Shown: positions 1 through 64,000 of the stretch, piece after piece
How the letters are laid out: the number at the start of each line of letters is the position of its first letter
Numbering within the stretch: position 1 is the stretch's first letter
From: Candidatus Latescibacterota bacterium
Lineage (GTDB): Bacteria; Latescibacterota; UBA2968; SICM01
DNA length: 64,000 nucleotides
Reading direction: 5' to 3'
NCBI GenBank assembly: GCA_965217865.1
Contig: CBDCJO010000002.1
Span: forward strand, 3,072,001 to 3,136,000
Notes under the pieces: model-generated
Seen by the model: only the letters and a program-made list of their open reading frames with translations
Database searches by the model: none
What the model was told of the DNA's origin: nothing
Made by a program: the position numbers and the translations under genes

Positions 1-767
1 ATCGCCGAGATGAGAGGTCGGAAGAGGTCTGTGTCGTAGTTGGACCAGACCCCCTGGAGCACTGCGCACATCCGCTCGAACCCCATTCCGGTGTCCACGT
101 GTTTTGCGGGGAGTTCCTCCATTTGCCCCGCGGTGTCTCTGTTGAACTGGATAAAGACCAGGTTCCACAATTCCACATAGTCGGCGTCGTTGCTATTGAT
201 GCCATCCGCCCTCTGGGATTCGGGCCGCTCGCCGCGATAGTAGTGGATCTCAGAACACGGCCCGCACGGTCCGGTCTCCCCCATCTCCCAGAAGTTGTCT
301 TTTTTATCGAACCGAAGGACGCGACCTTTCTGAACGTCGGTCTCTGCATACCAGAGCCGTTCGGATTCGTCGTCATCAAGATATACCGTCGCCCAGAGCC
401 GATCCGCGGGAAGCTTCCACACCTCGGTCAGCAGCTTCCATCCCCATTGAATGGCCTCCCGCTTGTAATAGTCGCCGAACGACCAGTTGCCCAACATCTC
501 GAAAAAGGTCTGATGGTCGGGGCTGGAACCCACCTCCTCCAGGTCGTTGTGTTTGCCGGACACGCGGATGCATTTCTGTGAGTCGACCGCTCGTCGGTAG
601 GGGCGTTTTCCGGTTTCCAGAAAAACGTCCTTGAACTGGTTCATCCCGGCGTTGGTGAACAAGAGCGTCGGATCGTCTTTCGGCACAACGGGGGCACTGC
701 GCACACGGGTGTGGCCCCGTTCTTCGAAGAAACTCAGGAATTGTTCGCGGATCTGTTGAGATCTCAT
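1..767 (-). CDS. alaS: Alanine--tRNA ligase, 5' part (runs off window)
   Basis: Minus-strand translation from ATG at 767: [19 protein letters not shown]...[16 protein letters not shown]...[17 protein letters not shown], the canonical AlaRS N-terminus. Confidence 0.97.
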
Positions 768-799
768 AGCGGAAAATCAAACAGTAGTGACTAAAAGTC

Positions 800-1333
800 C
801 TAAGATTCCTCTCCCATCTCCGACCACATCCGGAGCGCGCCTTTCCGGGATTCCTCCGGGCTGAAGCCCCGGCGCCTGAGCAGGTCACCCATTCGCCTCA
901 GGGCCTTCTCCCGATCGAGGCCACGGTATCGCTTCGCGCGTTTCCGAAGGACTTCTATGGCATCCTGCTGAGGATCTCGATCTCCGAGGAGATCGTCTAA
1001 CACCTGGGAGATAATCTCCGGGGCAATCCCCTTTCCGGACAACTCACGCTCCAACCTACCACGACCCATCGGGCGGGTGGCCTGCCGGCTTTCAACCCAT
1101 TGTATTGAGAAAGCGCGATCGTCCAACATGCCGAGGCGTTCCAGGGATTCAACCGTCTCCTTTACGACCTCCCTGGAAAAATTCTTCCGGTCGAGCCGAG
1201 AGATGATCTCGCTTTTGCTACGGGCCCGGACCGCCAAAAACCGAAAGGCCGCCTTCTTCGCCTGTTCCACGGCTTCGTCGGTGGAAAACAGTCTCGCAGC
1301 TTCGGTGTCGATCAACGGATGCTTGTCCGACAT
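800..1333 (-). CDS. recX: Regulatory protein RecX
   Basis: AFRFLAVRARSKSEI...LDDRAF...LLRRRGFS motifs; lies between recA and alaS. Confidence 0.93.
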   Translation of the reverse strand: MSDKHPLIDTEAARLFSTDEAVEQAKKAAFRFLAVRARSKSEIISRLDRKNFSREVVKETVESLERLGMLDDRAFSIQWVESRQATRPMGRGRLERELSGKGIAPEIISQVLDDLLGDRDPQQDAIEVLRKRAKRYRGLDREKALRRMGDLLRRRGFSPEESRKGALRMWSEMGEES

Positions 1334-1532
1334 AAGTCTCCTAAAATATGGAAAAGGGGGATTAACGTCAATAATAAATAAAAAGGGCAGGAGATACAGA
1401 TGGATCGAAGAAAGTCTGTACCTTCAGCCCTTAAAGACCAGAAGAACGAGTCAAACTTACTCAGTCAAAAAGTCAGATGAAACCGGTGAATTCAGATCTG
1501 TCCTTTCACCCCACCTCCGGTTTGTTATTGTT

Positions 1533-2555
1533 TTAAGGTTTCTCCCCATCTGTTTTCAACCCGATCTTCTCGCGAATCCCTGCCTCGATCCGACCGGCCA
1601 AATCCGGATGTTCCTTGAGATATTGCCGTGTGTTCTCCCGCCCCTGACCCAAACGCTCTCCATCGTAGGAGAACCAGGTCCCGCTGCGTTGGACGATGTC
1701 GTAGAGTTCACCCATGTCCAGAAGGCTTCCCTCGCGTGAGATCCCGGACCCGTATATGATGTCAAACTCGGCTTCCTTAAACGGCGGGGCCATCTTGTTC
1801 TTGACGACTCTCACCTTCGCCCGCTGTCCGATGATATTGTGCCCGTCCTTGATGGATGATATCCGCCGGATGTCGAGCCTGACGGAGGAGTAGAACTTGA
1901 GGGCCTGCCCCCCGGTGGTGGTTTCGGGGTTTCCAAACATGATGCCTATTTTCATACGGATCTGATTGGTGAAAATAACACAGGTTTTCGACTTGCTGAT
2001 CGAGGCGGTGAGGATGCGCATGGCCTGAGACATCAACCGGGCGTGGAGACCCATATGGGAGTCCCCCATCTCCCCGTTCAACTCCGCGCGTGGAACCAAG
2101 GCGGCGACGGAATCCACGGCCACAACGTCGAAGGCACCGCTTCTGACAAGGGTGTCCGTTATCTGGAGGGCCTCCTCACCGGTGTCGGGTTGGGAAATGA
2201 GGAGGTCATCAATATTCACCCCCACCGTCCGGGCCAAATCGACGTTCAGGGCGTGTTCCGCATCGACGAATGCGACGGTCCCCCCCTGTTTCTGGGCTTC
2301 AGCCATAATATGGAGGACCAATGTCGTCTTTCCCGAGCCTTCAGGGCCGTAGATCTCGACGACCCGGCCCCGGGGTACACCGCCGATGCCCAGCGACGCA
2401 TCGAGCGTGATAGATCCCGTGGGAATGCCGTCCCCCTCAACCGGCGCCCCTTCGTCGCCGAGCCTCATAATGGATCCCTTTCCGAATTGTTTCTCGATTT
2501 GGGAGATGGCCTGATCGATGGCCTTCTTCTTGGTGTCAGCTGGATTGCGAACCAT
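1533..2555 (-). CDS. recA: Recombinase RecA
   Basis: [20 protein letters not shown] Walker [17 protein letters not shown]. Confidence 0.99.
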
Positions 2556-2638
2556 GGCTTATCTCTCCTGGGGCTGGATGAACGGGCGGTGATTTGTCTC
2601 GAGATGTCTTCAGAGGGCGAATCTGCACAGCCCTGCGA

Positions 2639-2667
2639 AATATACTGAACAAAAGTGTATATGTCAA
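2639..2667 (-). promoter_or_regulatory. Sigma70-type recA promoter with a possible LexA-like operator in the spacer
   Basis: Minus strand TTGACA-17 bp-TATATT; spacer holds the imperfect palindrome TGAAC-N4-GTGTA. Confidence 0.7.
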
Positions 2668-2939
2668 GAGAAAACCGTATGCCATGAATTATTTTAACTG
2701 TATATTATTATAGAGTTAGATCTGTTCGGTCCTCCCGCTTCGAAAACGGGAATCCGTGCCAACCGACAGGGATGAAAATATGGATGCCGGATGAAAATAG
2801 TTTTCACAGAATTTGCGTGCGTTTCATCCGTGGTTGAACGCTTTTTCTTGACACGAACGGTATTTTCCGAACAATTGAAGGCCTGTCTCCCGAGAGGATT
2901 TGCAAAGGTCGTGCCATGAAGGTATTTGAGTCCGGAGAT

Positions 2940-3139
2940 CTAGTGTCGTGTCCCAGTAATTCCTTACAAAAGAAAGTCTCCAAAAACGTAGCGGTGGCTG
3001 TCATTTTGATCGAGAGCCAGCGAGCGAAGATCGCACCAACTGTCTGATAGTTCGGGACATAGAGATCCTTCGCTCCGCTCAGGACGAACAGACCGCTATC
3101 CGAGAAATTATTGAAGGAACTTCTGGGACACGACACTAG
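2940..3139. mobile_element. MITE, ~200 bp, copy 1
   Basis: Terminal inverted repeats CTAGTGTCGTGTCCCAG...CTGGGACACGACACTAG; near-identical copy at 11083-11281; no credible ORF. Confidence 0.9.
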
Positions 3140-3157
3140 GGGGTCGAATCTCGGAAA

Positions 3158-3715
3158 TCAACCCAGGACTGTCCTGGCCAAGGGGGTATAAACAGGGCCT
3201 TCCGGGCGAAGATCGCTCTTCAAGATGAGGATTTCACGGACGAGCATTTCAGAAGTGGATTGAATCGGGATCGTGGGGGCGTTCCATAAAGCCCTCCGAC
3301 CCCGGCGAACCCGGCCGATGGTGATGTGGGGCGAAAACGGTTTGTCCTGCTTCGAAAAGTCGGATCTGAACAATTCATCCTCGATCCGACTCTGGAGTCT
3401 TTTCAGGGTTTCGAGGTCACCCTCCAGGTTTATGTAGAGCACTCGGGGCCGACGGAGATCCGGGAATCCCCCCAAGGATCCGGGACGGAGTGTGAAGGGG
3501 AGCGTTCCCTCTGCCCCAGCCAGGACCGCGCGCCGAACCCGTAAAACCCCTCCCTCATCAAGGCTTCCGAGAAAACGGAGGGTGAGGTGAATGTTCTGAA
3601 CGGCGACCCAACGAACGCCTTCCACGAGTTGTTGCAATCCCTCGATGTAGCGCTCAAGGTCCTGACTGATCTCATTCCCCAGGCCAATGGCGATGAAGGT
3701 TCTGATTCCACTCAC
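3158..3715 (-). CDS. thpR: RNA 2',3'-cyclic phosphodiesterase (2H family)
   Basis: RTFIAI start, HLTLRFLG and PHITIGR HxT motifs; cinA-thpR-recA context. Confidence 0.95.
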   Translation of the reverse strand: MSGIRTFIAIGLGNEISQDLERYIEGLQQLVEGVRWVAVQNIHLTLRFLGSLDEGGVLRVRRAVLAGAEGTLPFTLRPGSLGGFPDLRRPRVLYINLEGDLETLKRLQSRIEDELFRSDFSKQDKPFSPHITIGRVRRGRRALWNAPTIPIQSTSEMLVREILILKSDLRPEGPVYTPLARTVLG

Positions 3716-3783
3716 TGGTCTGCGTGTCCTTCTCGATTCCGAAACGCCGGTTGGTTGCCCTTAACGTGTAACTGTCGGATTTT

Positions 3784-4620
3784 TTACTTAGGATTCGGGG
3801 GTGATCGATACAGCCCCATCTTGTGTATCAGTCGCTGGACCCCTTCCGGGACCAGGTCCTCTATGGGCTTCCGACGCTGTATTCGGTCTCGAACCATCGA
3901 TGAGGAAATCTTCGCGTGACGGGGATCAAGCTCGATCACGTCGATCCGGTGGGCGTAGTTTCGACACTCTGGTCTCTTGATAAAACGGCGTATGGTTTCA
4001 ACCCCGTGTGTCCCGCGGTTTGCCGCCACAAAGCGGCTGGAGGCGAACAACCGCTCCAGCTCAAGGGGCATATCCGTGTAATATTTCGGATCGAAAAGAC
4101 GGATCAACGTGTCGTATCCGACGATGAAACAGGGATGCGTCTCGCGGGGGTAATGCGGTCGGACGGCATCGGCTTTATCGATGAATCGAGGATGGGTTAC
4201 GGCACCGACCGAATAGGTGGGATGATCGCGGGCGAGGATATCCAGCATGAGGAGCCGAGCCTCCAACGGGGCGCCAAAAAGCCGCTTGTCCACGTTTGCT
4301 TTCGCGAGCAGAAGCAGTATTTCGTCGAAACGACAATGGCGGTCGGCCTCCTCGATCATCCTGAGATGAGCGCTGGTGGGGGGGTTGAAAGAAGCGGAAA
4401 AGATCCCCAGAGTTTGAACCGACGACCGGACACGGGAGGCTCGATGAACGATCACGGACTGTGGGGGACCTTCGGCCCTCAGCCCATCGATAACCCCGCG
4501 AAACGCTTCGAGTCGATTCCGGGTTGAGGTGGAACCTGAGTCGTCTGGTGTGGACCCCATAGTGAAAAAAAGGATCTGAGGGTGAACCTTGAAGCGCATC
4601 TCGTCAAGAATCCGCTTCAA
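3784..4620 (-). CDS. Nicotinamide/nicotinate mononucleotide adenylyltransferase-like protein (Pof1-like)
   Basis: SFNPPTSAH, LLLAKANVDK, GYDTLIRLFDPKYY, ISSSMVRD motifs; start overlaps the cinA stop. Confidence 0.8.
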   Translation of the reverse strand: MKRILDEMRFKVHPQILFFTMGSTPDDSGSTSTRNRLEAFRGVIDGLRAEGPPQSVIVHRASRVRSSVQTLGIFSASFNPPTSAHLRMIEEADRHCRFDEILLLLAKANVDKRLFGAPLEARLLMLDILARDHPTYSVGAVTHPRFIDKADAVRPHYPRETHPCFIVGYDTLIRLFDPKYYTDMPLELERLFASSRFVAANRGTHGVETIRRFIKRPECRNYAHRIDVIELDPRHAKISSSMVRDRIQRRKPIEDLVPEGVQRLIHKMGLYRSPPNPK

Positions 4621-5849
4621 GGACCCTGGCTTCTGAGGAACTGGAACGCGGTTATCAAGGCGGTATGGGCCATGCGTTCCCGAACCCCTTTTCGATCCTG
4701 CCCGAAGATGTGGTGTTCGGAAGCTGTACGATCTCCGACGGCAAGCCCTACGAACAGGGTACCTGCTGGAACCTCCGGGGAATTCGATTCCGATTCCGAG
4801 TTGTCGGCCGTTGCCAATCCGACATCCGCCCCGAAGAAGCGCCGAACCCCAAGGGCCGCTTCGGAAACCCGAGAGGAAACAGAGATCGAATTCGGTGTTA
4901 AAGTTCCCTGTAGGCCCAGCTTTGAGGAAAGCATCTCGAGGTTCTCGGCAACAATCGCTCCACTCAATACGTCAGATGCACGGGGGTGTTCGGTAAGCCT
5001 TTGAACCACGTTTCCCCCGGTACACCCCTCGGCAATCGCCACTTTTAGATTCCGACGGTTTAGTTCTTCGATGAGCAACTTCTGGATCGAATCGCTCCCC
5101 TCTGCATAGATGAAAGGACCTGCGCGGGTATATATCTGGTCCGCGACATCCCGGGCACCCTTTCGGCAGGCCTCTTGATCCGGACCTTTGATCGTAATCC
5201 TTAGGTCAATTCCAGTCCCCTTCGGAAGCGAAGAGACGCTATCGAGACCCCGTATGTCCCGGATGCGTTCGAAAAGGGCGGATTCAGAGATGCCGCTGCT
5301 GCGCAATGTCAGGTGATGGATGACCAGGCCTCCCGTCTCCCGAGAAAGGATCGGGAGGACGTGGTCGGTCATGAGTCGCTCCATTTCCCCCGGAACTCCC
5401 GGTATCAAGAAGATCTGCCTTCCATCCCGAACGAGATGGAGACCCGGCGCGGTTCCTACGGGGTTCCAAAGGACCGATGCGCCTACGGGGATCATCGCCT
5501 GCACCACGTTGCTCTCGGGCATCTCGATCCCTCTGCGGACAAACCTCTCCCGGATATGGTCCAAGACCTCCTCGTCGAGTCGTGTTTGCATCCCGAAAAT
5601 ATCACAGAAGACTTTCTTGGTGATGTCATCGTGAGTCGGACCCAGGCCGCCTGTCACTACGACCACAGCCACTCTTTTCCAGGCTGATTTAAACGCCTCA
5701 AGGAGACGGTCGTAGCTGTCGCCGACGGTGGTTATCCAATCAACGGACACTCCGATTTCGGACAAGCGCACCCCGATGAAGGCAGAGTTGGTGTCGACGA
5801 TATGTCCGAAGAGGATCTCATCACCCACGGTGACGATCTCTGCGTTCAC
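4617..5849 (-). CDS. cinA: CinA family protein (MocF pyrophosphatase domain + degenerate PncC domain)
   Basis: VGDEILFGHIVDTNS, GGLGPTHDDIT, PGVPGEM; C-terminal AEGCTGG where AESCTGG is usual. Confidence 0.93.
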   Translation of the reverse strand: MNAEIVTVGDEILFGHIVDTNSAFIGVRLSEIGVSVDWITTVGDSYDRLLEAFKSAWKRVAVVVVTGGLGPTHDDITKKVFCDIFGMQTRLDEEVLDHIRERFVRRGIEMPESNVVQAMIPVGASVLWNPVGTAPGLHLVRDGRQIFLIPGVPGEMERLMTDHVLPILSRETGGLVIHHLTLRSSGISESALFERIRDIRGLDSVSSLPKGTGIDLRITIKGPDQEACRKGARDVADQIYTRAGPFIYAEGSDSIQKLLIEELNRRNLKVAIAEGCTGGNVVQRLTEHPRASDVLSGAIVAENLEMLSSKLGLQGTLTPNSISVSSRVSEAALGVRRFFGADVGLATADNSESESNSPEVPAGTLFVGLAVGDRTASEHHIFGQDRKGVRERMAHTALITAFQFLRSQGP

Positions 5850-5981
5850 GGGAGCTCCTATGCCCTTTGAGTCATCTGTCGGACGTAGCGGGGGACTTGA
5901 TGAGAAGAGAGGGGGAGAGAAGGTGCTGGGGGGAGGGTTTGATGAGAAGGCGTCCTTTCGTCTTGGCGAGAAACGGCAGCC

Positions 5982-6440
5982 TTATGGTGACCCATCACTT
6001 ACCATTAACCTCCATCCCTGAAGGAGGATGTTTCCGTAAATTCCTGCCGCAACATCATCAAGCATCACCCCCCATCCCGCGGGCAGCCGTTCTAGGAAGC
6101 GGGCGGGTTGGGGTTTCAGGATGTCCAGAATTCTAAAAATGAAAAATGCCGCAACGCCCATCAGGAGGGATTTCGGAAGCAGGGCAACGGTCACGCCAAA
6201 CCCCACGATTTCATCGATCACCACATAACGGGGGTCCTTTCCCCATTCCGTTTCCGCGATCGAGGAGACCTTCACCCCTACAGCGAAAAGGGTCAGGAGC
6301 CCAGCCAACCAGAGATGAGTCGGGGTAATCGGAAGCAGGAGATAAAGGATAAGTCCGACGAGGCTGCCAGCAGAGGCAGGGGCGACCGGGGCATAGCCTG
6401 AAAACCCCCCCGTGGCGATAAAGCGCGTTATGAAGTTGAT
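5982..6440 (-). CDS. pgpA: Phosphatidylglycerophosphatase A (probable ATC start)
   Basis: IATGGFSGYAPVAP, KDPRYVVIDEIVG, FRILDILKP, GWGVMLDDVAAG; frame is open upstream of the listed ORF to ATC at 6440. Confidence 0.9.
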   Translation of the reverse strand: MNFITRFIATGGFSGYAPVAPASAGSLVGLILYLLLPITPTHLWLAGLLTLFAVGVKVSSIAETEWGKDPRYVVIDEIVGFGVTVALLPKSLLMGVAAFFIFRILDILKPQPARFLERLPAGWGVMLDDVAAGIYGNILLQGWRLMVSDGSP

Positions 6441-6495
6441 AACGGATTCCCCTTCGGAATAGAAAAATGATGGGGAATATTGGACCCCTGTTCAC

Positions 6496-7068
6496 CTATT
6501 TCGGGATCTTGGATAGGAGTTGACGGTTCCCCCATACATAATCCAGAGCGGACCAGGCCGTCACCAGCGTAACGGCCATCATGAAGCTGCGGGCATAGTT
6601 TGAAATGAGGTCGGGGTTTCCCTTCATGAGGATCAGAACCTGGATGGAGATGATGCTCGTCCCCTGGACAAGGGCCTTGATCTTGCCGCTCCGGCGGGCA
6701 GCAATAATCACCCCCTGGGCGGCTCCGGCCGTGCGAAGCGTCGAGATGAGCATATCCCGATAGATAATCGTGGCCACCATCCAAAGGGGGACAAGACCCG
6801 CGCCCAAATAGCAAAGAAAGACCGTGAAACGGGAGATGCTGTCGGCAAGGGGGTCGAATATCTTTCCGAATGAGGTCACCTGGCCCCTAGACCGAGCGAG
6901 GTGTCCGTCCAGGAGGTCTGAGCCTTCGGACATCGTTACGATGAAAAGCGACATTGGCGCCGAAAGCGGGCTGTCCCAGAAGAAGACCGCGATAAAGACC
7001 GGGCTCATCAGCAGCCGGAAAGTCGTCAGCGCATTGGCCAGGGTCAAAGGGATTGAAAGGGCGTACAT
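6496..7068 (-). CDS. pgsA: CDP-diacylglycerol--glycerol-3-phosphate 3-phosphatidyltransferase
   Basis: ANALTTFR, DLLDGHLARSRGQVTSFGKIFDPLAD signature. Confidence 0.93.
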   Translation of the reverse strand: MYALSIPLTLANALTTFRLLMSPVFIAVFFWDSPLSAPMSLFIVTMSEGSDLLDGHLARSRGQVTSFGKIFDPLADSISRFTVFLCYLGAGLVPLWMVATIIYRDMLISTLRTAGAAQGVIIAARRSGKIKALVQGTSIISIQVLILMKGNPDLISNYARSFMMAVTLVTAWSALDYVWGNRQLLSKIPK

Positions 7069-7134
7069 CGAATGGCCACCTTGAACTGTCGGGACTCCGG
7101 ACCGGGTTAAGGACCCCCGGACGGTGATCGACTT

Positions 7135-7728
7135 TTAGAGCTCTTGTCTTCCTTCTAAAGATCGGGCAAGTGTCAATCCGTCGGCCAATTCCAAATCGCT
7201 CCCGACGGGGACGCCTCTGGCAATCCGGGTCGTTCGGATTCCGAGGGGTCGAATGATCCCATCCAGGTAGTGCGCAGTAGCATCCCCTTCTGTGTCGGGG
7301 TTGTGTCCGTATATCACCTCGTTGACCTCACCGGTTTTCAGGCGGGCCATGAGTTCGTCGATTCTCAAATGATCGGGCCCCACGCCGTCCAGTGGAGAGA
7401 GGACACCCCCCAGTACGTGGTAGAGTCCACGGTGGGTCCGGGCCCGCTCAAATGCGAGTACTTCGCTGACCCCCTCAACGACAAGGAGGGTCGTCCGATC
7501 CCGCAATGGATCGGAACAGATGGAACAGGGGTCTGCCTCGGTCAAGAAGAAACAGATGGAGCAGGGGTGGACCCGGGATTTTACCTGGACGAGAAGTCGG
7601 GCAAGGGTTTCCACCGCATCGGTCTGGTTTCGGAGGAGATGAAAGGCAATCCGCTGGGCCGACCGCGGACCGATCCCCGGTAATTTGGTGAGTTCAGCGA
7701 TCAAAAGATCGACGGATTCGGAAACCAT
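7135..7728 (-). CDS. recR: Recombination protein RecR
   Basis: LPGIGPRSAQRIAFHL, C4 zinc finger, YHVLGGVLSPLDG. Confidence 0.98.
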   Translation of the reverse strand: MVSESVDLLIAELTKLPGIGPRSAQRIAFHLLRNQTDAVETLARLLVQVKSRVHPCSICFFLTEADPCSICSDPLRDRTTLLVVEGVSEVLAFERARTHRGLYHVLGGVLSPLDGVGPDHLRIDELMARLKTGEVNEVIYGHNPDTEGDATAHYLDGIIRPLGIRTTRIARGVPVGSDLELADGLTLARSLEGRQEL

Positions 7729-7780
7729 AATCGCGCGGAAGGGGATTTTTCAGGGAAGGGTTAAGGGATGATTCCACGAT

Positions 7781-8110
7781 TCACATCCACGGAAGTTTCA
7801 TCCCACCCCCCCCGGGTATGATCCCTCCCGTGACCTTCTGCATTTCCTCCTGGGCCATCGCGGACGCTTTTTCCAACGCCTGATTGACGGCCGCGAGGAT
7901 GAGGTCTTCAAGCATTTCGACGTCATCCGGCACCACGACTTCGGGGTCGATCCGGACCGAAATGATCTCCTGCTTTCCGTTTGCCACCGCCACAACCATC
8001 CCTCCCCCGGAGGTTCCTTCCACCTGTTTCTGTTCCAGATCCTCCTGAATCTTCTCCATCTGTTCCTGGAGTTTTTTAGCCTGTTTCATGATGTTCCCCA
8101 TACCCTTCAT
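7781..8110 (-). CDS. ybaB: Nucleoid-associated protein YbaB/EbfC
   Basis: [11 protein letters not shown]...GTSGGGMV...[14 protein letters not shown]; dnaX-ybaB-recR order. Confidence 0.96.
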
Positions 8111-8243
8111 ACCGGCGCTCCGAATAAAATATGAATGTCAATTTTCTAAGAGATAACCCTTCGCTGCGCTCAGCCGAAACCTCATTCGATCCGGAAGGCG
8201 CAATGATATTTGGCACGCCATCGTGCTCCCTCACCCCGCCTCG

Positions 8244-8280
8244 GACCCACCCCTAAATCCCCTCCAAGGAGGGGACTTCA
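8244..8280. repeat. REP-like palindrome CCCCTCCAAGGAGGGG
   Basis: Same motif recurs several times at 26510-26668. Confidence 0.65.
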
Positions 8281-8359
8281 CCCCTATCGCGGGCTTCGTT
8301 TCGCTCAGCCGAAACGAATAGGGATGTAAGCTCTTGCATAGAAGCTGAAATGTAAGACT

Positions 8360-10051
8360 CTAAACGGGTCTTTCGGCCCCTCGACCCAGGATCTCTCCAT
8401 CGAATATCTCTAATACGGTCTGAACGGGAGGGGATATATCTAAATCCCTCTTCTCCCGGGAATCGGCACGTTCGAAGTCCCCCTGGTCTTCGTTTCGGGG
8501 TTCGCCCAGGCGGCATTCCACACGCAGCCGGGTGCCGATGACCTCGGCGATCGTATCTTCGAGCACCTGTTTGTTCCTCTTGATCTGGTTTGCCTGGAAC
8601 GCGGCGGTGGGTGGAAACCCGATGTGGAGGCACCGCTCGACCAAAGCACAGGGGGTTCCTACCCCGAGTTGGACGCCGAGCGGCATGGAGGCTTTTTTTG
8701 TCCGATCGATGATTTCACCCCAAGCCCCTTCGATGACTTCCAGTGAAGGGTTGTCCGATGCAGGAAGCGAGGGAGATCCGACAGCCTTTTCCTCCGGATC
8801 CATTCCTGGTCCGCCGGGGCGGGCTGGTTCCGATTGAGGGTTCCCGGGTCCATTCTGATGATTCCCCGAAGAAGGATTACGCAATCCTCGGACCTGAATA
8901 CCCCCTCGCAATCCGGTTTCGATTCGATCCAGGCGCCCCAGCAACTCCTCGATCCTTACCGTGGACTCCAGCGCAATCAGTTTGACCATGGTGAGTTCGA
9001 GGTGAAGCCGGGGTTGGGAAACCGAATCGACGGCCACTTCGTGGTCGGAGACGATCTGAATCATCATCAGGAGGTCCTCCTGGCTGAATCCCTCCGCGCA
9101 CGCCATGGTTCGGGCCTTTTCGGCATCCGATAGGTCCAGGCTATCGGATCCTCCGTGGATCTTGCAGACCAGGAGATTCCGGAGGTGTTCCAGAAGTCCC
9201 CGGACGAACTCTCCGATGTCTCCTCCCTGTCCGATCAGTTCTTCGATCAGGTTCAAACCTCCAACCCGATCTTTTTTGGCAATGGCCTCCGTGGTCTTGA
9301 AAAAGATGTCCTGGTCCAAGATTCCCAGGGCTTCCCGAACATCATCGCCAGCAGGGGAGGTCCCGGCATAGGCCACGACCTGGTCGAGAAGGCTCCAGGC
9401 ATCTCGCATCGCCCCGTCCGCACGCCTCGCGATCAGAAACAGGGCTTCTTCGGGGATCCTGATCCCTTCCTTCTCGGCTGTAGCCGCGAGCCGATTTGCG
9501 ATGTCCTCCGAAGGGATACGCCGGAAGTTAAATCGCTGGCATCGCGATAAAATCGTTGAAGGAACCTTCTGCTGTTCGGTGGTGGCAAGGATGAATATGA
9601 CGTGCGAAGGAGGTTCCTCAAGGGTTTTCAGAAGGGCATTGAAAGCCTCAGGGGTGAGCATGTGGACTTCGTCGATGATATAAACTTTTTTACCCGTCGG
9701 TTTTGAGAGGCCCAGGATCACCTTCTCTCGGAGGCTCCTGATCTCATCGATACCCCGATTGGACGCGGCGTCGATCTCAAGCACGTCAGGGCTGTTCCCA
9801 AGATCGATGGACTTGCACGGACGACAGTCGTTGCAGGGGGTGGGGGTGGGACCCGATTCGCAATTGAGGGCTTTGGCCAGTATCCGCGCCGTGGTGGTCT
9901 TCCCACATCCTCTAGGTCCGGAGAACATGTATGCGTGCGCGATCCTACTAGATATGACGGCGTTTTGGAGGGTTATTGTCACGTGGTTTTGTGCTATGAC
10001 GTCCTCAAACAAGGCCGGACGCCATTTTCGGGCCATCACGATATAAGACAT
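8360..10051 (-). CDS. dnaX: DNA polymerase III subunit gamma/tau
   Basis: ARKWRP, GPRGCGKTT, EIDAASNRG, IIDEVHML, NALLKTLEEPP. Confidence 0.98.
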   Translation of the reverse strand: MSYIVMARKWRPALFEDVIAQNHVTITLQNAVISSRIAHAYMFSGPRGCGKTTTARILAKALNCESGPTPTPCNDCRPCKSIDLGNSPDVLEIDAASNRGIDEIRSLREKVILGLSKPTGKKVYIIDEVHMLTPEAFNALLKTLEEPPSHVIFILATTEQQKVPSTILSRCQRFNFRRIPSEDIANRLAATAEKEGIRIPEEALFLIARRADGAMRDAWSLLDQVVAYAGTSPAGDDVREALGILDQDIFFKTTEAIAKKDRVGGLNLIEELIGQGGDIGEFVRGLLEHLRNLLVCKIHGGSDSLDLSDAEKARTMACAEGFSQEDLLMMIQIVSDHEVAVDSVSQPRLHLELTMVKLIALESTVRIEELLGRLDRIETGLRGGIQVRGLRNPSSGNHQNGPGNPQSEPARPGGPGMDPEEKAVGSPSLPASDNPSLEVIEGAWGEIIDRTKKASMPLGVQLGVGTPCALVERCLHIGFPPTAAFQANQIKRNKQVLEDTIAEVIGTRLRVECRLGEPRNEDQGDFERADSREKRDLDISPPVQTVLEIFDGEILGRGAERPV

Positions 10052-10102
10052 TTGAGCACCCAGGAACGGATGAGAGATTTATGAGGCGGGAAAAGAAAAA
10101 AA

Positions 10103-10374
<272 letters not shown>

Positions 10375-10446
10375 TTTATCAGAGACCGGCAGACCCCGCG
10401 TGCGCCTGTTGTTCATAATCCAGTCTGCCGTATTACATCCAATTTC

Positions 10447-10522
10447 TGGTGGAGCAGATGGGGATCGAACCCACGACCTCAGCGTTGCGAACGCTGCGCT
10501 CTCCCATCTGAGCTACTGCCCC
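10447..10522 (-). tRNA. tRNA-Ala(CGC)
   Basis: GGGGCAGTAGCTCAG...CAGCG-TTCGCAA-CGCTG...GGTTCGATCCC...CCA, 76 nt. Confidence 0.96.
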
Positions 10523-10539
10523 ACCGATGGGAATGAATG

Positions 10540-10914
10540 CTACGCACCTTCGATCCGAACTCCGTCAGCCTTGGTCGCCTCGGATTTAAGGACTTCCACG
10601 TCATCCAAGATCCGGCCGATGGGGTTTACCGGGCTGGCGGGGCGGATCTCATCCCCGGTGCTTGCCGGCGTCAGCCCATAGAAGATACAAAAGGCGTGAC
10701 CGGGCGGCCAGTAACCCAGGTCACCACATTCCACCACCTCCTGGGAATTTTCAGGACCGGCCTCCACTGGGATGGAGAAATAGATCTCGTCTCCCCACGT
10801 GTTAAAATCGGATGTGAGAGGCAGGGCTTCCCAGATCTCACGGGCGGTCCGGGAGTCGTTCAACTCTGCGTCCAACACCACGTCCCCAACGGTAATTCGT
10901 ATTGTTTTTGGCAT
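10540..10914 (-). CDS. Cyclophilin-like fold protein (TM1367/DUF369-like)
   Basis: LPLTSDFNTWGDEIYF, GDLGYWPPGHAFCIFYGLTP. Confidence 0.85.
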   Translation of the reverse strand: MPKTIRITVGDVVLDAELNDSRTAREIWEALPLTSDFNTWGDEIYFSIPVEAGPENSQEVVECGDLGYWPPGHAFCIFYGLTPASTGDEIRPASPVNPIGRILDDVEVLKSEATKADGVRIEGA

Positions 10915-11082
10915 AACTAGTGACGCGTAAAAGAATTAGCCTTGCATTTAGCAACACCGCTGGCCTCGGATGGGTGTCCGGACATGAGTCGTGAGTCATC
11001 TTGGTTGCTCCCAACCCTTCCCCCAAGGTTGTCATTTCTCTTGCTACCACCCAACCGTTGGTCATTGTTCCCAACCCTTCCC

Positions 11083-11281
11083 CTAGTGTCGTGTCCCAGA
11101 AGTTCCTTACAAAAGAAAGTCTCCAAAAACGTAGCGGTGGCTGTCATTTTGATCGAGAGCCAGCGAGCGAAGATCGCACCAACTGTCTGATAGTTCGGGA
11201 CATAGAGATCCTTCGCTCCGCTCAGGACGACAGACCGCTACCCAAGAAATTATTGAAGGAATCTTTAGGACACGACACTAG
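11083..11281. mobile_element. MITE, copy 2
   Basis: Near-identical to 2940-3139 with the same CTAG-bounded TIRs. Confidence 0.9.
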
Positions 11282-11283
11282 TA

Positions 11284-11669
11284 ATGAGAGTACTGTTAGA
11301 TTTCCGTAATTGGAGAGTCATTTTGTTTGGTTTCAACCCCGCCCCCAAGTTCGCCTTTTTTCTTCCTACCTCCCCACCGTTTCTCGCTTGCTTCCAACCC
11401 TTCCCCCGAGTTCGCACTTTTTCTTGCTCGTCCCAAGAAAAAGTGCGCAAAAAGAAAGACGCCGCTCAAACGCCGCGGAGGCTGGGCGCGCCTAAGCCGG
11501 AATTTAGGATGGCAATCAGAATTTTGTGTGGTTCCGAGAGGGATCGTGGCTTAACCGGGCCCTGGTGGAACGTTAAAAAGGAGGGACAGAGTCGCGCCCA
11601 AAAACCGATATTATGATTTATGTAATGAGAGTACAGTTTGACTTCCGTAATTGGAGAAGTCATTTTGTT
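11284..11669. repeat. ~340-bp non-coding element with terminal direct repeat, copy A
   Basis: Begins and ends with ~TAATGAGAGTAC...TTCCGTAATTGGAGA(A)GTCATTTTGTT; homologous to 36009-36410. Confidence 0.85.
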
Positions 11670-11797
11670 AAAAAGGGTAATGAAAATACAGTTTAACTTT
11701 AGTAACAACTCAGTAAAAGAAGGTCGAAAGTCACGAGTCGGGAGTCCAAAGACCAAAATCATTTCGCGATTTCCGACCCGGGCTCTGAACCGATTGT

Positions 11798-11887
<90 letters not shown>

Positions 11888-12166
11888 AAAAAGAAAGTCA
11901 TCAGTCAAAAGTCACGAATCCAGGGTCCGAGTTCAGGTCCAGGCTTTCGGCTTGAGATCCCGAACCGATTTCTGGCGGAGAGGGAGTCCGCCATTTACAA
12001 TTCTAACGCATTCCTGAAAGTTTCGGTAAATTTCTGTATACAAAGGAGATATTGAACAAATAAAACTTGACTGTTCCTGCGTGTTTCGGTATATTCCCCT
12101 TATAATTGAGGGGAGAGTAAGGGGGAATGGAATGACGAACACAGCCCTAACAAAAGGGGAATCGAA

Positions 12167-13414
12167 ATGGCGGGTCCAACCCCATCGAAGGCGGGGCGCA
12201 AGCACGGCCGGCATCCCGAGAAGGCGCTGAGCGCAGCCTTTGTCCGAACGGTGCCGAAGCCGGGCCGGTACTGCGACGGGCACGGACTCTATCTGCTGGT
12301 CACGGACACCGGCGCGCGCTGCTGGGTGCAACGGCTGACGATTCGCGGACGGCGGCGCGAGCTTGGCCTGGGCGGCTTTCCCCTGGTGACGCTGGCCGAA
12401 GCCCGCGAGCAGGCGCTTGTCAACCGCAAACAGGCGCGCTCGGGCGGCGACCCGCTCGCTGAGAAGCGCAAGGATCAAGGCGTGCCCACGTTCGAGGAAG
12501 CCGCCGCTAGGGTGATAGAAATTCACCGGCCGTTCTGGAAGAACGGCGGCAAGAGCGGGGCGCAATGGGAATCGTCGCTTCGCCAGTACGTGTTCCCGCG
12601 CCTGGGCCGGCGTTCGGTTTCGGACGTAACCAGCGCTGACGTGATGTCGGTGTTGACGCCGGTCTGGCACGAGAAGCCGGAGACCGCGCGGCGGGTGCGT
12701 CAGCGTATCGGCGCGGTGATGAAGTGGGCGGTGGCGCAAGACTTGCGTGGCGACAACCCCGCGGGTGACGCGATTGGTGCAGCCCTGCCTCCGCATGCCG
12801 GCATCAAGCGCCACCAGCTGGCGCTTCCCCACGGCGGGGTTGCATGCGCGATAGAGGCGGTGCGGGCTTCGGAAGCTTCCCTGGCCGCCAAGCTGGCCTT
12901 CGAGTTCCTGGTGCTGACGGCGTGCCGTTCGGGCGAGGTTCGGCTGGCCCGGTGGGACGAAATCGACCTGGAAGCCCGCGAGTGGACCATCCCCGGTCAG
13001 CGCATGAAGGCGAAGCGGCCGCACCGGGTGCCGCTGTCCGGGCGGGCGCTGGAAGTCCTGAGCGTAGCGCGGACTCTCGCCCAGGATGGGATCAATCTGG
13101 TATTTTCCAGTATAAGATATGGAAAACCGCTGTCAGACGCAACACTTTCCAAGCTGCTTCGGGACTTGAGCGTTCCGGCGGTGCCTCACGGGTTCCGGTC
13201 GAGCTTCCGGGACTGGGCTGCGGAATGCACCGACGCGCCGCGCGCCGTCATGGAGGCGGCGCTGGCGCATGTCATCAAGGACAAGGCCGAGGCGGCCTAT
13301 GCGCGTTCGGACCTGTTCGACCGTCGCCGCAAGCTCATGGACGATTGGGCGGCCTATCTGAACGTGGAGGGCGGTCAAGGTCAAGTAGTACCGATGGAGG
13401 GTCGTCATGAATAG
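12167..13414 (+). CDS. P4-like tyrosine integrase with arm-binding domain
   Basis: YCDGHGLYL..., LTACRSGEV, PHGFRSSFRDWA, ALAH...AYARSD (R-H-R-H-Y). Confidence 0.97.
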   Translation: MAGPTPSKAGRKHGRHPEKALSAAFVRTVPKPGRYCDGHGLYLLVTDTGARCWVQRLTIRGRRRELGLGGFPLVTLAEAREQALVNRKQARSGGDPLAEKRKDQGVPTFEEAAARVIEIHRPFWKNGGKSGAQWESSLRQYVFPRLGRRSVSDVTSADVMSVLTPVWHEKPETARRVRQRIGAVMKWAVAQDLRGDNPAGDAIGAALPPHAGIKRHQLALPHGGVACAIEAVRASEASLAAKLAFEFLVLTACRSGEVRLARWDEIDLEAREWTIPGQRMKAKRPHRVPLSGRALEVLSVARTLAQDGINLVFSSIRYGKPLSDATLSKLLRDLSVPAVPHGFRSSFRDWAAECTDAPRAVMEAALAHVIKDKAEAAYARSDLFDRRRKLMDDWAAYLNVEGGQGQVVPMEGRHE

Positions 13415-14093
13415 GGAGCGTTGCGAGCAGTGGGAAGCGGCTTTCGCCAAGCAGGAAAGAGACGAAACCATATCGAACGAGGAACACATGGCGTTGGTTC
13501 CCCGTGGCCTGTTCGAGGGCATGAGTGAGGTCGAAGCCTACGACGAGGCCGAGAAAGTCATGCGCTACCATCTCCACGGTTTCGACCTCACCCCGATAGC
13601 GCCGCGCGGTCCGGCAATCGGGGGCAACTGGTTCACCATCGGGCCTACCTTCGGCGAGCATCGGGCCGATGAAGGGCTACGGAACTATATCAAGGCCAGC
13701 ACTCGCGATCCCGACTATTGGGAGGCATTGACCGTCATCGCAGCCCGGTTCCACCGGAAGCGCCAACCACTCCCCGATACCCTGGCCGATTGGGTCGCCG
13801 ACTATCTTGAGGGCAAGCGGCAGGCGCCACCTTCCCACAGGGGGCACATGGGCCGCCCATACTACGCGAACGCGAATCGGGATTATTGGATCGCCTGGAT
13901 GATGGACCTGCTCCACTTCCTGGGCATGAAGGAAAAGGACCGCCGTTACAGCGCGATAGTCGAAGCGCTTGACATGAAAGAGGAGGCCGTCCGCTCGGCC
14001 TTCGACAGTTATTGCCAGAACCACGACGGCAAGATGCCGCGTCCGTGGGAATGCTGGCCCCCTCCCAGCCGCAAATCCAAGCGCCAAGAATAA
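13407..14093 (+). CDS. Hypothetical protein of the integrative element
   Basis: 228-aa ORF overlapping the integrase stop, with GGAGG RBS. Confidence 0.75.
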   Translation: MNRERCEQWEAAFAKQERDETISNEEHMALVPRGLFEGMSEVEAYDEAEKVMRYHLHGFDLTPIAPRGPAIGGNWFTIGPTFGEHRADEGLRNYIKASTRDPDYWEALTVIAARFHRKRQPLPDTLADWVADYLEGKRQAPPSHRGHMGRPYYANANRDYWIAWMMDLLHFLGMKEKDRRYSAIVEALDMKEEAVRSAFDSYCQNHDGKMPRPWECWPPPSRKSKRQE

Positions 14094-14205
14094 CCCCCCG
14101 ACTCCGAATCCGTCCAGATGTGAACTATCGTGGCGACAGTTCACATTGAAAATCCAGATCTGTGTGGTAATTTCCGGAACATTTTAATTCAGGAGGTTAC
14201 TACAC

Positions 14206-14451
14206 ATGCCTGTCATACGATTCTTGCGCCGCCCCGAGGTGGAGTCCCGCACGGGCCTGTCGCGCTCCACGATCTACGCCGCCATGGGCCAGGGGACGTT
14301 TCCGCGCCCGCGCCGTATCGGCAAGCGGGCCGTGGCGTGGCGGGAAGACGATGTCGAGCACTGGCTGGCGCAATGCGGCGAGGCCAACCCGGGCGACCTG
14401 TACGCGCCCAAGCGCGGCGATAAACCCGCCGATTCACCATCGGCGGTGTGA
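14206..14451 (+). CDS. alpA: AlpA family regulator/excisionase
   Basis: [19 protein letters not shown]...[14 protein letters not shown]. Confidence 0.93.
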
Positions 14452-14452
14452 C

Positions 14453-16702
14453 ATGCCCAGCGCCGAAGAAATCGTCAGGGCGCTTAAGGGCCGATGGAGT
14501 GGGAATAGCGGCATGTGCGGCTGCCCGGCGCATGAGGACGCCAACCCAAGCCTGAGCGTGATGGAAGGGGACGGACGCGTGTTGGTGCACTGCCACGCCG
14601 GATGCCCGCAGGAGGCTGTTCTGGACGCCCTCGCGCGCGCGGGCTTCGACATCCGCCAGTCCAGCCGCGTCAACGGCGGCGCCTGCATTGACGACTACGG
14701 CCACCCCGAGCTCGGCAAGCCGTCGCGCACGTGGCCCTACCATGACGCCAAGGGCCGGATCGTCGCCTATGTCGCGCGGTTCGAGACCCAGGGTGGCAAG
14801 GAATTCCGGCCCCTGGTCCTCAAATACGGACGCTGGCGTGCGGCCGGACTGCCACCGCCGCGCCCCCTGTTCAGCTTGCAATCGATCCTTGATCGGCCCG
14901 GCGTGCCGGTTCTGGTGTGCGAGGGCGAGAAGACCGCCGAGGCGGCGGCCAGGCGGTTCCCCGACACCGTGGCGACAACGCTGATGCATGGCGCCAAGTC
15001 ACCGCACAAGACCGACTGGTCGCCAGTCAAGGACCGACATGTGACGGTGTGGCCCGACCACGACGAGGCGGGCGTGGGCTTCGCGGAGAATGTGGCGCGG
15101 TTGGCAGAACAAGCGGGCGCGGCCTCGGCGCGGATCGTGCGAGTGCCCGACGGCCTGCCGAAGGGCTGGGATCTGGCGGATGAACCACCCGCCGGGCTCG
15201 ACCTTGGCAAGTTGCTGGCCGAGGCTGAAGCGGTTGCCGAAGACCGGGTCGCCCGAACGTCCAAGGATAAGCCCCCGCGCGGTCCATCGCAAGCCGACCG
15301 GCTGGTCAGGCTCGCGGAAAGGAATGCCGCCCTTTTTGCGGACGGAGACGAGGCGTTCGCCGACTTGGCCGTAGACGGGCATCGCGAGACGTGGCCCGTG
15401 AAATCGAAGGGCTTCCGGCGCTGGCTGCGGTGGGAGTTCTATGTCATCGAGCATAAGTCGCCAGGCGCCGAGGCGATGCAACAGGCTGTCGCCACGCTCG
15501 ACGCGATGAGCGTTTTCGATTCGGCCCGCCGACGGGTATTCCTTCGCGTGGGCAAGGCCAGCCAGCGGCTCTACATTGACCTAGCCGACGATGCTTGGCG
15601 TGCCGTCGAGGTGGACGCCAGCGGGTGGCGGGTTGTCTCCGATCCACCCGTTCGGTTCCGGCGCGGTGAATCCATGCAGGCGCTGCCCGACCCGGAGGCC
15701 GGGGACCGGGCAGATGCGCTGGCGGCCCTCCGGGAGTTCTGCAACGTAAGGTGTGAGAGCGATTTCCTGCTTGTCGTGGCGTGGCTGCTTGCCGCGTTGA
15801 GTCCGGAAGGGCCGTACCCCGTGCTCGCGCTCGGCGGCGAGCAGGGCACGGCCAAAAGCACGCTGTGCCGGCTGCTGCGCTCCCTGGTGGACCCGTCCTC
15901 GATGCCGCTGCGGTCGCCACCACGCGATGACCGCGATGTCTTCATCGCAACGCGGCGGGCGCACGTGCTGGCCTTCGACAACGTGTCCGGCCTGCCGCCC
16001 TGGCTGTCCGACGCGCTGTGCCGGCTGGCGACCGGCGGCGGTTACGCGACCCGAACCCTTTACACCGACGACGAGGAGACGATCCTCGACGCGACGCGCC
16101 CGGTCATCATCAATGGCATCGGCGACATCGTCACGCGAGGCGATCTCGCCGACCGGGCGATCCACCTCACCCTTGAGCCGATCCCGGAAACCCGGCGCCG
16201 CCTTGAAAGCGACCTGCTCACGCACTTTGAGGTGTGGCGGCCACGCATCCTGAGCGCGCTGCTGGACGCCACATCCGAGGGGGTGCGGCGGCTGCCCACC
16301 GTGCGCCTGGAGCGCCTGCCCCGCATGGCCGATTTCGCGCTGTGGGCAACGGCCTGCGAGACCGCGTTCTGGCCCGAAGGAACCTTCCTGAAGGCCTATG
16401 ACGCGAACCGCGCGGCTGCGAACGAAGCCGTCATCGAGTCGAGCGCCATCGGCGCCACCGTGTGCAAGCTGATCGACCGAGACGGGCCGTTCGAGGGAAC
16501 GGCGAACGATCTGCTGGAAGCTCTGAACGGCCCCGAGTCCGGATCCCAGCCCAGGGCGAGAGGATGGCCCGCGACCGCGAGTGCGCTGAGTCTCCGCCTC
16601 GCACGGCTGGCGCCCAGCCTGCGTGAGACGGGGATCGAATGCGTCAGGCTTCCCCGCACGGCGGGGTCCAGGCGGTGGCGAATCGAGAGAACCCGAGAGT
16701 AG
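14453..16702 (+). CDS. Primase-helicase replication protein (Zn finger + Toprim + P-loop ATPase)
   Basis: CPAHED...[38 protein letters not shown]. Confidence 0.9.
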
Positions 16703-16711
16703 GTACAGAAC

Positions 16712-16918
16712 ATCGTCATCGCCGTCACACCCGTCATTCCTCAACACAAACAATCGGTTGCGCGTGACGGCCTTCGGCCCGATACCGTCATCACTGGCGC
16801 GAACCTCGTCACCTGTGACGGCGATGATGACAGCGATGACGACGTTCGCTCCGATGCCGTCACGCGCAAGCCATTGGAATTATTGGATAATGACAGTAAT
16901 GACGGCGATGACGGCGAT
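16712..16918. repeat. Putative replication origin with inverted TGAC(G)/(C)GTCA iteron clusters
   Basis: Dense CGTCA and TGAC(G) repeats, partly around an AT-rich core, directly after the primase gene. Confidence 0.65.
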
Positions 16919-17326
16919 TTACGGTTAAACGCGGCGCGGCAAGGGGGATGACGTTCCGCCTTTGGGACCCCCCCCTTGGAGAAACCCCTGATGACGGGGA
17001 TCAGGCGAGCCTGTCGTAGCCTCAATGTGACAAGGGGAGAGGGTATGAAGCGCGGTATGATCTGGATGGGGATGACACAATTGGGGTGGGTGATTTTCTG
17101 ATCTTTGAGTTGCCGCACAACTTCCACATCGTCGCGCCGAGGGACTTGACCAGCAGCTCGTCGCTACGCGGAGAAGCGGAATCGACTGAAAGTTTTTTTA
17201 ATTCAGTGTGTTAAGCTGGCACAGCGTCCGGTTTTTCCTGGTAACGTGATAGCGGGCCGAAAAGATCGTTGTCCTTAATTTCGATTAATCTCTATATTTT
17301 TGTGACGATTCAAGTGCCAAAAGAAG

Positions 17327-17587
17327 GTGAAAAATGGGCCGAAAATCGAAGTTGATGCTGGAATTGGCCAAAAAATCGCTGGTTTCGTGATGGAGGGCCT
17401 GCCGAACAATGCGGCCTGCCGGAGTGCCGGAATTTCGCAAAGCTCTTTTTATACTTGGCTTAAGAAGGGCGAGGTTGCGACCTCTGGTAAATTTCTGGAA
17501 TTTCTGGAGGATATAAAACAGGCCGCCGACGCCTTCATGCGCGTCTGTTCCTGCTCCGTCGCCGATCATGATCAACCTCGGCGATGA
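17327..17587 (+). pseudogene. Small-terminase-like HTH protein, probably truncated
   Basis: AACRSAGISQSSFYTWLKKG...FLEFLEDIKQA HTH pattern at the usual post-replication position of satellites. Confidence 0.5.
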
Positions 17588-17719
17588 GGAAGGGGAGGCT
17601 GAAACTGATGCACCACCAGGATGATTGGCGACCGATCGAAATCGCCCGGCAGGGTCCAGGAACCCCGCAACCCTGCTCCGCGAGACGCGGGCGGAAGAAT
17701 TGGTACGCCTGGGAAGAGA

Positions 17720-18096
17720 CCGAGAGCGTGGCGGCAAGGTAGTTGCCCGTGTGGCGGACGATCTGTCAGGTAAGGGGGTTCTGGCCTTCATCAAGCAGGC
17801 GATAGACCCTTCGGAAGAATCGGTGCTTGTCACGGACGAATTCAGTGCCTATAATACGGTAAGGCAGATCATGAACCACGCCGTGATTCACCACGCCAGG
17901 CATTATGCAGACGGTGATATACACACGAACACGATTGAAGGCGTGTGGTCCCTGCTCAAGAGAGCCTGGTACGGTTCCCATCATCACTACACGAAGCGTT
18001 ATACGCCGCTCTACGTGGCCGAGGTCCTGCTACAAATACAACAACCGGAAGAACAAGAGGACGTTTGATACGTTCATGAAAGGGTGCTTCGCATAG
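17720..18096 (+). pseudogene. IS1595-family transposase, 3' remnant with a frameshift near 18025
   Basis: ERGGKV, LVTDEFSAY, HTNTIEGVWSLLKR...YVAE, then YKYNNR...FMKGCFA* in another frame. Confidence 0.88.
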
Positions 18097-18107
18097 GGTG
18101 CCGATTA

Positions 18108-18620
18108 TCAGGGAGGATCCAGATTGAGTTTTTTTAGAAGAACGTCTCGGAGTTCTACGGCAAGCGCTCTTTTTACATGCTTCATCTCAATGCCGTGATT
18201 ATAGGAACTCATTTTCATCTTGGAGATCATTTCCGGACTGTAATTGCTCTCTTCTTCGACAAACTCAAAGCAGAACTCTTGAATTTCATACGGATGCTTA
18301 TCCAGGAACTTGTCTACCAAACCTACAGCCTTTTCTGCGGCCCATTTGTCAGCATTAACATCACTTGATATGGATCGCCCCAAGTCTGTAAGCTTGAGAG
18401 GGCTTTCACTTGAAATAACGGCAGGGATGAGATGAAATATTTTCTTGATATCTTCCTGGATACTCTTGATGTTGGTACGGATTTCTTCCATGAATTCTTT
18501 AAACGAAGACCTGTCTGAATTAACGTTCCCAGCCCATATCCCTACTTTACATATGATTGTTCCAATTACTATCACGACTGCTGCTATTGGAGCAAAAACG
18601 ACCCAATTGAAATCAGACAT
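18108..18620 (-). CDS. Hypothetical membrane-anchored coiled-coil cargo protein
   Basis: AT-rich ORF with GAGGAG RBS and N-terminal TM helix; convergent on the IS1595 stop. Confidence 0.75.
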   Translation of the reverse strand: MSDFNWVVFAPIAAVVIVIGTIICKVGIWAGNVNSDRSSFKEFMEEIRTNIKSIQEDIKKIFHLIPAVISSESPLKLTDLGRSISSDVNADKWAAEKAVGLVDKFLDKHPYEIQEFCFEFVEEESNYSPEMISKMKMSSYNHGIEMKHVKRALAVELRDVLLKKLNLDPP

Positions 18621-18754
18621 TGTTGGCTCCTCGCTTGGGCGGGGATTGAACACAAAGACAACGTACTTTCCCAACAGTACAAAATATATGTTACATGGGG
18701 ACACCCAGTCAAGAAAAACCTTGATTTACAGGATACCATCCGTCGCAATTTCAA

Positions 18755-19522
18755 TCATCGCATCTCGCAAACAGGTCTCCTCCGACGCTGGTGTACGAAC
18801 TGATATAGGTGCATATATCGGAAACCCGGACCCAGTCGGTCAGTTTGTGCCAGCCTTCCGAAAAGGCGAACCATTGATAGTCTAAATTTTCTGCCAAGTA
18901 CCGAACGGCACACGTTGTGGCTGATACCGCCTGGAAACATCTCGAAGGAAACTGTTCGTGGTCGCCTGGTAAGTGATTGTATGATCTCGGAGTCCATTCC
19001 CTGGACGTCGATTTTCACGTAGTCCGGGAGGGACCCGAAGTTATCTCGATGCCGGTCGATCGCCCAGTCGAGGGGAATCGTATAAACCTGAGTCATTCTT
19101 TTCCACTTCCGGTTGGCCGGACGGTGCTCCTCGCACTTCGAGAACGTGGACATGCCATGAGACTCGCACACGTGGAAGGTTTCCATCCGGCTGTCCGTCC
19201 CGGCGCAGATCCCGGATTCAGACAGGCGAAGTCTGTTTTCGTTCTTAAACCTGTTGTTCAGCACGTCCAGGCAATAGGGATTTGGCTCATAGGCCGTTAC
19301 GAGTGACCCCAGGTCCAGGAAGGCCCGGGTGTGAATACCCAGGTTGGCCCCCACATCGATCACGGTGTCCCCCGGCCGGACGATTGGCTCGTAAAGGCGG
19401 CTGGTCCGGGCCCGGAGCCAGGGATCCCGGACCAGCCACCAGTCCCATGCCCGGGACGCCGGGCCGTACAGGCCCAAGCAAGCAAGCATAGATCCCACGG
19501 CGTTGACTGTCCGTAATGACAT
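18755..19522 (-). CDS. FkbM family methyltransferase (C-terminus possibly degenerate)
   Basis: VIDVGANLG, AYEPNP, YVKIDVQG. Confidence 0.85.
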   Translation of the reverse strand: MSLRTVNAVGSMLACLGLYGPASRAWDWWLVRDPWLRARTSRLYEPIVRPGDTVIDVGANLGIHTRAFLDLGSLVTAYEPNPYCLDVLNNRFKNENRLRLSESGICAGTDSRMETFHVCESHGMSTFSKCEEHRPANRKWKRMTQVYTIPLDWAIDRHRDNFGSLPDYVKIDVQGMDSEIIQSLTRRPRTVSFEMFPGGISHNVCRSVLGRKFRLSMVRLFGRLAQTDRLGPGFRYMHLYQFVHQRRRRPVCEMR

Positions 19523-19663
19523 CAAGATGAACCCCCTCCGCGGTGGCGTACGGTTGTGCGACATCACAACGAGGATGTGATACGTTCATGAAAGGTTGCT
19601 TCGCATAGCTTAAACGTGGAGGTTAAACAAATCAGGCTCCATGAAAGGTTGCTTCGCTTAGGA

Positions 19664-19927
19664 TCATTCTTCATCAGGAGGATTATAATGGATAGATGCA
19701 TCGATCAAACTTATGAAGGTCTTATAAAATCGCTGTGCGCCTTCCTTAGCGAAGGACTTGCCCGGTATGACATCGAGCCGAGCGATCTCCCTTCTGAGGT
19801 CCCTGATCATGTTAGTCTTGACCTCGGGGCGAGCAATGACAGTATCCCGGATGATACCCACAAAAACGTTTTGTAACGCCAAAAACTCACCTTGTAGACG
19901 TTCGATTTCTTTCTGATCTTCGTTCAT
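19664..19927 (-). CDS. Small hypothetical cargo protein
   Basis: 87 aa with GGAGG RBS; bounded on both sides by IS1595-derived repeats. Confidence 0.65.
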   Translation of the reverse strand: MNEDQKEIERLQGEFLALQNVFVGIIRDTVIARPEVKTNMIRDLRREIARLDVIPGKSFAKEGAQRFYKTFISLIDASIHYNPPDEE

Positions 19928-20367
19928 TATCCGCCTCCATCATCACTACACGAAGCGTTACACGCCGTTCTACGTGGCCGAGGTCCTTCGAGATTGGCGG
20001 CGATGCGGCGTAGCACCTCGGCCAGATAGGCCCTACTGGCGCAACACGGATCAAACACATAAACGTTCTCCGCGCGGCGAAACCATCGGCGATGCCGAGT
20101 TGGTCTTTGAGTACCCTATCTACCCGGACGACCGATGGCTTCGACTGGGCTTCCTCGAACCCTGCTTCCCTGAGGGCTTCGCTGCCATGAGGGTGTCGAA
20201 TGCGAGCAGAGCCATGGGGATGTGCTATCTTGTTTGGTCCGTGGCGTCAACCAGGAAAGTCCAGTATGGTCCCGTTCATTCCGTTCAATAATGGAGGTAA
20301 AAATGGGGGGAATAGATTTATTTTTTGTATATAATATACTATTTATAAACAACTTATATAAATTATA

Positions 20368-20458
20368 TGGCGGAGAGGGAGGGATTCGAACCCCCGGTAG
20401 AGACAAGCCCTACAACGGCTTTCGAGGCCGCCGCTTTCAACCGCTCAGCCACCTCTCC
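20368..20458 (-). tRNA. tRNA-Ser(CGA)
   Basis: GGAGAGGTGGCTGAGCGG...GCGGC-CTCGAAA-GCCGT, long variable arm, TCCGCCA. Confidence 0.96.
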
Positions 20459-20560
20459 AAAAAAAGGTTTTTGCAGGAAGTCACGAGTCCAGAGTCCAAG
20501 GAATAGAAAAATCAATCCTGTGACGCGAATAGCCGTATTCGGGAGGCGCCCAGAACATCG

Positions 20561-21019
20561 TCAATGCGTGCGGAGATTTTCAAAAAACCCCTTGATCAGT
20601 TCCTCGCTCTCGGAACTTCGAACGCCGCGGGTCACTTCGACGCAGTGATTCAACCGTTTATCCCGAACGACATTGAGTAAAGAACCGCACGCCCCAGCTT
20701 TCGGGTCGGGGGTGCCGAAGACGAGTCGGTCCAGCCGGGCAAGTACAGCAGCCCCAGCGCACATCGCGCAGGGTTCCATCGAAACGTAAAGTGTGCAACC
20801 GGTCAAGCGTTCGTATCTCAAAGCGGAAGAGGCTGCCCGGATCGCAACGATTTCCGCGTGCGCGGATGGATCGTGAAGCGCCTCTACCTGATTGTGCCCC
20901 CTGCCAAGAATCCGATCCCCTCGAACGACCAAGGCCCCCACTGGGACGTCCCCCACTTTGGCGGCTTCTCTCGCCTCATCGAGGGCAACCTCCATCCATT
21001 CAAAATCGGATTTTCCCAT
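20561..21019 (-). CDS. tadA: tRNA adenosine(34) deaminase
   Basis: VPVGAL, HDPSAHAE, EPCAMCAGA, DPKAGACGS. Confidence 0.96.
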   Translation of the reverse strand: MGKSDFEWMEVALDEAREAAKVGDVPVGALVVRGDRILGRGHNQVEALHDPSAHAEIVAIRAASSALRYERLTGCTLYVSMEPCAMCAGAAVLARLDRLVFGTPDPKAGACGSLLNVVRDKRLNHCVEVTRGVRSSESEELIKGFFENLRTH

Positions 21020-21045
21020 TCAATTCCATCGATTGTTGAAGAAAA

Positions 21046-21074
21046 AATATATACTATTCCCGATGGGCCGTCAA
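21046..21074 (-). promoter_or_regulatory. Sigma70-type promoter for tadA
   Basis: TTGACG-17 bp-TATATT on the minus strand. Confidence 0.55.
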
Positions 21075-21089
21075 CAGGTTTCTAAGCGC

Positions 21090-21962
21090 TTAACAGCCCG
21101 CCTTTTCCACCCTCTCGAACACCTTCCTGCCGGCATTCAAGATATAAGCGATATACTCTGAATCGTCGTGATCGGCAAGGATGTGTGCCCGCAAAAGGCG
21201 TTCGACTTTCTCCCGGACTTCCGATGTCAAGATGCCGTCGGCACCGCGCATGTCGGCCAAACGGCGTTTGGCTTCGTCGTTCAGCAGCAGGTCGGGGTGG
21301 TCGGTTGCCAGGGAATGGACGACGGCGGTCACGACCTGATCGAATCCCCACGATCTGCGGACGGCCTCCGGGAGGCGGTCCAGGAGGGCTCGAGGCAAAG
21401 AACCGATAAAGCGGGCATGCCACTCCACACGCCGGAAATCCTCGAATTCCTGAAGGAGATCGAGATCCTCCCTTTGCCCGTCGTCATCAACCGCAGAACA
21501 GTCGTCGGGACGAATCGTCGTCCAACGACGCAGGCGTTTTATCTCCCCCTCGAGAAGACCGATATAGTTGGAACGCAGGATCGCGCCCGCAGAGTTTCCC
21601 ATTTCGGTCAGACGCCTGTGTACGTTCTCCCATCCTCTCATCCGAACAGACTCAAATCGATCCGGGCGAAGGAGGTCGATCGCTGTGTTCAGGTCCCCCT
21701 GCGATTCATCGTCGAGTCCTGCATCCATGCATACCGCAGCTCTTTTGATGCCTTTCGCAAGATCCTCTTTTCCAGCCTTAATTCCTTTTCGGTACCGCTG
21801 GGCGTGTTGAATCGCCGCGCTCTGGAGATATCCGATTAAGGATTCCTGAAAGGGCTCCCGGAACCGTCCCAATCGGATACCAAGCTCCAGGACCCGACCC
21901 AGAAAGGTTTTCTCGTCTACGTGAAGACGGTTCAGATCCAGTTTTGCAAGGGACTTCGTCAT
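21090..21962 (-). CDS. Hypothetical protein
   Basis: 290-aa ORF co-oriented with its neighbours; family not recognised. Confidence 0.75.
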   Translation of the reverse strand: MTKSLAKLDLNRLHVDEKTFLGRVLELGIRLGRFREPFQESLIGYLQSAAIQHAQRYRKGIKAGKEDLAKGIKRAAVCMDAGLDDESQGDLNTAIDLLRPDRFESVRMRGWENVHRRLTEMGNSAGAILRSNYIGLLEGEIKRLRRWTTIRPDDCSAVDDDGQREDLDLLQEFEDFRRVEWHARFIGSLPRALLDRLPEAVRRSWGFDQVVTAVVHSLATDHPDLLLNDEAKRRLADMRGADGILTSEVREKVERLLRAHILADHDDSEYIAYILNAGRKVFERVEKAGC

Positions 21963-22021
21963 AAAAAATTGGTGCTGGGGAACAAGCGTTGAGGGGAAGC
22001 CGGGTGTTTCAATGGCCGTGT

Positions 22022-23272
22022 TTATTGGCCGGCTTCTTCGAGATCCGAGTCCGTCTCCTCCATCCCATCCGCCCCCCGGGTACTCTCCCAGGCGAACCGA
22101 ATCGCCCGCTTGAAGAGTTCGGGAGAAGCCTCGAATAGGTAATTCAGGACGGATCCGATATTTGGGTCTTCGATATACAATCCAGGAGGGGGCCCCCCCA
22201 GCGCGGATTCGGAGAAAAGTTTGAACCGTGTGACCTTCGGCGCACCTGGGAAGGGGGAGACCTTACCCTCCAGGTCGAGCTGTCCCACGATTCCTATCAG
22301 GGCGTCGCGGAGCAGATCCACCTCGACCGCCTCCAGGAGGCGGACCCGGTGCGGGACATCCTCCACCTCGGCCGCGGCCTCCAACCACTCCCAGGCCACA
22401 TTCTGACGCGTCTCCGGGTTATCGATCGGTTCCAGGGTGTCTGCCACAATCTCGGAGAATCGCCCGGGGGACATCGCACGAAGCAGCTCGGCGTTATACT
22501 TCATGTATTCAGACTCCACGACAAGGAGATCAATGATGATTTCCGTTGAGAGGGCGTTCACCACCCCCGGGCTGTAACTGCCGCCCTCCGGTCCCGTGAT
22601 CGACAACAGCTCCTCCCGAGCCTCTCCCCCCGCCAGGACCAGTGCCGTTTGCTCCTCTGCAGATCGGAGCTGCATCTCTTTATGGGCTTCGAAAGCTCGC
22701 CCCTTAGACAACAGGGCCTTGATCCCCTCGGCTTCCTGAAGCACGACCCTCAGATCTTTCGACCAAGAGCCTACAACCACATTCGCTCCCTGAATCACCG
22801 CCGGGGGAATCAAGCCCTCCATTTCAGGTTGGGATCGAATCGAATCATCCGCCAGATGTCCCGGTTTGGCCTGGCCATTCAGCGGTGTGGACCCTTCAGG
22901 GAAGTAATTGGGAAGGGGGGGAAGGGCTTCACCGCACTGGAGCCGGTCTTCTAAATTCTTCTGGTGGAACACACAAAGCCTTGCGGTGGGGATGATTTCC
23001 AGGCGGACTCGCCCGAGGACCCCCTTGCATCCCGGCCATTCGCAAATTCCGAAGTCCCCTTCTTTAATTTTCGCAAGGGCGTGGTCGATTTCGTTAATTT
23101 CACGATGGTCGGCCCTATCCTGGGGGGGAGGGTCGAGTGGAAGTTCGGGAAGATCCGCCTCCGGTTCGGGGACAGTTTTATTCTTGTCTCGTCGTTCGTC
23201 GATCTGGTTGAAGATCTCCTGTCTTCGCCGAATTAATCGGTCTTTGAGAAGGACCATCTGCTCTTTTGTCAC
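22022..23272 (-). CDS. TraR/DksA zinc-finger protein with a long C-terminal extension
   Basis: EIDHALAKIKEGDFGICEWPGC...RLEIIPTARLCVFHQ. Confidence 0.75.
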   Translation of the reverse strand: MTKEQMVLLKDRLIRRRQEIFNQIDERRDKNKTVPEPEADLPELPLDPPPQDRADHREINEIDHALAKIKEGDFGICEWPGCKGVLGRVRLEIIPTARLCVFHQKNLEDRLQCGEALPPLPNYFPEGSTPLNGQAKPGHLADDSIRSQPEMEGLIPPAVIQGANVVVGSWSKDLRVVLQEAEGIKALLSKGRAFEAHKEMQLRSAEEQTALVLAGGEAREELLSITGPEGGSYSPGVVNALSTEIIIDLLVVESEYMKYNAELLRAMSPGRFSEIVADTLEPIDNPETRQNVAWEWLEAAAEVEDVPHRVRLLEAVEVDLLRDALIGIVGQLDLEGKVSPFPGAPKVTRFKLFSESALGGPPPGLYIEDPNIGSVLNYLFEASPELFKRAIRFAWESTRGADGMEETDSDLEEAGQ

Positions 23273-23381
23273 GGTCGCTCCGAATGCGGGATGGTGGGGG
23301 ACCGGCGTCGAGTCTTGAAGGCTTGCTTTTGGGTGACTTAACCTTCCTGATCACCGATGGAAATCCAAGGCCACAGATGAA

Positions 23382-23477
23382 AATGTAACTCCAGAAGCTG
23401 GGATTGTCAAGGTCCTAATAAATTATTTTTAATAAAGTTAAATAGTTCTTGACACGAAGAATCACGGTTCGTAAATT
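23382..23477. promoter_or_regulatory. Divergent sigma70 promoters
   Basis: Minus: TTGACA(23410)-17-TACATT; plus: TTGACA(23449)-17-TAAATT; AT-rich between. Confidence 0.6.
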
Positions 23478-23639
23478 GTATCTTAAAATAATTCGCCCCT
23501 GGAGTCGAACCACCGGACTTTGGATTTCTTCGGTGGTTTTTTCAGGCTCGGGAATCGCGATTCCGGGGGAGCCGTCCGATTCGTATCGCGTCTCGAATCG
23601 ATGCAGAGCCCGAACGTCCTCTGAGGGAAAAGGCTGGAA

Positions 23640-24332
23640 ATGTTCAAGACGGATTTGCTTAATAAGGTTCCCCTATTCCGGGGTCTCTCCCAGGCGGAGT
23701 TGGATGCCCTGGCCGATGTCACGACGTTGCACCGGATTCGCCGGGATGCCCGGATTATCATAGCGGACGACGAGGGGGACAGCTTCTTCGTGATTGCGAA
23801 GGGAAAGGTAAAAGTAGGTCTGTCCGGACCGGACGGCCGAGAGGTAATTTTGACCATGCTGGGTCCCGGGGATTTTTTCGGCGATATGTCTCTCCTGGAT
23901 GGGAGGCCGCGGTCCGCGAATGTGACCAACGTTGAGGCCTCAGAGTTGCTTGCGTTACGACGCCTGGATTTTCTGTCTCTGGTTGAAAGAAAACCTCAGA
24001 TTGCTGTGGAGATTCTGAAGACCATCGCCTCCCGGCTTCGGAAGGCGAACCGCCAGATCGTCGGCTTCTCTTTTCTGGGAATCATCGACCGGGTCTGCGA
24101 TGCCTTGCTGGGCATGTTCGACGATCGCGGAGAGGAGACGGTTGAAGGGGTGCTGATACGCAACCGGCCAACCCATCAAGTCCTTGCGGATATGACAGGG
24201 GCGACACGCGAGACGGTTTCGCGTGCCATCAAGCGGCTTGAGGAAGGCGGGTATATCTCGGTACGTGGAAAGGATATCCTATTTCTCAGAAGCCGCCGGA
24301 GGTTGGCGTCCAGGTTCCGACGAAACGAGTGA
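23640..24332 (+). CDS. Crp/Fnr family transcriptional regulator
   Basis: GPGDFFGDMSLLDGRPRSA cNMP site; HTH THQVLADMTGATRETVSR. Confidence 0.95.
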   Translation: MFKTDLLNKVPLFRGLSQAELDALADVTTLHRIRRDARIIIADDEGDSFFVIAKGKVKVGLSGPDGREVILTMLGPGDFFGDMSLLDGRPRSANVTNVEASELLALRRLDFLSLVERKPQIAVEILKTIASRLRKANRQIVGFSFLGIIDRVCDALLGMFDDRGEETVEGVLIRNRPTHQVLADMTGATRETVSRAIKRLEEGGYISVRGKDILFLRSRRRLASRFRRNE

Positions 24333-24541
24333 TTCGGGCCCGGGTTGGAGCACCCGGAAAAGGAGGGGTGGAGGAGGAAGGTAAAGCGGAAGACATACGA
24401 GAACCGAGAGACGGAGAGCCGAAGGAGCGAGAACAGGGATGAGGTTACCCTTTTGCTCCTCTTCAGCCCTCCGTTTTTTTATAGATCCGAATGCCCCAAG
24501 TTCCAGGTTCCACGTTCCAAAATTGACACGTGGGGTTTCGT

Positions 24542-26497
24542 ATGATGAATAACGAGGGAGATAGGAAGGGCGCGATCGGCCTTCGCGCGATCGTGTTTGG
24601 AATCTTTATATCGGTCGGGGTAAGCCTTTTGGCCAATACCGTCCGGTATGTCCATTCCGGTTCGTACATGGCTCTCAGTCACGTGCCGATGTCGAACCTC
24701 ATCCTTTTCGTGGCCTCGATAATCGGATTTGCTGCGTTTGCACGATGGTTCGGGGATCGGTTTGTCCTGTCTCCAGCCGAGTGGATCACAATCTTCTGCA
24801 TGGGGCTCGTCAGCGCCATCGGTCCGACCTACGGTGTGAGCGGGCATCTTGTTGGTTTGATGGCATCTCCCTATTACTTCGCAACACCCGAAAATGCCTG
24901 GGGGGAACACCTCCACCCCTATCTGCCATCGTGGTTGATTCCAACCAACCAGGGCGGCGCCATGGCGTGGTTTTACGAAGGCCTCCCAGAGGGGGCCTCG
25001 ATTCCGTGGGGGGTCTGGGGAATCCCCCTCCTCTGGTGGTTCACATTTATCTGTGCCGGCGGGTTTGCCTGCGCTTGCACATCCATCATCCTTCACCGGC
25101 AATGGGCAGAGAATGAGAAACTGGTGTATCCGGCGTTGTCCCCGATCCTGGAGATGGCCACGCGGGGAGGAAGAGGCACGCGATGGCTGCCGGAATTCAT
25201 GAACGGAAAAGCATTTTGGATGGGATTCGGTCTCGTCTCCTTCGTTTTCTGGTGGAACATGGTTGGATGGTTCAATCCCCTTGTCCCTCAGTTTCCGACC
25301 GCAGGAGGGTCGTGGGTCTTTTTTTCACAGCACCATCCTCCGGCATGGGTCTTTTTGAGTACCGCGGTGATCTCGTTTTCTTATTTCGCAAGGCTGGATA
25401 TCCTTTTCAGTATCTGGTTCTTCGACCTGGTTTTCATCCTGGAAGGGGGGTGGCTGAACAGGTTAGGGATCAGTGCCATCTCCCCCTTCTATGGGACAGG
25501 GCGTTATGAGTGGCAGACTGCCGGAGGGTATGTGGCCCTGGTCGCCTGGGGACTCTGGATCGGGAGGGGGCACCTTCGAGATGTCGTTTGGAAAGCCTTA
25601 AAGCCAGACCGAACTGATCTGAATGACGACGATGAACTCCTGACGTATCGAGGGGCATTGATCGGCCTTGCGGTCAGTTCCATGTATGTCGGGGCATGGC
25701 TTGCGCGGACCGGCATGGAAGTCAAGATGATCGCCATTCTGATTCCCACGACCCTACTGGTCTATATCGGGCTTTCAAAGATCCTAGCTGACTCCGGTTT
25801 GATCTATGCAGACCCCCCCACATCATCCACAAAGCTGTCCCTGGCGGCGTTGGGCGGGACAGATTCGGCGGCTACTCACACGGCACTGGGCCTGTCCTCG
25901 ACCGTCCTGAGTCATTACAGGGGGTTTGCCATGCCAGTGATGGCCCACGTCACCCGGTTGGCCGACTTCGTTTCAGACGGAAAGCACCGGCTCTTCCTGG
26001 GGGTTTGTCTGGCCTTTATCGTGGGACTGGTCGCCTCCACACTCCACACGATCTGGCTCGGGTATGCCATCGGGGCTTTCAACTTCAGACCAAACTGGCT
26101 GATCGTGGGGGATGGGATCGCGAGGTTTCAAGGCGTTGTGAATTCCATCAAGGGCTCGGAACCGATCGAATCACAAAATCTCTGGTTTTTCCTGATTGGG
26201 GCAGGTGCCATGGCCATTCTAAACTGGCTTCGATATCGATTGGTCTGGTGGCCGTTTCATCCGATCGGGTTTGCTCTTTCGGGTACGGGGCTGTCGCGGC
26301 TGACGAGCTTTACCATCATGATTGCCTGGCTTCTAAAGCTGGCCATGCTCAAAATGATCGGACCGTCGTTCTACCGGCGGTCCAGACCGTTTTTCCTCGG
26401 TGTGCTGATCGGATACATCATCGCAGTGGCAGGCGGGGTGGTCGTGGATGCGATCTACTTCCCTGAACAAGGTCACAAGGTGCATAAATGGTACTGA
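24542..26497 (+). CDS. DUF6785/DUF6784-type polytopic membrane protein (OPT-related)
   Basis: YFATPENAW, FYEGLP...IPW, RQWAENEKLVYP, SIWFF, WWPFHPIGF motifs; many TM segments. Confidence 0.8.
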   Translation: MMNNEGDRKGAIGLRAIVFGIFISVGVSLLANTVRYVHSGSYMALSHVPMSNLILFVASIIGFAAFARWFGDRFVLSPAEWITIFCMGLVSAIGPTYGVSGHLVGLMASPYYFATPENAWGEHLHPYLPSWLIPTNQGGAMAWFYEGLPEGASIPWGVWGIPLLWWFTFICAGGFACACTSIILHRQWAENEKLVYPALSPILEMATRGGRGTRWLPEFMNGKAFWMGFGLVSFVFWWNMVGWFNPLVPQFPTAGGSWVFFSQHHPPAWVFLSTAVISFSYFARLDILFSIWFFDLVFILEGGWLNRLGISAISPFYGTGRYEWQTAGGYVALVAWGLWIGRGHLRDVVWKALKPDRTDLNDDDELLTYRGALIGLAVSSMYVGAWLARTGMEVKMIAILIPTTLLVYIGLSKILADSGLIYADPPTSSTKLSLAALGGTDSAATHTALGLSSTVLSHYRGFAMPVMAHVTRLADFVSDGKHRLFLGVCLAFIVGLVASTLHTIWLGYAIGAFNFRPNWLIVGDGIARFQGVVNSIKGSEPIESQNLWFFLIGAGAMAILNWLRYRLVWWPFHPIGFALSGTGLSRLTSFTIMIAWLLKLAMLKMIGPSFYRRSRPFFLGVLIGYIIAVAGGVVVDAIYFPEQGHKVHKWY

Positions 26498-26509
26498 GCA
26501 TGGGATATG

Positions 26510-26668
26510 ACCCACCCCGCCCCGGCTTAAGTCACGCCGGGGCACCCCTCCAAGGAGGGGATTTTGGTGAGTGTTGCTTGGAATACGTCATGAAAATGAA
26601 AGTCCCCTCCTTGGAGGGGACTAAGGGGTGGGTCTCAAGCCCGGCACCCCTCCCGGGAGGGGATTTAG
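26510..26668. repeat. REP-like inverted repeat cluster (CCCCTCC-N-GGAGGGG)
   Basis: Three palindromes, with CCCACCCC/GGGGTGGG flanks, just after the stop codon. Confidence 0.75.
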
Positions 26669-26747
26669 AGTCTTACAGTATGACCTCTACGCATAGGATA
26701 TGGGGTGGTCACGTAACGGAGTGGTGTGATCGAGGGAGGTCGCTGGT

Positions 26748-29700
26748 ATGAAAGTGTGGCGGAATATCGGGGCGGTCTTCGGGATCGCGGTACTGTTCTT
26801 TCCGCTGTTTTCTCCAGAATGGGTCACGGACAAACTGGTCGAGTTTTTCGAAATCCGTCCGCCGGAACCTGCCCCCGAAAAAGGCTCGATGGCGTTCCCC
26901 CTCGCAGAAACCATCCGATCATCGATCGATGAGACAAGGGTGCGGGAACGGATGGTACGCCTTTCTTCCGGTTTCTCAAGGGTCGTGGGATATCCGGGTC
27001 ACGAATGGGCATATCGTTACATCCGGGACGAGTTCGAACGGATAGGGCTGGAGGATATCACGACGGAATCCTTCGACGTGACCTCCCCGATCGATCGTGG
27101 CGGACATCTTAAGGTGATCGGAGAGGCCGGAAAAATCCCGATCCTCGGAATCTGGCCCAACCTTGTCCGGACCAGCAGCCTACCCCGGGATGGGCTCCGC
27201 GCAATGTTGGTCGAGGGGGACGATGGCGAGTTTTCGGACTTCAACGGTAAAGATTTGGCCGGGAATATCGTTCTGATGGGATTCAACTCCTGGAATCGTT
27301 GGATGAACGCATCCATGCTCGGTGCCGAAGCGGTGATCTTCATCGCTCCAGATTCAACGACCACGGCGCAGGCGGAGCAGAAGTTCTTCCAGGTACCTCT
27401 GAACGTTCCCCGCTTCTGGATAGGAAGGGAAGAGGGCGAGATGCTTCGTCGTCGTTTGGGCTCAGGGGAGTCGATCGAGGTGGAACTGAAAAGCCGGATG
27501 GTTTGGAAAAAACACAAGGCCCTGAATGTCCTGGGTTGGATTCCAGGGGGGGATCCCACCCTGAAGGACCAGGTAATTCTGATCGACGCATACTACGACG
27601 CTATGTCTGCGGTACCCGCCCTCGCCCCTGGTGCGGATCAGGCTTCAGGCATCGTCTGTCTCCTGGAACTTGCCGAATTCCTCCGGGCTCATCCCCCATC
27701 CCGAACGGTTTTGTTCCTGGCCTCTTCGGGCCATCACCTCGGTTTCCGAGGGGTCTGTGATTTTCTGAACCGGCACGCCCGAAAGGAGGAGCACTTTGCA
27801 AGGAACCTCGAGGACCCGATCGATGTCCGGCTCTGGATTTCTCTGGATCTTTCTTCCGGGACAGACGAGATCGGGATATGGAATGGAGGGAAACCCGGTT
27901 ATTTTCAGAGATTCTTCGCCCGCTTCGGGAAGAAATTTTCCCAACTGGGTCGAGAATTTGCCCCTTCTTTCGGGATGGACGGGTCCCTGGGCATCGTGGA
28001 CGGCATCACCCCCCCGCCCGGCCTGAGTTGGGACATGCTTAACCCGGGGGGGATCATCAAGACAGACTCGGAGGTGGTCCTGACGGCGGGGTTGCCTACC
28101 GTTGCACTGGTTACGCTTAACGATGTCCGTTTCAGGGTCGATACGCCATTCGACACAGTGGAGCGGCTCAACCTTCAAAACCTGACGAAACAGATCCGAC
28201 TTATAACCGCAGTCCTGGGCAGGGCCCTGGACGACCCGGAACTCCTCCCCGATTATCGGGTCGAGCTCAGGGACAGGATGCGTGCCCTCAAGGGACGGGT
28301 CCTCACTTTCCCCCGTCGGAGTGTGGCTCCAGATCGGCCCCGGCCCGGGGCGGTGGTTGCGCTCAGGATGTCGCCCGAGAAGTCCGTGAAGGGCGTCAGG
28401 ACGATCTTCTACGACCTTGCGGATGAGAACGGATCGTTTTACGTGCCGGGCTTGACCGCCAGGCGTGTCAATGTCGATGCCTATTATCTGGATCCCGATT
28501 CCGGAGAGATCACCTATGCCCCGGATATGGGACCGTCGGGAAAAAGCTACCGGGCTGAATTCGGAATGGACTTCTGGATTACCCGTTCGACGCGCATCCT
28601 CTTTCCCTGCGTCGCAACGGATTTTTATGAGACAATCGATCCCCAGCACCTGTCGAAACTCACGCAATTGAAGGTCTATGGCGAAGGGAATTCGGCCCCC
28701 CAGGAGTACGGCTATACCCTCGGCCACAGTCCGGACGAACCGGTTGGTGTGGTTTTCACCAGGCCGGGGGAGCGGGTGAAGCTGACGATGAGCGGAGCAT
28801 CCACAGGCATTCGACTCCTTCTGCTGAACACAACGGGTGAGGGGGAAGAAGGGATGAAGGGCCGGGGATTTTTAACGCGATCGCCCGGGTCCTTCGCGAG
28901 GACATCGTTTCAGGCTGCGAAGGATATGTGGGCCCTGGACGAGGGCCGGATGCGAGAATTGCGTGCTTATGGGATTGAGAACCAGCGTCTCAAGGCCCTT
29001 CACGTCCGGGCCAGGGACCGTATCGCCAGAGCGGAAGAAGCCCTTTCGGAGCGAAAGTGGGATGCGTTTATCAAGCATACCCGCGCAGCGCTGGGCCTGG
29101 AATCCCGGGCATATCCCGATGTCAAGGGCACGCAAAACGACATCGTCCGGGGCGCCATTTTTTTTATGGCGCTTATGATCCCGTTCGCTTTTTTCGCAGA
29201 ACGGTTGCTTGTGACCGCAGGAGACATCCGATGGCAGGTGGTGTGGACGTTCGCAATCTTCCTGGCAATCTGGGGGGCCCTCTCCCTGGTCCACCCGGCG
29301 TTCAGTCTTTCAAGCCCGTTCGTCATACTTCTGGCCTTTATCATCCTGGTGCTTGCCGTGTCGGTGATCACCTTGATCTTCATTCGCTTCAACACCCACG
29401 TGAGAAGGATTCGGCCGGAGGGGATGGCTCACGATGTGGATATAGGCCGCATCAGCGCCTCCCTAGCGGCCTTTCAGCTCGGCATCGCGAACATGAAACG
29501 GCGCAGGTTCCGGACCGCCCTGACCTTTTCGACGCTCGCCCTGCTGACGTTTACCGTCCTTTCATTTACTTCGATCAAGTCGTCGCTCCAGTTTCACCGG
29601 ATTTCACGAGATCATCCCGGTCTCTATCCCGGGTTCCTTCTTAGGAGCAAGTTCTGGGGGACCCTTGAGGAATCTTCCCTGGAGTATACCCGGGCAAGCT

Positions 29701-31280
29701 TTGGGGGAGAGGCGATCGTGGCGCCCCGGAACTGGTATGCTTCGGACGACAGGAAGGCGATCCGGGTGAAGTCCGGGGCTCGGTCGGCCAACGCCCAGGG
29801 GGTCCTTGGTCTTTCTCCAAGCGAGGCGGATGTGACGGGAATTGAGTCCTGTCTGTCGAAGGGGCGATGGTTCCGGGATGGGGAGCGGAAGGTCTGCGTC
29901 ATCTCTAAAGAGATGGCCGGGCAGCTCGGTCTGTCGGAGGGGGATGTCGGGCAGGCACAGCTACATCTTTTCGGGGATGCCTTTCGGTTGATCGGCCTGA
30001 TCGATTCCGCCCGGATGAAGGAACTGAAAGACCTGGATGGGGAATCGATGACCCCTGCCGATTTTCGGGCAACCGGGCGCAACGTGTTCCTCCGAATGTC
30101 CCAGGAGGAGAAGCGGGAAAAGGCCGGCCTGGAGACCCCGAATGTGGAGATCGCTTCGTTCGACCATCTGGATCCGGCCAATGTGTTAATCGTTCCTTAC
30201 CAACTGCTCCGTGAGGTAAAGGGGTCACTCAAGAGCGTGGCCGTGCGCTTCAAGGACCCTTACGCGGTAAGGGGCCGGGTGGAAGATTTTATCTCCCGGC
30301 TCGCTGTCGTATTGTTTGCAGGGATTCCCCTGGGGTCGCCGGAAAATGCGGTTGCGCTACGGGAAGGGGATTCGAGGGAGTCGATGCCGATCCAGGTTTC
30401 CGTGTACTCCTCTCTCGGATCAACCTCCCTCCGGGGCCTGAGCAACCTGTTGATCCCGATCGCGATTGCGGGGTTGATCGTCCTGAACACGATGCTGGGT
30501 TCCGTCTACGAGCGCTTCCGCGAGATCGGCATCTATTCTTCGGTGGGGCTGGCCCCGGTTCACATCGGGTTTCTCTTTCTGGCCGAGGCTTGCGTCTACG
30601 CGGTGCTCGGGACGGTCTCTGGTTATCTTCTCGGACAGGCTGTCTCAAAGTTCCTCGTATGGGAAGGCCTTATGACGGGACTGACGATCAACTATTCCGC
30701 ACTTTCAACGGTTGCCTCTGCCGGACTGGTGATGGCGGTGACCCTTCTCTCTACGGTGTTCCCCGCACGAAAGGCATCGCAGATGGCCGTTCCCGATGTG
30801 ACCCGGCGCTGGTCACCCCCCGATCCGGAGGGAGACCGTTGGGGTTTTCGATTTCCGTTTACGGTTGGGGGCGTCGATGCCCTGGGTTTATGCGCATTTC
30901 TTGCCAGGTACTTCAATTTCCATCAGGAGGAATCGATGGGCGATTTCTACGTGGAAGGCGTGGGATGCTCTGCATTTCAAACCGAAAGCGGAGAGGCCTA
31001 CCAGATTCGTGCGACGGCATGGCTTGCCCCGTACGATCTGGGGGTCCGCCAGGGGGTCGAATTGAAAACCCTGCCAACGGGCGATCGTGGGAATTTTTCG
31101 ATGGAGCTGATGATTCAGAGGACCTCGGGAGACCGGGCTTCCTGGAGGCGATGCAACGAACGGTTTGTCAACGCCATCCGAAAGCAGTTCTTAATCTGGC
31201 GTACGCTCGACCAGGGGGCGAAGGAACAAGCCCAAGCGGAGGGTGTGGGGAGGTTCGAAAGGATGAGGGATGAAGGATGA
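26748..31280 (+). CDS. 1510-aa PA/M28-peptidase-like + MacB/FtsX permease fusion
   Basis: SRVVGYPG, DAYYD...PGADQASG, ANMKRRRFRTALT, NTMLGSVYERFREIGIYSSVGL...FLAEA, PARKAS. Confidence 0.88.
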   Translation: MKVWRNIGAVFGIAVLFFPLFSPEWVTDKLVEFFEIRPPEPAPEKGSMAFPLAETIRSSIDETRVRERMVRLSSGFSRVVGYPGHEWAYRYIRDEFERIGLEDITTESFDVTSPIDRGGHLKVIGEAGKIPILGIWPNLVRTSSLPRDGLRAMLVEGDDGEFSDFNGKDLAGNIVLMGFNSWNRWMNASMLGAEAVIFIAPDSTTTAQAEQKFFQVPLNVPRFWIGREEGEMLRRRLGSGESIEVELKSRMVWKKHKALNVLGWIPGGDPTLKDQVILIDAYYDAMSAVPALAPGADQASGIVCLLELAEFLRAHPPSRTVLFLASSGHHLGFRGVCDFLNRHARKEEHFARNLEDPIDVRLWISLDLSSGTDEIGIWNGGKPGYFQRFFARFGKKFSQLGREFAPSFGMDGSLGIVDGITPPPGLSWDMLNPGGIIKTDSEVVLTAGLPTVALVTLNDVRFRVDTPFDTVERLNLQNLTKQIRLITAVLGRALDDPELLPDYRVELRDRMRALKGRVLTFPRRSVAPDRPRPGAVVALRMSPEKSVKGVRTIFYDLADENGSFYVPGLTARRVNVDAYYLDPDSGEITYAPDMGPSGKSYRAEFGMDFWITRSTRILFPCVATDFYETIDPQHLSKLTQLKVYGEGNSAPQEYGYTLGHSPDEPVGVVFTRPGERVKLTMSGASTGIRLLLLNTTGEGEEGMKGRGFLTRSPGSFARTSFQAAKDMWALDEGRMRELRAYGIENQRLKALHVRARDRIARAEEALSERKWDAFIKHTRAALGLESRAYPDVKGTQNDIVRGAIFFMALMIPFAFFAERLLVTAGDIRWQVVWTFAIFLAIWGALSLVHPAFSLSSPFVILLAFIILVLAVSVITLIFIRFNTHVRRIRPEGMAHDVDIGRISASLAAFQLGIANMKRRRFRTALTFSTLALLTFTVLSFTSIKSSLQFHRISRDHPGLYPGFLLRSKFWGTLEESSLEYTRASFGGEAIVAPRNWYASDDRKAIRVKSGARSANAQGVLGLSPSEADVTGIESCLSKGRWFRDGERKVCVISKEMAGQLGLSEGDVGQAQLHLFGDAFRLIGLIDSARMKELKDLDGESMTPADFRATGRNVFLRMSQEEKREKAGLETPNVEIASFDHLDPANVLIVPYQLLREVKGSLKSVAVRFKDPYAVRGRVEDFISRLAVVLFAGIPLGSPENAVALREGDSRESMPIQVSVYSSLGSTSLRGLSNLLIPIAIAGLIVLNTMLGSVYERFREIGIYSSVGLAPVHIGFLFLAEACVYAVLGTVSGYLLGQAVSKFLVWEGLMTGLTINYSALSTVASAGLVMAVTLLSTVFPARKASQMAVPDVTRRWSPPDPEGDRWGFRFPFTVGGVDALGLCAFLARYFNFHQEESMGDFYVEGVGCSAFQTESGEAYQIRATAWLAPYDLGVRQGVELKTLPTGDRGNFSMELMIQRTSGDRASWRRCNERFVNAIRKQFLIWRTLDQGAKEQAQAEGVGRFERMRDEG

Positions 31281-31384
31281 GTGTCGCGACGGAGTCGGAG
31301 TGGGGCGCAAAGGCGGTGTGGAAGTGTTGGAGTGGAGGGTTGCGCTTTGAACAGAGGATTTGAGGCTGGAATCCGAATTTATTG

Positions 31385-33769
31385 ATGGCCATATTCAACC
31401 GAGATAAGAGCGCCCGGTTCGAAGAGATCGAGGAGTACCGGGCCCTGCTGGAGCCTCCCGGGCACTACGAAGAGGCCTTCAACGTCAAAACGATCATCGG
31501 TGCGATCTTCGTTTCGATCGTTATGTTGCCGGGAAATATCTACCTGAACTTGATGATCGGAGGGGGGTTCGGAGCGGCTGCGGAATGGGTGACGATCATC
31601 CTGTTCATCGAGCTTTCCAAGCGATCCTTCACCACCCTGAAGAAACAGGAGATCTACCTCCTGTTCTATGTGACCACAGCCCTCATCGGGGCAGAGACGG
31701 GGGCGTTTGAAGGTCTTCTCTGGAACCAGTATTTCGTCCAGTCCCCTGCGGCCAAGCAGTTCGGGATATCCGGTCTCATCCCGGCGTGGGTCGCACCGCA
31801 GCCGGATTCGAACGCCCTCATCGACCGGACGTTCCTCCATTCGGATTGGATCGCCCCTATCGTCCTCCTGGTCATCGGTACGATCATGGGCAAAATCTCA
31901 TGGTTCACGGGGGGGTACATCCTGTTCCGGCTGACTTCGGACTACGAGCGGCTTCCCTTCCCGTTCGCACCGATCAATGCTCAGGGGGCGATGGCTCTGG
32001 CCGAGCAGAGCCAGGGGAATCAGGGATGGCGTTGGCGCATGTTCAGCGTGGGGGCGGTTATCGGGATCGTATGGGGTCTTTTTTATGTGGGGGTTCCGGC
32101 GATTACCGGGGTGTTCATGGAGGAACCCCTGCAAATCTTTCCGATCCCGTTCGTTGACTTTACGCCGTATACGGGATACTTCCTGCCTGCCACCCCGCTG
32201 GGCTTCACCTGCCACCTCGGTCCGATCTTTGTGGGTTTGCTCGCACCATTCTGGGGGATCGTGGGGACGTTTTTCGGGGTGATCGTCTACACCGTCGCGA
32301 ACCCGATCCTCCACAGCTACGGGATGCTCCCCCACTGGTTCGTCGGTATGGACACCATCCAGACCCAGTTTCTGGGTTATATCGATTTCTGGATGAGCTT
32401 CGGCCTTGGAACGACTCTTGGCATCGCGGCCATCGGGCTCTACCAGGTCTTCAAAGGCAGAAGCCCGCTCGGGGGGCGCGGGCTTACTCAAAGAACCTTC
32501 ACCCCTCCGCCCGGTCGCGGAGACTTCCGCATCGGAATCTGCATCATCCTTTTCGCCGCTTCCGGCCTCTACACGATCTTGTTGGCCAGGTATCTCTTTC
32601 CCAACCTGGTGACGAATACCCTGATCGTTTTTTTCTTTCTCTTCGCGTTCGTCTATACACCTCTTATCTCATTCGTGAACGCCAGGCTCATCGGCATGGT
32701 GGGTCAGACCGTGTCCATTCCCTATATCCGAGAGGCCACGATTTTCCTGAGCGGTTTCAGGGGGATGGAGATCTGGTTTGTTCCTTTCCCGCTCGCCACC
32801 CACGGGAGCCAGGCCCAGAAGTTCCGGGAGATCGAACTTACCGGGACCCGGTTCACGAGCATTTTGAAGGCCGAGGTGTTCATGGTTCCCCTGGTGCTTG
32901 CGGCGAGTTTTTTCTACTGGTCCTATATCTGGAGCCTTGCCCCCATTCCGTCCGAGACTTATCCATATGCACAGGTCTATTGGCCTCTCAGGGCTCTTCA
33001 GGACTGCGTCTGGTTTACGAGCACCCTCAAGGGGGAGATGCGGGTAAGCCATGACCGGGTGTCCTGGCGTCCGGCCAATCTGACGGACGGGAGCTGGTGG
33101 TACTGGCGGGTGAGGACGACAAGAGATGCGGAGGCTGAAGATATCAAGACGGGTGGGGATGGGCCTTGGTCCAGGGTGGGATTCTTTTATACCGACTATA
33201 TGAAGAAGGGTCCACCCCTGACTAAGCCGGCAAGGATCAAGCCGGAGGATCGGTGGGAGTCGACGGGGTCTCCGCAACTCCAGGGTATGGACGATGGGGT
33301 GGGGGCGTATACCCCAACCCCCCCCCTGCCCGTTTTCCCGATCCAGGGATCGAAAGGAGAACAGGTCCGCTACTATTTCGAGATCGATCAGACGCCGGAG
33401 TTCGACGGGCCGTTCCTGCAGACGTCGGAGGACATCCCGATTTTCTATGAAGCCGTCAAACCGGCGGTCATCGTGTCTGGTTTCGTCATCAGCCTGGTTC
33501 TCTTCGTGTTCATGTCTATTCTAGGATTGCCCATCTTGTTCGTGTTCGGGTTCGTGAGGAGCCTGGGGATTCTTCCACATCTGGTTGTCACGGAGATCAT
33601 AGGAGCCCTGCTTGCAAGGTATTACTTCTGGAATAAGTTCGGCCGGCAACAGTGGAGACTTCACGCCACGGTATTGGCCGTGGGTTTCAGTGCCGGGATG
33701 GCGCTGGTGGGAATGGCTTCGGTGTCTGTGGCGATGATTCAGAAGTCGGTGTCGGTGGTACAGTTCTAA
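31385..33769 (+). CDS. OPT-like peptide transporter with an inserted soluble beta-sandwich domain
   Basis: EWVTIILFIELSKRSF, SDYERLPFP, IWSLAPIPS...WP; hydrophilic insert at ~33030-33430. Confidence 0.8.
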   Translation: MAIFNRDKSARFEEIEEYRALLEPPGHYEEAFNVKTIIGAIFVSIVMLPGNIYLNLMIGGGFGAAAEWVTIILFIELSKRSFTTLKKQEIYLLFYVTTALIGAETGAFEGLLWNQYFVQSPAAKQFGISGLIPAWVAPQPDSNALIDRTFLHSDWIAPIVLLVIGTIMGKISWFTGGYILFRLTSDYERLPFPFAPINAQGAMALAEQSQGNQGWRWRMFSVGAVIGIVWGLFYVGVPAITGVFMEEPLQIFPIPFVDFTPYTGYFLPATPLGFTCHLGPIFVGLLAPFWGIVGTFFGVIVYTVANPILHSYGMLPHWFVGMDTIQTQFLGYIDFWMSFGLGTTLGIAAIGLYQVFKGRSPLGGRGLTQRTFTPPPGRGDFRIGICIILFAASGLYTILLARYLFPNLVTNTLIVFFFLFAFVYTPLISFVNARLIGMVGQTVSIPYIREATIFLSGFRGMEIWFVPFPLATHGSQAQKFREIELTGTRFTSILKAEVFMVPLVLAASFFYWSYIWSLAPIPSETYPYAQVYWPLRALQDCVWFTSTLKGEMRVSHDRVSWRPANLTDGSWWYWRVRTTRDAEAEDIKTGGDGPWSRVGFFYTDYMKKGPPLTKPARIKPEDRWESTGSPQLQGMDDGVGAYTPTPPLPVFPIQGSKGEQVRYYFEIDQTPEFDGPFLQTSEDIPIFYEAVKPAVIVSGFVISLVLFVFMSILGLPILFVFGFVRSLGILPHLVVTEIIGALLARYYFWNKFGRQQWRLHATVLAVGFSAGMALVGMASVSVAMIQKSVSVVQF

Positions 33770-33986
33770 GGAAATTGAAGATTGAAAAAAGGCATTGAAA
33801 ATTGGAGATTCAACTGAGCCAGTAGCAGTGGCAGGAAAGGCAAAGGCTAGGGGTCAGAGGTCGGGCAGTAGCAGGTGGCAGTAGCAGTGGCAGTGGCAGG
33901 AAAGGCAAAGGCTAGGGGTCAGAGGTCGGGCAGTAGCAGGTGGCAGTGGCAGGAAAAGCCAAGGTCGGAGGTCAGGGGTCGGGGGA
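33770..33986 (+). repeat. Modular short-tandem-repeat spacer 1
   Basis: TTGAAGA, GCAGTR, GGAAAGGCAAAGGC and AGAGGTC modules; internal ~65-bp tandem duplication. Confidence 0.85.
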
Positions 33987-34159
33987 TAATCAAATCGAGT
34001 GTCACAAACGAATTTTCCACTCGCGTGGAAAATTGAATGAAAACATTATTTATTTGATATATATGAGGTTAGTGAGAGTCGAAACCGGAAAAAAGATTCG
34101 GGAAGGAAGGAGTCGAGAGCCCAAAAGCAACCCACCCAAATAAAAACCGCAATAACCCA

Positions 34160-34483
34160 TTGTACCAGTTTAAAGACCTTAACGTGCTGGATGCTGGCAG
34201 GCTCTGGTATTCTGGTGCATACCTGTTGGAAACCATTCCCTCGGTAATCTACCTTCTGATGAAACACGGGGATGACTTCGAAGAGGCCGTAGTCCGTGCT
34301 GTCAACGATACGAAGGACAATGACACCGTAGCCGCTATTGTGGGAGCCGTTTTGGGGGGGTTATACGGAAGAACGGGAATTCCAGGGCGTTGGATAGACA
34401 ATTTGGTAGGACGGACTTCGTTTGAAGACGATGGACGAGTATTTGAATTAATCGAAGAGGCCAAGAAGACATTTTGGGGGTGA
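34160..34483 (+). pseudogene. ADP-ribosylglycohydrolase, C-terminal fragment
   Basis: AVNDTKDNDTVAAIVGAVLGGLYG...IPGRW; N-terminal two-thirds absent. Confidence 0.8.
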
Positions 34484-34518
34484 GAAAAAGAAGCATTATC
34501 AGGAGTAAATAAAACTGG

Positions 34519-34703
34519 CTTAGCGACATAATTAATTGCGCATACCCTTCCGCCCGGCCCCACCGGAATACAGAATACAGAAGAAGAATTAAAGGCAGTA
34601 GCAGTAGCAGGAAATGCTAATGCAGAGGGCAGGAAAAAGCAGTAGCAAGGAAAGGCAATGGCAGAAGTCGGAGGTTAGAGGCCAGTGGAAGCCAGGAGTC
34701 AAG
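34519..34703 (+). repeat. Modular short-tandem-repeat spacer 2
   Basis: MITE-end fragment, CCCTTCCGCCC..CCGGAATACAGAATACAGAA, GCAGTA, GGAAAGGCAA, AGAAGTC modules. Confidence 0.8.
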
Positions 34704-34722
34704 TTGCTACTTATACTTAGCT

Positions 34723-35547
34723 CTACCTGTAGCTCTGAATTGTCTCAGCCACCTCGTTCAGGTAATCATTTGTACTGAGACTGTGTGCTTTGGCAAAAAG
34801 ATTGAGTGTGGATACTCGAGGACGCGCGCCAGTCTCAACCCGGCGAACTTGCCTCTCTGAGAGACCTTTAATGTCGGATTGACGAAGACCGTGCTTTCTT
34901 CTCACATCAGCAACGGCCTGACCAAAGAGCTGGTCGGACTGTACTCGTTCCTGCTTGGCTTTCTCCGGGTAGTTTGGATCAGAGAGCCCGCGGATGGATT
35001 CCATATCCAGGTGGACGTCCAGGGATGGCCAGTAGACATAGCTGCCGTCTTTCTCCACCTGGAAACTCCTCACATCCCTGCCGGATTTCCTGGATAGAGC
35101 TGCGATTTTACTCAACTCGATCTCATATGTTTTGGTTGAGCAACTCATCACAACCAGGAAGTTCTCTACCAGGTGCGCGTCCGCAATCAGCTCATCAGCA
35201 GCGCCAATTGTCCTTGCGTGGAGGATTCTTGCAGGCACATCTGCCTGCTGATGCACGATTAGATTACTGAAAAGCCTGAGTCCGGCTTTTTGCAGGTATT
35301 GAGGCAGTAGATTCGAGGCATCGGGGTCGTGGATGAACAGGTTCTCCAGGTAGCGCTTGTTATTTGCCTCACGAACGAATGAAGAGACTTCAGGCAGATC
35401 ACGCAGCGAAACCGACAGGTAGAGGGCACTGAATTCGTCCAGGAGTGAATCCTGAAGCTTCCTGTACTTACGATACCATCGGGACTTCGGAATATGCCGG
35501 GAAACTTCCGGGTCGAGCGCAATCACGGCAAAGGCCGCTGTCGTCAT
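34723..35547 (-). CDS. DUF2442-like + XRE-HTH protein (putative antitoxin)
   Basis: DGSYVYWPSLDVHLD; C-terminal GLRQSDIKGLSERQVRRVETG; ATGA-coupled to the upstream gene. Confidence 0.75.
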   Translation of the reverse strand: MTTAAFAVIALDPEVSRHIPKSRWYRKYRKLQDSLLDEFSALYLSVSLRDLPEVSSFVREANNKRYLENLFIHDPDASNLLPQYLQKAGLRLFSNLIVHQQADVPARILHARTIGAADELIADAHLVENFLVVMSCSTKTYEIELSKIAALSRKSGRDVRSFQVEKDGSYVYWPSLDVHLDMESIRGLSDPNYPEKAKQERVQSDQLFGQAVADVRRKHGLRQSDIKGLSERQVRRVETGARPRVSTLNLFAKAHSLSTNDYLNEVAETIQSYR

Positions 35548-35762
35548 TGTCGGCATACTTTCTCCTCCCACTCCTGAAGGAGTTGCAGGCGGTATTTTAC
35601 GATGAGTTTGCAAAGCTTTTTTTGCAACGGGCCAGGCGGCCTCTTAAAGTTCTTTGGCCATTTTGCGGTCCAATCCAGTAGATTGACGTGAGGTGGCCGG
35701 TGATCGTGTGACGGGAACACCAATTCGTACCCGGGTAAGGTGCAGCATGTGACTTTTCCCAA
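35544..35762 (-). CDS. DUF4160-like small protein (putative toxin)
   Basis: FPSHDHRPPHV...LLQEWEEKV; promoter TTGACA-17-TATCTT at 35814-35786. Confidence 0.65.
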   Translation of the reverse strand: MGKVTCCTLPGYELVFPSHDHRPPHVNLLDWTAKWPKNFKRPPGPLQKKLCKLIVKYRLQLLQEWEEKVCRQ

Positions 35763-35859
35763 GATTCAGATCCTTTCCAACAAACAAGATAGGCGATACC
35801 GGACGTTTTGTCAAGTAATATATTAATCTAAACGTCCGGTTGGGTCGGGGTCAGGGGAA

Positions 35860-36008
35860 AAACGAGATGTGAGACGAAGACCCTTCCGCCCATCCTCACC
35901 GGAATACAAAAAACCCGTGAAACGTGAGACGTGAAACGTGAAACGTGAAAAGCAGTAGCAGGAAAGGCAAGGGCAGGAAAAGGCAAAAGCAGAGGCCAGA
36001 GGCCGGAG
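35860..36008 (+). repeat. Modular short-tandem-repeat spacer 3
   Basis: ACGTGA(A/G) x4-5, GCAGTA, GGAAAGGCAA, AGAGGCC. Confidence 0.85.
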
Positions 36009-36410
36009 GACTTCCGTAATTGGAGAGTCATTTTGTTTGCTTCCAACCCCTCCCCCAGGTCGTCCTTTTTCTTGCTACCACCCCTCCGTTACTCGCTTGC
36101 TCGCAACCCACATCCCTAAGTAAAAGGACTACAAAAAGAAGGATCCTTCGACTACGCTCAGGACAGGTTCTGCTCAAACGCCGCGGAGGCTGGGCGCGCC
36201 TAAGCCGAAATGTAGATGGCAATCAGAATTTTGTGTGGTTCCGAGAGGGCTCGTGGCATTACCGGGTCCCCGTGGAACGTTAAAAAGGAGGGACAGAGTC
36301 GCGCCAAAAACCGATATTATGATTCAGGTATTGAGAGTACAGGTAGACTTCCGTAATTGGAGAGTCATTTTGTTAGGGTTCCGAACCCCTCGTCCAAGGT
36401 TGCCCTTTAT
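36009..36410. repeat. ~340-bp direct-repeat-bounded element, copy B
   Basis: Homologous to 11284-11669; GACTTCCGTAATTGGAGAGTCATTTTGTT at both ends. Confidence 0.85.
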
Positions 36411-36469
36411 TGGGGGATTGAAGATCAATTAAAGATGTTGAAGATTGAAGGTTGATCCCTATAGGAAGG

Positions 36470-37636
36470 ATGTTTTTCGTGATCGACACGGAGTTGTTTC
36501 AGAGTACGCCATTCCGGGAGGCCAAAGGACTCGTCCTGGAGGAGAAATGGGGCCTTTTCGTTCACGTGGCAACGATCGCCCGGAGTCCTTCGGGGACGCT
36601 CGTCGTCGCGTGTATCGGTGGACCGAGGGCGGAGCCCGAGCCGGACAACGTGATCGCCATGGCAAGGTCTTTTGATAACGGTGAAACCTGGACTCCCCTA
36701 AAAGGGATGATCGACCCCGACGATGGGTGGCGGGCCTTTGATCCTGTGCTCTGGACCCGACCGGACGGGAAGATCTGGATACAGTGGGCGGAAGGGGATT
36801 GCCCCGGATTTCGGAAGAGGGACCGCGAAAGACGCGCTTTTTCCGGGTTCCTTACCGTTGACGGTGAAGAGATCGGGTTCAGCGATGTTCAACCCTGGAT
36901 CGGTCACGAGACGGGCAACTGGGCGGTCAATCCCCCGATCGTCCTGAGCAGCGGACGGTGGGTCGTTCCGATGCAGAACGGACCTTTTCAATATGTCCGC
37001 TCGTCGGACGACCAGGGCAGGACCTGGGTCAACCGGGAACAGGCGACGACAGAACAGGTCCCGGGGGGGATAGATGAGGCCACCTTCATTCAGCGGGAGG
37101 ACGGAAGGCTCTGGGCGCTGTATCGGACGACCGGTGGGAGGTTGTTCGAGGGTTTTTCGGACGACGAAGGGGATTCGTGGATCGATATTCGCGAAACGGG
37201 GATCCCCAACCCGGGAACCAAACCCTTCCTTTTGAAACTCGCCTCCGGACGGGTCCTTCTGCTCAACAACGCCACGTTTGCATCGCGGGTGGGGTACAAA
37301 GACCGTCCTCCTCCGGCGGACAAGTACTCCGGGAGGAGCTTCCTCACGGCCGCCCTGTCGGAGGACGACGGACGGACATTCTGCGCCGAGCTGGTGCTGG
37401 ACCGGGATCGCTTCGTCTGTTACCCCTCTGCGATTCAGGACCCCGAGGGGGTCATACATATCGTCTACAGGATGAAGACCGAACTGGCGTATAGCTGGGT
37501 GGGAGGCCCGATTGAGGACACAAGCACGGGTCTCGAAGCGGGGACGGCGGTCGCAAGGGTGGGCTACGGGCAGCTTACGGAGGAGATGATTCTCGCGTGT
37601 GAGGCTCCGGAGTGGGGAGGGGGGGAAGGAAAATGA
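36470..37636 (+). CDS. Sialidase-like BNR/Asp-box beta-propeller protein
   Basis: Asp boxes SFDNGETW, SDDQGRTW, SDDEGDSW, SEDDGRTF; YPSAIQ. Confidence 0.88.
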   Translation: MFFVIDTELFQSTPFREAKGLVLEEKWGLFVHVATIARSPSGTLVVACIGGPRAEPEPDNVIAMARSFDNGETWTPLKGMIDPDDGWRAFDPVLWTRPDGKIWIQWAEGDCPGFRKRDRERRAFSGFLTVDGEEIGFSDVQPWIGHETGNWAVNPPIVLSSGRWVVPMQNGPFQYVRSSDDQGRTWVNREQATTEQVPGGIDEATFIQREDGRLWALYRTTGGRLFEGFSDDEGDSWIDIRETGIPNPGTKPFLLKLASGRVLLLNNATFASRVGYKDRPPPADKYSGRSFLTAALSEDDGRTFCAELVLDRDRFVCYPSAIQDPEGVIHIVYRMKTELAYSWVGGPIEDTSTGLEAGTAVARVGYGQLTEEMILACEAPEWGGGEGK

Positions 37637-37790
37637 AGATTGAAGATTGGGGAACCAAGGGCATTGAATATCGAAGATTGAAAGTCCGTCAAACGTCAAA
37701 CGTGAAACGGGAAAAGCAAGTGGCAGGAAAGGCAAAGGCAGGGGCAGGAAAAGCCAGGGTCAGAGGTATGGAAAAGCAGGGGGTCAGCGA
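37631..37790 (+). repeat. Modular short-tandem-repeat spacer 4
   Basis: TGAAGAT, ACGTCAA/ACGTGAA, GGCAGGAAAGGCAAAGGC, GGTCAGAGG. Confidence 0.85.
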
Positions 37791-37929
37791 GAGTCACAAG
37801 TACGAACCTTGTCTAAAATCAACGGTCCTTCGGTCCAGGGAATATGGTTTCCATTAAGCCAAACGATCTCAGCCAGATTCTAATAGCGTAGACAGAATCG
37901 GGCCGAGTAGACTAAAGATTGGGGTTCTT

Positions 37930-39156
37930 ATGCCGGATCCATCAAAGCCGTGGAAAATAGATGTGGACATCCTGCGCAGCTCGCAGTACGAGAACGTGAG
38001 CGTGGGGTTGCCCTACCTCGATGAGCAGGACAGGCTATGGCTGCCTGTGAACATCAGTTTCGATGCCAGTCAGACCACTGACGCCGGGTGGTTGGTGGCC
38101 AGCAGCGTCCTGCTCGTCTCGGAGGACAAAGGGCTGACCTGGGAGATCACCGACCGGCCGTGGCCCGGGCCAAGCCACAACCGCGTCACCATGCCCGACG
38201 GTACGATCGTGGAGGTGAGCGCCAGCGGCTACTCCCGGTATCCGCGAACGGAGGTGAAGCGGCTGGAGAAAGAGGGGTATCATGCGTGGGACCTGGGACC
38301 GAAAGATGATTACTGCGCCATCATCTATGATTTGTGGCAGAAGCGATCAACGGACAACGGCAAGACCTGGGAGAAGCGGGACATTCACACGCAGCTCCCT
38401 TTCTTCGCGCACTTCGTGGCCCGCGGCCCCCTGCGACTGCTCGATGACGGCTCGCTCATATTCCTCGCCTATGGCTGTACCCCGGAGGAACGGATCACCG
38501 CCAATGAGGATCATACCGCAACCGTGAAGGGCCGATTCCACAGTTACGGCCACGGGCGCTGGAGCGTCTACTGCGTACGATCCGACGACGACGGCGAGAC
38601 GTGGGAAGCGGTCCGTGCGGCCGATGGGCGCCTGTCGCCCTCGGTGCACGGCTTCAACGAGACGTTTCCGATCGTCACCGGCGATGGAAACATATTCGTC
38701 ATCCTGCGTACACAGCTGGGAGAGTTTGCCTACTCCGTAAAGTCTTCGGACGGTGGCAGGACCTGGTCTGAGCCGGTTCAGACCCCGATTCGCGCCAAGC
38801 ATCCTTGGCCGACGGCATTGGCCGATGGAACAATGGTGTGCACCTACCAGAGGCGGTTTGCGGTGCCCTACGGCGTGCGCGCTCGTTTCGCCTCCGACAA
38901 CGGCAAGGTCTGGAGCGAGGAGGTGGTGCTCCGCGACGATATTCCCCTCTCCGACGGCGTCTGTACGGTGAACACGGTGGAGTTCCGGGATGGTACGCTG
39001 TTCAGCGTGTTTCAGGCCAGGAAGTACGATGACAAAGGTCGGGGGTGGCCGTTTGTCGGCGGCTGCCGATGGACGAAGAGCTACCGGAGGCCTTACGGAC
39101 CGAAGCTGGAAGTTCCGGCTGCCGGGGAGAAGTACAATTATCCGAAGGGAGATTGA
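37930..39156 (+). CDS. Sialidase-like BNR/Asp-box protein
   Basis: SEDKGLTW, STDNGKTW, SDDDGETW, SSDGGRTW, SDNGKVW. Confidence 0.88.
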   Translation: MPDPSKPWKIDVDILRSSQYENVSVGLPYLDEQDRLWLPVNISFDASQTTDAGWLVASSVLLVSEDKGLTWEITDRPWPGPSHNRVTMPDGTIVEVSASGYSRYPRTEVKRLEKEGYHAWDLGPKDDYCAIIYDLWQKRSTDNGKTWEKRDIHTQLPFFAHFVARGPLRLLDDGSLIFLAYGCTPEERITANEDHTATVKGRFHSYGHGRWSVYCVRSDDDGETWEAVRAADGRLSPSVHGFNETFPIVTGDGNIFVILRTQLGEFAYSVKSSDGGRTWSEPVQTPIRAKHPWPTALADGTMVCTYQRRFAVPYGVRARFASDNGKVWSEEVVLRDDIPLSDGVCTVNTVEFRDGTLFSVFQARKYDDKGRGWPFVGGCRWTKSYRRPYGPKLEVPAAGEKYNYPKGD

Positions 39157-39570
39157 GGAACGGGAAAAGGCAATTGAAAATTGAAGATTGAATATTGAAA
39201 GGCCGTCAAACGTGAGACGGGAAACGGGAAAGGCAGAAGCAGTAGCAGTGGCAGTGGCAGGAAAGGCCGTGAGACGTCAAACGTGAGACGTGAAAAGTGA
39301 AACGGAAAAACCGCAGCGTGTTTTTATTCTTAGCGACATAATTGATTGGCCAGCGTGAAGAGCCGATCAATATGCGCAATTAATTATGTCGTTAAGAAAG
39401 GCCGTCAAACGGCAAACGTGAAACGGGAATGCCCCTTTCGCCCATCCCTCCGGAATACAGAAGACAGAATACAGGAGACAGAAGAAGATCTAAATTCAAC
39501 TCAGTCGTCAGACGTGAGAGACGGGAAAAGGCAGAGGTCAGAGGTCGGGAAAAGCAAAAGCAGTGGCCGT
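39157..39570 (+). repeat. Modular short-tandem-repeat spacer 5, including a 68-bp mini-MITE
   Basis: All module types present; TIR element CTTAGCGACATAATT...AATTATGTCGTTAAG at 39329-39396. Confidence 0.85.
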
Positions 39571-39644
39571 GGAATGAGGTCCGGGAGTGCGACAATCGCA
39601 ATATTCTCTTTCTATGATCGATTATAATCTTCCGACGGCTATTC

Positions 39645-40037
39645 TCAGTTCTTCACCTCAATGATGTGGGCGTTGACCCATTCTACCAGCTGTTCACGTG
39701 AAATATTACCAGATGCAACTCCAAGAATGAGGCTCTCCTGTTCCTCAACGGATGCCTGAATCTCGAAACTGTTGAGCAGAAGAAATACGGCCATTGCTCC
39801 ATGACCAACACGTTTATTCCCATCTATGAACGGGTGATTCAAAATCAGAGAAAAGCAAAGCGCGCCTGCCTTCTCTGAAAAGGTTGAATAAAGATCTTCT
39901 CCCTCAAACGTCATACGAGGCTGAGCAACGGCAGATTCAAGTCCGCCTAGATCACGCAGCCCCGATGACCCTCCAGTTTGTTCAATTATTCGTCGGTGAA
40001 GTTCCAGCACTTCACCCAAAGTGAGATACCTCATCAA
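39645..40037 (-). CDS. doc: Doc/Fic family toxin
   Basis: GLRDLGGLESAVAQP, HPFIDGNKRVG. Confidence 0.93.
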   Translation of the reverse strand: MMRYLTLGEVLELHRRIIEQTGGSSGLRDLGGLESAVAQPRMTFEGEDLYSTFSEKAGALCFSLILNHPFIDGNKRVGHGAMAVFLLLNSFEIQASVEEQESLILGVASGNISREQLVEWVNAHIIEVKN

Positions 40038-40228
40038 CTCAGCCTTCGGTAGAGTTCCTTATTCTTCTCCAAAATCTGTTCAGCTACCTTCTGGAAATCT
40101 TCCTGAGGATGTCCCAGAACATCTGCCACCGCAGCTCTGGCGAGATCTTCTGGAGGAACACCAAGACGCTTGGCCGTCTTTTCTAAATGTTCAACCTCGT
40201 TTTTGGATAGATCCACAGATATCTTCAC
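40034..40228 (-). CDS. RHH-like antitoxin
   Basis: 64 aa ending ILEKNKELYRRLS; overlaps the doc start. Confidence 0.85.
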   Translation of the reverse strand: MKISVDLSKNEVEHLEKTAKRLGVPPEDLARAAVADVLGHPQEDFQKVAEQILEKNKELYRRLS

Positions 40229-40519
40229 AATCCACCTCCTTTAATTGCTTCATTTCTTACAAATTGGAATAACGTGTGCAGATAGCGGTCCGCCGGTATT
40301 CCGGGGCTCTTATGCTCCCAGCAATTCTTGAATATAAAGCAAATCCGTTCTGCGTTCAAGCGAATGAGTAGCCAGGGGACAGGAGGAAAAAACAGTAGCA
40401 GTGGCAGTGGCAGGAAATGCAAAGGCTCAGATATTCAATGAGGCCTGGGTTCTAATAAGGGATCCAGGTTCTTTTATCACCAAAGCCGGGTTCGGATTCT
40501 AATTCAGAAGCGACCACAG

Positions 40520-40870
40520 TCATGCTGTTCGCTTCATGCGTTTCTTATGTGTGGAGAGTTTCACTTCGATATCGAAATCAAGTTTATTTTGGAGAACGGA
40601 AAAAATGCTCGTAAGGTTGTCCATTGTAGGATTTCCCTTTGAGGATAACATGCGGTGGATGCTTTTGCTCGGCTTGTCCAATTCCTCTCCAAGCCGCTCA
40701 AAACCAATTGTTGAATTTACCAATTCTCTGAGAATCAGACGGGCCGTTTCAGACTCGCCATCTAAGAAAGTCGAAACTGCTTCATTCATCAGAGATGCAG
40801 CAAAATTGGGATCTCTTTCAGCTCTCTCCCGAATTGTTTGTTTATAGTCGCGTGTCAGTGCTATTGACAT
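40520..40870 (-). CDS. HigA-like/addiction-module antidote HTH protein (no toxin partner)
   Basis: LTRDYKQTIRERAERDP...KSIHRMLSSKGNPTMDNL. Confidence 0.8.
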   Translation of the reverse strand: MSIALTRDYKQTIRERAERDPNFAASLMNEAVSTFLDGESETARLILRELVNSTIGFERLGEELDKPSKSIHRMLSSKGNPTMDNLTSIFSVLQNKLDFDIEVKLSTHKKRMKRTA

Positions 40871-40924
40871 AAGGTAACTGATATGTTACTATTCATTGTG
40901 GGAATCCAAGAGAAAAAAAAGAAG

Positions 40925-41220
40925 AGCAGGGGTTTTGGGGGTCAGGGGCCAGAGGAAATTGAAGATTGAAAATTGAAGAATGAATATTGAAGACTGTTGA
41001 AGCGAGATCAATAAGACGAAAAGAAAGTCCTTGGTTGTTCCAATATTCAATTTCTCGATATTCAATATTCAATGAGTAGTGGCAGTAGCAGGAAAACCGT
41101 GAAACGTCAGACGTGAGACGGGAAAAGCAAGTGGCAGTAGCAGGGGGCAAGAAAGTCAAAGGCAGGGGTCGGGAAGAGCCAGGGTCGGAGGTCAGGAACA
41201 ATTGAAGATAGACAATTGGG
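40925..41220 (+). repeat. Modular short-tandem-repeat spacer with an inverted TTGAA/TTCAA array
   Basis: (ATTGAA[GA])n followed by (TATTCAA)n, then GCAGTR, ACGTGAG and AGGGTC modules. Confidence 0.85.
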
Positions 41221-41252
41221 TGGGGAGTCCGCCTGCGGCGGACTTTGTATAC

Positions 41253-41277
41253 GTAGCGCGGGAATTCATTCCCGCGC
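41253..41277. repeat. GTAG-type REP palindrome
   Basis: GTAG-CGCGGGAAT-TC-ATTCCCGCG. Confidence 0.6.
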
Positions 41278-41520
41278 GGATAGTGCATATAACTCTCGCT
41301 AGCAGGAGAAGGGGACGATGACATTCATTTTCTGTATATTAAGAATCTCACTTTCCCCTTCATTAACCTATTAGATCATTTCGAAATTCCCCTGGAGGAA
41401 TTTTCAAAGTGAAAATGCAAAATGGAATATGCAAATTTTGCGATGCGAAGCCCGCGATAGGGTTGGGGGATGGAAGCCGAGGGGAAAAATAATAAAGGAG
41501 AAGGACGAAAGGAGGGGCCC

Positions 41521-41901
41521 GTGTTTATCACGCTATTAGGGGTGACGTTCCTGATCGCATTCGTCGTTTCTTATATCCTGGTCAGGATTTTCGCCGTGCC
41601 GTTAGATGCCATCCTGACCCGGATCATTTCGGACGAGATCAGCTCGGCCTGGTTACGGTATCTTAAGTTCGCGATGTATGTCGTCGGCATCTCCAAAGGG
41701 GTAAGGGTACACGAATTAGAGCGGTATATCACCCCGACGGCAAGGCGATTCGAGCAGACCGGGATTATCGAGTTGACCCGTGACCGCTGGATCCTTGAGG
41801 TCTACCGAACCGTCATCGAAACGCTTCAAGGTATCGCCTGGTTGCTGCGTACCCATGCTGCTCATAGAATCGATACGTACGCCGCCAGTCCACGTTATTA
41901 G
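41521..41901 (+). CDS. Hypothetical membrane protein, possibly 3'-truncated
   Basis: GGAGG RBS before GTG; TM segments; sequence character changes after LQGIAWLL at the junction to low-GC DNA. Confidence 0.6.
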   Translation: MFITLLGVTFLIAFVVSYILVRIFAVPLDAILTRIISDEISSAWLRYLKFAMYVVGISKGVRVHELERYITPTARRFEQTGIIELTRDRWILEVYRTVIETLQGIAWLLRTHAAHRIDTYAASPRY

Positions 41902-42093
41902 ATCCTACCATTGAGCGGTTGATCCCTTCCGACTCTGACCTTGAGAGCCAGTTCGTCCTTTACGTTGGTAAGAGATCCTCGTCTTCGTGGTTAAATCTGA
42001 ACTCTATTTCCTTCAGGGATAAATGGAACTGATGTCGAGGGATTCCTCTGTATTGACATACCAATTTTTAGAGGCCGGTTGAGCATGTCATTG

Positions 42094-42828
42094 TTAAGTC
42101 AACAATCCAAAGATCGATTTGATGCGCAACAACCATACTGTCCAAATGGCTTCACCCATGATTCTTTTTGACATCTTTGAATCACCTGCTGTGCGATCAT
42201 AAAATATGATAGGAATTTCTTTTATCCTGAATCCCTTCTTCCATATTCGCATTGTAACTTCAATCTGAAATGCATAGCCAGATGCATGAAGACTTTCAAG
42301 ATCAATAGCCACCAAGGCCTCTCGGCGAAAGCACTTAAATCCACCTGTGGCATCTCTCACCGGCATTCCAGTTACCAACCGAGCATATACATTGGCATAG
42401 TAGGACAGTAAAAGCCTCGTTATTGGCCAGTTAATAACATTTACCCCCGTTATGTACCTTGAACCCAGCACCAAGTCGTGGTTTTCTATTTCCCTCAAAT
42501 GGTCTTCCAAATATTGGGGTCGATGAGAAAAGTCAGCATCCATCTCAAAAATGTAATTGAATTTCCTTTCAATTGCCCATTTGAACCCTGCAATATAAGC
42601 TCTTCCGATCCCTTCTTTTTTTTCCCGGTGTAATACGTAAACTTTGTCGTACAACTTGGCTAGGTTCTCAGCAATCTCGCCCGTTCCATCAGGGGAATTG
42701 TCATCCACAATTAGGATACTAATGCGCAGGTCCACTGGCAAAATTGCTTGGACTATCCGTTCAACGTTTTCTCGTTCATTATAAGTTGGGATTATTACTA
42801 AGGCCCTTTTTGTCTTCCTCTTAGACAT
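42094..42828 (-). CDS. Polyprenol monophosphomannose synthase (GT2)
   Basis: IIPTYNERENV, VDDNSPDGTG, MDADFSHRP, DATGGFKC, GYAFQIE; AT-rich. Confidence 0.92.
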   Translation of the reverse strand: MSKRKTKRALVIIPTYNERENVERIVQAILPVDLRISILIVDDNSPDGTGEIAENLAKLYDKVYVLHREKKEGIGRAYIAGFKWAIERKFNYIFEMDADFSHRPQYLEDHLREIENHDLVLGSRYITGVNVINWPITRLLLSYYANVYARLVTGMPVRDATGGFKCFRREALVAIDLESLHASGYAFQIEVTMRIWKKGFRIKEIPIIFYDRTAGDSKMSKRIMGEAIWTVWLLRIKSIFGLLT

Positions 42829-43393
42829 TCTCAAACCTTTCAACAAAAAAGTGTATCCTTTTACCTTGATGATTGTGTTGAGAGAATAAAGAAGATAATA
42901 ATGGGTTTTCGTGCGCCTGTAGCAGAAGCGCTGGTTGTGGGATTCTAATGCTGCCCCAAACCTACAAAGCAGGTTTGGGGTGGTCCGAATGGCAAGAGCC
43001 TGTATCCTTGTGTTGCGGAGCTAACTTTTCGGCAGTATATGATTAGATTTTGGGGAGGCTAGTTTTGTGCGCTCGGCTTTTGGCACTTCCAAGTTACTAT
43101 ACCCCACATCTATTTTAGATTTAAAACCCGGTCCCACTTAGGCTTTGGAATAGTTGTATGTACTTTTGTGTTATTAATTCAGTCGAATATGATAGCATCC
43201 CCCGCTTTGCATTAATGGAACAATCCTTCCAGCGGGAGAGGGAGGGTTGCTTGATGAAATCATCGGTGGCGGCGCGGGGTTGTGAACGCGCAGCAGTTCA
43301 AGATATGCGCCTGGGCATGGAACCCCGAACTCCAGTGGGGGCTCGGCTGTCGCCCCCAATTTGCCGTCTGTCCGTGTGGGACTATGGCGTGAG

Positions 43394-43543
43394 ACAGTGG
43401 CGACCGCCTCCGACCTTTCAAGTCCTTCTCCGGGAAACAGATCGCCAGGTTTTGAGGGCGCAGGGTGGCTCATGGCGATTGAGGGATGACAACTTGTGGA
43501 ATTTGATTCCGTTGGGAGATTTCTGGCGTGGGTCAGTGGCGAG
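43394..43543. repeat. 150-bp direct repeat, copy 1
   Basis: One visible mismatch to 45504-45653; CAGTGGCGA at both ends. Confidence 0.9.
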
Positions 43544-44127
43544 CTCGAGACAGCGTTGAGGGCACAGATCCGGCCCGTGTGCGACTTTCTTTCTGAATCC
43601 GGGAAAAAGGGGGACGCGACCTCCACAAAACGGGCGGCACGGCACAGACGGCACGTGGGCGAAGTGAGAAGGTCCCGGTCCCGTGGATTTGCGGCCCGGG
43701 ACCTCACTCGTGATCGGGGTCGAGCATCTCGAGAGCCCGAGCTTCGGCTTCCTCGCGAGTCATTCCACCCTCATGCTCCATGATCCCCGCGCGTTCATCG
43801 AACGCCTTGATGTCATCCTCCGTAGATGTCGCCGCAGTGTTGGGGGGATCAAAGCGTGACATCGTACCATCCATGTCACGCTTTGAAGGGAGAGATATGT
43901 GCGCGTTCGGCTTGGAAACATCGTCCGAGTCGTCCTCCAGGTAGCTATCCCATGCAGAGAAGAACGCTTCCCACAGGTAGCCCTTTCCCCTTGCCGGCCC
44001 ATCCAGACCACGCAGATATTGATATGACCCAGGGAGTCCGAGAGCAATCCGCCGATGGCGGTTCGGTCTAGGCGCGTTCGTGGCGCCTAGCCGATCCTGG
44101 CGGCGAATTTCGGAAAGCCAGGGAAGC

Positions 44128-44583
44128 TCATCCGCCTTCGAGCTTGTCGCTCTGTTCCCTCAGTGAGTCGAGCGCTTTCAAGTCACACATAGACGCAACC
44201 CGCACTGGTATGCCGAGAACAAACCCTTTTCTTGAGCGGGAGAAGGCTTTGCGGAAATTAAAGCGTTTAGCAGATGGAGCAAGGATCTCCGCGTTCCCCT
44301 CGTGGAATAAACGCATATACTTGCCCCCCTCAACCAGTTCGCGCTCTTTCTCGTCGGTCAGCTTTGCCAGATCGGCAGCATTCTCCACAGCCCGCAGAGC
44401 AGACAGCACTTTTCCTGCGTTCTCTGGCGTGGGATTAATCATCAGGTCTATATCGTTCACACGCGGCTGACGACAATAATGCGACTTGGCCATGCTTCCG
44501 ATGAGCAAGTACTGCACGCCTTGGTTGTTAAAGGCTCTCAGCAGGTCGGCACAGTTGTCGGTCCAAAGCTCCGGAAACTGCAC
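44128..44583 (-). CDS. Minimal nucleotidyltransferase-like protein
   Basis: VQYLLIGSMA...PRVNDIDLMI (hG[GS]...DhD), IPVRVAS..DLKAL. Confidence 0.75.
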   Translation of the reverse strand: MQFPELWTDNCADLLRAFNNQGVQYLLIGSMAKSHYCRQPRVNDIDLMINPTPENAGKVLSALRAVENAADLAKLTDEKERELVEGGKYMRLFHEGNAEILAPSAKRFNFRKAFSRSRKGFVLGIPVRVASMCDLKALDSLREQSDKLEGG

Positions 44584-45503
44584 AGAAGGCCTATTCGACC
44601 AGCCGCAGCGGCGGGACTTGCGGCTTTGATATGCCCCGGGGAAAGTGGACAGTGGTTTAAGCCGCTTTCTGCAGCGATAGCCGTTACGGAGACTTTAAGG
44701 GATGGACCGGCAAGGGGAAAGGGCTACCGGTGGAAGGGGTTCTTCTCTGCATGGGAAAGCTACCTGGAGGGCGGCCCGGGCGATGTTCCCAGGCCGAACG
44801 CGCGCATGTCCCCCCCTTCAAGCCGTGAGACCGTGACATATGTTGAAAAACAAGGAGTTGTGCGGCGTTCCAACCCGTGACATGGATGGTACGGTGTCAC
44901 GGGTTGAAACACCCCCCAAGAGCGACTCCTGCGTAAAGAACACTTGTGACGAAGACCAAGAGGCGTTCGAGGAACACGCGGCGATCATGCAATATGATGG
45001 CGGAATGACTCGTGAGGAAGCCGAAGCTTGGGCATGCGAGGATGTTCGACCACGACCTAAAGGAGATCGAAAATGAGGCGTTCGAAGGAAGCCGAAACTC
45101 AAGCTCGTGAGGCGAAGATGCTTGATGATCTCCTGAAGGACCTCCTCATCCTGCCGGAACTCCCTGAACTCCCCCCATTCGTGTGACTGTCGCACTCCAC
45201 TGTTGCAACTCCACTGTCCCGCTCCACTATCCCATATACCCCCCCACGGTCGCTTTTCTGAAGGTTCCGCACATTTGCCCGGATTCCTGAATAAAGTCGC
45301 ACACGGGGAGAATCCGATGCCCTGTGGGCGATTCCGGGGCAAGAGGGCCATCTCGTTTAAGGATCCCAGCCCATGAGGGGTCGCGGCTCCGCCGGCGGAA
45401 ACCACATGGGGCCTCCTTCCAAGAAAAAGTGGAGGCAAAAACGTTGCGCGGGGCTATCCGGTCGGCGGATTCGGAAACTCCGGCCCTGGACGAGGGGTCG
45501 ATT

Positions 45504-45653
45504 ACAGTGGCGACCGCCTCCGACCTTTCAAGTCCTTCTCCGGGAAACAGATCGCCAGGTTTTGAGGGCGCAAGGTGGCTCATGGCGATTGAGGGATGAC
45601 AACTTGTGGAATTTGATTCCGTTGGGAGATTTCTGGCGTGGGTCAGTGGCGAG
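45504..45653. repeat. 150-bp direct repeat, copy 2
   Basis: Matches 43394-43543; abuts a truncated GATase gene. Confidence 0.9.
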
Positions 45654-46201
45654 ACATCAACGAGAACAACCACCCGATCCGGGCAGGCGACATCCTCGGC
45701 GCCCACAACGGCACGATCTACAACGCCAACACCCTGTTCCGGCGGTTCAAGCTTCACCGCTTCGCCGAGGTGGACAGCGAGCTGCTCTTCCGGCTTGCCG
45801 CCCGGGCCGGGCGAAACGGCCGGATCGACGTGGAGCGCTTCAAGGGCCGCCTCAAGCTCTGCTGCGGGCAGATGGCGGCGGTGATGGCATCCCGGCTCGA
45901 TCCGGAGACCATCCTCGTGCTCAAGGGGAACAAGCCGCACGAGCTTCCGCATCCACCGTCGGCACCGGGCTGTCCTCTATGCCTCCGATCCGGCGTATCT
46001 GGACGCGGTCCTGGACGAAGAACGGGGCTGGCGCGAGCTGCCCGTCCCCGCCATGAGCCTGTATGGTGTTCCGGCACCGGGATCTGATGAGATTGCTCGA
46101 TGGAGCCGTTCGAGTTCGTCGCGCAGGCGAGGCGACGGAAGAAGCCTGCCTCGGTGGAGGTAATCGATGACTGGGAGAGCACGGTCCACACGACCGAGTG
46201 A
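45654..46201 (+). pseudogene. Class II glutamine amidotransferase-like fragment, frameshifted
   Basis: NNHPIRAG...HNGTIYN...EVDSELLFRL, KGNKP; 5' end missing. Confidence 0.75.
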
Positions 46202-46220
46202 ACCCCCGAAGGAGAACACA

Positions 46221-46685
46221 TTGGAGCTGCTGACTCTCTTCGTCTACGGCACGCTCAAGAGCGGATACTGGAACCACGACCCCTTCTGCGAGGGCGCGCT
46301 GGAGATCCGGGAGGCGCGGATCCGCGGCCGGCTCTACGAGGGGCCCGGCTTCCCGGTCCTCGAAGGTCCCGGACGAGGATGTCCTCGCCCAAGGGACCGT
46401 CGACCCGTTGGCCGACATCGCTGCACAGGCGCGCCTTTCCGGTCGGGTGGAACAACCCCCCTCCCGACCAGTCCCCGAAAGCGCCACAGCGGGCGCCTGG
46501 GGCACCGTGTACGGGAAGCTGCCCACCTTCGACGACCCTGATACCCGCATTGCCCGCCATCGACCGCCCTTCCGCCCGGGCGGTTCCAGCCTCTACCCGG
46601 CGCCTGCGAGCTCGTCTAGGTCTATACGGCCGAGGCGACCGGCATCAAGCGACACCGGATCGTGTCCGGCTGCTGGCCAGAGTAG
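46221..46685 (+). pseudogene. Gamma-glutamylcyclotransferase family, frameshifted
   Basis: LFVYGTLKSG...NH...GRLY..PGFP. Confidence 0.75.
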
Positions 46686-46899
46686 CGATGCGCCCAAGTG
46701 CAGTTTGCTGCCACCTCGCAGCACCAGTAATAGACTGGCTCTCCAGGTTTCACCTGAACGACCGCCTATAAGCTCGCAAACGTTGAGAATTGCAACTCTC
46801 CGTCGGCACTTCGAGCTTCCCCTCCACGTCCAGAACCCGAAAACACATTGACGAGGGACATCAAGTTTCTTAGGTTTCTTGACGCAGGATCGGTCGAAG

Positions 46900-47115
46900 A
46901 TGGAAACTGAGGAGGGCTGGGTCGGAATCGCCGAGGTCACCGCGCATCTACAGGTGACCAAGGAATCCATCTACCGTTGGGTCGACGCGAAGGAATCTCC
47001 AACTCGCCGGGTGGGACGCTTGCTGCGATTCAGGCTCTCGGAAGTGGACGAGTGGGTGAAGGCCGGAGGAAGTGATCCCGAAGGTAGCCCATCGAGCAAT
47101 TCGGCGGAGAGCTAG
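46900..47115 (+). CDS. Excisionase-like HTH DNA-binding protein
   Basis: WVGIAEVTAHLQVTKESIYRW...VGRLLRFRLSEVDEWV. Confidence 0.85.
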   Translation: METEEGWVGIAEVTAHLQVTKESIYRWVDAKESPTRRVGRLLRFRLSEVDEWVKAGGSDPEGSPSSNSAES

Positions 47116-47173
47116 ACCAATTAAGAACGCATGAGAACAGGAAATGTCTGATGAGTGCTGAAACTGAGCGCGC

Positions 47174-47482
47174 TTGCAAACGTTACTCGCGAAATGGGAA
47201 CCGAAGATCGGCGTCGGTGTGCCCGAGGTTCGTATCAGAAAGATGAAAACCCGTTGGGGGACGTGCAACAGTGACGCCGGAAGAATCTGGTTGAATCTTG
47301 AACTGGTGAAGAAGCAGGCATCCTGCATTGAGTACATCGTAGTGCACGAGATGTTTCACTTGATTGAACGCCATCACAATGAGCGGTTTTGGGATCTGAT
47401 GGACCGGCACATGCCGCGGTGGCGCTTGCATAGGGACGAACTCAACCGTGCACCGCTCGCACACGAAGGCTGGAAATACTGA
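47174..47482 (+). pseudogene. YgjP/DUF45 (M48-like) metallohydrolase, C-terminal fragment
   Basis: MKTRWGTCN, IEYIVVHEMFHLIERHHN. Confidence 0.82.
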
Positions 47483-48619
47483 ATGCAATCGTCCACTACC
47501 AGTTGGGACCGCGAGCTAACTAACAGCGACTTCCCGGTCCCTACACAAGATTATAATACTGGGTTCACCATATCTGCAAACGGCAATAAGAGGCAATGGT
47601 GGTCTGGTAACATGCCGCCGCCAAACAGTCCCCGCCAAAACTCGATCAGATGGACCCGTTCAGTTGCCGAACAGGCGTTTGACTGTAAACGTCAGTCCAG
47701 TAACGACGAGCCGGTGAACGTACACGCCTGAACAGACCGGGTTTATATTTAGGCAAAACATACCTGAATGTCAATTGGATACTACGGTGCCGCCTGAATA
47801 CGACCGGATCGAAGACCTCCAGATCTCGGTTCTCTGAGAGCGGTCAGCCGCTGCTGCTCCCGGGGTGCGAATCTGCTCCTGCAGGTATCCGCTAGCTGAT
47901 CGGTTGCAGCCTATTCATGCGCAACCTTCTGCAGCCTGGATTGAAGGTGCTTGAGCGCTGCCCCGGACGCAACCGGGCTGTTAAACAAGGCCGACGGGAA
48001 AAACAGAGAATCAGAGAGGAGTATGGAATTGCGACCTCTGAAGAGGTGGATGTGAAGACGTTGCCGGAGCGGCTTCGGAAAGAAGTCGTTGCGGCGAAAT
48101 CTCCGATTTTATTGCCGATGAATGTAACCGCCTGGACACGGCTGACGATGGACAGCGCATGACCTATGACACGGGATGTTCCATGACGCCGACTGCTTCC
48201 GGATTCTCGGACGCATGAGGCCAGGTTTCTCCAGTTTGTTTCCATTTCCGAATCTCGAAGTATTTACAGTCAAAAGTGTCAGCATCGTATGGGAGCATGG
48301 ATGCGTTAGGGAAGCGCTCACTACCCATTTTCAAACCATGGGGGAGGCCCGGATGATCAACGAGTCATAAAGCTGTGTGCTACGCAATAAAGTCGCCGTA
48401 CAAGGCGTCTCAACGGATGGAGGCCGCCGAACGTAGGCGTCACAATGGGATTGGAAAGTCTCAACTCTCCTTGTTCCCCTGACCTTCCGGTTATCCTTCC
48501 GTATAGTGGATTTGACCTGGTTTGGTGGATACCTTATCTTTGCAGAAAGGAGGCTTCATGGGTTGCAGCGACGGGCAGGGCCTCGAATGGATTGACAGAA
48601 GACGCATGATGGGAGAATA

Positions 48620-49075
48620 ATGAAAGGGGGCAGAGACTTTATGGATATGCTCAGGCGAATCATCGGCGCAGCGCTCATCGTCATTGCAGCTGTGGTCGCA
48701 GTCCACACGATCGTTGAGCCGCTGTATCATGCTTCCAGCGAAGCCAGTCCGCATAGCCCGATTTGGAGCATCATTGACCCGTTCATGGCGCTGGCGGTCG
48801 TGCTGGGCACGATATTCGGCTACATCCGCAAAAGAGGCGTTGACCGCGAAGGCGGCGGCGCGCCGGTTACCCGCGAGTTTTTGGCAGCCAACACGCTGTT
48901 CTACGGTTTCCTGTTCGTTGGCATCCTGTTCTTCCGGAACTGGTTCAACTTCCGGAGTCCGGCTTTTACCGCAATGGGGACGGATACGATCTCCCTGGTG
49001 TGGGGATTCATAGACGGTGCGCTGCCGCTGCTTTCGGGAGCGATGGGCCTGTCCCTGCTGAGGGGCGACAGGTAA
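48620..49075 (+). CDS. Four-TM hypothetical membrane protein
   Basis: Four hydrophobic helices; TTGACA promoter-like element just upstream. Confidence 0.75.
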   Translation: MKGGRDFMDMLRRIIGAALIVIAAVVAVHTIVEPLYHASSEASPHSPIWSIIDPFMALAVVLGTIFGYIRKRGVDREGGGAPVTREFLAANTLFYGFLFVGILFFRNWFNFRSPAFTAMGTDTISLVWGFIDGALPLLSGAMGLSLLRGDR

Positions 49076-49417
49076 GCCGCCTTGCAGGTCAACGACACCT
49101 TCAGCGCGCCATCCTCGCGCGACTCGGCAGGAAGAAATAGCTAACGGTTTTGGTAAACGTCACACTTTCGAGTTCAAGCCTGCCGGAAGGCGGTAGGCCT
49201 GCCGCCGGGTAAGGCCGGTACCCTTCTTGGCGAGCGAGAAAGCCGGCGGCGCGGAGATCGCAGACAATCTCGCCCTTCTGGAACAACGGACCGCCCGAGG
49301 CGCCCTCGGCCTGAGCGCGTATGGACGGTTGTTTCCATAATGTGGTCGGACTTCCGGTGGAAAGGTTGTGTGCGATGCTCAAACAGATGGATTGCAACAT
49401 ATGGGAGATGAGGAGAG

Positions 49418-50353
49418 ATGGGGCCCTTGCACGAAGAGATGCGTGAACGTCGGGAGCGGGCAGGTTTGACGCTTCAAGCGATTCACGTGGCCACCCGAAT
49501 CAGCACCGACTTCCTGAACGCAATCGAAGAGGGCAACTTCGAGTTCCTCCCAAAGCCCTACATCAGGCTGTTCCTCCGGACCTATGCGAACAAGGTCGGT
49601 ATGGATCCCCAGTATGTACTCGACCGTTACGAGGATATCGGTCGACCGAACGAAGAGGGGAGGTTGACCACCTTATTACCGGATCGACCCCTTTCCTGGG
49701 GGGTTACCGTGGGTATGGCTGTTGGGTTTCTGCTGCTGGGATTCGCGGGGGCTTCTTTGTTCAAAAGGGCCGCGGAGGATGTCCCCCCGGCGGTTTCTCT
49801 AGGTCCAACCCAAGTCGTCCCGGACAGCGGGGTCGGTGGGACCGATCCAGAGGGTATCGGGGGGACGGGGGCCGAATTCACCCCGAAGCCGTCGACCGAG
49901 GAGGTTCCGCACGGTATCTCCTGGACCGAAAGGGATTCGTTCATGGCCCTCCACGCCGTCTGTGTCGAGCTGACCTGGTTGGATATCCTTGCGGATGACC
50001 GCCACGTATTTCGGGGTTTCATGGAGCCGGGAGATGAACGGATCTGGCAAGCTCGGGGAAGGTTTTCGGTCGTGTCGGGTCGGCCCCGGGGTGTGGTGTT
50101 TTCGTTGCAGGAGCACCCCCTCTCTTGGGTGAGACCTGGGGTCTCGGGTGTCCTCCGGATCACGGTCACACGGACCGGGGTCAAGAGGGAGAAACCTCCT
50201 CCGGCTCCCCTGAGCGACTCACTCTCCAGCCCATCGATGTTTTCGGAACCCCGGATCGGAGGGAGAGGATCCCAGGAGCCGGATCTCGCTCCAGACGACA
50301 GCGTCTCGGAAAGAGGCGTTTCGGATCCTTCCACGATTCAAGGGAACCGATAA
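49418..50353 (+). CDS. rodZ: RodZ-like protein (HTH + TM + DUF4115)
   Basis: RISTDFLNAIEEGNFEFLPKPYIRLFLRTYA; TM helix; TWLDILADD..VFRGFMEPG. Confidence 0.85.
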   Translation: MGPLHEEMRERRERAGLTLQAIHVATRISTDFLNAIEEGNFEFLPKPYIRLFLRTYANKVGMDPQYVLDRYEDIGRPNEEGRLTTLLPDRPLSWGVTVGMAVGFLLLGFAGASLFKRAAEDVPPAVSLGPTQVVPDSGVGGTDPEGIGGTGAEFTPKPSTEEVPHGISWTERDSFMALHAVCVELTWLDILADDRHVFRGFMEPGDERIWQARGRFSVVSGRPRGVVFSLQEHPLSWVRPGVSGVLRITVTRTGVKREKPPPAPLSDSLSSPSMFSEPRIGGRGSQEPDLAPDDSVSERGVSDPSTIQGNR

Positions 50354-50398
50354 TCTCAAGTCATACCTTAGCTTTCCTTTTTCAGTCGTCGGATGTCA

Positions 50399-50475
50399 AT
50401 GGGGTGTTCTCACGCTGAAGTCGCCCTCCCGATTCCCCGCTCCTCGATCTATGTCTACCGGATTCCAGATGGCCC
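50399..50475 (+). pseudogene. Possible priA 5' stub
   Basis: HAEVALPIPRSSIYVYRIPD resembles the PriA N-terminus; remainder absent. Confidence 0.45.
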
Positions 50476-50584
50476 GATCCGAAGGAGGTCGGCCCGTTGC
50501 TGCGCGTCCTGGACGGCTACCGGGGCACACTGCCGATACGGGCGGCCCTGCTGCCTGGCTCCGTTGGTCTTCGTGCGGCCCCTG

Positions 50585-50725
50585 GACATCCGCCCGGAGC
50601 AGATGACGGTCCATGGCTTTCGGGCCATGGCGCGAAAGCTGCTGGATGAGGTGTTGGGTTTCCGGCCCGACTTCATCGAGTACCAGTTGGCCCACGCGGT
50701 GCGCGGTCCCAACGGACGGGCGGTT
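50585..50725 (+). pseudogene. P4-like integrase C-terminal fragment
   Basis: TVHGFRAMARKLLDEVLG...IEYQLAHAV...NGRA. Confidence 0.8.
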
Positions 50726-50744
50726 GCGCCTCGACTTGGCGTCG

Positions 50745-50836
50745 AGGCCTGGGCCACGAATACAATCAAAAGAACCGAGCCGTCAACTGGAAGTTCACCA
50801 CCGACGATGCACGGATCAAGCTAAGAAAGCTGTATC
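50745..50836 (+). pseudogene. IS630-family transposase 3' fragment
   Basis: Alternative frame VNWKFTTDDARIKLRKLY. Confidence 0.7.
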
Positions 50837-51076
50837 GGGCAGCGTGCCCGTGCCGCAGGCGGGGTCGATGATCTTGAGTCCCGCGAGTACGTTCGCGTCA
50901 GCCAGTCAATTATCAATATATATATTTTGTGATAACGGGACAAGGGACCTTTTTGAGCCTTGCACTGAGAATTCGATCAGGCACCCTTCTTAACTAACCC
51001 GTGGTCGCACATCCGTCCGCTCCTCTCCCCGAAAGCCAAGTATCAATCTACCCCGAGCGCCCCGCGTTCGAGCCAA

Positions 51077-51703
51077 CTACCATACGACACCCAACCCGCC
51101 GACGACAAGGAGGGAGGACATGTCCACCGTGTTATGCCTATCAACAAAGTTATAGCCCCCTACAGTCTCAAATGCATACCTCTTGCTTAAAGGGAAACGA
51201 GCACCCGCTTTTATGGTAAAACCAGGTTTTGATTCTATCGTGCTCCCGGAAAAAGGAGTGGTTCCTAATGATGTGACCGAGCCTTTTATTTTAAGGAAGT
51301 TCACCGTTGGGCCAACATCAATAAACCCTCTGGCAATACTTGGTTCCGAAGTATAGAATCGTACCAGCAATGGAATACTATACCTCGTGTTTGTTAATTC
51401 TGCAACTGCCCCCAAATCTATAATTTGGCTTTTTACCTCAGTCCTTTCAAAACCAATCATGAAAGAGACTTTTGGGTTAAGCGGAATGCCCCCGTCTAAA
51501 ATAATGGCATATCCACCTATACCTTGCAGGTTCAAGGCTCCAACCTTAAGGGCAGCCGCTTTAATATATTGATATCCTCCAAGGACAAAGAAGCTTCTTT
51601 CGCTTTCTCTCCCATTTTTCCCCTCTGCTAAAACAGGCCCACAAAGGAAAAAAACCGCAATCAAAGCTCCAATCAACGCCTTTGCTTTCGTAATCTTTTC
51701 CAT
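51077..51703 (-). CDS. Outer-membrane beta-barrel protein
   Basis: Signal peptide, alternating beta strands, aromatic C-terminal residue (W); AT-rich. Confidence 0.75.
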   Translation of the reverse strand: MEKITKAKALIGALIAVFFLCGPVLAEGKNGRESERSFFVLGGYQYIKAAALKVGALNLQGIGGYAIILDGGIPLNPKVSFMIGFERTEVKSQIIDLGAVAELTNTRYSIPLLVRFYTSEPSIARGFIDVGPTVNFLKIKGSVTSLGTTPFSGSTIESKPGFTIKAGARFPLSKRYAFETVGGYNFVDRHNTVDMSSLLVVGGLGVVW

Positions 51704-52221
51704 CTTCTACCCCCCCGAATAGACGACGTAGTTCGTTGAACTACCTTTCAAGTCAGTGCAGGAGCGCCCCTTTCCCAGGTTCGAGTCGCCCGGCTTCGAG
51801 TTCGGTCGACGGGTAACGCCGCTCCATACTTCAGTCTCTTTCCGGTCGCATTGGATTTTGTCGACACCTGCTGGATGCAGTGGCCCCATTTCGACTGTCC
51901 CACGTGGAAAGATTCACCTGAAGCCGTCCGGCTTCTCGACGACCGCTCTCGAACAGGCCATACCCGGGCAACTGCGCCGGCTCCTCACGGTTGTGATCCG
52001 GCAAGACCGTTTCGTCGGAGGCGCACTTGGCAGCGCCTTCGAATCCGGTCTCCCGGTCCGGATACTCCGGCGTATCGCAGCACTGGGAGTAAGCCCACCG
52101 GCAGAGGGGGCAGTGGGGTGGCGGGGTGATACGGAGCGTCAGGAATGAAAGCGGTAATAGCGTCGCAGGGGGCCTCCGACCCCGAAATTCAAGCCAGAGT
52201 CGACTTGATCGACCTCGATCA

Positions 52222-52787
52222 TGCAGAGCGCGAACTCTTCGAGTACATCGAAATGTTTTACAACAATCAGCGGCTGCACGCTTACCTGGACTATGTGTCC
52301 CCGGCCCTTTTTGAACGGCTATCGCTGCAGAAAGCGGCTTAAACCACTGTCCACTTTTCCCGGGTCATATCACCTCGAGGCGTTGAATATGGCGCTCTGG
52401 CAACGACAGCCGGAAGCCGTCATCCATCACTCCGACCAGGGATGTCAGTACACCTCCATTGCCTTCGGTCTACGGTGCCGCAAGGCCGGTGTCCGGCCCT
52501 CTATGGGCTCCACCGGTGACTGCTACGACAACGCGTTATGCGAGAGCTTCTTCGCCACGCTCGAATGCGAACGCCTGGATCGCCGAAACTACCGCACACA
52601 GGCCGAAGCCCGGATGTCCGTATTCCAATACATCGAGGGCTGGTACAACCTCCATCGGCGACACTCAGCACTCGGATATCTCTCTCCAATGAACTTCGAG
52701 AAGACCTCCAGCGATGTCGCCCTTGCAGCCGACTGAATCGCAACTGATAAACCGTCCGCTAAACCGGGGTAACTCCAGTCCAAGGAT
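52222..52787 (+). mobile_element. Two tandem IS3-family 3' remnants with right inverted repeats
   Basis: FEYIEMFYNNQRLH..L; HSDQGCQY, CYDNALCESFF, YNLHRRHSALGYLSP; ends CTGTCCACTTTTCCCGGGTCATATCA and CCGTCCGCTAAACCGGGGTAACTCCA. Confidence 0.85.
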
Positions 52788-53235
52788 GATCGGGCAAGTA
52801 GACGGTTAGCGCTTGACACAACCAATCGCGTCGAGAGTCATCCAACTGATCCCTCGCTACAGTCATGTCTAGTTCGTCACGATCTCGACCTTGACCAGCT
52901 TTGTAGAGTAAGACAATCTCTGGTCCAAGGAATGGAATTCTATCCTGCGTATACATAGTCAACGCGGAGATTTCCCGCTTGACGGCTTTGTTCCTTCGGA
53001 AAACCCATTCCGAATCGCTCTTCTCATTGAGCAGGAATTCTACTTCGTCGTTATCACTATCATAAGTGTGAATCTCATGAAGCGGTAGCTGCAGCCATTC
53101 TCCAGGCTGCCATATCCTCCGGCCCTCCTTTGTGGAGAGTTCAAGCCGCCACCCCTTTAGGATTCGCTGCAATGCCAGTTGATCTTCTCGGAAGATGGCG
53201 ATCAAGATGTCAGTGTGATCGCGCGTGTCGAACTG
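52759..53235 (-). pseudogene. Aminoglycoside-2''-adenylyltransferase-like nucleotidyltransferase, 5'-truncated
   Basis: TRDHTDI.IAIFR, IPFLGPEIVLLYKA, HPW. Confidence 0.65.
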
Positions 53236-53329
53236 TTCGAGCAATGCGAAGGCCTTATTTGCTCGCAGTGGGAGAATCTTAGCGGTCATTAGCACATGCA
53301 TTCATAAGGTAGTGTTGGCTGGCATTTCC

Positions 53330-53642
53330 TATAACGGCGCCTTTAACAAGCTGGTGGTTTTCGATGAAGCCCACAAGTACATCGAAAACGATGATCTAGT
53401 CGCCGGCTTGGTTGAGGTCGTCCGTGAGATGCGACACAAAGGGACCAGCATCATGGTGGCCTCTCAGGACCCGCCATCAGTCCCCGTATCGTTGATCGAG
53501 CTGTCTTCGCAGATCATCAATGCACAAATTCAAACTCACCAGCCTGGCTTAAACACATCCAGAAGGCGAATGCTGCTCTTGGCGAGCTGACCTCCGACAA
53601 GATGAGTCATCTTGGAACCGGTGAAGCTTACGTGTGGTCGAG
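53330..53642 (+). pseudogene. HerA/FtsK-type defence ATPase C-terminal fragment (possibly MADS Mad8-like)
   Basis: FNKLVVFDEAHKY...VREMRHKG...ASQDP; frameshift before FNSPAWLKHI. Confidence 0.65.
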
Positions 53643-54055
53643 GTAGCGCATGACGTAGAGAGCGCTCATATTAATCAACTCCTTTCAGGCATCCTTCTTT
53701 CAGGGCCGCCTTGCGCTGAATCCTGCTTTGGGGATACTTCAACCTTTTCAGTAGAGGCTCTATGACAAGAGCCTCTACGTCCGCCTCATTGCGGATACAG
53801 GAAACATTGAACAGATCATTGCTTGTCGATTTATGCAATTTTCCCATGTCTCCCAATAAACTACCAAACTCGCGCCCCTTCGTCAAGTTCAGTCATCCGA
53901 CTCCTTTCTAGACACAGGAACGTTCTGACGCGGTTATTGTCTTCGCGGACAGATCAGACATTGAGGAGCGTTATTGGGAACTCTTCAATCACCTGGAGCA
54001 TGGCTTGGTCCTAGAGAAGGCTCGGCTGCTTACCCTCGGAGAGCTGTCCTTCCAC

Positions 54056-55483
54056 CTAGCAGCCCGTTGAAGAACTACCTTTCAACGCACATAAACGGAA
54101 AAGACGCCTGGAGTGCGGGTCAGATAAATCAAGGTAAGGAGATTGAGCAGGAGACGCTGATAAGAGGTTAAAAAGGTGACCGAGGGCAGCAAAGCGTGAT
54201 TGTAGGACGAGCAGTAGACGCTGCAAGGCCTTGGCCAGGTCCTGGAGGGCCTTCGGAGTACCTACGCCCATCACTTTGCGCATGAGCAGAGCCAGGTTGC
54301 AGCCCCCGATGTGGATCAGCAAACGCTTGAGGATATTGCCGCGGTCTCTCAAGTGCAACCTGCGCATGCCACCGGTATCATATGTGTGAGCGATGGTTCT
54401 TTCCACCCGTTCTGCACGACTTCGGCGCAAGGCCTTGCCGCGATCTCCCTTGATCCGGCGTCGATTCGCATATACCGCGGCCTGCTCATCTCGTCGGCCG
54501 TTCCACTTGCGGCGTCCCCGATCCGGTTCTGAAATGTAACTCCGGATGCCGCCTTGCTTCAGACTGGTCAATACATCGTTGCTATGATATCCTTTGTCCG
54601 CAACCACCTCCCGTATACGCTGTCTGTGCAAACGTTTGGCAGCTTTTTCGTCCTTCGCGACCTGCTTGAGATTGAGCGGCGCCTCGAGCAGCGTCCAGGG
54701 CAACGACTCGGTATCTCCTTCATCTGCTCCCGACAACGCCACTGCCACAATGGCATTGGTGTCCAGATCCACCGCGTGCTCCACCTTGTGCGCCATGTGC
54801 GTGCGACCGTCCTTCATCTTAGCGATCTTGGCATCCGGGTCGTGCGGGTGCTCCCAGTCCTGGTTCGATCCCTTCTTCGGTCGCTTCTTATCGATCTTGG
54901 ACAAGTCCTCGCGGGTAGGCGTTTCAATGCCCGAGGCCTTGGCCAGATTCTCAAGGAATGCCTGGTAGCCTTCACCCGTGTCACGGCGTACAATGCTGCG
55001 CATCGCGGCGTTGGCCTCCAGTGTCGTAGCATCCACGCCCAACGTCTTCCCCTTCACCAGACCCGCTTTGCACAAGACCCTCAGGATCCACTTGAAAACC
55101 GCTTCGTGAACTTCCAAGGGAAGCCGATGCCGGATGCGAGACAGGCTGGAATGATCCGGGGTCTGTTCGTCAAGGGCATACCCCAAAAACCGGCGCAACG
55201 TCAGCGAGTCAGATACACGCCATTCGATCCCACGTTCCGAATCAAGTCCCTCGAAATACCCAATCAAAAGCATCCGAAAATAAACCCCGGGCGGAATGCC
55301 CTTGCGACCCATATGAGGAGCGTAATACCGCTGGCAAAGCCCCTCGACGAACTCGTCGAAGCCGTTCGCCCCCAATACCTGATTCAGCTTCTCGTAGAAC
55401 GGATGACCCGGAGATTTCACCAAAGTGTTCGATGCGATGAACAGGTTTTCCTGTCTCTGTCGTCCTCGTTTTCCCATTGCCAT
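54056..55483 (-). CDS. IS1182-family transposase
   Basis: GRKGIPPGVYFRMLL, TPDHSSLSR, VDATTLEANA, VADKGY, RAERVER. Confidence 0.92.
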   Translation of the reverse strand: MAMGKRGRQRQENLFIASNTLVKSPGHPFYEKLNQVLGANGFDEFVEGLCQRYYAPHMGRKGIPPGVYFRMLLIGYFEGLDSERGIEWRVSDSLTLRRFLGYALDEQTPDHSSLSRIRHRLPLEVHEAVFKWILRVLCKAGLVKGKTLGVDATTLEANAAMRSIVRRDTGEGYQAFLENLAKASGIETPTREDLSKIDKKRPKKGSNQDWEHPHDPDAKIAKMKDGRTHMAHKVEHAVDLDTNAIVAVALSGADEGDTESLPWTLLEAPLNLKQVAKDEKAAKRLHRQRIREVVADKGYHSNDVLTSLKQGGIRSYISEPDRGRRKWNGRRDEQAAVYANRRRIKGDRGKALRRSRAERVERTIAHTYDTGGMRRLHLRDRGNILKRLLIHIGGCNLALLMRKVMGVGTPKALQDLAKALQRLLLVLQSRFAALGHLFNLLSASPAQSPYLDLSDPHSRRLFRLCALKGSSSTGC

Positions 55484-55590
55484 TTGCTCGTCCTCCCTTC
55501 TCAGTTTGAACCTGATATATCATAGGACCAAACCACAAGGAAAGACAACAGTCATCTTGGCATAAACGCACTTTTTCAACAGGCTGCTAA
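54056..55590 (-). mobile_element. IS1182-family insertion sequence
   Basis: TIRs CAGCCCGTTGAA (54060-54071) and TTCAACAGGCTG (55575-55586); flanks CTAG and CTAA. Confidence 0.88.
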
Positions 55591-57186
55591 GAGCTCAAGG
55601 CCAAATGTTTCGATGAATTTGTGATCAGCATGGATGACGTTCATCAGCAAAGTCCCATTTTGCCTCCCATCAGGATGCGGCTGGAAGAGATAACTAGATA
55701 TTTCTCGCCCCGGCACCGAAGAAGACACTGAAATACTCAATACATTTGCATACTCAGATAATCTCGATTGATATCCCTCTGCCACCTCCTTACCAGAAAC
55801 GGGGATCACTATTACATGCTCTTTATCGAACCCAAGCCGTTTGTTTCGTAGGTAATCTGATTGGCTATGAACTACTACCGTAACAATTATTAGAACAACA
55901 GAAATACCAGATTGAAGAACAACAAGCGACTTCCCGAGACTTAGTTTCTCCAATCCGTCCACCAGCCGGCCTTTTAGCACATCCACCGGTTGAAAGGCCG
56001 AAAGAAGAAATGCGGGATAACTTCCGGAGAAGACTCCTACAAACACAACGATGCCGATCAGAATCAACATCAAATCCCAGTTCCTTAAGTAATCAGAGGC
56101 TAACAACTCACGATGGATATACGCATTAACCGCGGGAAGCATTACCTCGACTAGAATAACAGCGAAGACCAGCGCAAACAAAACCACTAAAGTAGATTCA
56201 CCCAAAAACTGACAAATCAATTGAAAGCGGCCCGCGCCCATTGCTTTCCGGATACCTACCTCTTTTGCTCGACGTACCGAATTAGCAATCGAGAGGTTTA
56301 TAAAGTTGACGCAGCCGAGCAATAGAACAAAAGCAGTGATAACTAGGAATAGATAGACATACCGGATGTCTCCATTCGCGCTCATCTCAAACTCCAACTG
56401 GGAACGCAAATGAATGTCGGTCAAGGGCTGTAGGAAAGGTCTAAATCTAATGCCTGCTACCTTGATCTTATCGCCCAAGTGCCTGTCAATGAATTCAGGC
56501 AATTTTAATTCTAGTTCCTTGGCTGAATCTTCCGTTCTCAAGAGCAAGTAGGTATAATAATGGTGGTCTATCCAATCCTTTCTCTTCATTTGTGATGCGA
56601 GAAAATCGAATTGAAAATGGGTATTGTGATCAACATCCTTCAAAACACCCGTAACCTTGAATTCGTTTCCACCGATTGAGAGAACCTGTCCGATAGGTTC
56701 TCTTTCACTAAAGTATTTTTGAGCGATCTCTTCTGTAACGACAACTGAATGAGGTTCCTCAAGCGCCGTTTCTATGTCTCCTTTGTTTAGGGGGAAGTGG
56801 AATATTCTGAAGACATTTTCATCGACGAACCACACGCCGTCTTCGTAGAAATGAACATTTTGAGCCCTCACAACCGTCTTCATATCATTTCTGAAAAACC
56901 TAACTGCATCAATCACCTCCGGATAGTCTTTAACAAGCGCAGGCCCCATCGGAAAAGACGTGATTGCAATCCGACGTGTTTTCCCGGCTACGTGCACCTC
57001 CTCGACAAGCCGGAAAATCCTGTTGGCGTGAATATGGTGCTCGTCATAACTCATCTCATCTCTAACGTAGAGCAGAGTAAGGATACAGCACGCCATTCCA
57101 GCAGCGAGACCTGCGACATTGATGATGGAGTAAACTTTACTTTTCACCAAATTGCGAGTGGCAATTGTCAGATAATTCCTGATCAC
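55576..57186 (-). pseudogene. MacB/FtsX-type ABC permease truncated by IS1182
   Basis: IRNYLTIATRNL, LQPLTDIHLRS, RRAKEVGIRKAMGA, LGFDKEHV; reads into the IS end. Confidence 0.9.
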
Positions 57187-57692
57187 CTTTTTTCGCCTCG
57201 TATCAAAGCCCAACCAAGCACTAGAATTCGCAACATCCACATGTTGTTGAGTCCCTGTCCTTTTGGTCCAACGACACGCCACCCACTCCAGCCTCTCCAT
57301 AACCACCAAGCAATGTTTTTCTCAGTCGGGATCCTCTCTAACCAATATTCAATGTAGGTGGGAATATCATATTCGCCCCCCCAGAAGCTCGGGAAAATTC
57401 ACTTTTGAACCGAAGGCACTCCACACTCGGACAAATACCGCCAAAAAAATAGGGCGCAGATCCTACGCCAGGCTTTTCGAACAACTTACTCCCAGTCTGC
57501 TGAAGCCCTACAGAGGGACCTCATGGATTAAGACCTACGACTGCAAAAGTCCACCCCTATAGGGCTATCGGAACATGGGAAAAAAACCCATCGCCGCAGC
57601 CAACCAATACCTCACATCAGGTTCCGTAGATGCTTACTATACTTATTCGACAACTTCCTCCTAATTTCAGTTAGAATGTTTAAGCACACCAT

Positions 57693-58730
57693 CTAAATAG
57701 TCTCGAAGTAAGAGGAGTATTTTTTTTCCTTTTCCCCTATGCTATGTAGAATATCCCGAAATTTGGAAATCACATTCCCATTCTCCGTCATTTCGAGCCT
57801 TTTACTCAATTTCGCTGCGATCAACCATGACTGCGAAAGCTCGTTCCAGTACGCCATTATGTTCCTAAAAGTGTGAGGATCATATGTGGAAGATATAAAA
57901 TCCTCAAAGATTGAAATGAATAGACTCCTTTCCTGACGGTTCATAAGAAGCCCAACGGTAATTCCTTGAGCAGCGGTTTCCTCAACTGACATACTTTCTC
58001 TGTGAAAGCTGGGATGTTCAGCAAATGCATGGATGCCTTTAAAACCACATATCATCTCAGTCTCCGGTACGTCCCTGACCGGAACCTCACCGTATTGTAC
58101 AGGATTATCATCAAAGTTGCTTATAACTTGAATCAGTAGATGGTTAGAAAGAACGTCAACTGAAGGCATTGTGCAATCCGACGAAACATAAATTTCATCC
58201 ACAAGATTAGACAGAATCCGGTGTCCAATATCTTCTATCGGACACCATCCCTTTCCAAGTTGGCGGAAATTATTAACCAACAGCACGCTGTCTTGGACAC
58301 TGTCAATCCCGATACCCGCAAATGTGATATGCTGTGTGCCACTTGTCACTCTGATCTCGTCCCCCATTTTCTTTGGATCACCCTTAATGAATAAGAATAG
58401 GGGCCGGTTATTGCACACTCGATCATACATGAGCTCGCGGAGTTCATCCGGGCCCGGACATAGATGGCTTTTTACAGTTGCACCAAATAGCACTTCAATG
58501 TTGAGGTAGCATTGGCTAAGAAATGACACCGATATACTGACTTTTCTTGGTACATACCAAGAAGACCATCCGGCCCTCATTAGATCATATGTCCGGACAT
58601 CATCAAAAATATGGCTATAAAATCTAAGAATGCTCATCGCTGGATATATGCAGTACCTAAACCTGTAATTTGGTCTACTTTCCTCTCTTATAGGATGTCT
58701 TCTGATTCCTTTGACGAAGTATCTCATCAA
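57693..58730 (-). CDS. Hypothetical protein (low GC)
   Basis: 345-aa ORF; family not recognised; start uncertain. Confidence 0.6.
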   Translation of the reverse strand: MMRYFVKGIRRHPIREESRPNYRFRYCIYPAMSILRFYSHIFDDVRTYDLMRAGWSSWYVPRKVSISVSFLSQCYLNIEVLFGATVKSHLCPGPDELRELMYDRVCNNRPLFLFIKGDPKKMGDEIRVTSGTQHITFAGIGIDSVQDSVLLVNNFRQLGKGWCPIEDIGHRILSNLVDEIYVSSDCTMPSVDVLSNHLLIQVISNFDDNPVQYGEVPVRDVPETEMICGFKGIHAFAEHPSFHRESMSVEETAAQGITVGLLMNRQERSLFISIFEDFISSTYDPHTFRNIMAYWNELSQSWLIAAKLSKRLEMTENGNVISKFRDILHSIGEKEKKYSSYFETI

Positions 58731-58978
58731 GTGCCTTTCTGATGTTTATACACTCTCCATTACATGCCCGATTGACATACCAATCTGACAAATGAGGCTC
58801 CATTGCTTTAGGTAAGAAACTTGGGAATAAGCTTTAGTGAGACTTTCCATCCTATAATTATGTAGACTCATGTAATAGTTAAGAATCTTTTGAGCGATAC
58901 TGAAATTGATTAGTTGTGAATGTGTATTTGGATGACCAGGAAGCCAATTTTGGCTTCGGTGCTAATCGAGGTCCGAAT

Positions 58979-60733
58979 TTATGATCTCCCTTTGCTCCAC
59001 GATTTCATCAAGTTAGGGGCGCGGTACCATGTCCAGTAACCGAAGTTCGCATCAGGTTCATTGGGCTTGGAGAGAAGGTGCTCTTCAAGGCAACCTCGTA
59101 CCAGCTCAGTCGTAGCTAAATGGAACCCCACGAACCCCAGGTAATATGGCTGTGCCAGAAGGTGCTCAAACCCGACATCCTCGACCTCTCGCGCAAAGCC
59201 CGACAGCGCTTGATCGAGGATACCTGGAGCCAATTCGGAGCAGATTTCATCCACGACTAACGCGAGCTTCTTATCATCCTCGGCGGTCACCGTCGGTACA
59301 TCGAGATGGAAGGTGTTCTCCTCGGTCCGTTTGATGAAACCTTTGGCCACATAGCGGGCTAGTTTCTCTTTCTCCGGAAAGTTGGCATCTTCCAGGAGTG
59401 CCTCTTCGTTGACTGGCCCTCGGCTGAGACGACCTACATAGCGATCCAGATCGGAGAAATCGATAAATCCTTTCCTTTCATCCAAATGGGCGGTGGAAAG
59501 ACTGAAGGCCATGCCTGAGTGCTCCGACTCCATGCTAGCGGCATCGACGGAAAATATATCCTGAAACGTTACATCGGCCATACCCAGAAGATGCCAGAAG
59601 TCCACGGGACGCAGGGGATAGGTCATGATGTGGTGTTGACCCCATTCCAGCGAGTTGGCCACCTGGCGCCCCAGACCGCGTGACGCAATCCAGACCGGAA
59701 TTGCGATCCAGGCCAAGTGTGGCCAGTCGTACCCCTGCTGGCGCACCAGGGTGGTTTCCTCTAGGGTAGACCGCAGGCGGGGCACATGCTTCTTTATGAT
59801 CGAGACGCCATCCTTTACGAACGAAAGGTTGTCAGATATTTCGGCCAACTCGGTCTTATCCACAAAGAGAAAGGATGTTTGGTAGCTGCCGGGGACGGGT
59901 TCATCAAGCAGTTCACCGCGCACCAGATCCGGGACGAGATCCTCTATATAAACGGGATCTACATGCAGGTATTTGCTCAGTTCCCGAGTGCTCCTGGGTA
60001 TTTTCCTGCAGGCATAGAGCACTCGCCGGGGCAACAGGCGTTGGGTGAGCCTGTTCGGATGGAGCGGATGATTTTCGTGTTCGCGTTGCCCCATTAGAAC
60101 GATATTCAGCCCCTCAGGGATTTCGCTCGGCACTGTCGTTTCGGGTATCATGGCGACTAGCTCCTTTCTTAGCTTCTTCCGGGTTTGGAACAGGCGGGAC
60201 TTGACCGCGCCGACCGATAGGCCGGTCCGAGCTGTAATCTCCCTAATTGAATGGCCGTCCACGTGAAAGGCTGTGAAGATCTCACGTGATGTCGCTGTGA
60301 GGTGATCAAGGGCCTGCTCCAACGCATGCTCGAGTTCCTGGGACAGGTATTCCTCTTCCGGGGTACGCGAAAAAATCGAAGCAGGGCCTGGCACCACCTC
60401 GCCTGGATGAGTGGTGAGTAGTTCGGCTCGGTGTTGCATTCGACCACGGCGGGTTGTGGCCAGTCTACCCATCAAGGTGGTCAGCCAGGAATAGAAAGCT
60501 TGCGGAGTCTGAAGTGTGTGCAAGCGATGATAGGCTCGCAAAAAAGTCTCCTGTATCAAATCCTGGGCGTCGTCGAACTGGTTGTTGCTCAGGGCGAAGG
60601 CGTTGGGCCAAAGACGCGAAGTGTACTTATCTAAAAGAACTGAGAACGCTTTTTCGTTGCCTTTCTGTGCCGCCCGTACCAGCTCACCGTCATCGGTTTC
60701 AGGACTTAGTCTCATGAATAGTTTGGATGCCAT
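58979..60733 (-). CDS. ECF sigma factor with a long C-terminal extension
   Basis: DAQDLIQETFLRAY, FYSWL, SIREITARTGLSVGAVKSRLFQTRKKL, followed by ~390 extra residues. Confidence 0.9.
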   Translation of the reverse strand: MASKLFMRLSPETDDGELVRAAQKGNEKAFSVLLDKYTSRLWPNAFALSNNQFDDAQDLIQETFLRAYHRLHTLQTPQAFYSWLTTLMGRLATTRRGRMQHRAELLTTHPGEVVPGPASIFSRTPEEEYLSQELEHALEQALDHLTATSREIFTAFHVDGHSIREITARTGLSVGAVKSRLFQTRKKLRKELVAMIPETTVPSEIPEGLNIVLMGQREHENHPLHPNRLTQRLLPRRVLYACRKIPRSTRELSKYLHVDPVYIEDLVPDLVRGELLDEPVPGSYQTSFLFVDKTELAEISDNLSFVKDGVSIIKKHVPRLRSTLEETTLVRQQGYDWPHLAWIAIPVWIASRGLGRQVANSLEWGQHHIMTYPLRPVDFWHLLGMADVTFQDIFSVDAASMESEHSGMAFSLSTAHLDERKGFIDFSDLDRYVGRLSRGPVNEEALLEDANFPEKEKLARYVAKGFIKRTEENTFHLDVPTVTAEDDKKLALVVDEICSELAPGILDQALSGFAREVEDVGFEHLLAQPYYLGFVGFHLATTELVRGCLEEHLLSKPNEPDANFGYWTWYRAPNLMKSWSKGRS

Positions 60734-61039
60734 TGTCACCTCACCAGTTAATTTATCCCAGTTAATTTATCCTATAAGACAACCCAATTCTTTAAAAGGT
60801 TTTATCAAGAATATAAAAAGAAGGTAATTACAAATTTAGGGCTTGGCAGGGGCTCTGGGCTGTCAAAAGATATTTCCCCGTTGATTTTCAAATGTATTGT
60901 GCATATATTACCTATGCTAAATATATTTACAATTCAAAGTCCACCATCGTTGTGGAGCCCGGTACGCCGGGCAGGTGCCAAGGAAGTCAACCCATCAACA
61001 CAGAGGGTAGGGTGGGAGTTATGGGAAGGCGGTCATATA

Positions 61040-61210
61040 CATATTTGAGACACACCATGGCGACGGGGCTTAACGATGTCGTAGGCTTGATATTCGTCTG
61101 AAATGAGGAACGACCCTTGGGGGTTGACCGTTCTTGTAAGAAAATCAATGATGCTTCGTCCGGTGGTGTCTTCGGCGACGCAAGCCGTGACGTTTCCCGT
61201 GCGCTCCATA
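61040..61210 (-). pseudogene. IS1595-family transposase fragment
   Basis: ERTGNVTACVAED...LISDEYQAY, homologous to 17720-17860. Confidence 0.7.
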
Positions 61211-61349
61211 GAATGTGGACTGGAGATTCCGCGGTCATATGTCCACTGAGCCCTGGAAAACACGTGTCATAAAGTGCCTAGATTTAGCCTGGGAATGCCG
61301 GATTGAGGTTAGCCCCTGTCTTCTACACCAGCAACCAGGAGGTGGCATC

Positions 61350-62312
61350 ATGAAAAAAAACTTACTCGTGCTGATGGTGCTAGCGTTGGTGGTCTCCTCC
61401 GGCCCGGTATGGGCCAAGGACGGATTTTACATGGGAATGGACTTGGGCATTGCGGTGGCTCCGGGCATGGACATGGAGAGCTGGGATAATGATGTTCCAA
61501 CTCAATGCGACGGGTTCATTAATAATGACGGGTCAGGGAATGATCTGGTGCCGCCGAGGAGAGATTGTACCCAGTCTAGTAGAGACGATTTCTCCTGGAT
61601 TCAGCAGTTTGATGGAGGCACTGGCCTCTTGGCAGGGGTGGCCCTGGGGTATCGCCTGGGGAGTTTCAGGGTCGAGGGGGAATATTTCTATCGCGGCACG
61701 ACCTATGATGACACGATCGATAACGTCCAGCTACTACCGTCGGGGGAGCCGTTCCAGGGTGGTAAAGAAGGCGAACTCAGCTATACAGAAGCCGGGGTCG
61801 ATGACGTGCTGTCGCACAACTTCTTCGCCAACCTGTACTACGACTACCGCTCGGACTCGAAGTTTACACCGTACGTGGGGTTTGGAGTCGGGGTTGGGCA
61901 GGTTTCCTTGGACTTCTTTAACCGATGGACGAGGAACTATGACGACCGCGACATCCCGACATTCACAAACGACAAGGACATTGAAGGTATTTCGGAGGCA
62001 GAACTTGAAGACCGCGAGCTTCTGAACCAGCGGGTCGCCGGGACGACTACCATCGGCAGGGCCAAGCTCTCGGATACGCTGTTCGGGTATCAGGCGATCG
62101 CCGGGGTGGATTATCGGGTCAGTGAGCCGGTCACCATCGGGCTCAAGTTCCAGTGGGCGGATTTCGGTGAATTCGAGGATGGGGAAGAGTGGGATCAGCT
62201 CCGCAGTCATGAGTCCACTGTTAGACCGGGCGGTGCGCGGGTGCGATACACAGCGATGACGGAGGACATTCAATTCTGGGGCGTCAGCCTCAACATGAAG
62301 TATCAGTTCTGA
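61350..62312 (+). CDS. Opacity/Msp2-like outer-membrane beta-barrel protein
   Basis: Signal peptide, FRVEGEYFYR, ANLYYD, TPYVGFGVG, GYQAIAGVDY, C-terminal YQF. Confidence 0.85.
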   Translation: MKKNLLVLMVLALVVSSGPVWAKDGFYMGMDLGIAVAPGMDMESWDNDVPTQCDGFINNDGSGNDLVPPRRDCTQSSRDDFSWIQQFDGGTGLLAGVALGYRLGSFRVEGEYFYRGTTYDDTIDNVQLLPSGEPFQGGKEGELSYTEAGVDDVLSHNFFANLYYDYRSDSKFTPYVGFGVGVGQVSLDFFNRWTRNYDDRDIPTFTNDKDIEGISEAELEDRELLNQRVAGTTTIGRAKLSDTLFGYQAIAGVDYRVSEPVTIGLKFQWADFGEFEDGEEWDQLRSHESTVRPGGARVRYTAMTEDIQFWGVSLNMKYQF

Positions 62313-62367
62313 CCGGTAACTATGGAAAGGGTATTCCCAGTATGAGACACGTGTTTCTCGCTTTACT

Positions 62368-63435
62368 GTGATGCCATTGACGCTTGGAGTGATCGCCTCA
62401 GCCGCGATATCTGCTCAGTCCCTTCAGCGTAACCCCGCCGATATAGACGGCAGTGGCCTTGTCGATCTCGACGATTTTTTTCTATTTGCGCAAAACTTCG
62501 GGAAGACGGGCACCCCTTTTGACCCATCTGCTCGGGATACGGTCCTGCAAGTCATCAGAGACACAATCGAAATCGTGCGCACAGACACTGTATTCTCGGC
62601 GCGTCAAGATGTTGGGCGTCCTGAAGAATCCGACTGGCAAACGATTTTTGCAAACGAACGTGGAAATGTCTACTGGTTGGGCGTAGGCGTTGAAGAGCCG
62701 GGTTACTCCTGGAGTTTCGTTGGAACGGGCTTCGCGGTTGGAACTGATGTACTCTGCACAAACTCCCATGTTGCTTTGGGGTTGCAAGAGCGCATCTCAA
62801 ACATAAGATCCGACCTCACAGCCGTTTTTGTAGCCGTTCCTGCGGACGGCACAGGCCGTGACGCTTATCGGCTGGCCGTGGCCGAAAATAACAATATCCT
62901 CCTCAAGTTTTCGCATCCAAACTATAATGAATCCCCCTCATCAGCTGATGTAGCACTTGTATTTACGACAAAGGAGATGCCGGGCTTTTCCCGCCTGGTA
63001 AGCAGTCTGGATGCCATGGAACTGGAAGTCGGTCAAGAGATCGCAACGATTGGATACCCTGGAGAAATCGACTCTGACTACGATCCTGTAACACGTCTCA
63101 TACCCACCTCAAAAACCGGCATCGTCAGCGCGTTGAGGCCCTACGATGAAGCAACGCCATCGGCAACCATTTGGGGTAGAATCGCCAACAAGATAGTACA
63201 GCACAACTTTGATACGACGCCGGGCACATCGGGCAGCCCCATTTTCAATAAGAGGGGTGAGATCGTCGCTGTTAACAATGCAATAGCAGTTTCTGGTACA
63301 GGCAGTCTGGGCTTCGGCATCCGGGCAGACGAGGCGAGGGATTTGATGCGTGCGATATATGTCGAACATCGAGACGATTTCGATGGACTTATGCCCGAGG
63401 ACCTCCTAAACCTCATAAAGCCCGTGGTGCGATGA
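62368..63435 (+). CDS. Secreted trypsin-like serine protease with a dockerin/EF-hand-like tag
   Basis: TNSHVA / ADVAL / GTSGSP triad; ADIDGSGLVDLDDFFLFAQNFG. Confidence 0.87.
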   Translation: MMPLTLGVIASAAISAQSLQRNPADIDGSGLVDLDDFFLFAQNFGKTGTPFDPSARDTVLQVIRDTIEIVRTDTVFSARQDVGRPEESDWQTIFANERGNVYWLGVGVEEPGYSWSFVGTGFAVGTDVLCTNSHVALGLQERISNIRSDLTAVFVAVPADGTGRDAYRLAVAENNNILLKFSHPNYNESPSSADVALVFTTKEMPGFSRLVSSLDAMELEVGQEIATIGYPGEIDSDYDPVTRLIPTSKTGIVSALRPYDEATPSATIWGRIANKIVQHNFDTTPGTSGSPIFNKRGEIVAVNNAIAVSGTGSLGFGIRADEARDLMRAIYVEHRDDFDGLMPEDLLNLIKPVVR

Positions 63436-63630
63436 AAACAGGGATATATTCAAAAGTTGTGGTCGAACATGAAAAATGAGCGTATCCTTCAATATCCAAT
63501 AACTAAAGCCCTCGGATGAGGGTTGTAGCACGGTTCGAGATCAACCGTGCGCCACTCGCTCACGAAGACTGGCATTACTGAATGCAATTGCGAGACCCCG
63601 AGGGACAGCCCACCGCGTGGAGAAAGTGTT

Positions 63631-63898
63631 GTGGAGCCGAAATTCAAGGTTGGTGACAGGGTTCGCCTTGCATCGAATCCAGATTCGGTCGGCGTAATCG
63701 TCGATGGACCACAGCTTCGACGTGGTGTTTTCTACTACCAGGTCTTCTTCAGCGCCGACAAGCGCGACACGCTCTTTCCGGAGAGCGCACTTGATGCCGA
63801 GGAGCTAGAGAATTTCACTACTGCGTTTGGACGTGCCAAGTTCCTAGACAGAACTGCCTTCCTGCAGTTCTTGATTCTTGAGAAGATACGAAAACCCG
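63631..63898 (+). pseudogene. N-terminus of a probable SNF2/RapA-like helicase, cut by an IS
   Basis: FKVGDRVRLASNP...YYQVFF SH3-like start; ends at an IS terminus. Confidence 0.45.
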
Positions 63899-64000
63899 GT
63901 AGTGTCTCAGTTTGAATTGCGGGGAGCGTAAGTTTTTGGACGGTTCGGCTTTGATGCTCTTGCGTCGATCAATCCTACAATCCACTTCATATCGCGAAGG
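63899..64000 (-). mobile_element. IS1-family-like transposase C-terminus and end (runs off window)
   Basis: Minus frame ...MKWIVGLIDARASKPNRPKTY...NSN*, followed by TCAAACTGAGACACTAC. Confidence 0.55.

Follow-up and report, generated by a model that had tools for sequence, protein, structure and literature searches.

What are the repeat-built spacers that separate a series of unrelated small genes at 31-41 kb of this DNA, and do they belong to a dedicated device for collecting such genes? For the window, that is, the whole stretch of 64,000 nt that was analysed, a preliminary description made from the letters alone had reported seven intergenic tracts of tandem modules and proposed an integron-independent gene-capture or shuffling hotspot. 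The seven tracts exist, at positions exact or within about 30 bp of those first given, and their vocabulary is as first noted, namely A (TTGAAGA), B (ACGTGAG, ACGTGAA or ACGTCAA), C (GCAGTA or GCAGTG, plus a tail), D (AGAGGTC) and E (..CCGG(AATACAG)); an eighth, a short A tract, had been missed. The region is composed as follows.

31382..33769, +, conserved 795-aa membrane protein without Pfam or NCBIfam match; its stop codon anchors tract 1
33768..33985, +, tract 1: A, C and D modules; begins at the stop codon; internal direct duplication of about 65 bp
34160..34483, +, ADP-ribosylglycohydrolase, C-terminal fragment only (PF03747 profile 222-286 of 287, E 5e-18)
34519..34688, +, tract 2: half "R" motif (34519-34545), then E, C, D; unstructured, z 0.17
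34723-35547, -, DUF2442-HTH ORF (Pfam E 0.0014, Atlas 0.96); antiparallel to the tracts
35544-35762, -, DhiT/DUF4160-like ORF (weak, E 0.0087); antiparallel to the tracts
35841..36009, +, tract 3: D, B, E, B, C, D
36009..36408, strand not assigned, REP/MITE-like repeat with about 19 copies, outside the tract vocabulary; depth peak in public contigs
36417..36450, +, short A tract, a truncated A-hairpin, upstream of sialidase-like gene 1
36470..37636, +, sialidase-like gene 1 (BNR_2 profile match)
37632..37787, +, tract 4: A, B, C, D; its first A unit contains the stop codon of the upstream gene
37930..39156, +, sialidase-like gene 2 (BNR_2 profile match)
39159..39567, +, tract 5: A, B, C, B, R inverted repeat (39329-39396), B, E, B, D, C
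39645-40037, -, Doc/Fic toxin (profile match)
40034-40228, -, RHH-like antitoxin of the Doc/Fic unit
40267..40375, -, relic of a tyrosine-integrase 3' end (40307-40375) and TAAC boundary (40270-40273); ends abruptly at tract 6
40383..40426, +, tract 6: C module
40520..40870, -, orphan HTH antitoxin-like gene; a toxin would not fit before tract 7
40937..41209, +, tract 7: D, A-hairpin mini-element (40957-41075), C, B, C, D, A
41225..41246, +, GC hairpin (z -1.96); the leader of the four-helix-bundle gene L001 has one of this kind

The labels first given to the ADP-ribosylglycohydrolase fragment, the two sialidase-like genes and Fic/Doc were upheld. In the supposed DUF4160/DUF2442 pair the DUF2442-HTH member is supported and the DUF4160/DhiT member is weak; the orphan antitoxin is an HTH protein whose antitoxin label is weak, an HI1420-like cluster appearing only at rank 28 of 30. 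The region was said to hold no integrase, a statement to be qualified by the integrase relic that it carries.

The modules of the window are polarised to the + strand, as described: all 18 matches to GCAGTRGCAG are on +, 17 of them within tracts (0.11 expected from shuffles), as are all 11 matches to ACGTSARACG (0.51 expected). Tandem units of 6-7 nt far exceed chance in this genome: a tract detector trained on it and applied to 3 Mb called 143 tracts, whereas the same 3 Mb, reversed or locally shuffled, yielded 0. The idea that the spacers might be assembly joins is contradicted by public contigs that span tract regions, one covering 34559-36042 and another 39251-40026, both without difference (X2, possibly the source sample), and by a contig of a diverged strain that crosses tract 6. 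The folding z values of three tracts (0.17, -0.70 and -1.04) are no better than those of shuffles, and in these three no palindromic core unit of the REP/BIME or NIME type was present; stable folds occur at the R inverted repeat of tract 5 (z -6.6) and in tract 7, where a reverse A arm (41040-41075) forms a hairpin (z -2.9). Nor do the tracts have the form of CRISPR arrays, with lengths of 39-162 nt (10th-90th percentile) and variable module order, and the window contains no CRISPR-type Rfam match.

The tracts are not a local feature of an array. The whole genome holds 292 of them, joining into 262 composites, and the window is their densest cluster. Most adjoin ordinary genes, housekeeping genes included, and some lie within core operons; among the hosts are genes which, from their N-termini, we take to be groEL-, argD- and nuoH/J-like. 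Intervals between tracts with less than 50% GC are as frequent (10/87) as in the background (11%). The view of the tracts as dedicated delimiters of an accessory array is not supported, most of them following single-copy genes of normal GC across the genome.

Their orientation follows a simple rule. The purine-rich strand (the sense strand is 72% purine) runs away from the host gene, most often from its stop codon, while some tracts set out from a gene on the opposite strand, at its start or its -35 box; tract 3 sits about 30 bp past TGTCAA, a -35-like box of the minus-strand DhiT/DUF2442 unit. A same-strand stop codon marks the start of 148 of the 262 composites and an opposite-strand start that of 24, while 3' ends are seldom anchored (12 and 11); right after stops, 143 of the 292 tracts are on the coding strand and 7 antisense. 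The fixed local polarity first noticed is real (170 of 185 neighbouring pairs less than 10 kb apart share a strand), and it is set by the adjacent gene boundary, without any array leader. D is the commonest first module (128/292). The modules have conserved non-repeat tails and the E unit is about 60 nt long. Stretches common to different tracts do not exceed the length expected under a 7th-order Markov model of this vocabulary, so that recent copying from tract to tract is demonstrated by a few cases only.

The origin of the modules is suggested by the four PF05635 four-helix-bundle genes of this genome (L001, L002, L003 and L004), each of which lies between inverted arms built from units also seen in tracts: B around L001, C at L003, and two additional sets of words, GACCAT/GACGAT at L002 and AAAATG at L004. 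Near tracts the latter two sets occur in tract orientation in 18/18 and 23/23 cases. In other genomes, D arms flank the four-helix-bundle genes L030, L086 and L101, A-like arms are found at L098 and L099 and B-like arms at L045 and L046; E has only loose relatives there. The link of heptamer tracts with four-helix-bundle genes, which the preliminary description had mentioned, holds in this genome, and the window, as it also stated, has no PF05635/TIGR02436 ORF between arms. In an intact cassette the left arm sits at the stop codon of the host gene and the right arm at an opposite-strand start or -35 box. At least two of the four loci are damaged, by a frameshift in L003 and an IS inside L001.

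A probable gene-less derivative of such cassettes is the A-hairpin, present in about 50 copies with a conserved loop; inverted arms occur in 40 of 101 A cases. With terminal inverted repeats, many copies and no gene, it resembles a MITE, but it shows no target-site duplication beyond chance (1 of the 16 A-hairpins examined out of about 50, compared with 4% in shuffles). In the 13 loops of equal length the consensus reads I-H-K-x-T-R-K-S-stop (TGA in 9/13), resembling the S-I-I-K-[TS]-[TS] ends of the A-armed genes L098-L100; on these nine codons, from 13 of about 50 copies, the loop may be the remnant of a four-helix-bundle gene end.

The association with particular cargo, in part as claimed, is a secondary enrichment on top of tracts that mostly flank ordinary genes. 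Toxin-antitoxin loci are flanked by tracts on both sides within 1 kb in 3/15 cases, against 0.97% of genes (p 4e-4), or 2/14 when this window is excluded (p 0.008); the remaining 12 of 15 are far from any tract, which speaks against the link. Lone paralogs are so flanked in 10/253 cases versus 18/3385 single-copy genes, small counts in which the 10 genes represent about 7 families and are hence non-independent. Copies or fragments of DUF1016N-SNase lie within 1 kb of a tract in 7/10 cases. Sialidase-like gene 1, present in 3 copies in this genome and without homologs at E<=1e-40 in 130 class genomes, has a paralog of 91.7% nt identity at C2:1151285-1150109 with homology limited to the ORF and different tract mixes on both sides; paralogs of gene 2 (66-81% nt) lie in a tract-separated cluster at C2:2.33-2.36 Mb. 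An empty and a filled site can be compared at C2:2645149 and C2:2436488, which share the end of the upstream gene and a tract half of 67 identical nt; in the latter an ABC-F gene with its promoter lies between these two parts. Many pieces of cargo are broken within a gene: a stub of about 23 codons, called a HepT-like start from its position behind an MNT gene, is joined to a tract; a 61-bp piece (93%) of the DUF2442 gene of this region is fused to an R motif and tract at C2:2031836; and integrase 3' ends are truncated at the identical codon at 40375 and C2:4999306, both abutting tracts. IS3-like elements lie inside B tracts at two sites and an IS200 inside one.

Among relatives, the 795-aa membrane protein is found in 31/31 genomes, and in 7/7 loci the gene is followed by other genes and no tract; the tract patterns were found in 0/30 and 0/167 relatives. 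At strain level, an X10 contig (a diverged strain from another study) runs across tract 6 (39534-40567); at tract 1 its match ends after 33834, with 69 letters unmatched, and X8 and X10 contigs both lose the match at 40861, within the orphan HTH gene. A one-unit length variant occurs at 39405 in public contigs; no case was seen of genes gained or lost between strains with a contig bridging the junction, which counts against the reading given next.

Taken together, we consider it probable, at roughly 60%, that the tracts are stacked relics of cassette arms, similar to NIMEs and BIMEs, which likely act passively as sites where small mobile genes land and recombine. Cassettes with arms of several families, together with derivatives that lack the gene, like the A-hairpin, would have been copied repeatedly to gene boundaries, the gene and the far arm usually being lost. 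As neighbouring tracts are direct repeats that are identical in part and lie between genes, where they do no harm, slippage and homology- or microhomology-driven recombination would then reshuffle modules, move single genes and fix the ends of inserted or eroded cargo, such as TA units, IS, integrase scraps and nuclease genes. The window would be an extreme pile-up of this process and not a separate machine. Counting against this reading, the reverse arm is retained in only 1/103 B, 3/156 C, 2/152 D and 1/45 E cases, the genome yielded neither an intact cassette with A or E arms nor a mobilising enzyme, and the hairpins lack target-site duplications. The proposed hotspot is supported in its polarity, four-helix-bundle link and cargo link, and not in its array delimiters.

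An enzyme-driven platform, in which a recombinase such as a SAM_4 tyrosine integrase acting on the R motif inserts cassettes at tracts with fixed polarity in the manner of an integron, is unlikely. The integrase relic of the window (40307-40375) is 88% identical in nt to C2:1657254-1657318 (tblastn E 0.002), within a SAM_4 tyrosine integrase (C2:1657172-1658351) that is the best TIGR02249 match of the genome and has, at a distance of 166 bp, an R motif and a tract with inverted R motifs on either side; 7 of 12 R-motif matches are located at tracts, which the integrase 3' relics also abut, and the TA units of the window lie antisense to the tracts with their own promoters, as is usual in integron cassette arrays. 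This integrase, however, matches in two pieces (118 and 105 bits, the IntI cut-off being 265) with positions 181-234 unmatched, is frameshifted as assembled, and most of its about 12 downstream repeats are far from tracts. No IntI exceeds the family cut-off in the genome, and the attC core pair (RYYYAAC...GTTRRRY) is absent from 262/262 composites and from 33.7-41.3 kb, in a search that degenerate sites would escape; severed cargo and tracts behind ordinary genes also disagree with such a platform. The label integron-independent holds only in part, as the Doc unit carries a relic of a second, integron-like tyrosine-integrase repeat. Templated addition, in which a reverse transcriptase (RT) and a four-helix-bundle protein, presumably related to Avd, extend free 3' ends at gene boundaries on the arms of cassette RNA, aborted or switched copies yielding one-sided head-to-tail mosaics, seems very unlikely. 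It would suit the one-sided modules, the anchoring of 5' but not 3' ends and the tracts joined to broken gene ends; yet the PF00078 matches of the genome are two almost identical copies of a DRT4-like RT and one UG21-like RT, all of them away from the four-helix-bundle genes, with no group II intron or DGR RT in that search and no DGR-type RT adjoining an Avd gene, and the promoters included in the cargo point to DNA-level events.

A role at the RNA level, limiting premature termination or binding the four-helix-bundle pentamer, with cargo clustering incidental, appears quite doubtful. It agrees with purine-rich, unstructured tracts placed after stops in core operons, and a regulatory role has been proposed for oriented heptamers (MacGregor, 2015, PMC4679880, in the part on which we draw), but relatives lack both a tract after the same gene and the patterns, paralogs carry different module mixes and half or more of the four-helix-bundle loci are damaged. 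Neutral microsatellites made by slippage and oriented by selection, with A and B units carrying stop codons in all sense frames (the stop-codon argument is raised in part of MacGregor, 2015), would account for the duplication in tract 1 and the variant at 39405; the conserved tails, the long E unit, the loop kept in about 50 hairpins, and D, which has no stop codon, make this highly improbable; as a full account it is largely refuted by the conserved parts outside the repeats, with slippage left as a modifier.

A bolder version of the preferred relic reading, which we regard as rather improbable, would see transposase-free mobile DNA in which an active process writes Avd/S23p-like cassettes and their mini-derivatives onto gene boundaries, arm upon arm, and the polar mosaics so built then capture and shuffle single genes. 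If true, it would explain bacterial heptamer repeats and the function of S23p, and offer a gene-shuffling route parallel to integrons. The papers cited below leave open where the repeats come from and what the S23p/four-helix-bundle family does, two questions that are joined here in a test case: a single lineage has six or more arm families, cassettes both intact and damaged, a derivative without gene in 50 copies, about 260 stacked tracts that are likely relics, and a clear anchoring rule.

In chromosomal integrons, as at this locus, spacers of one orientation separate single genes and TA units that run antisense; here there is neither IntI over the cut-off nor an attC core, spacers also occur in core operons and cargo is often truncated. 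Oriented heptamers after stop codons are already published: as far as the sections cited go, GGGAATC in Xanthomonas and GGGGA(C/T)T in Nostoc (Rehm et al., 2015, PMC4692102) and TAACTGA in Beggiatoaceae (MacGregor, 2015, PMC4679880) are intergenic tandem units, of 7 nt there and 6-7 nt here, lying within 0-50 bp downstream of a stop codon (coding strand) or upstream of a start codon (non-coding strand; PMC4692102), with no pattern in neighbouring gene function noted (PMC4679880). Those sections describe one motif per genome, whereas here at least five unit families with conserved tails can be chained in one tract; PMC4679880 uses neither the term "helix bundle" nor "four-helix". The 23S rRNA IVS of Coxiella burnetii (S23p/PF05635/TIGR02436) is described, in the part of PMC4990558 used here, as a four-helix-bundle ORF in terminal inverted repeats with tandem heptamers upstream of its start codon; the likeness lies in the four genes with inverted 6-7-nt arms, but here the cassettes stand between protein genes and not in rRNA, and the window has arms and the gene-less hairpin only. 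Comparable structures are the Neisserial NIMEs (dRS3/RS arrays; Bentley et al., 2007, PMC1797815) and the BIMEs of E. coli (review PMC3184786), which, in the portions cited, are likewise lineage-specific intergenic mosaics that combine several families of small repeats, draw in IS and other repeats and are proposed to raise recombination of adjacent genes. These consist of palindromic units, while the present ones are mostly one-sided, unstructured, purine-rich tandem units of fixed polarity; the mosaic structure is present, and a link to adjacent gene variation is seen only within one genome. If the tracts promote single-gene duplication or capture, they would represent a NIME-like engine of genome variation outside Neisseria, assembled from different parts.

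The seven tracts of short repeat modules (A to E) are present in the sequence as first described, and they are not joins made in assembly, because tracts 3 and 6, as well as the R repeat, an inverted repeat, of tract 5, are spanned by public contigs, one of which belongs to a diverged strain and to another study. The + strand polarity reported for the modules was confirmed with two module patterns, of which 18/18 and 11/11 matches in the window lie on + (0.11 and 0.51 expected), and the labels given to the cargo are borne out with a strength that varies from label to label. Some features of the window had been overlooked in the preliminary description:

36417, a short eighth A tract
within tract 7, a reverse A arm
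40307-40375, a tyrosine-integrase relic
36009-36408, a separate repeat containing REP-like hairpins and a direct repeat, present in about 19 copies

A further copy of this last repeat lies at 11299-11670 of the window, close to a tRNA and an integrase. Tracts are absent from the integrase-led island beside a tRNA at 12167-19927 and from the further island debris and IS remnants at 43000-55500.

The genome has 6.43 Mb in two contigs, and the window is C2:3072001-3136000 (C2 being its contig). A Markov detector that had been trained on the genome's own strict motif clusters found 292 tracts, merged into 262 composites; as a control, it was run on a 3-Mb stretch, where it called 143 tracts, and on this stretch after reversal or local shuffling, where it called 0. 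Purines make up 72% of the tracts, which are clustered (per 50 kb, variance 8.1, mean 2.0), and this window, with 7 in 7.5 kb, is the densest site of the genome.

Tracts are anchored at gene boundaries. In fact, 143 of the 292 start between -60 and +30 nt from a stop codon on the same strand, and 7 follow a stop in antisense. Among the 262 composites, the 5' end lies at a sense stop in 148 cases and where a gene of the other strand starts in 24; the corresponding counts for the 3' end are only 12 and 11. Furthermore, GTCAAG or TTCAAG, which may be the -35 box of the antisense neighbour gene, occurs in the 80 nt before the tract in 15/62 cases with an antisense upstream neighbour vs 6/166 after sense stops. 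Therefore, the purine-rich strand points away from the neighbouring gene unit. This also explains why all tracts of the window read +, since tracts 1, 2, 4 and 5 lie downstream of + stops and tracts 3, 6 and 7 beyond the promoter ends of - units. A polarity set by the replichore was discarded, as there is no clean GC-skew switch and the adjacent gene boundary predicts the tract strand. Xanthomonas and Nostoc are reported to carry single heptamers at the same two placements (PMC4692102).

Several of the modules are shared with the arms of cassettes in which a four-helix-bundle gene (PF05635/TIGR02436) stands between inverted repeats. The genome has four such loci, each between inverted 6-7-nt arrays:

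L001, B arms, with an IS between the gene and the right arm
L002, arms of GACCAT/GACGAT words
L003, C arms, the gene frameshifted
L004, arms of AAAATG words

The GACCAT/GACGAT and AAAATG words are found at tracts too, in the tract orientation every time. Inverted arms were common, by eye and with no formal count, among 28 further loci of the phylum and 30 of another class: D arms surround the genes L030, L086 and L101, A-like arms L098 and L099, and B-like arms L045 and L046. A is the sole module whose reverse arm has often survived (40/101, vs 1/103 for B, 3/156 for C, 2/152 for D and 1/45 for E), and about 50 gene-less A-hairpins have one common loop. Of 16 loops caught by a strict pattern, the 13 of equal length can be read as I-H-K-x-T-R-K-S, with TGA next in 9, and this reading resembles the ends of the A-armed genes L098-L100; these nine codons are suggestive only, and would fit a cassette that underwent an internal deletion and then spread as one unit. 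The 16 A-hairpins checked for target-site duplications showed none beyond the level of shuffles. No GxxExxY genes (PF13366) were found in the genome.

Among the genomes searched, the expansion of the tracts is lineage-specific. The C pattern is absent from all 30 relatives and the A-hairpin pattern from all 167 other genomes of the phylum, and at 7/7 relative loci the membrane gene that precedes tract 1 (31382..33769, +) is followed by other genes and no tract. A metagenome scan with this gene gave 4 loci at 50-66% and no close strain; viral contigs contained neither the hairpin pattern nor a four-helix-bundle relative. The reverse A arm was found in a scan of the genome collection at a single locus (L058:1180-1640), a similar gene-less heptamer hairpin that lies past a stop codon, with a core-looking gene on either side, in an unrelated deltaproteobacterial genome with no TIGR02436 match.

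The proposal that tracts are dedicated cassette delimiters is disfavoured by their neighbours, mostly ordinary genes, normal in GC and codon score; inter-tract intervals include what we take, from N-termini, to be groES-groEL-, argD- and nuoH/J-like genes. An AT-rich cargo signature is not present (10/87 intervals below 50% GC vs 11% of random stretches), a negative weakened by gene calls from our own script, which recover too few short AT-rich genes.

Within this one genome, the tracts do have a secondary link to mobile cargo. Five Pfam families gave 15 toxin-antitoxin (TA) loci, of which 3 have tracts on both sides within 1 kb, vs 0.97% of 5042 genes (2/14 excluding this window, p 0.008); the remaining 12 are at least 2 kb from any tract. 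Tracts lie on both sides of 10/253 lone paralogs (about 7 families), 18/3385 single-copy genes, 0/258 IS-like genes and 0/97 segmental duplicates. A 91.7% copy of sialidase-like gene 1 lies 2 Mb distant; the homology does not extend beyond the ORF, and the module mixes on either side differ between the copies. At C2:2333619-2357135 at least six sialidase-like paralogs form a cluster, most with different tracts between them. The DUF1016_N-SNase fusion, a solitary, mobile-looking gene and putative nuclease, is patchy in the phylum (17/168 genomes), and here 7/10 copies or fragments have a tract within 1 kb (multiple copies at C2:1659687, 3834066, 4996417, 1496931, 4574034 and 1796113; L108-L111, L114-L128). 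It was rejected as the arm-making enzyme and classed as cargo because 14/14 homolog loci in relatives are without tract-like arrays.

Gene stubs join tracts directly. At C2:2436488, an ABC-F gene and its promoter stand between a gene-end copy (91.7%) and a right tract half that is that of C2:2645149 (full identity over 67 nt, and 96-98% over the next 400 nt or so); two events are likely, since the identities of the two sides differ. In public contigs, the match of the diverged strain (sample X10) ends inside tract 1, and those of X10 and a second sample, X8, both end at 40861, just within the start of the orphan antitoxin, which hints that these junctions vary. The zero X10 depth over 34702-35802, a hole without a joining contig, was discounted, and the tract-to-tract joints listed from public contigs were taken as repeat noise. 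In the gene at 41470-41901 both matches end at 41846, so in the strain of the window its 3' end may be replaced by the AT-rich glycosyltransferase region.

We consider it reasonably probable (about 0.6 for the explanation as a whole) that tracts are stacked relics of cassettes, further shaped by recombination. Cassettes and their derivatives would be repeatedly copied onto gene boundaries and would then lose the gene and the far arm; slippage and recombination among direct tracts would reshuffle the modules, move single genes and fix the cargo ends. Stretches common to different tracts are no longer than under a 7th-order Markov model, so recent wholesale copying between tracts is disfavoured. 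Slippage as the only process is one we would hardly expect. An RNA-level function of the tracts is improbable.

Site-specific capture of genes is unlikely, if the least so of these alternatives. No IntI over the cut-off was found in the genome, and no attC core pairs in the 262 composites or at 33.7-41.3 kb of the window. The R motif (12 matches genome-wide) is possibly a recombinase site:

34519-34545 of the window, half site in tract 2
39329-39396 of the window, strong hairpin in tract 5

Half sites lie immediately before tracts and near a frameshifted SAM_4 tyrosine integrase (C2:1657172-1658351, L129), which is separated by 166 bp from an R motif and a tract. About 12 copies of the integrase 3' end and of the repeat downstream of it, sharply bounded at TAAC, lie mostly distant from tracts and beside unrelated genes (e.g., C2:4999306, 4235050, 2034713, 1990091 and 4294686-4296282), and make up an integron-like system that lacks the IntI insertion. 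This second system is the likely source of the Doc unit in the window, because that unit carries a relic of such a 3' end and repeat. Templated addition of modules by a reverse transcriptase is highly improbable; the reverse transcriptases of the genome are DRT4- and UG21-like. Two near-identical DRT4-like enzymes and a split UG21-like one beside a SoFic gene lie at C2:451002, 814301 and 487150 (L069, L070). Y1/IS200-type transposases gave 19 matches, mostly of a single IS200 family, and the only copy placed relative to tracts lies inside one. No arm-copying enzyme emerged among the integrases, reverse transcriptases, transposases and DUF1016N-SNase genes examined.

By the tests run, the tracts are neither an integron, a DGR nor a CRISPR array. 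Their closest parallel in way of working are the NIME/BIME mosaics (PMC1797815; PMC3184786); unlike these, the tracts would consist of arms of IVS-type cassettes, in which tandem heptamers are reported to precede the S23p start (PMC4990558). In open main texts we found no published description of four-helix-bundle genes that lie outside rRNA between heptamer arms, nor of multi-family mosaic tracts of this type. This case adds a stacking of arms from many families, a rule for their anchoring, a hairpin derivative, and counts of the cargo near tracts.
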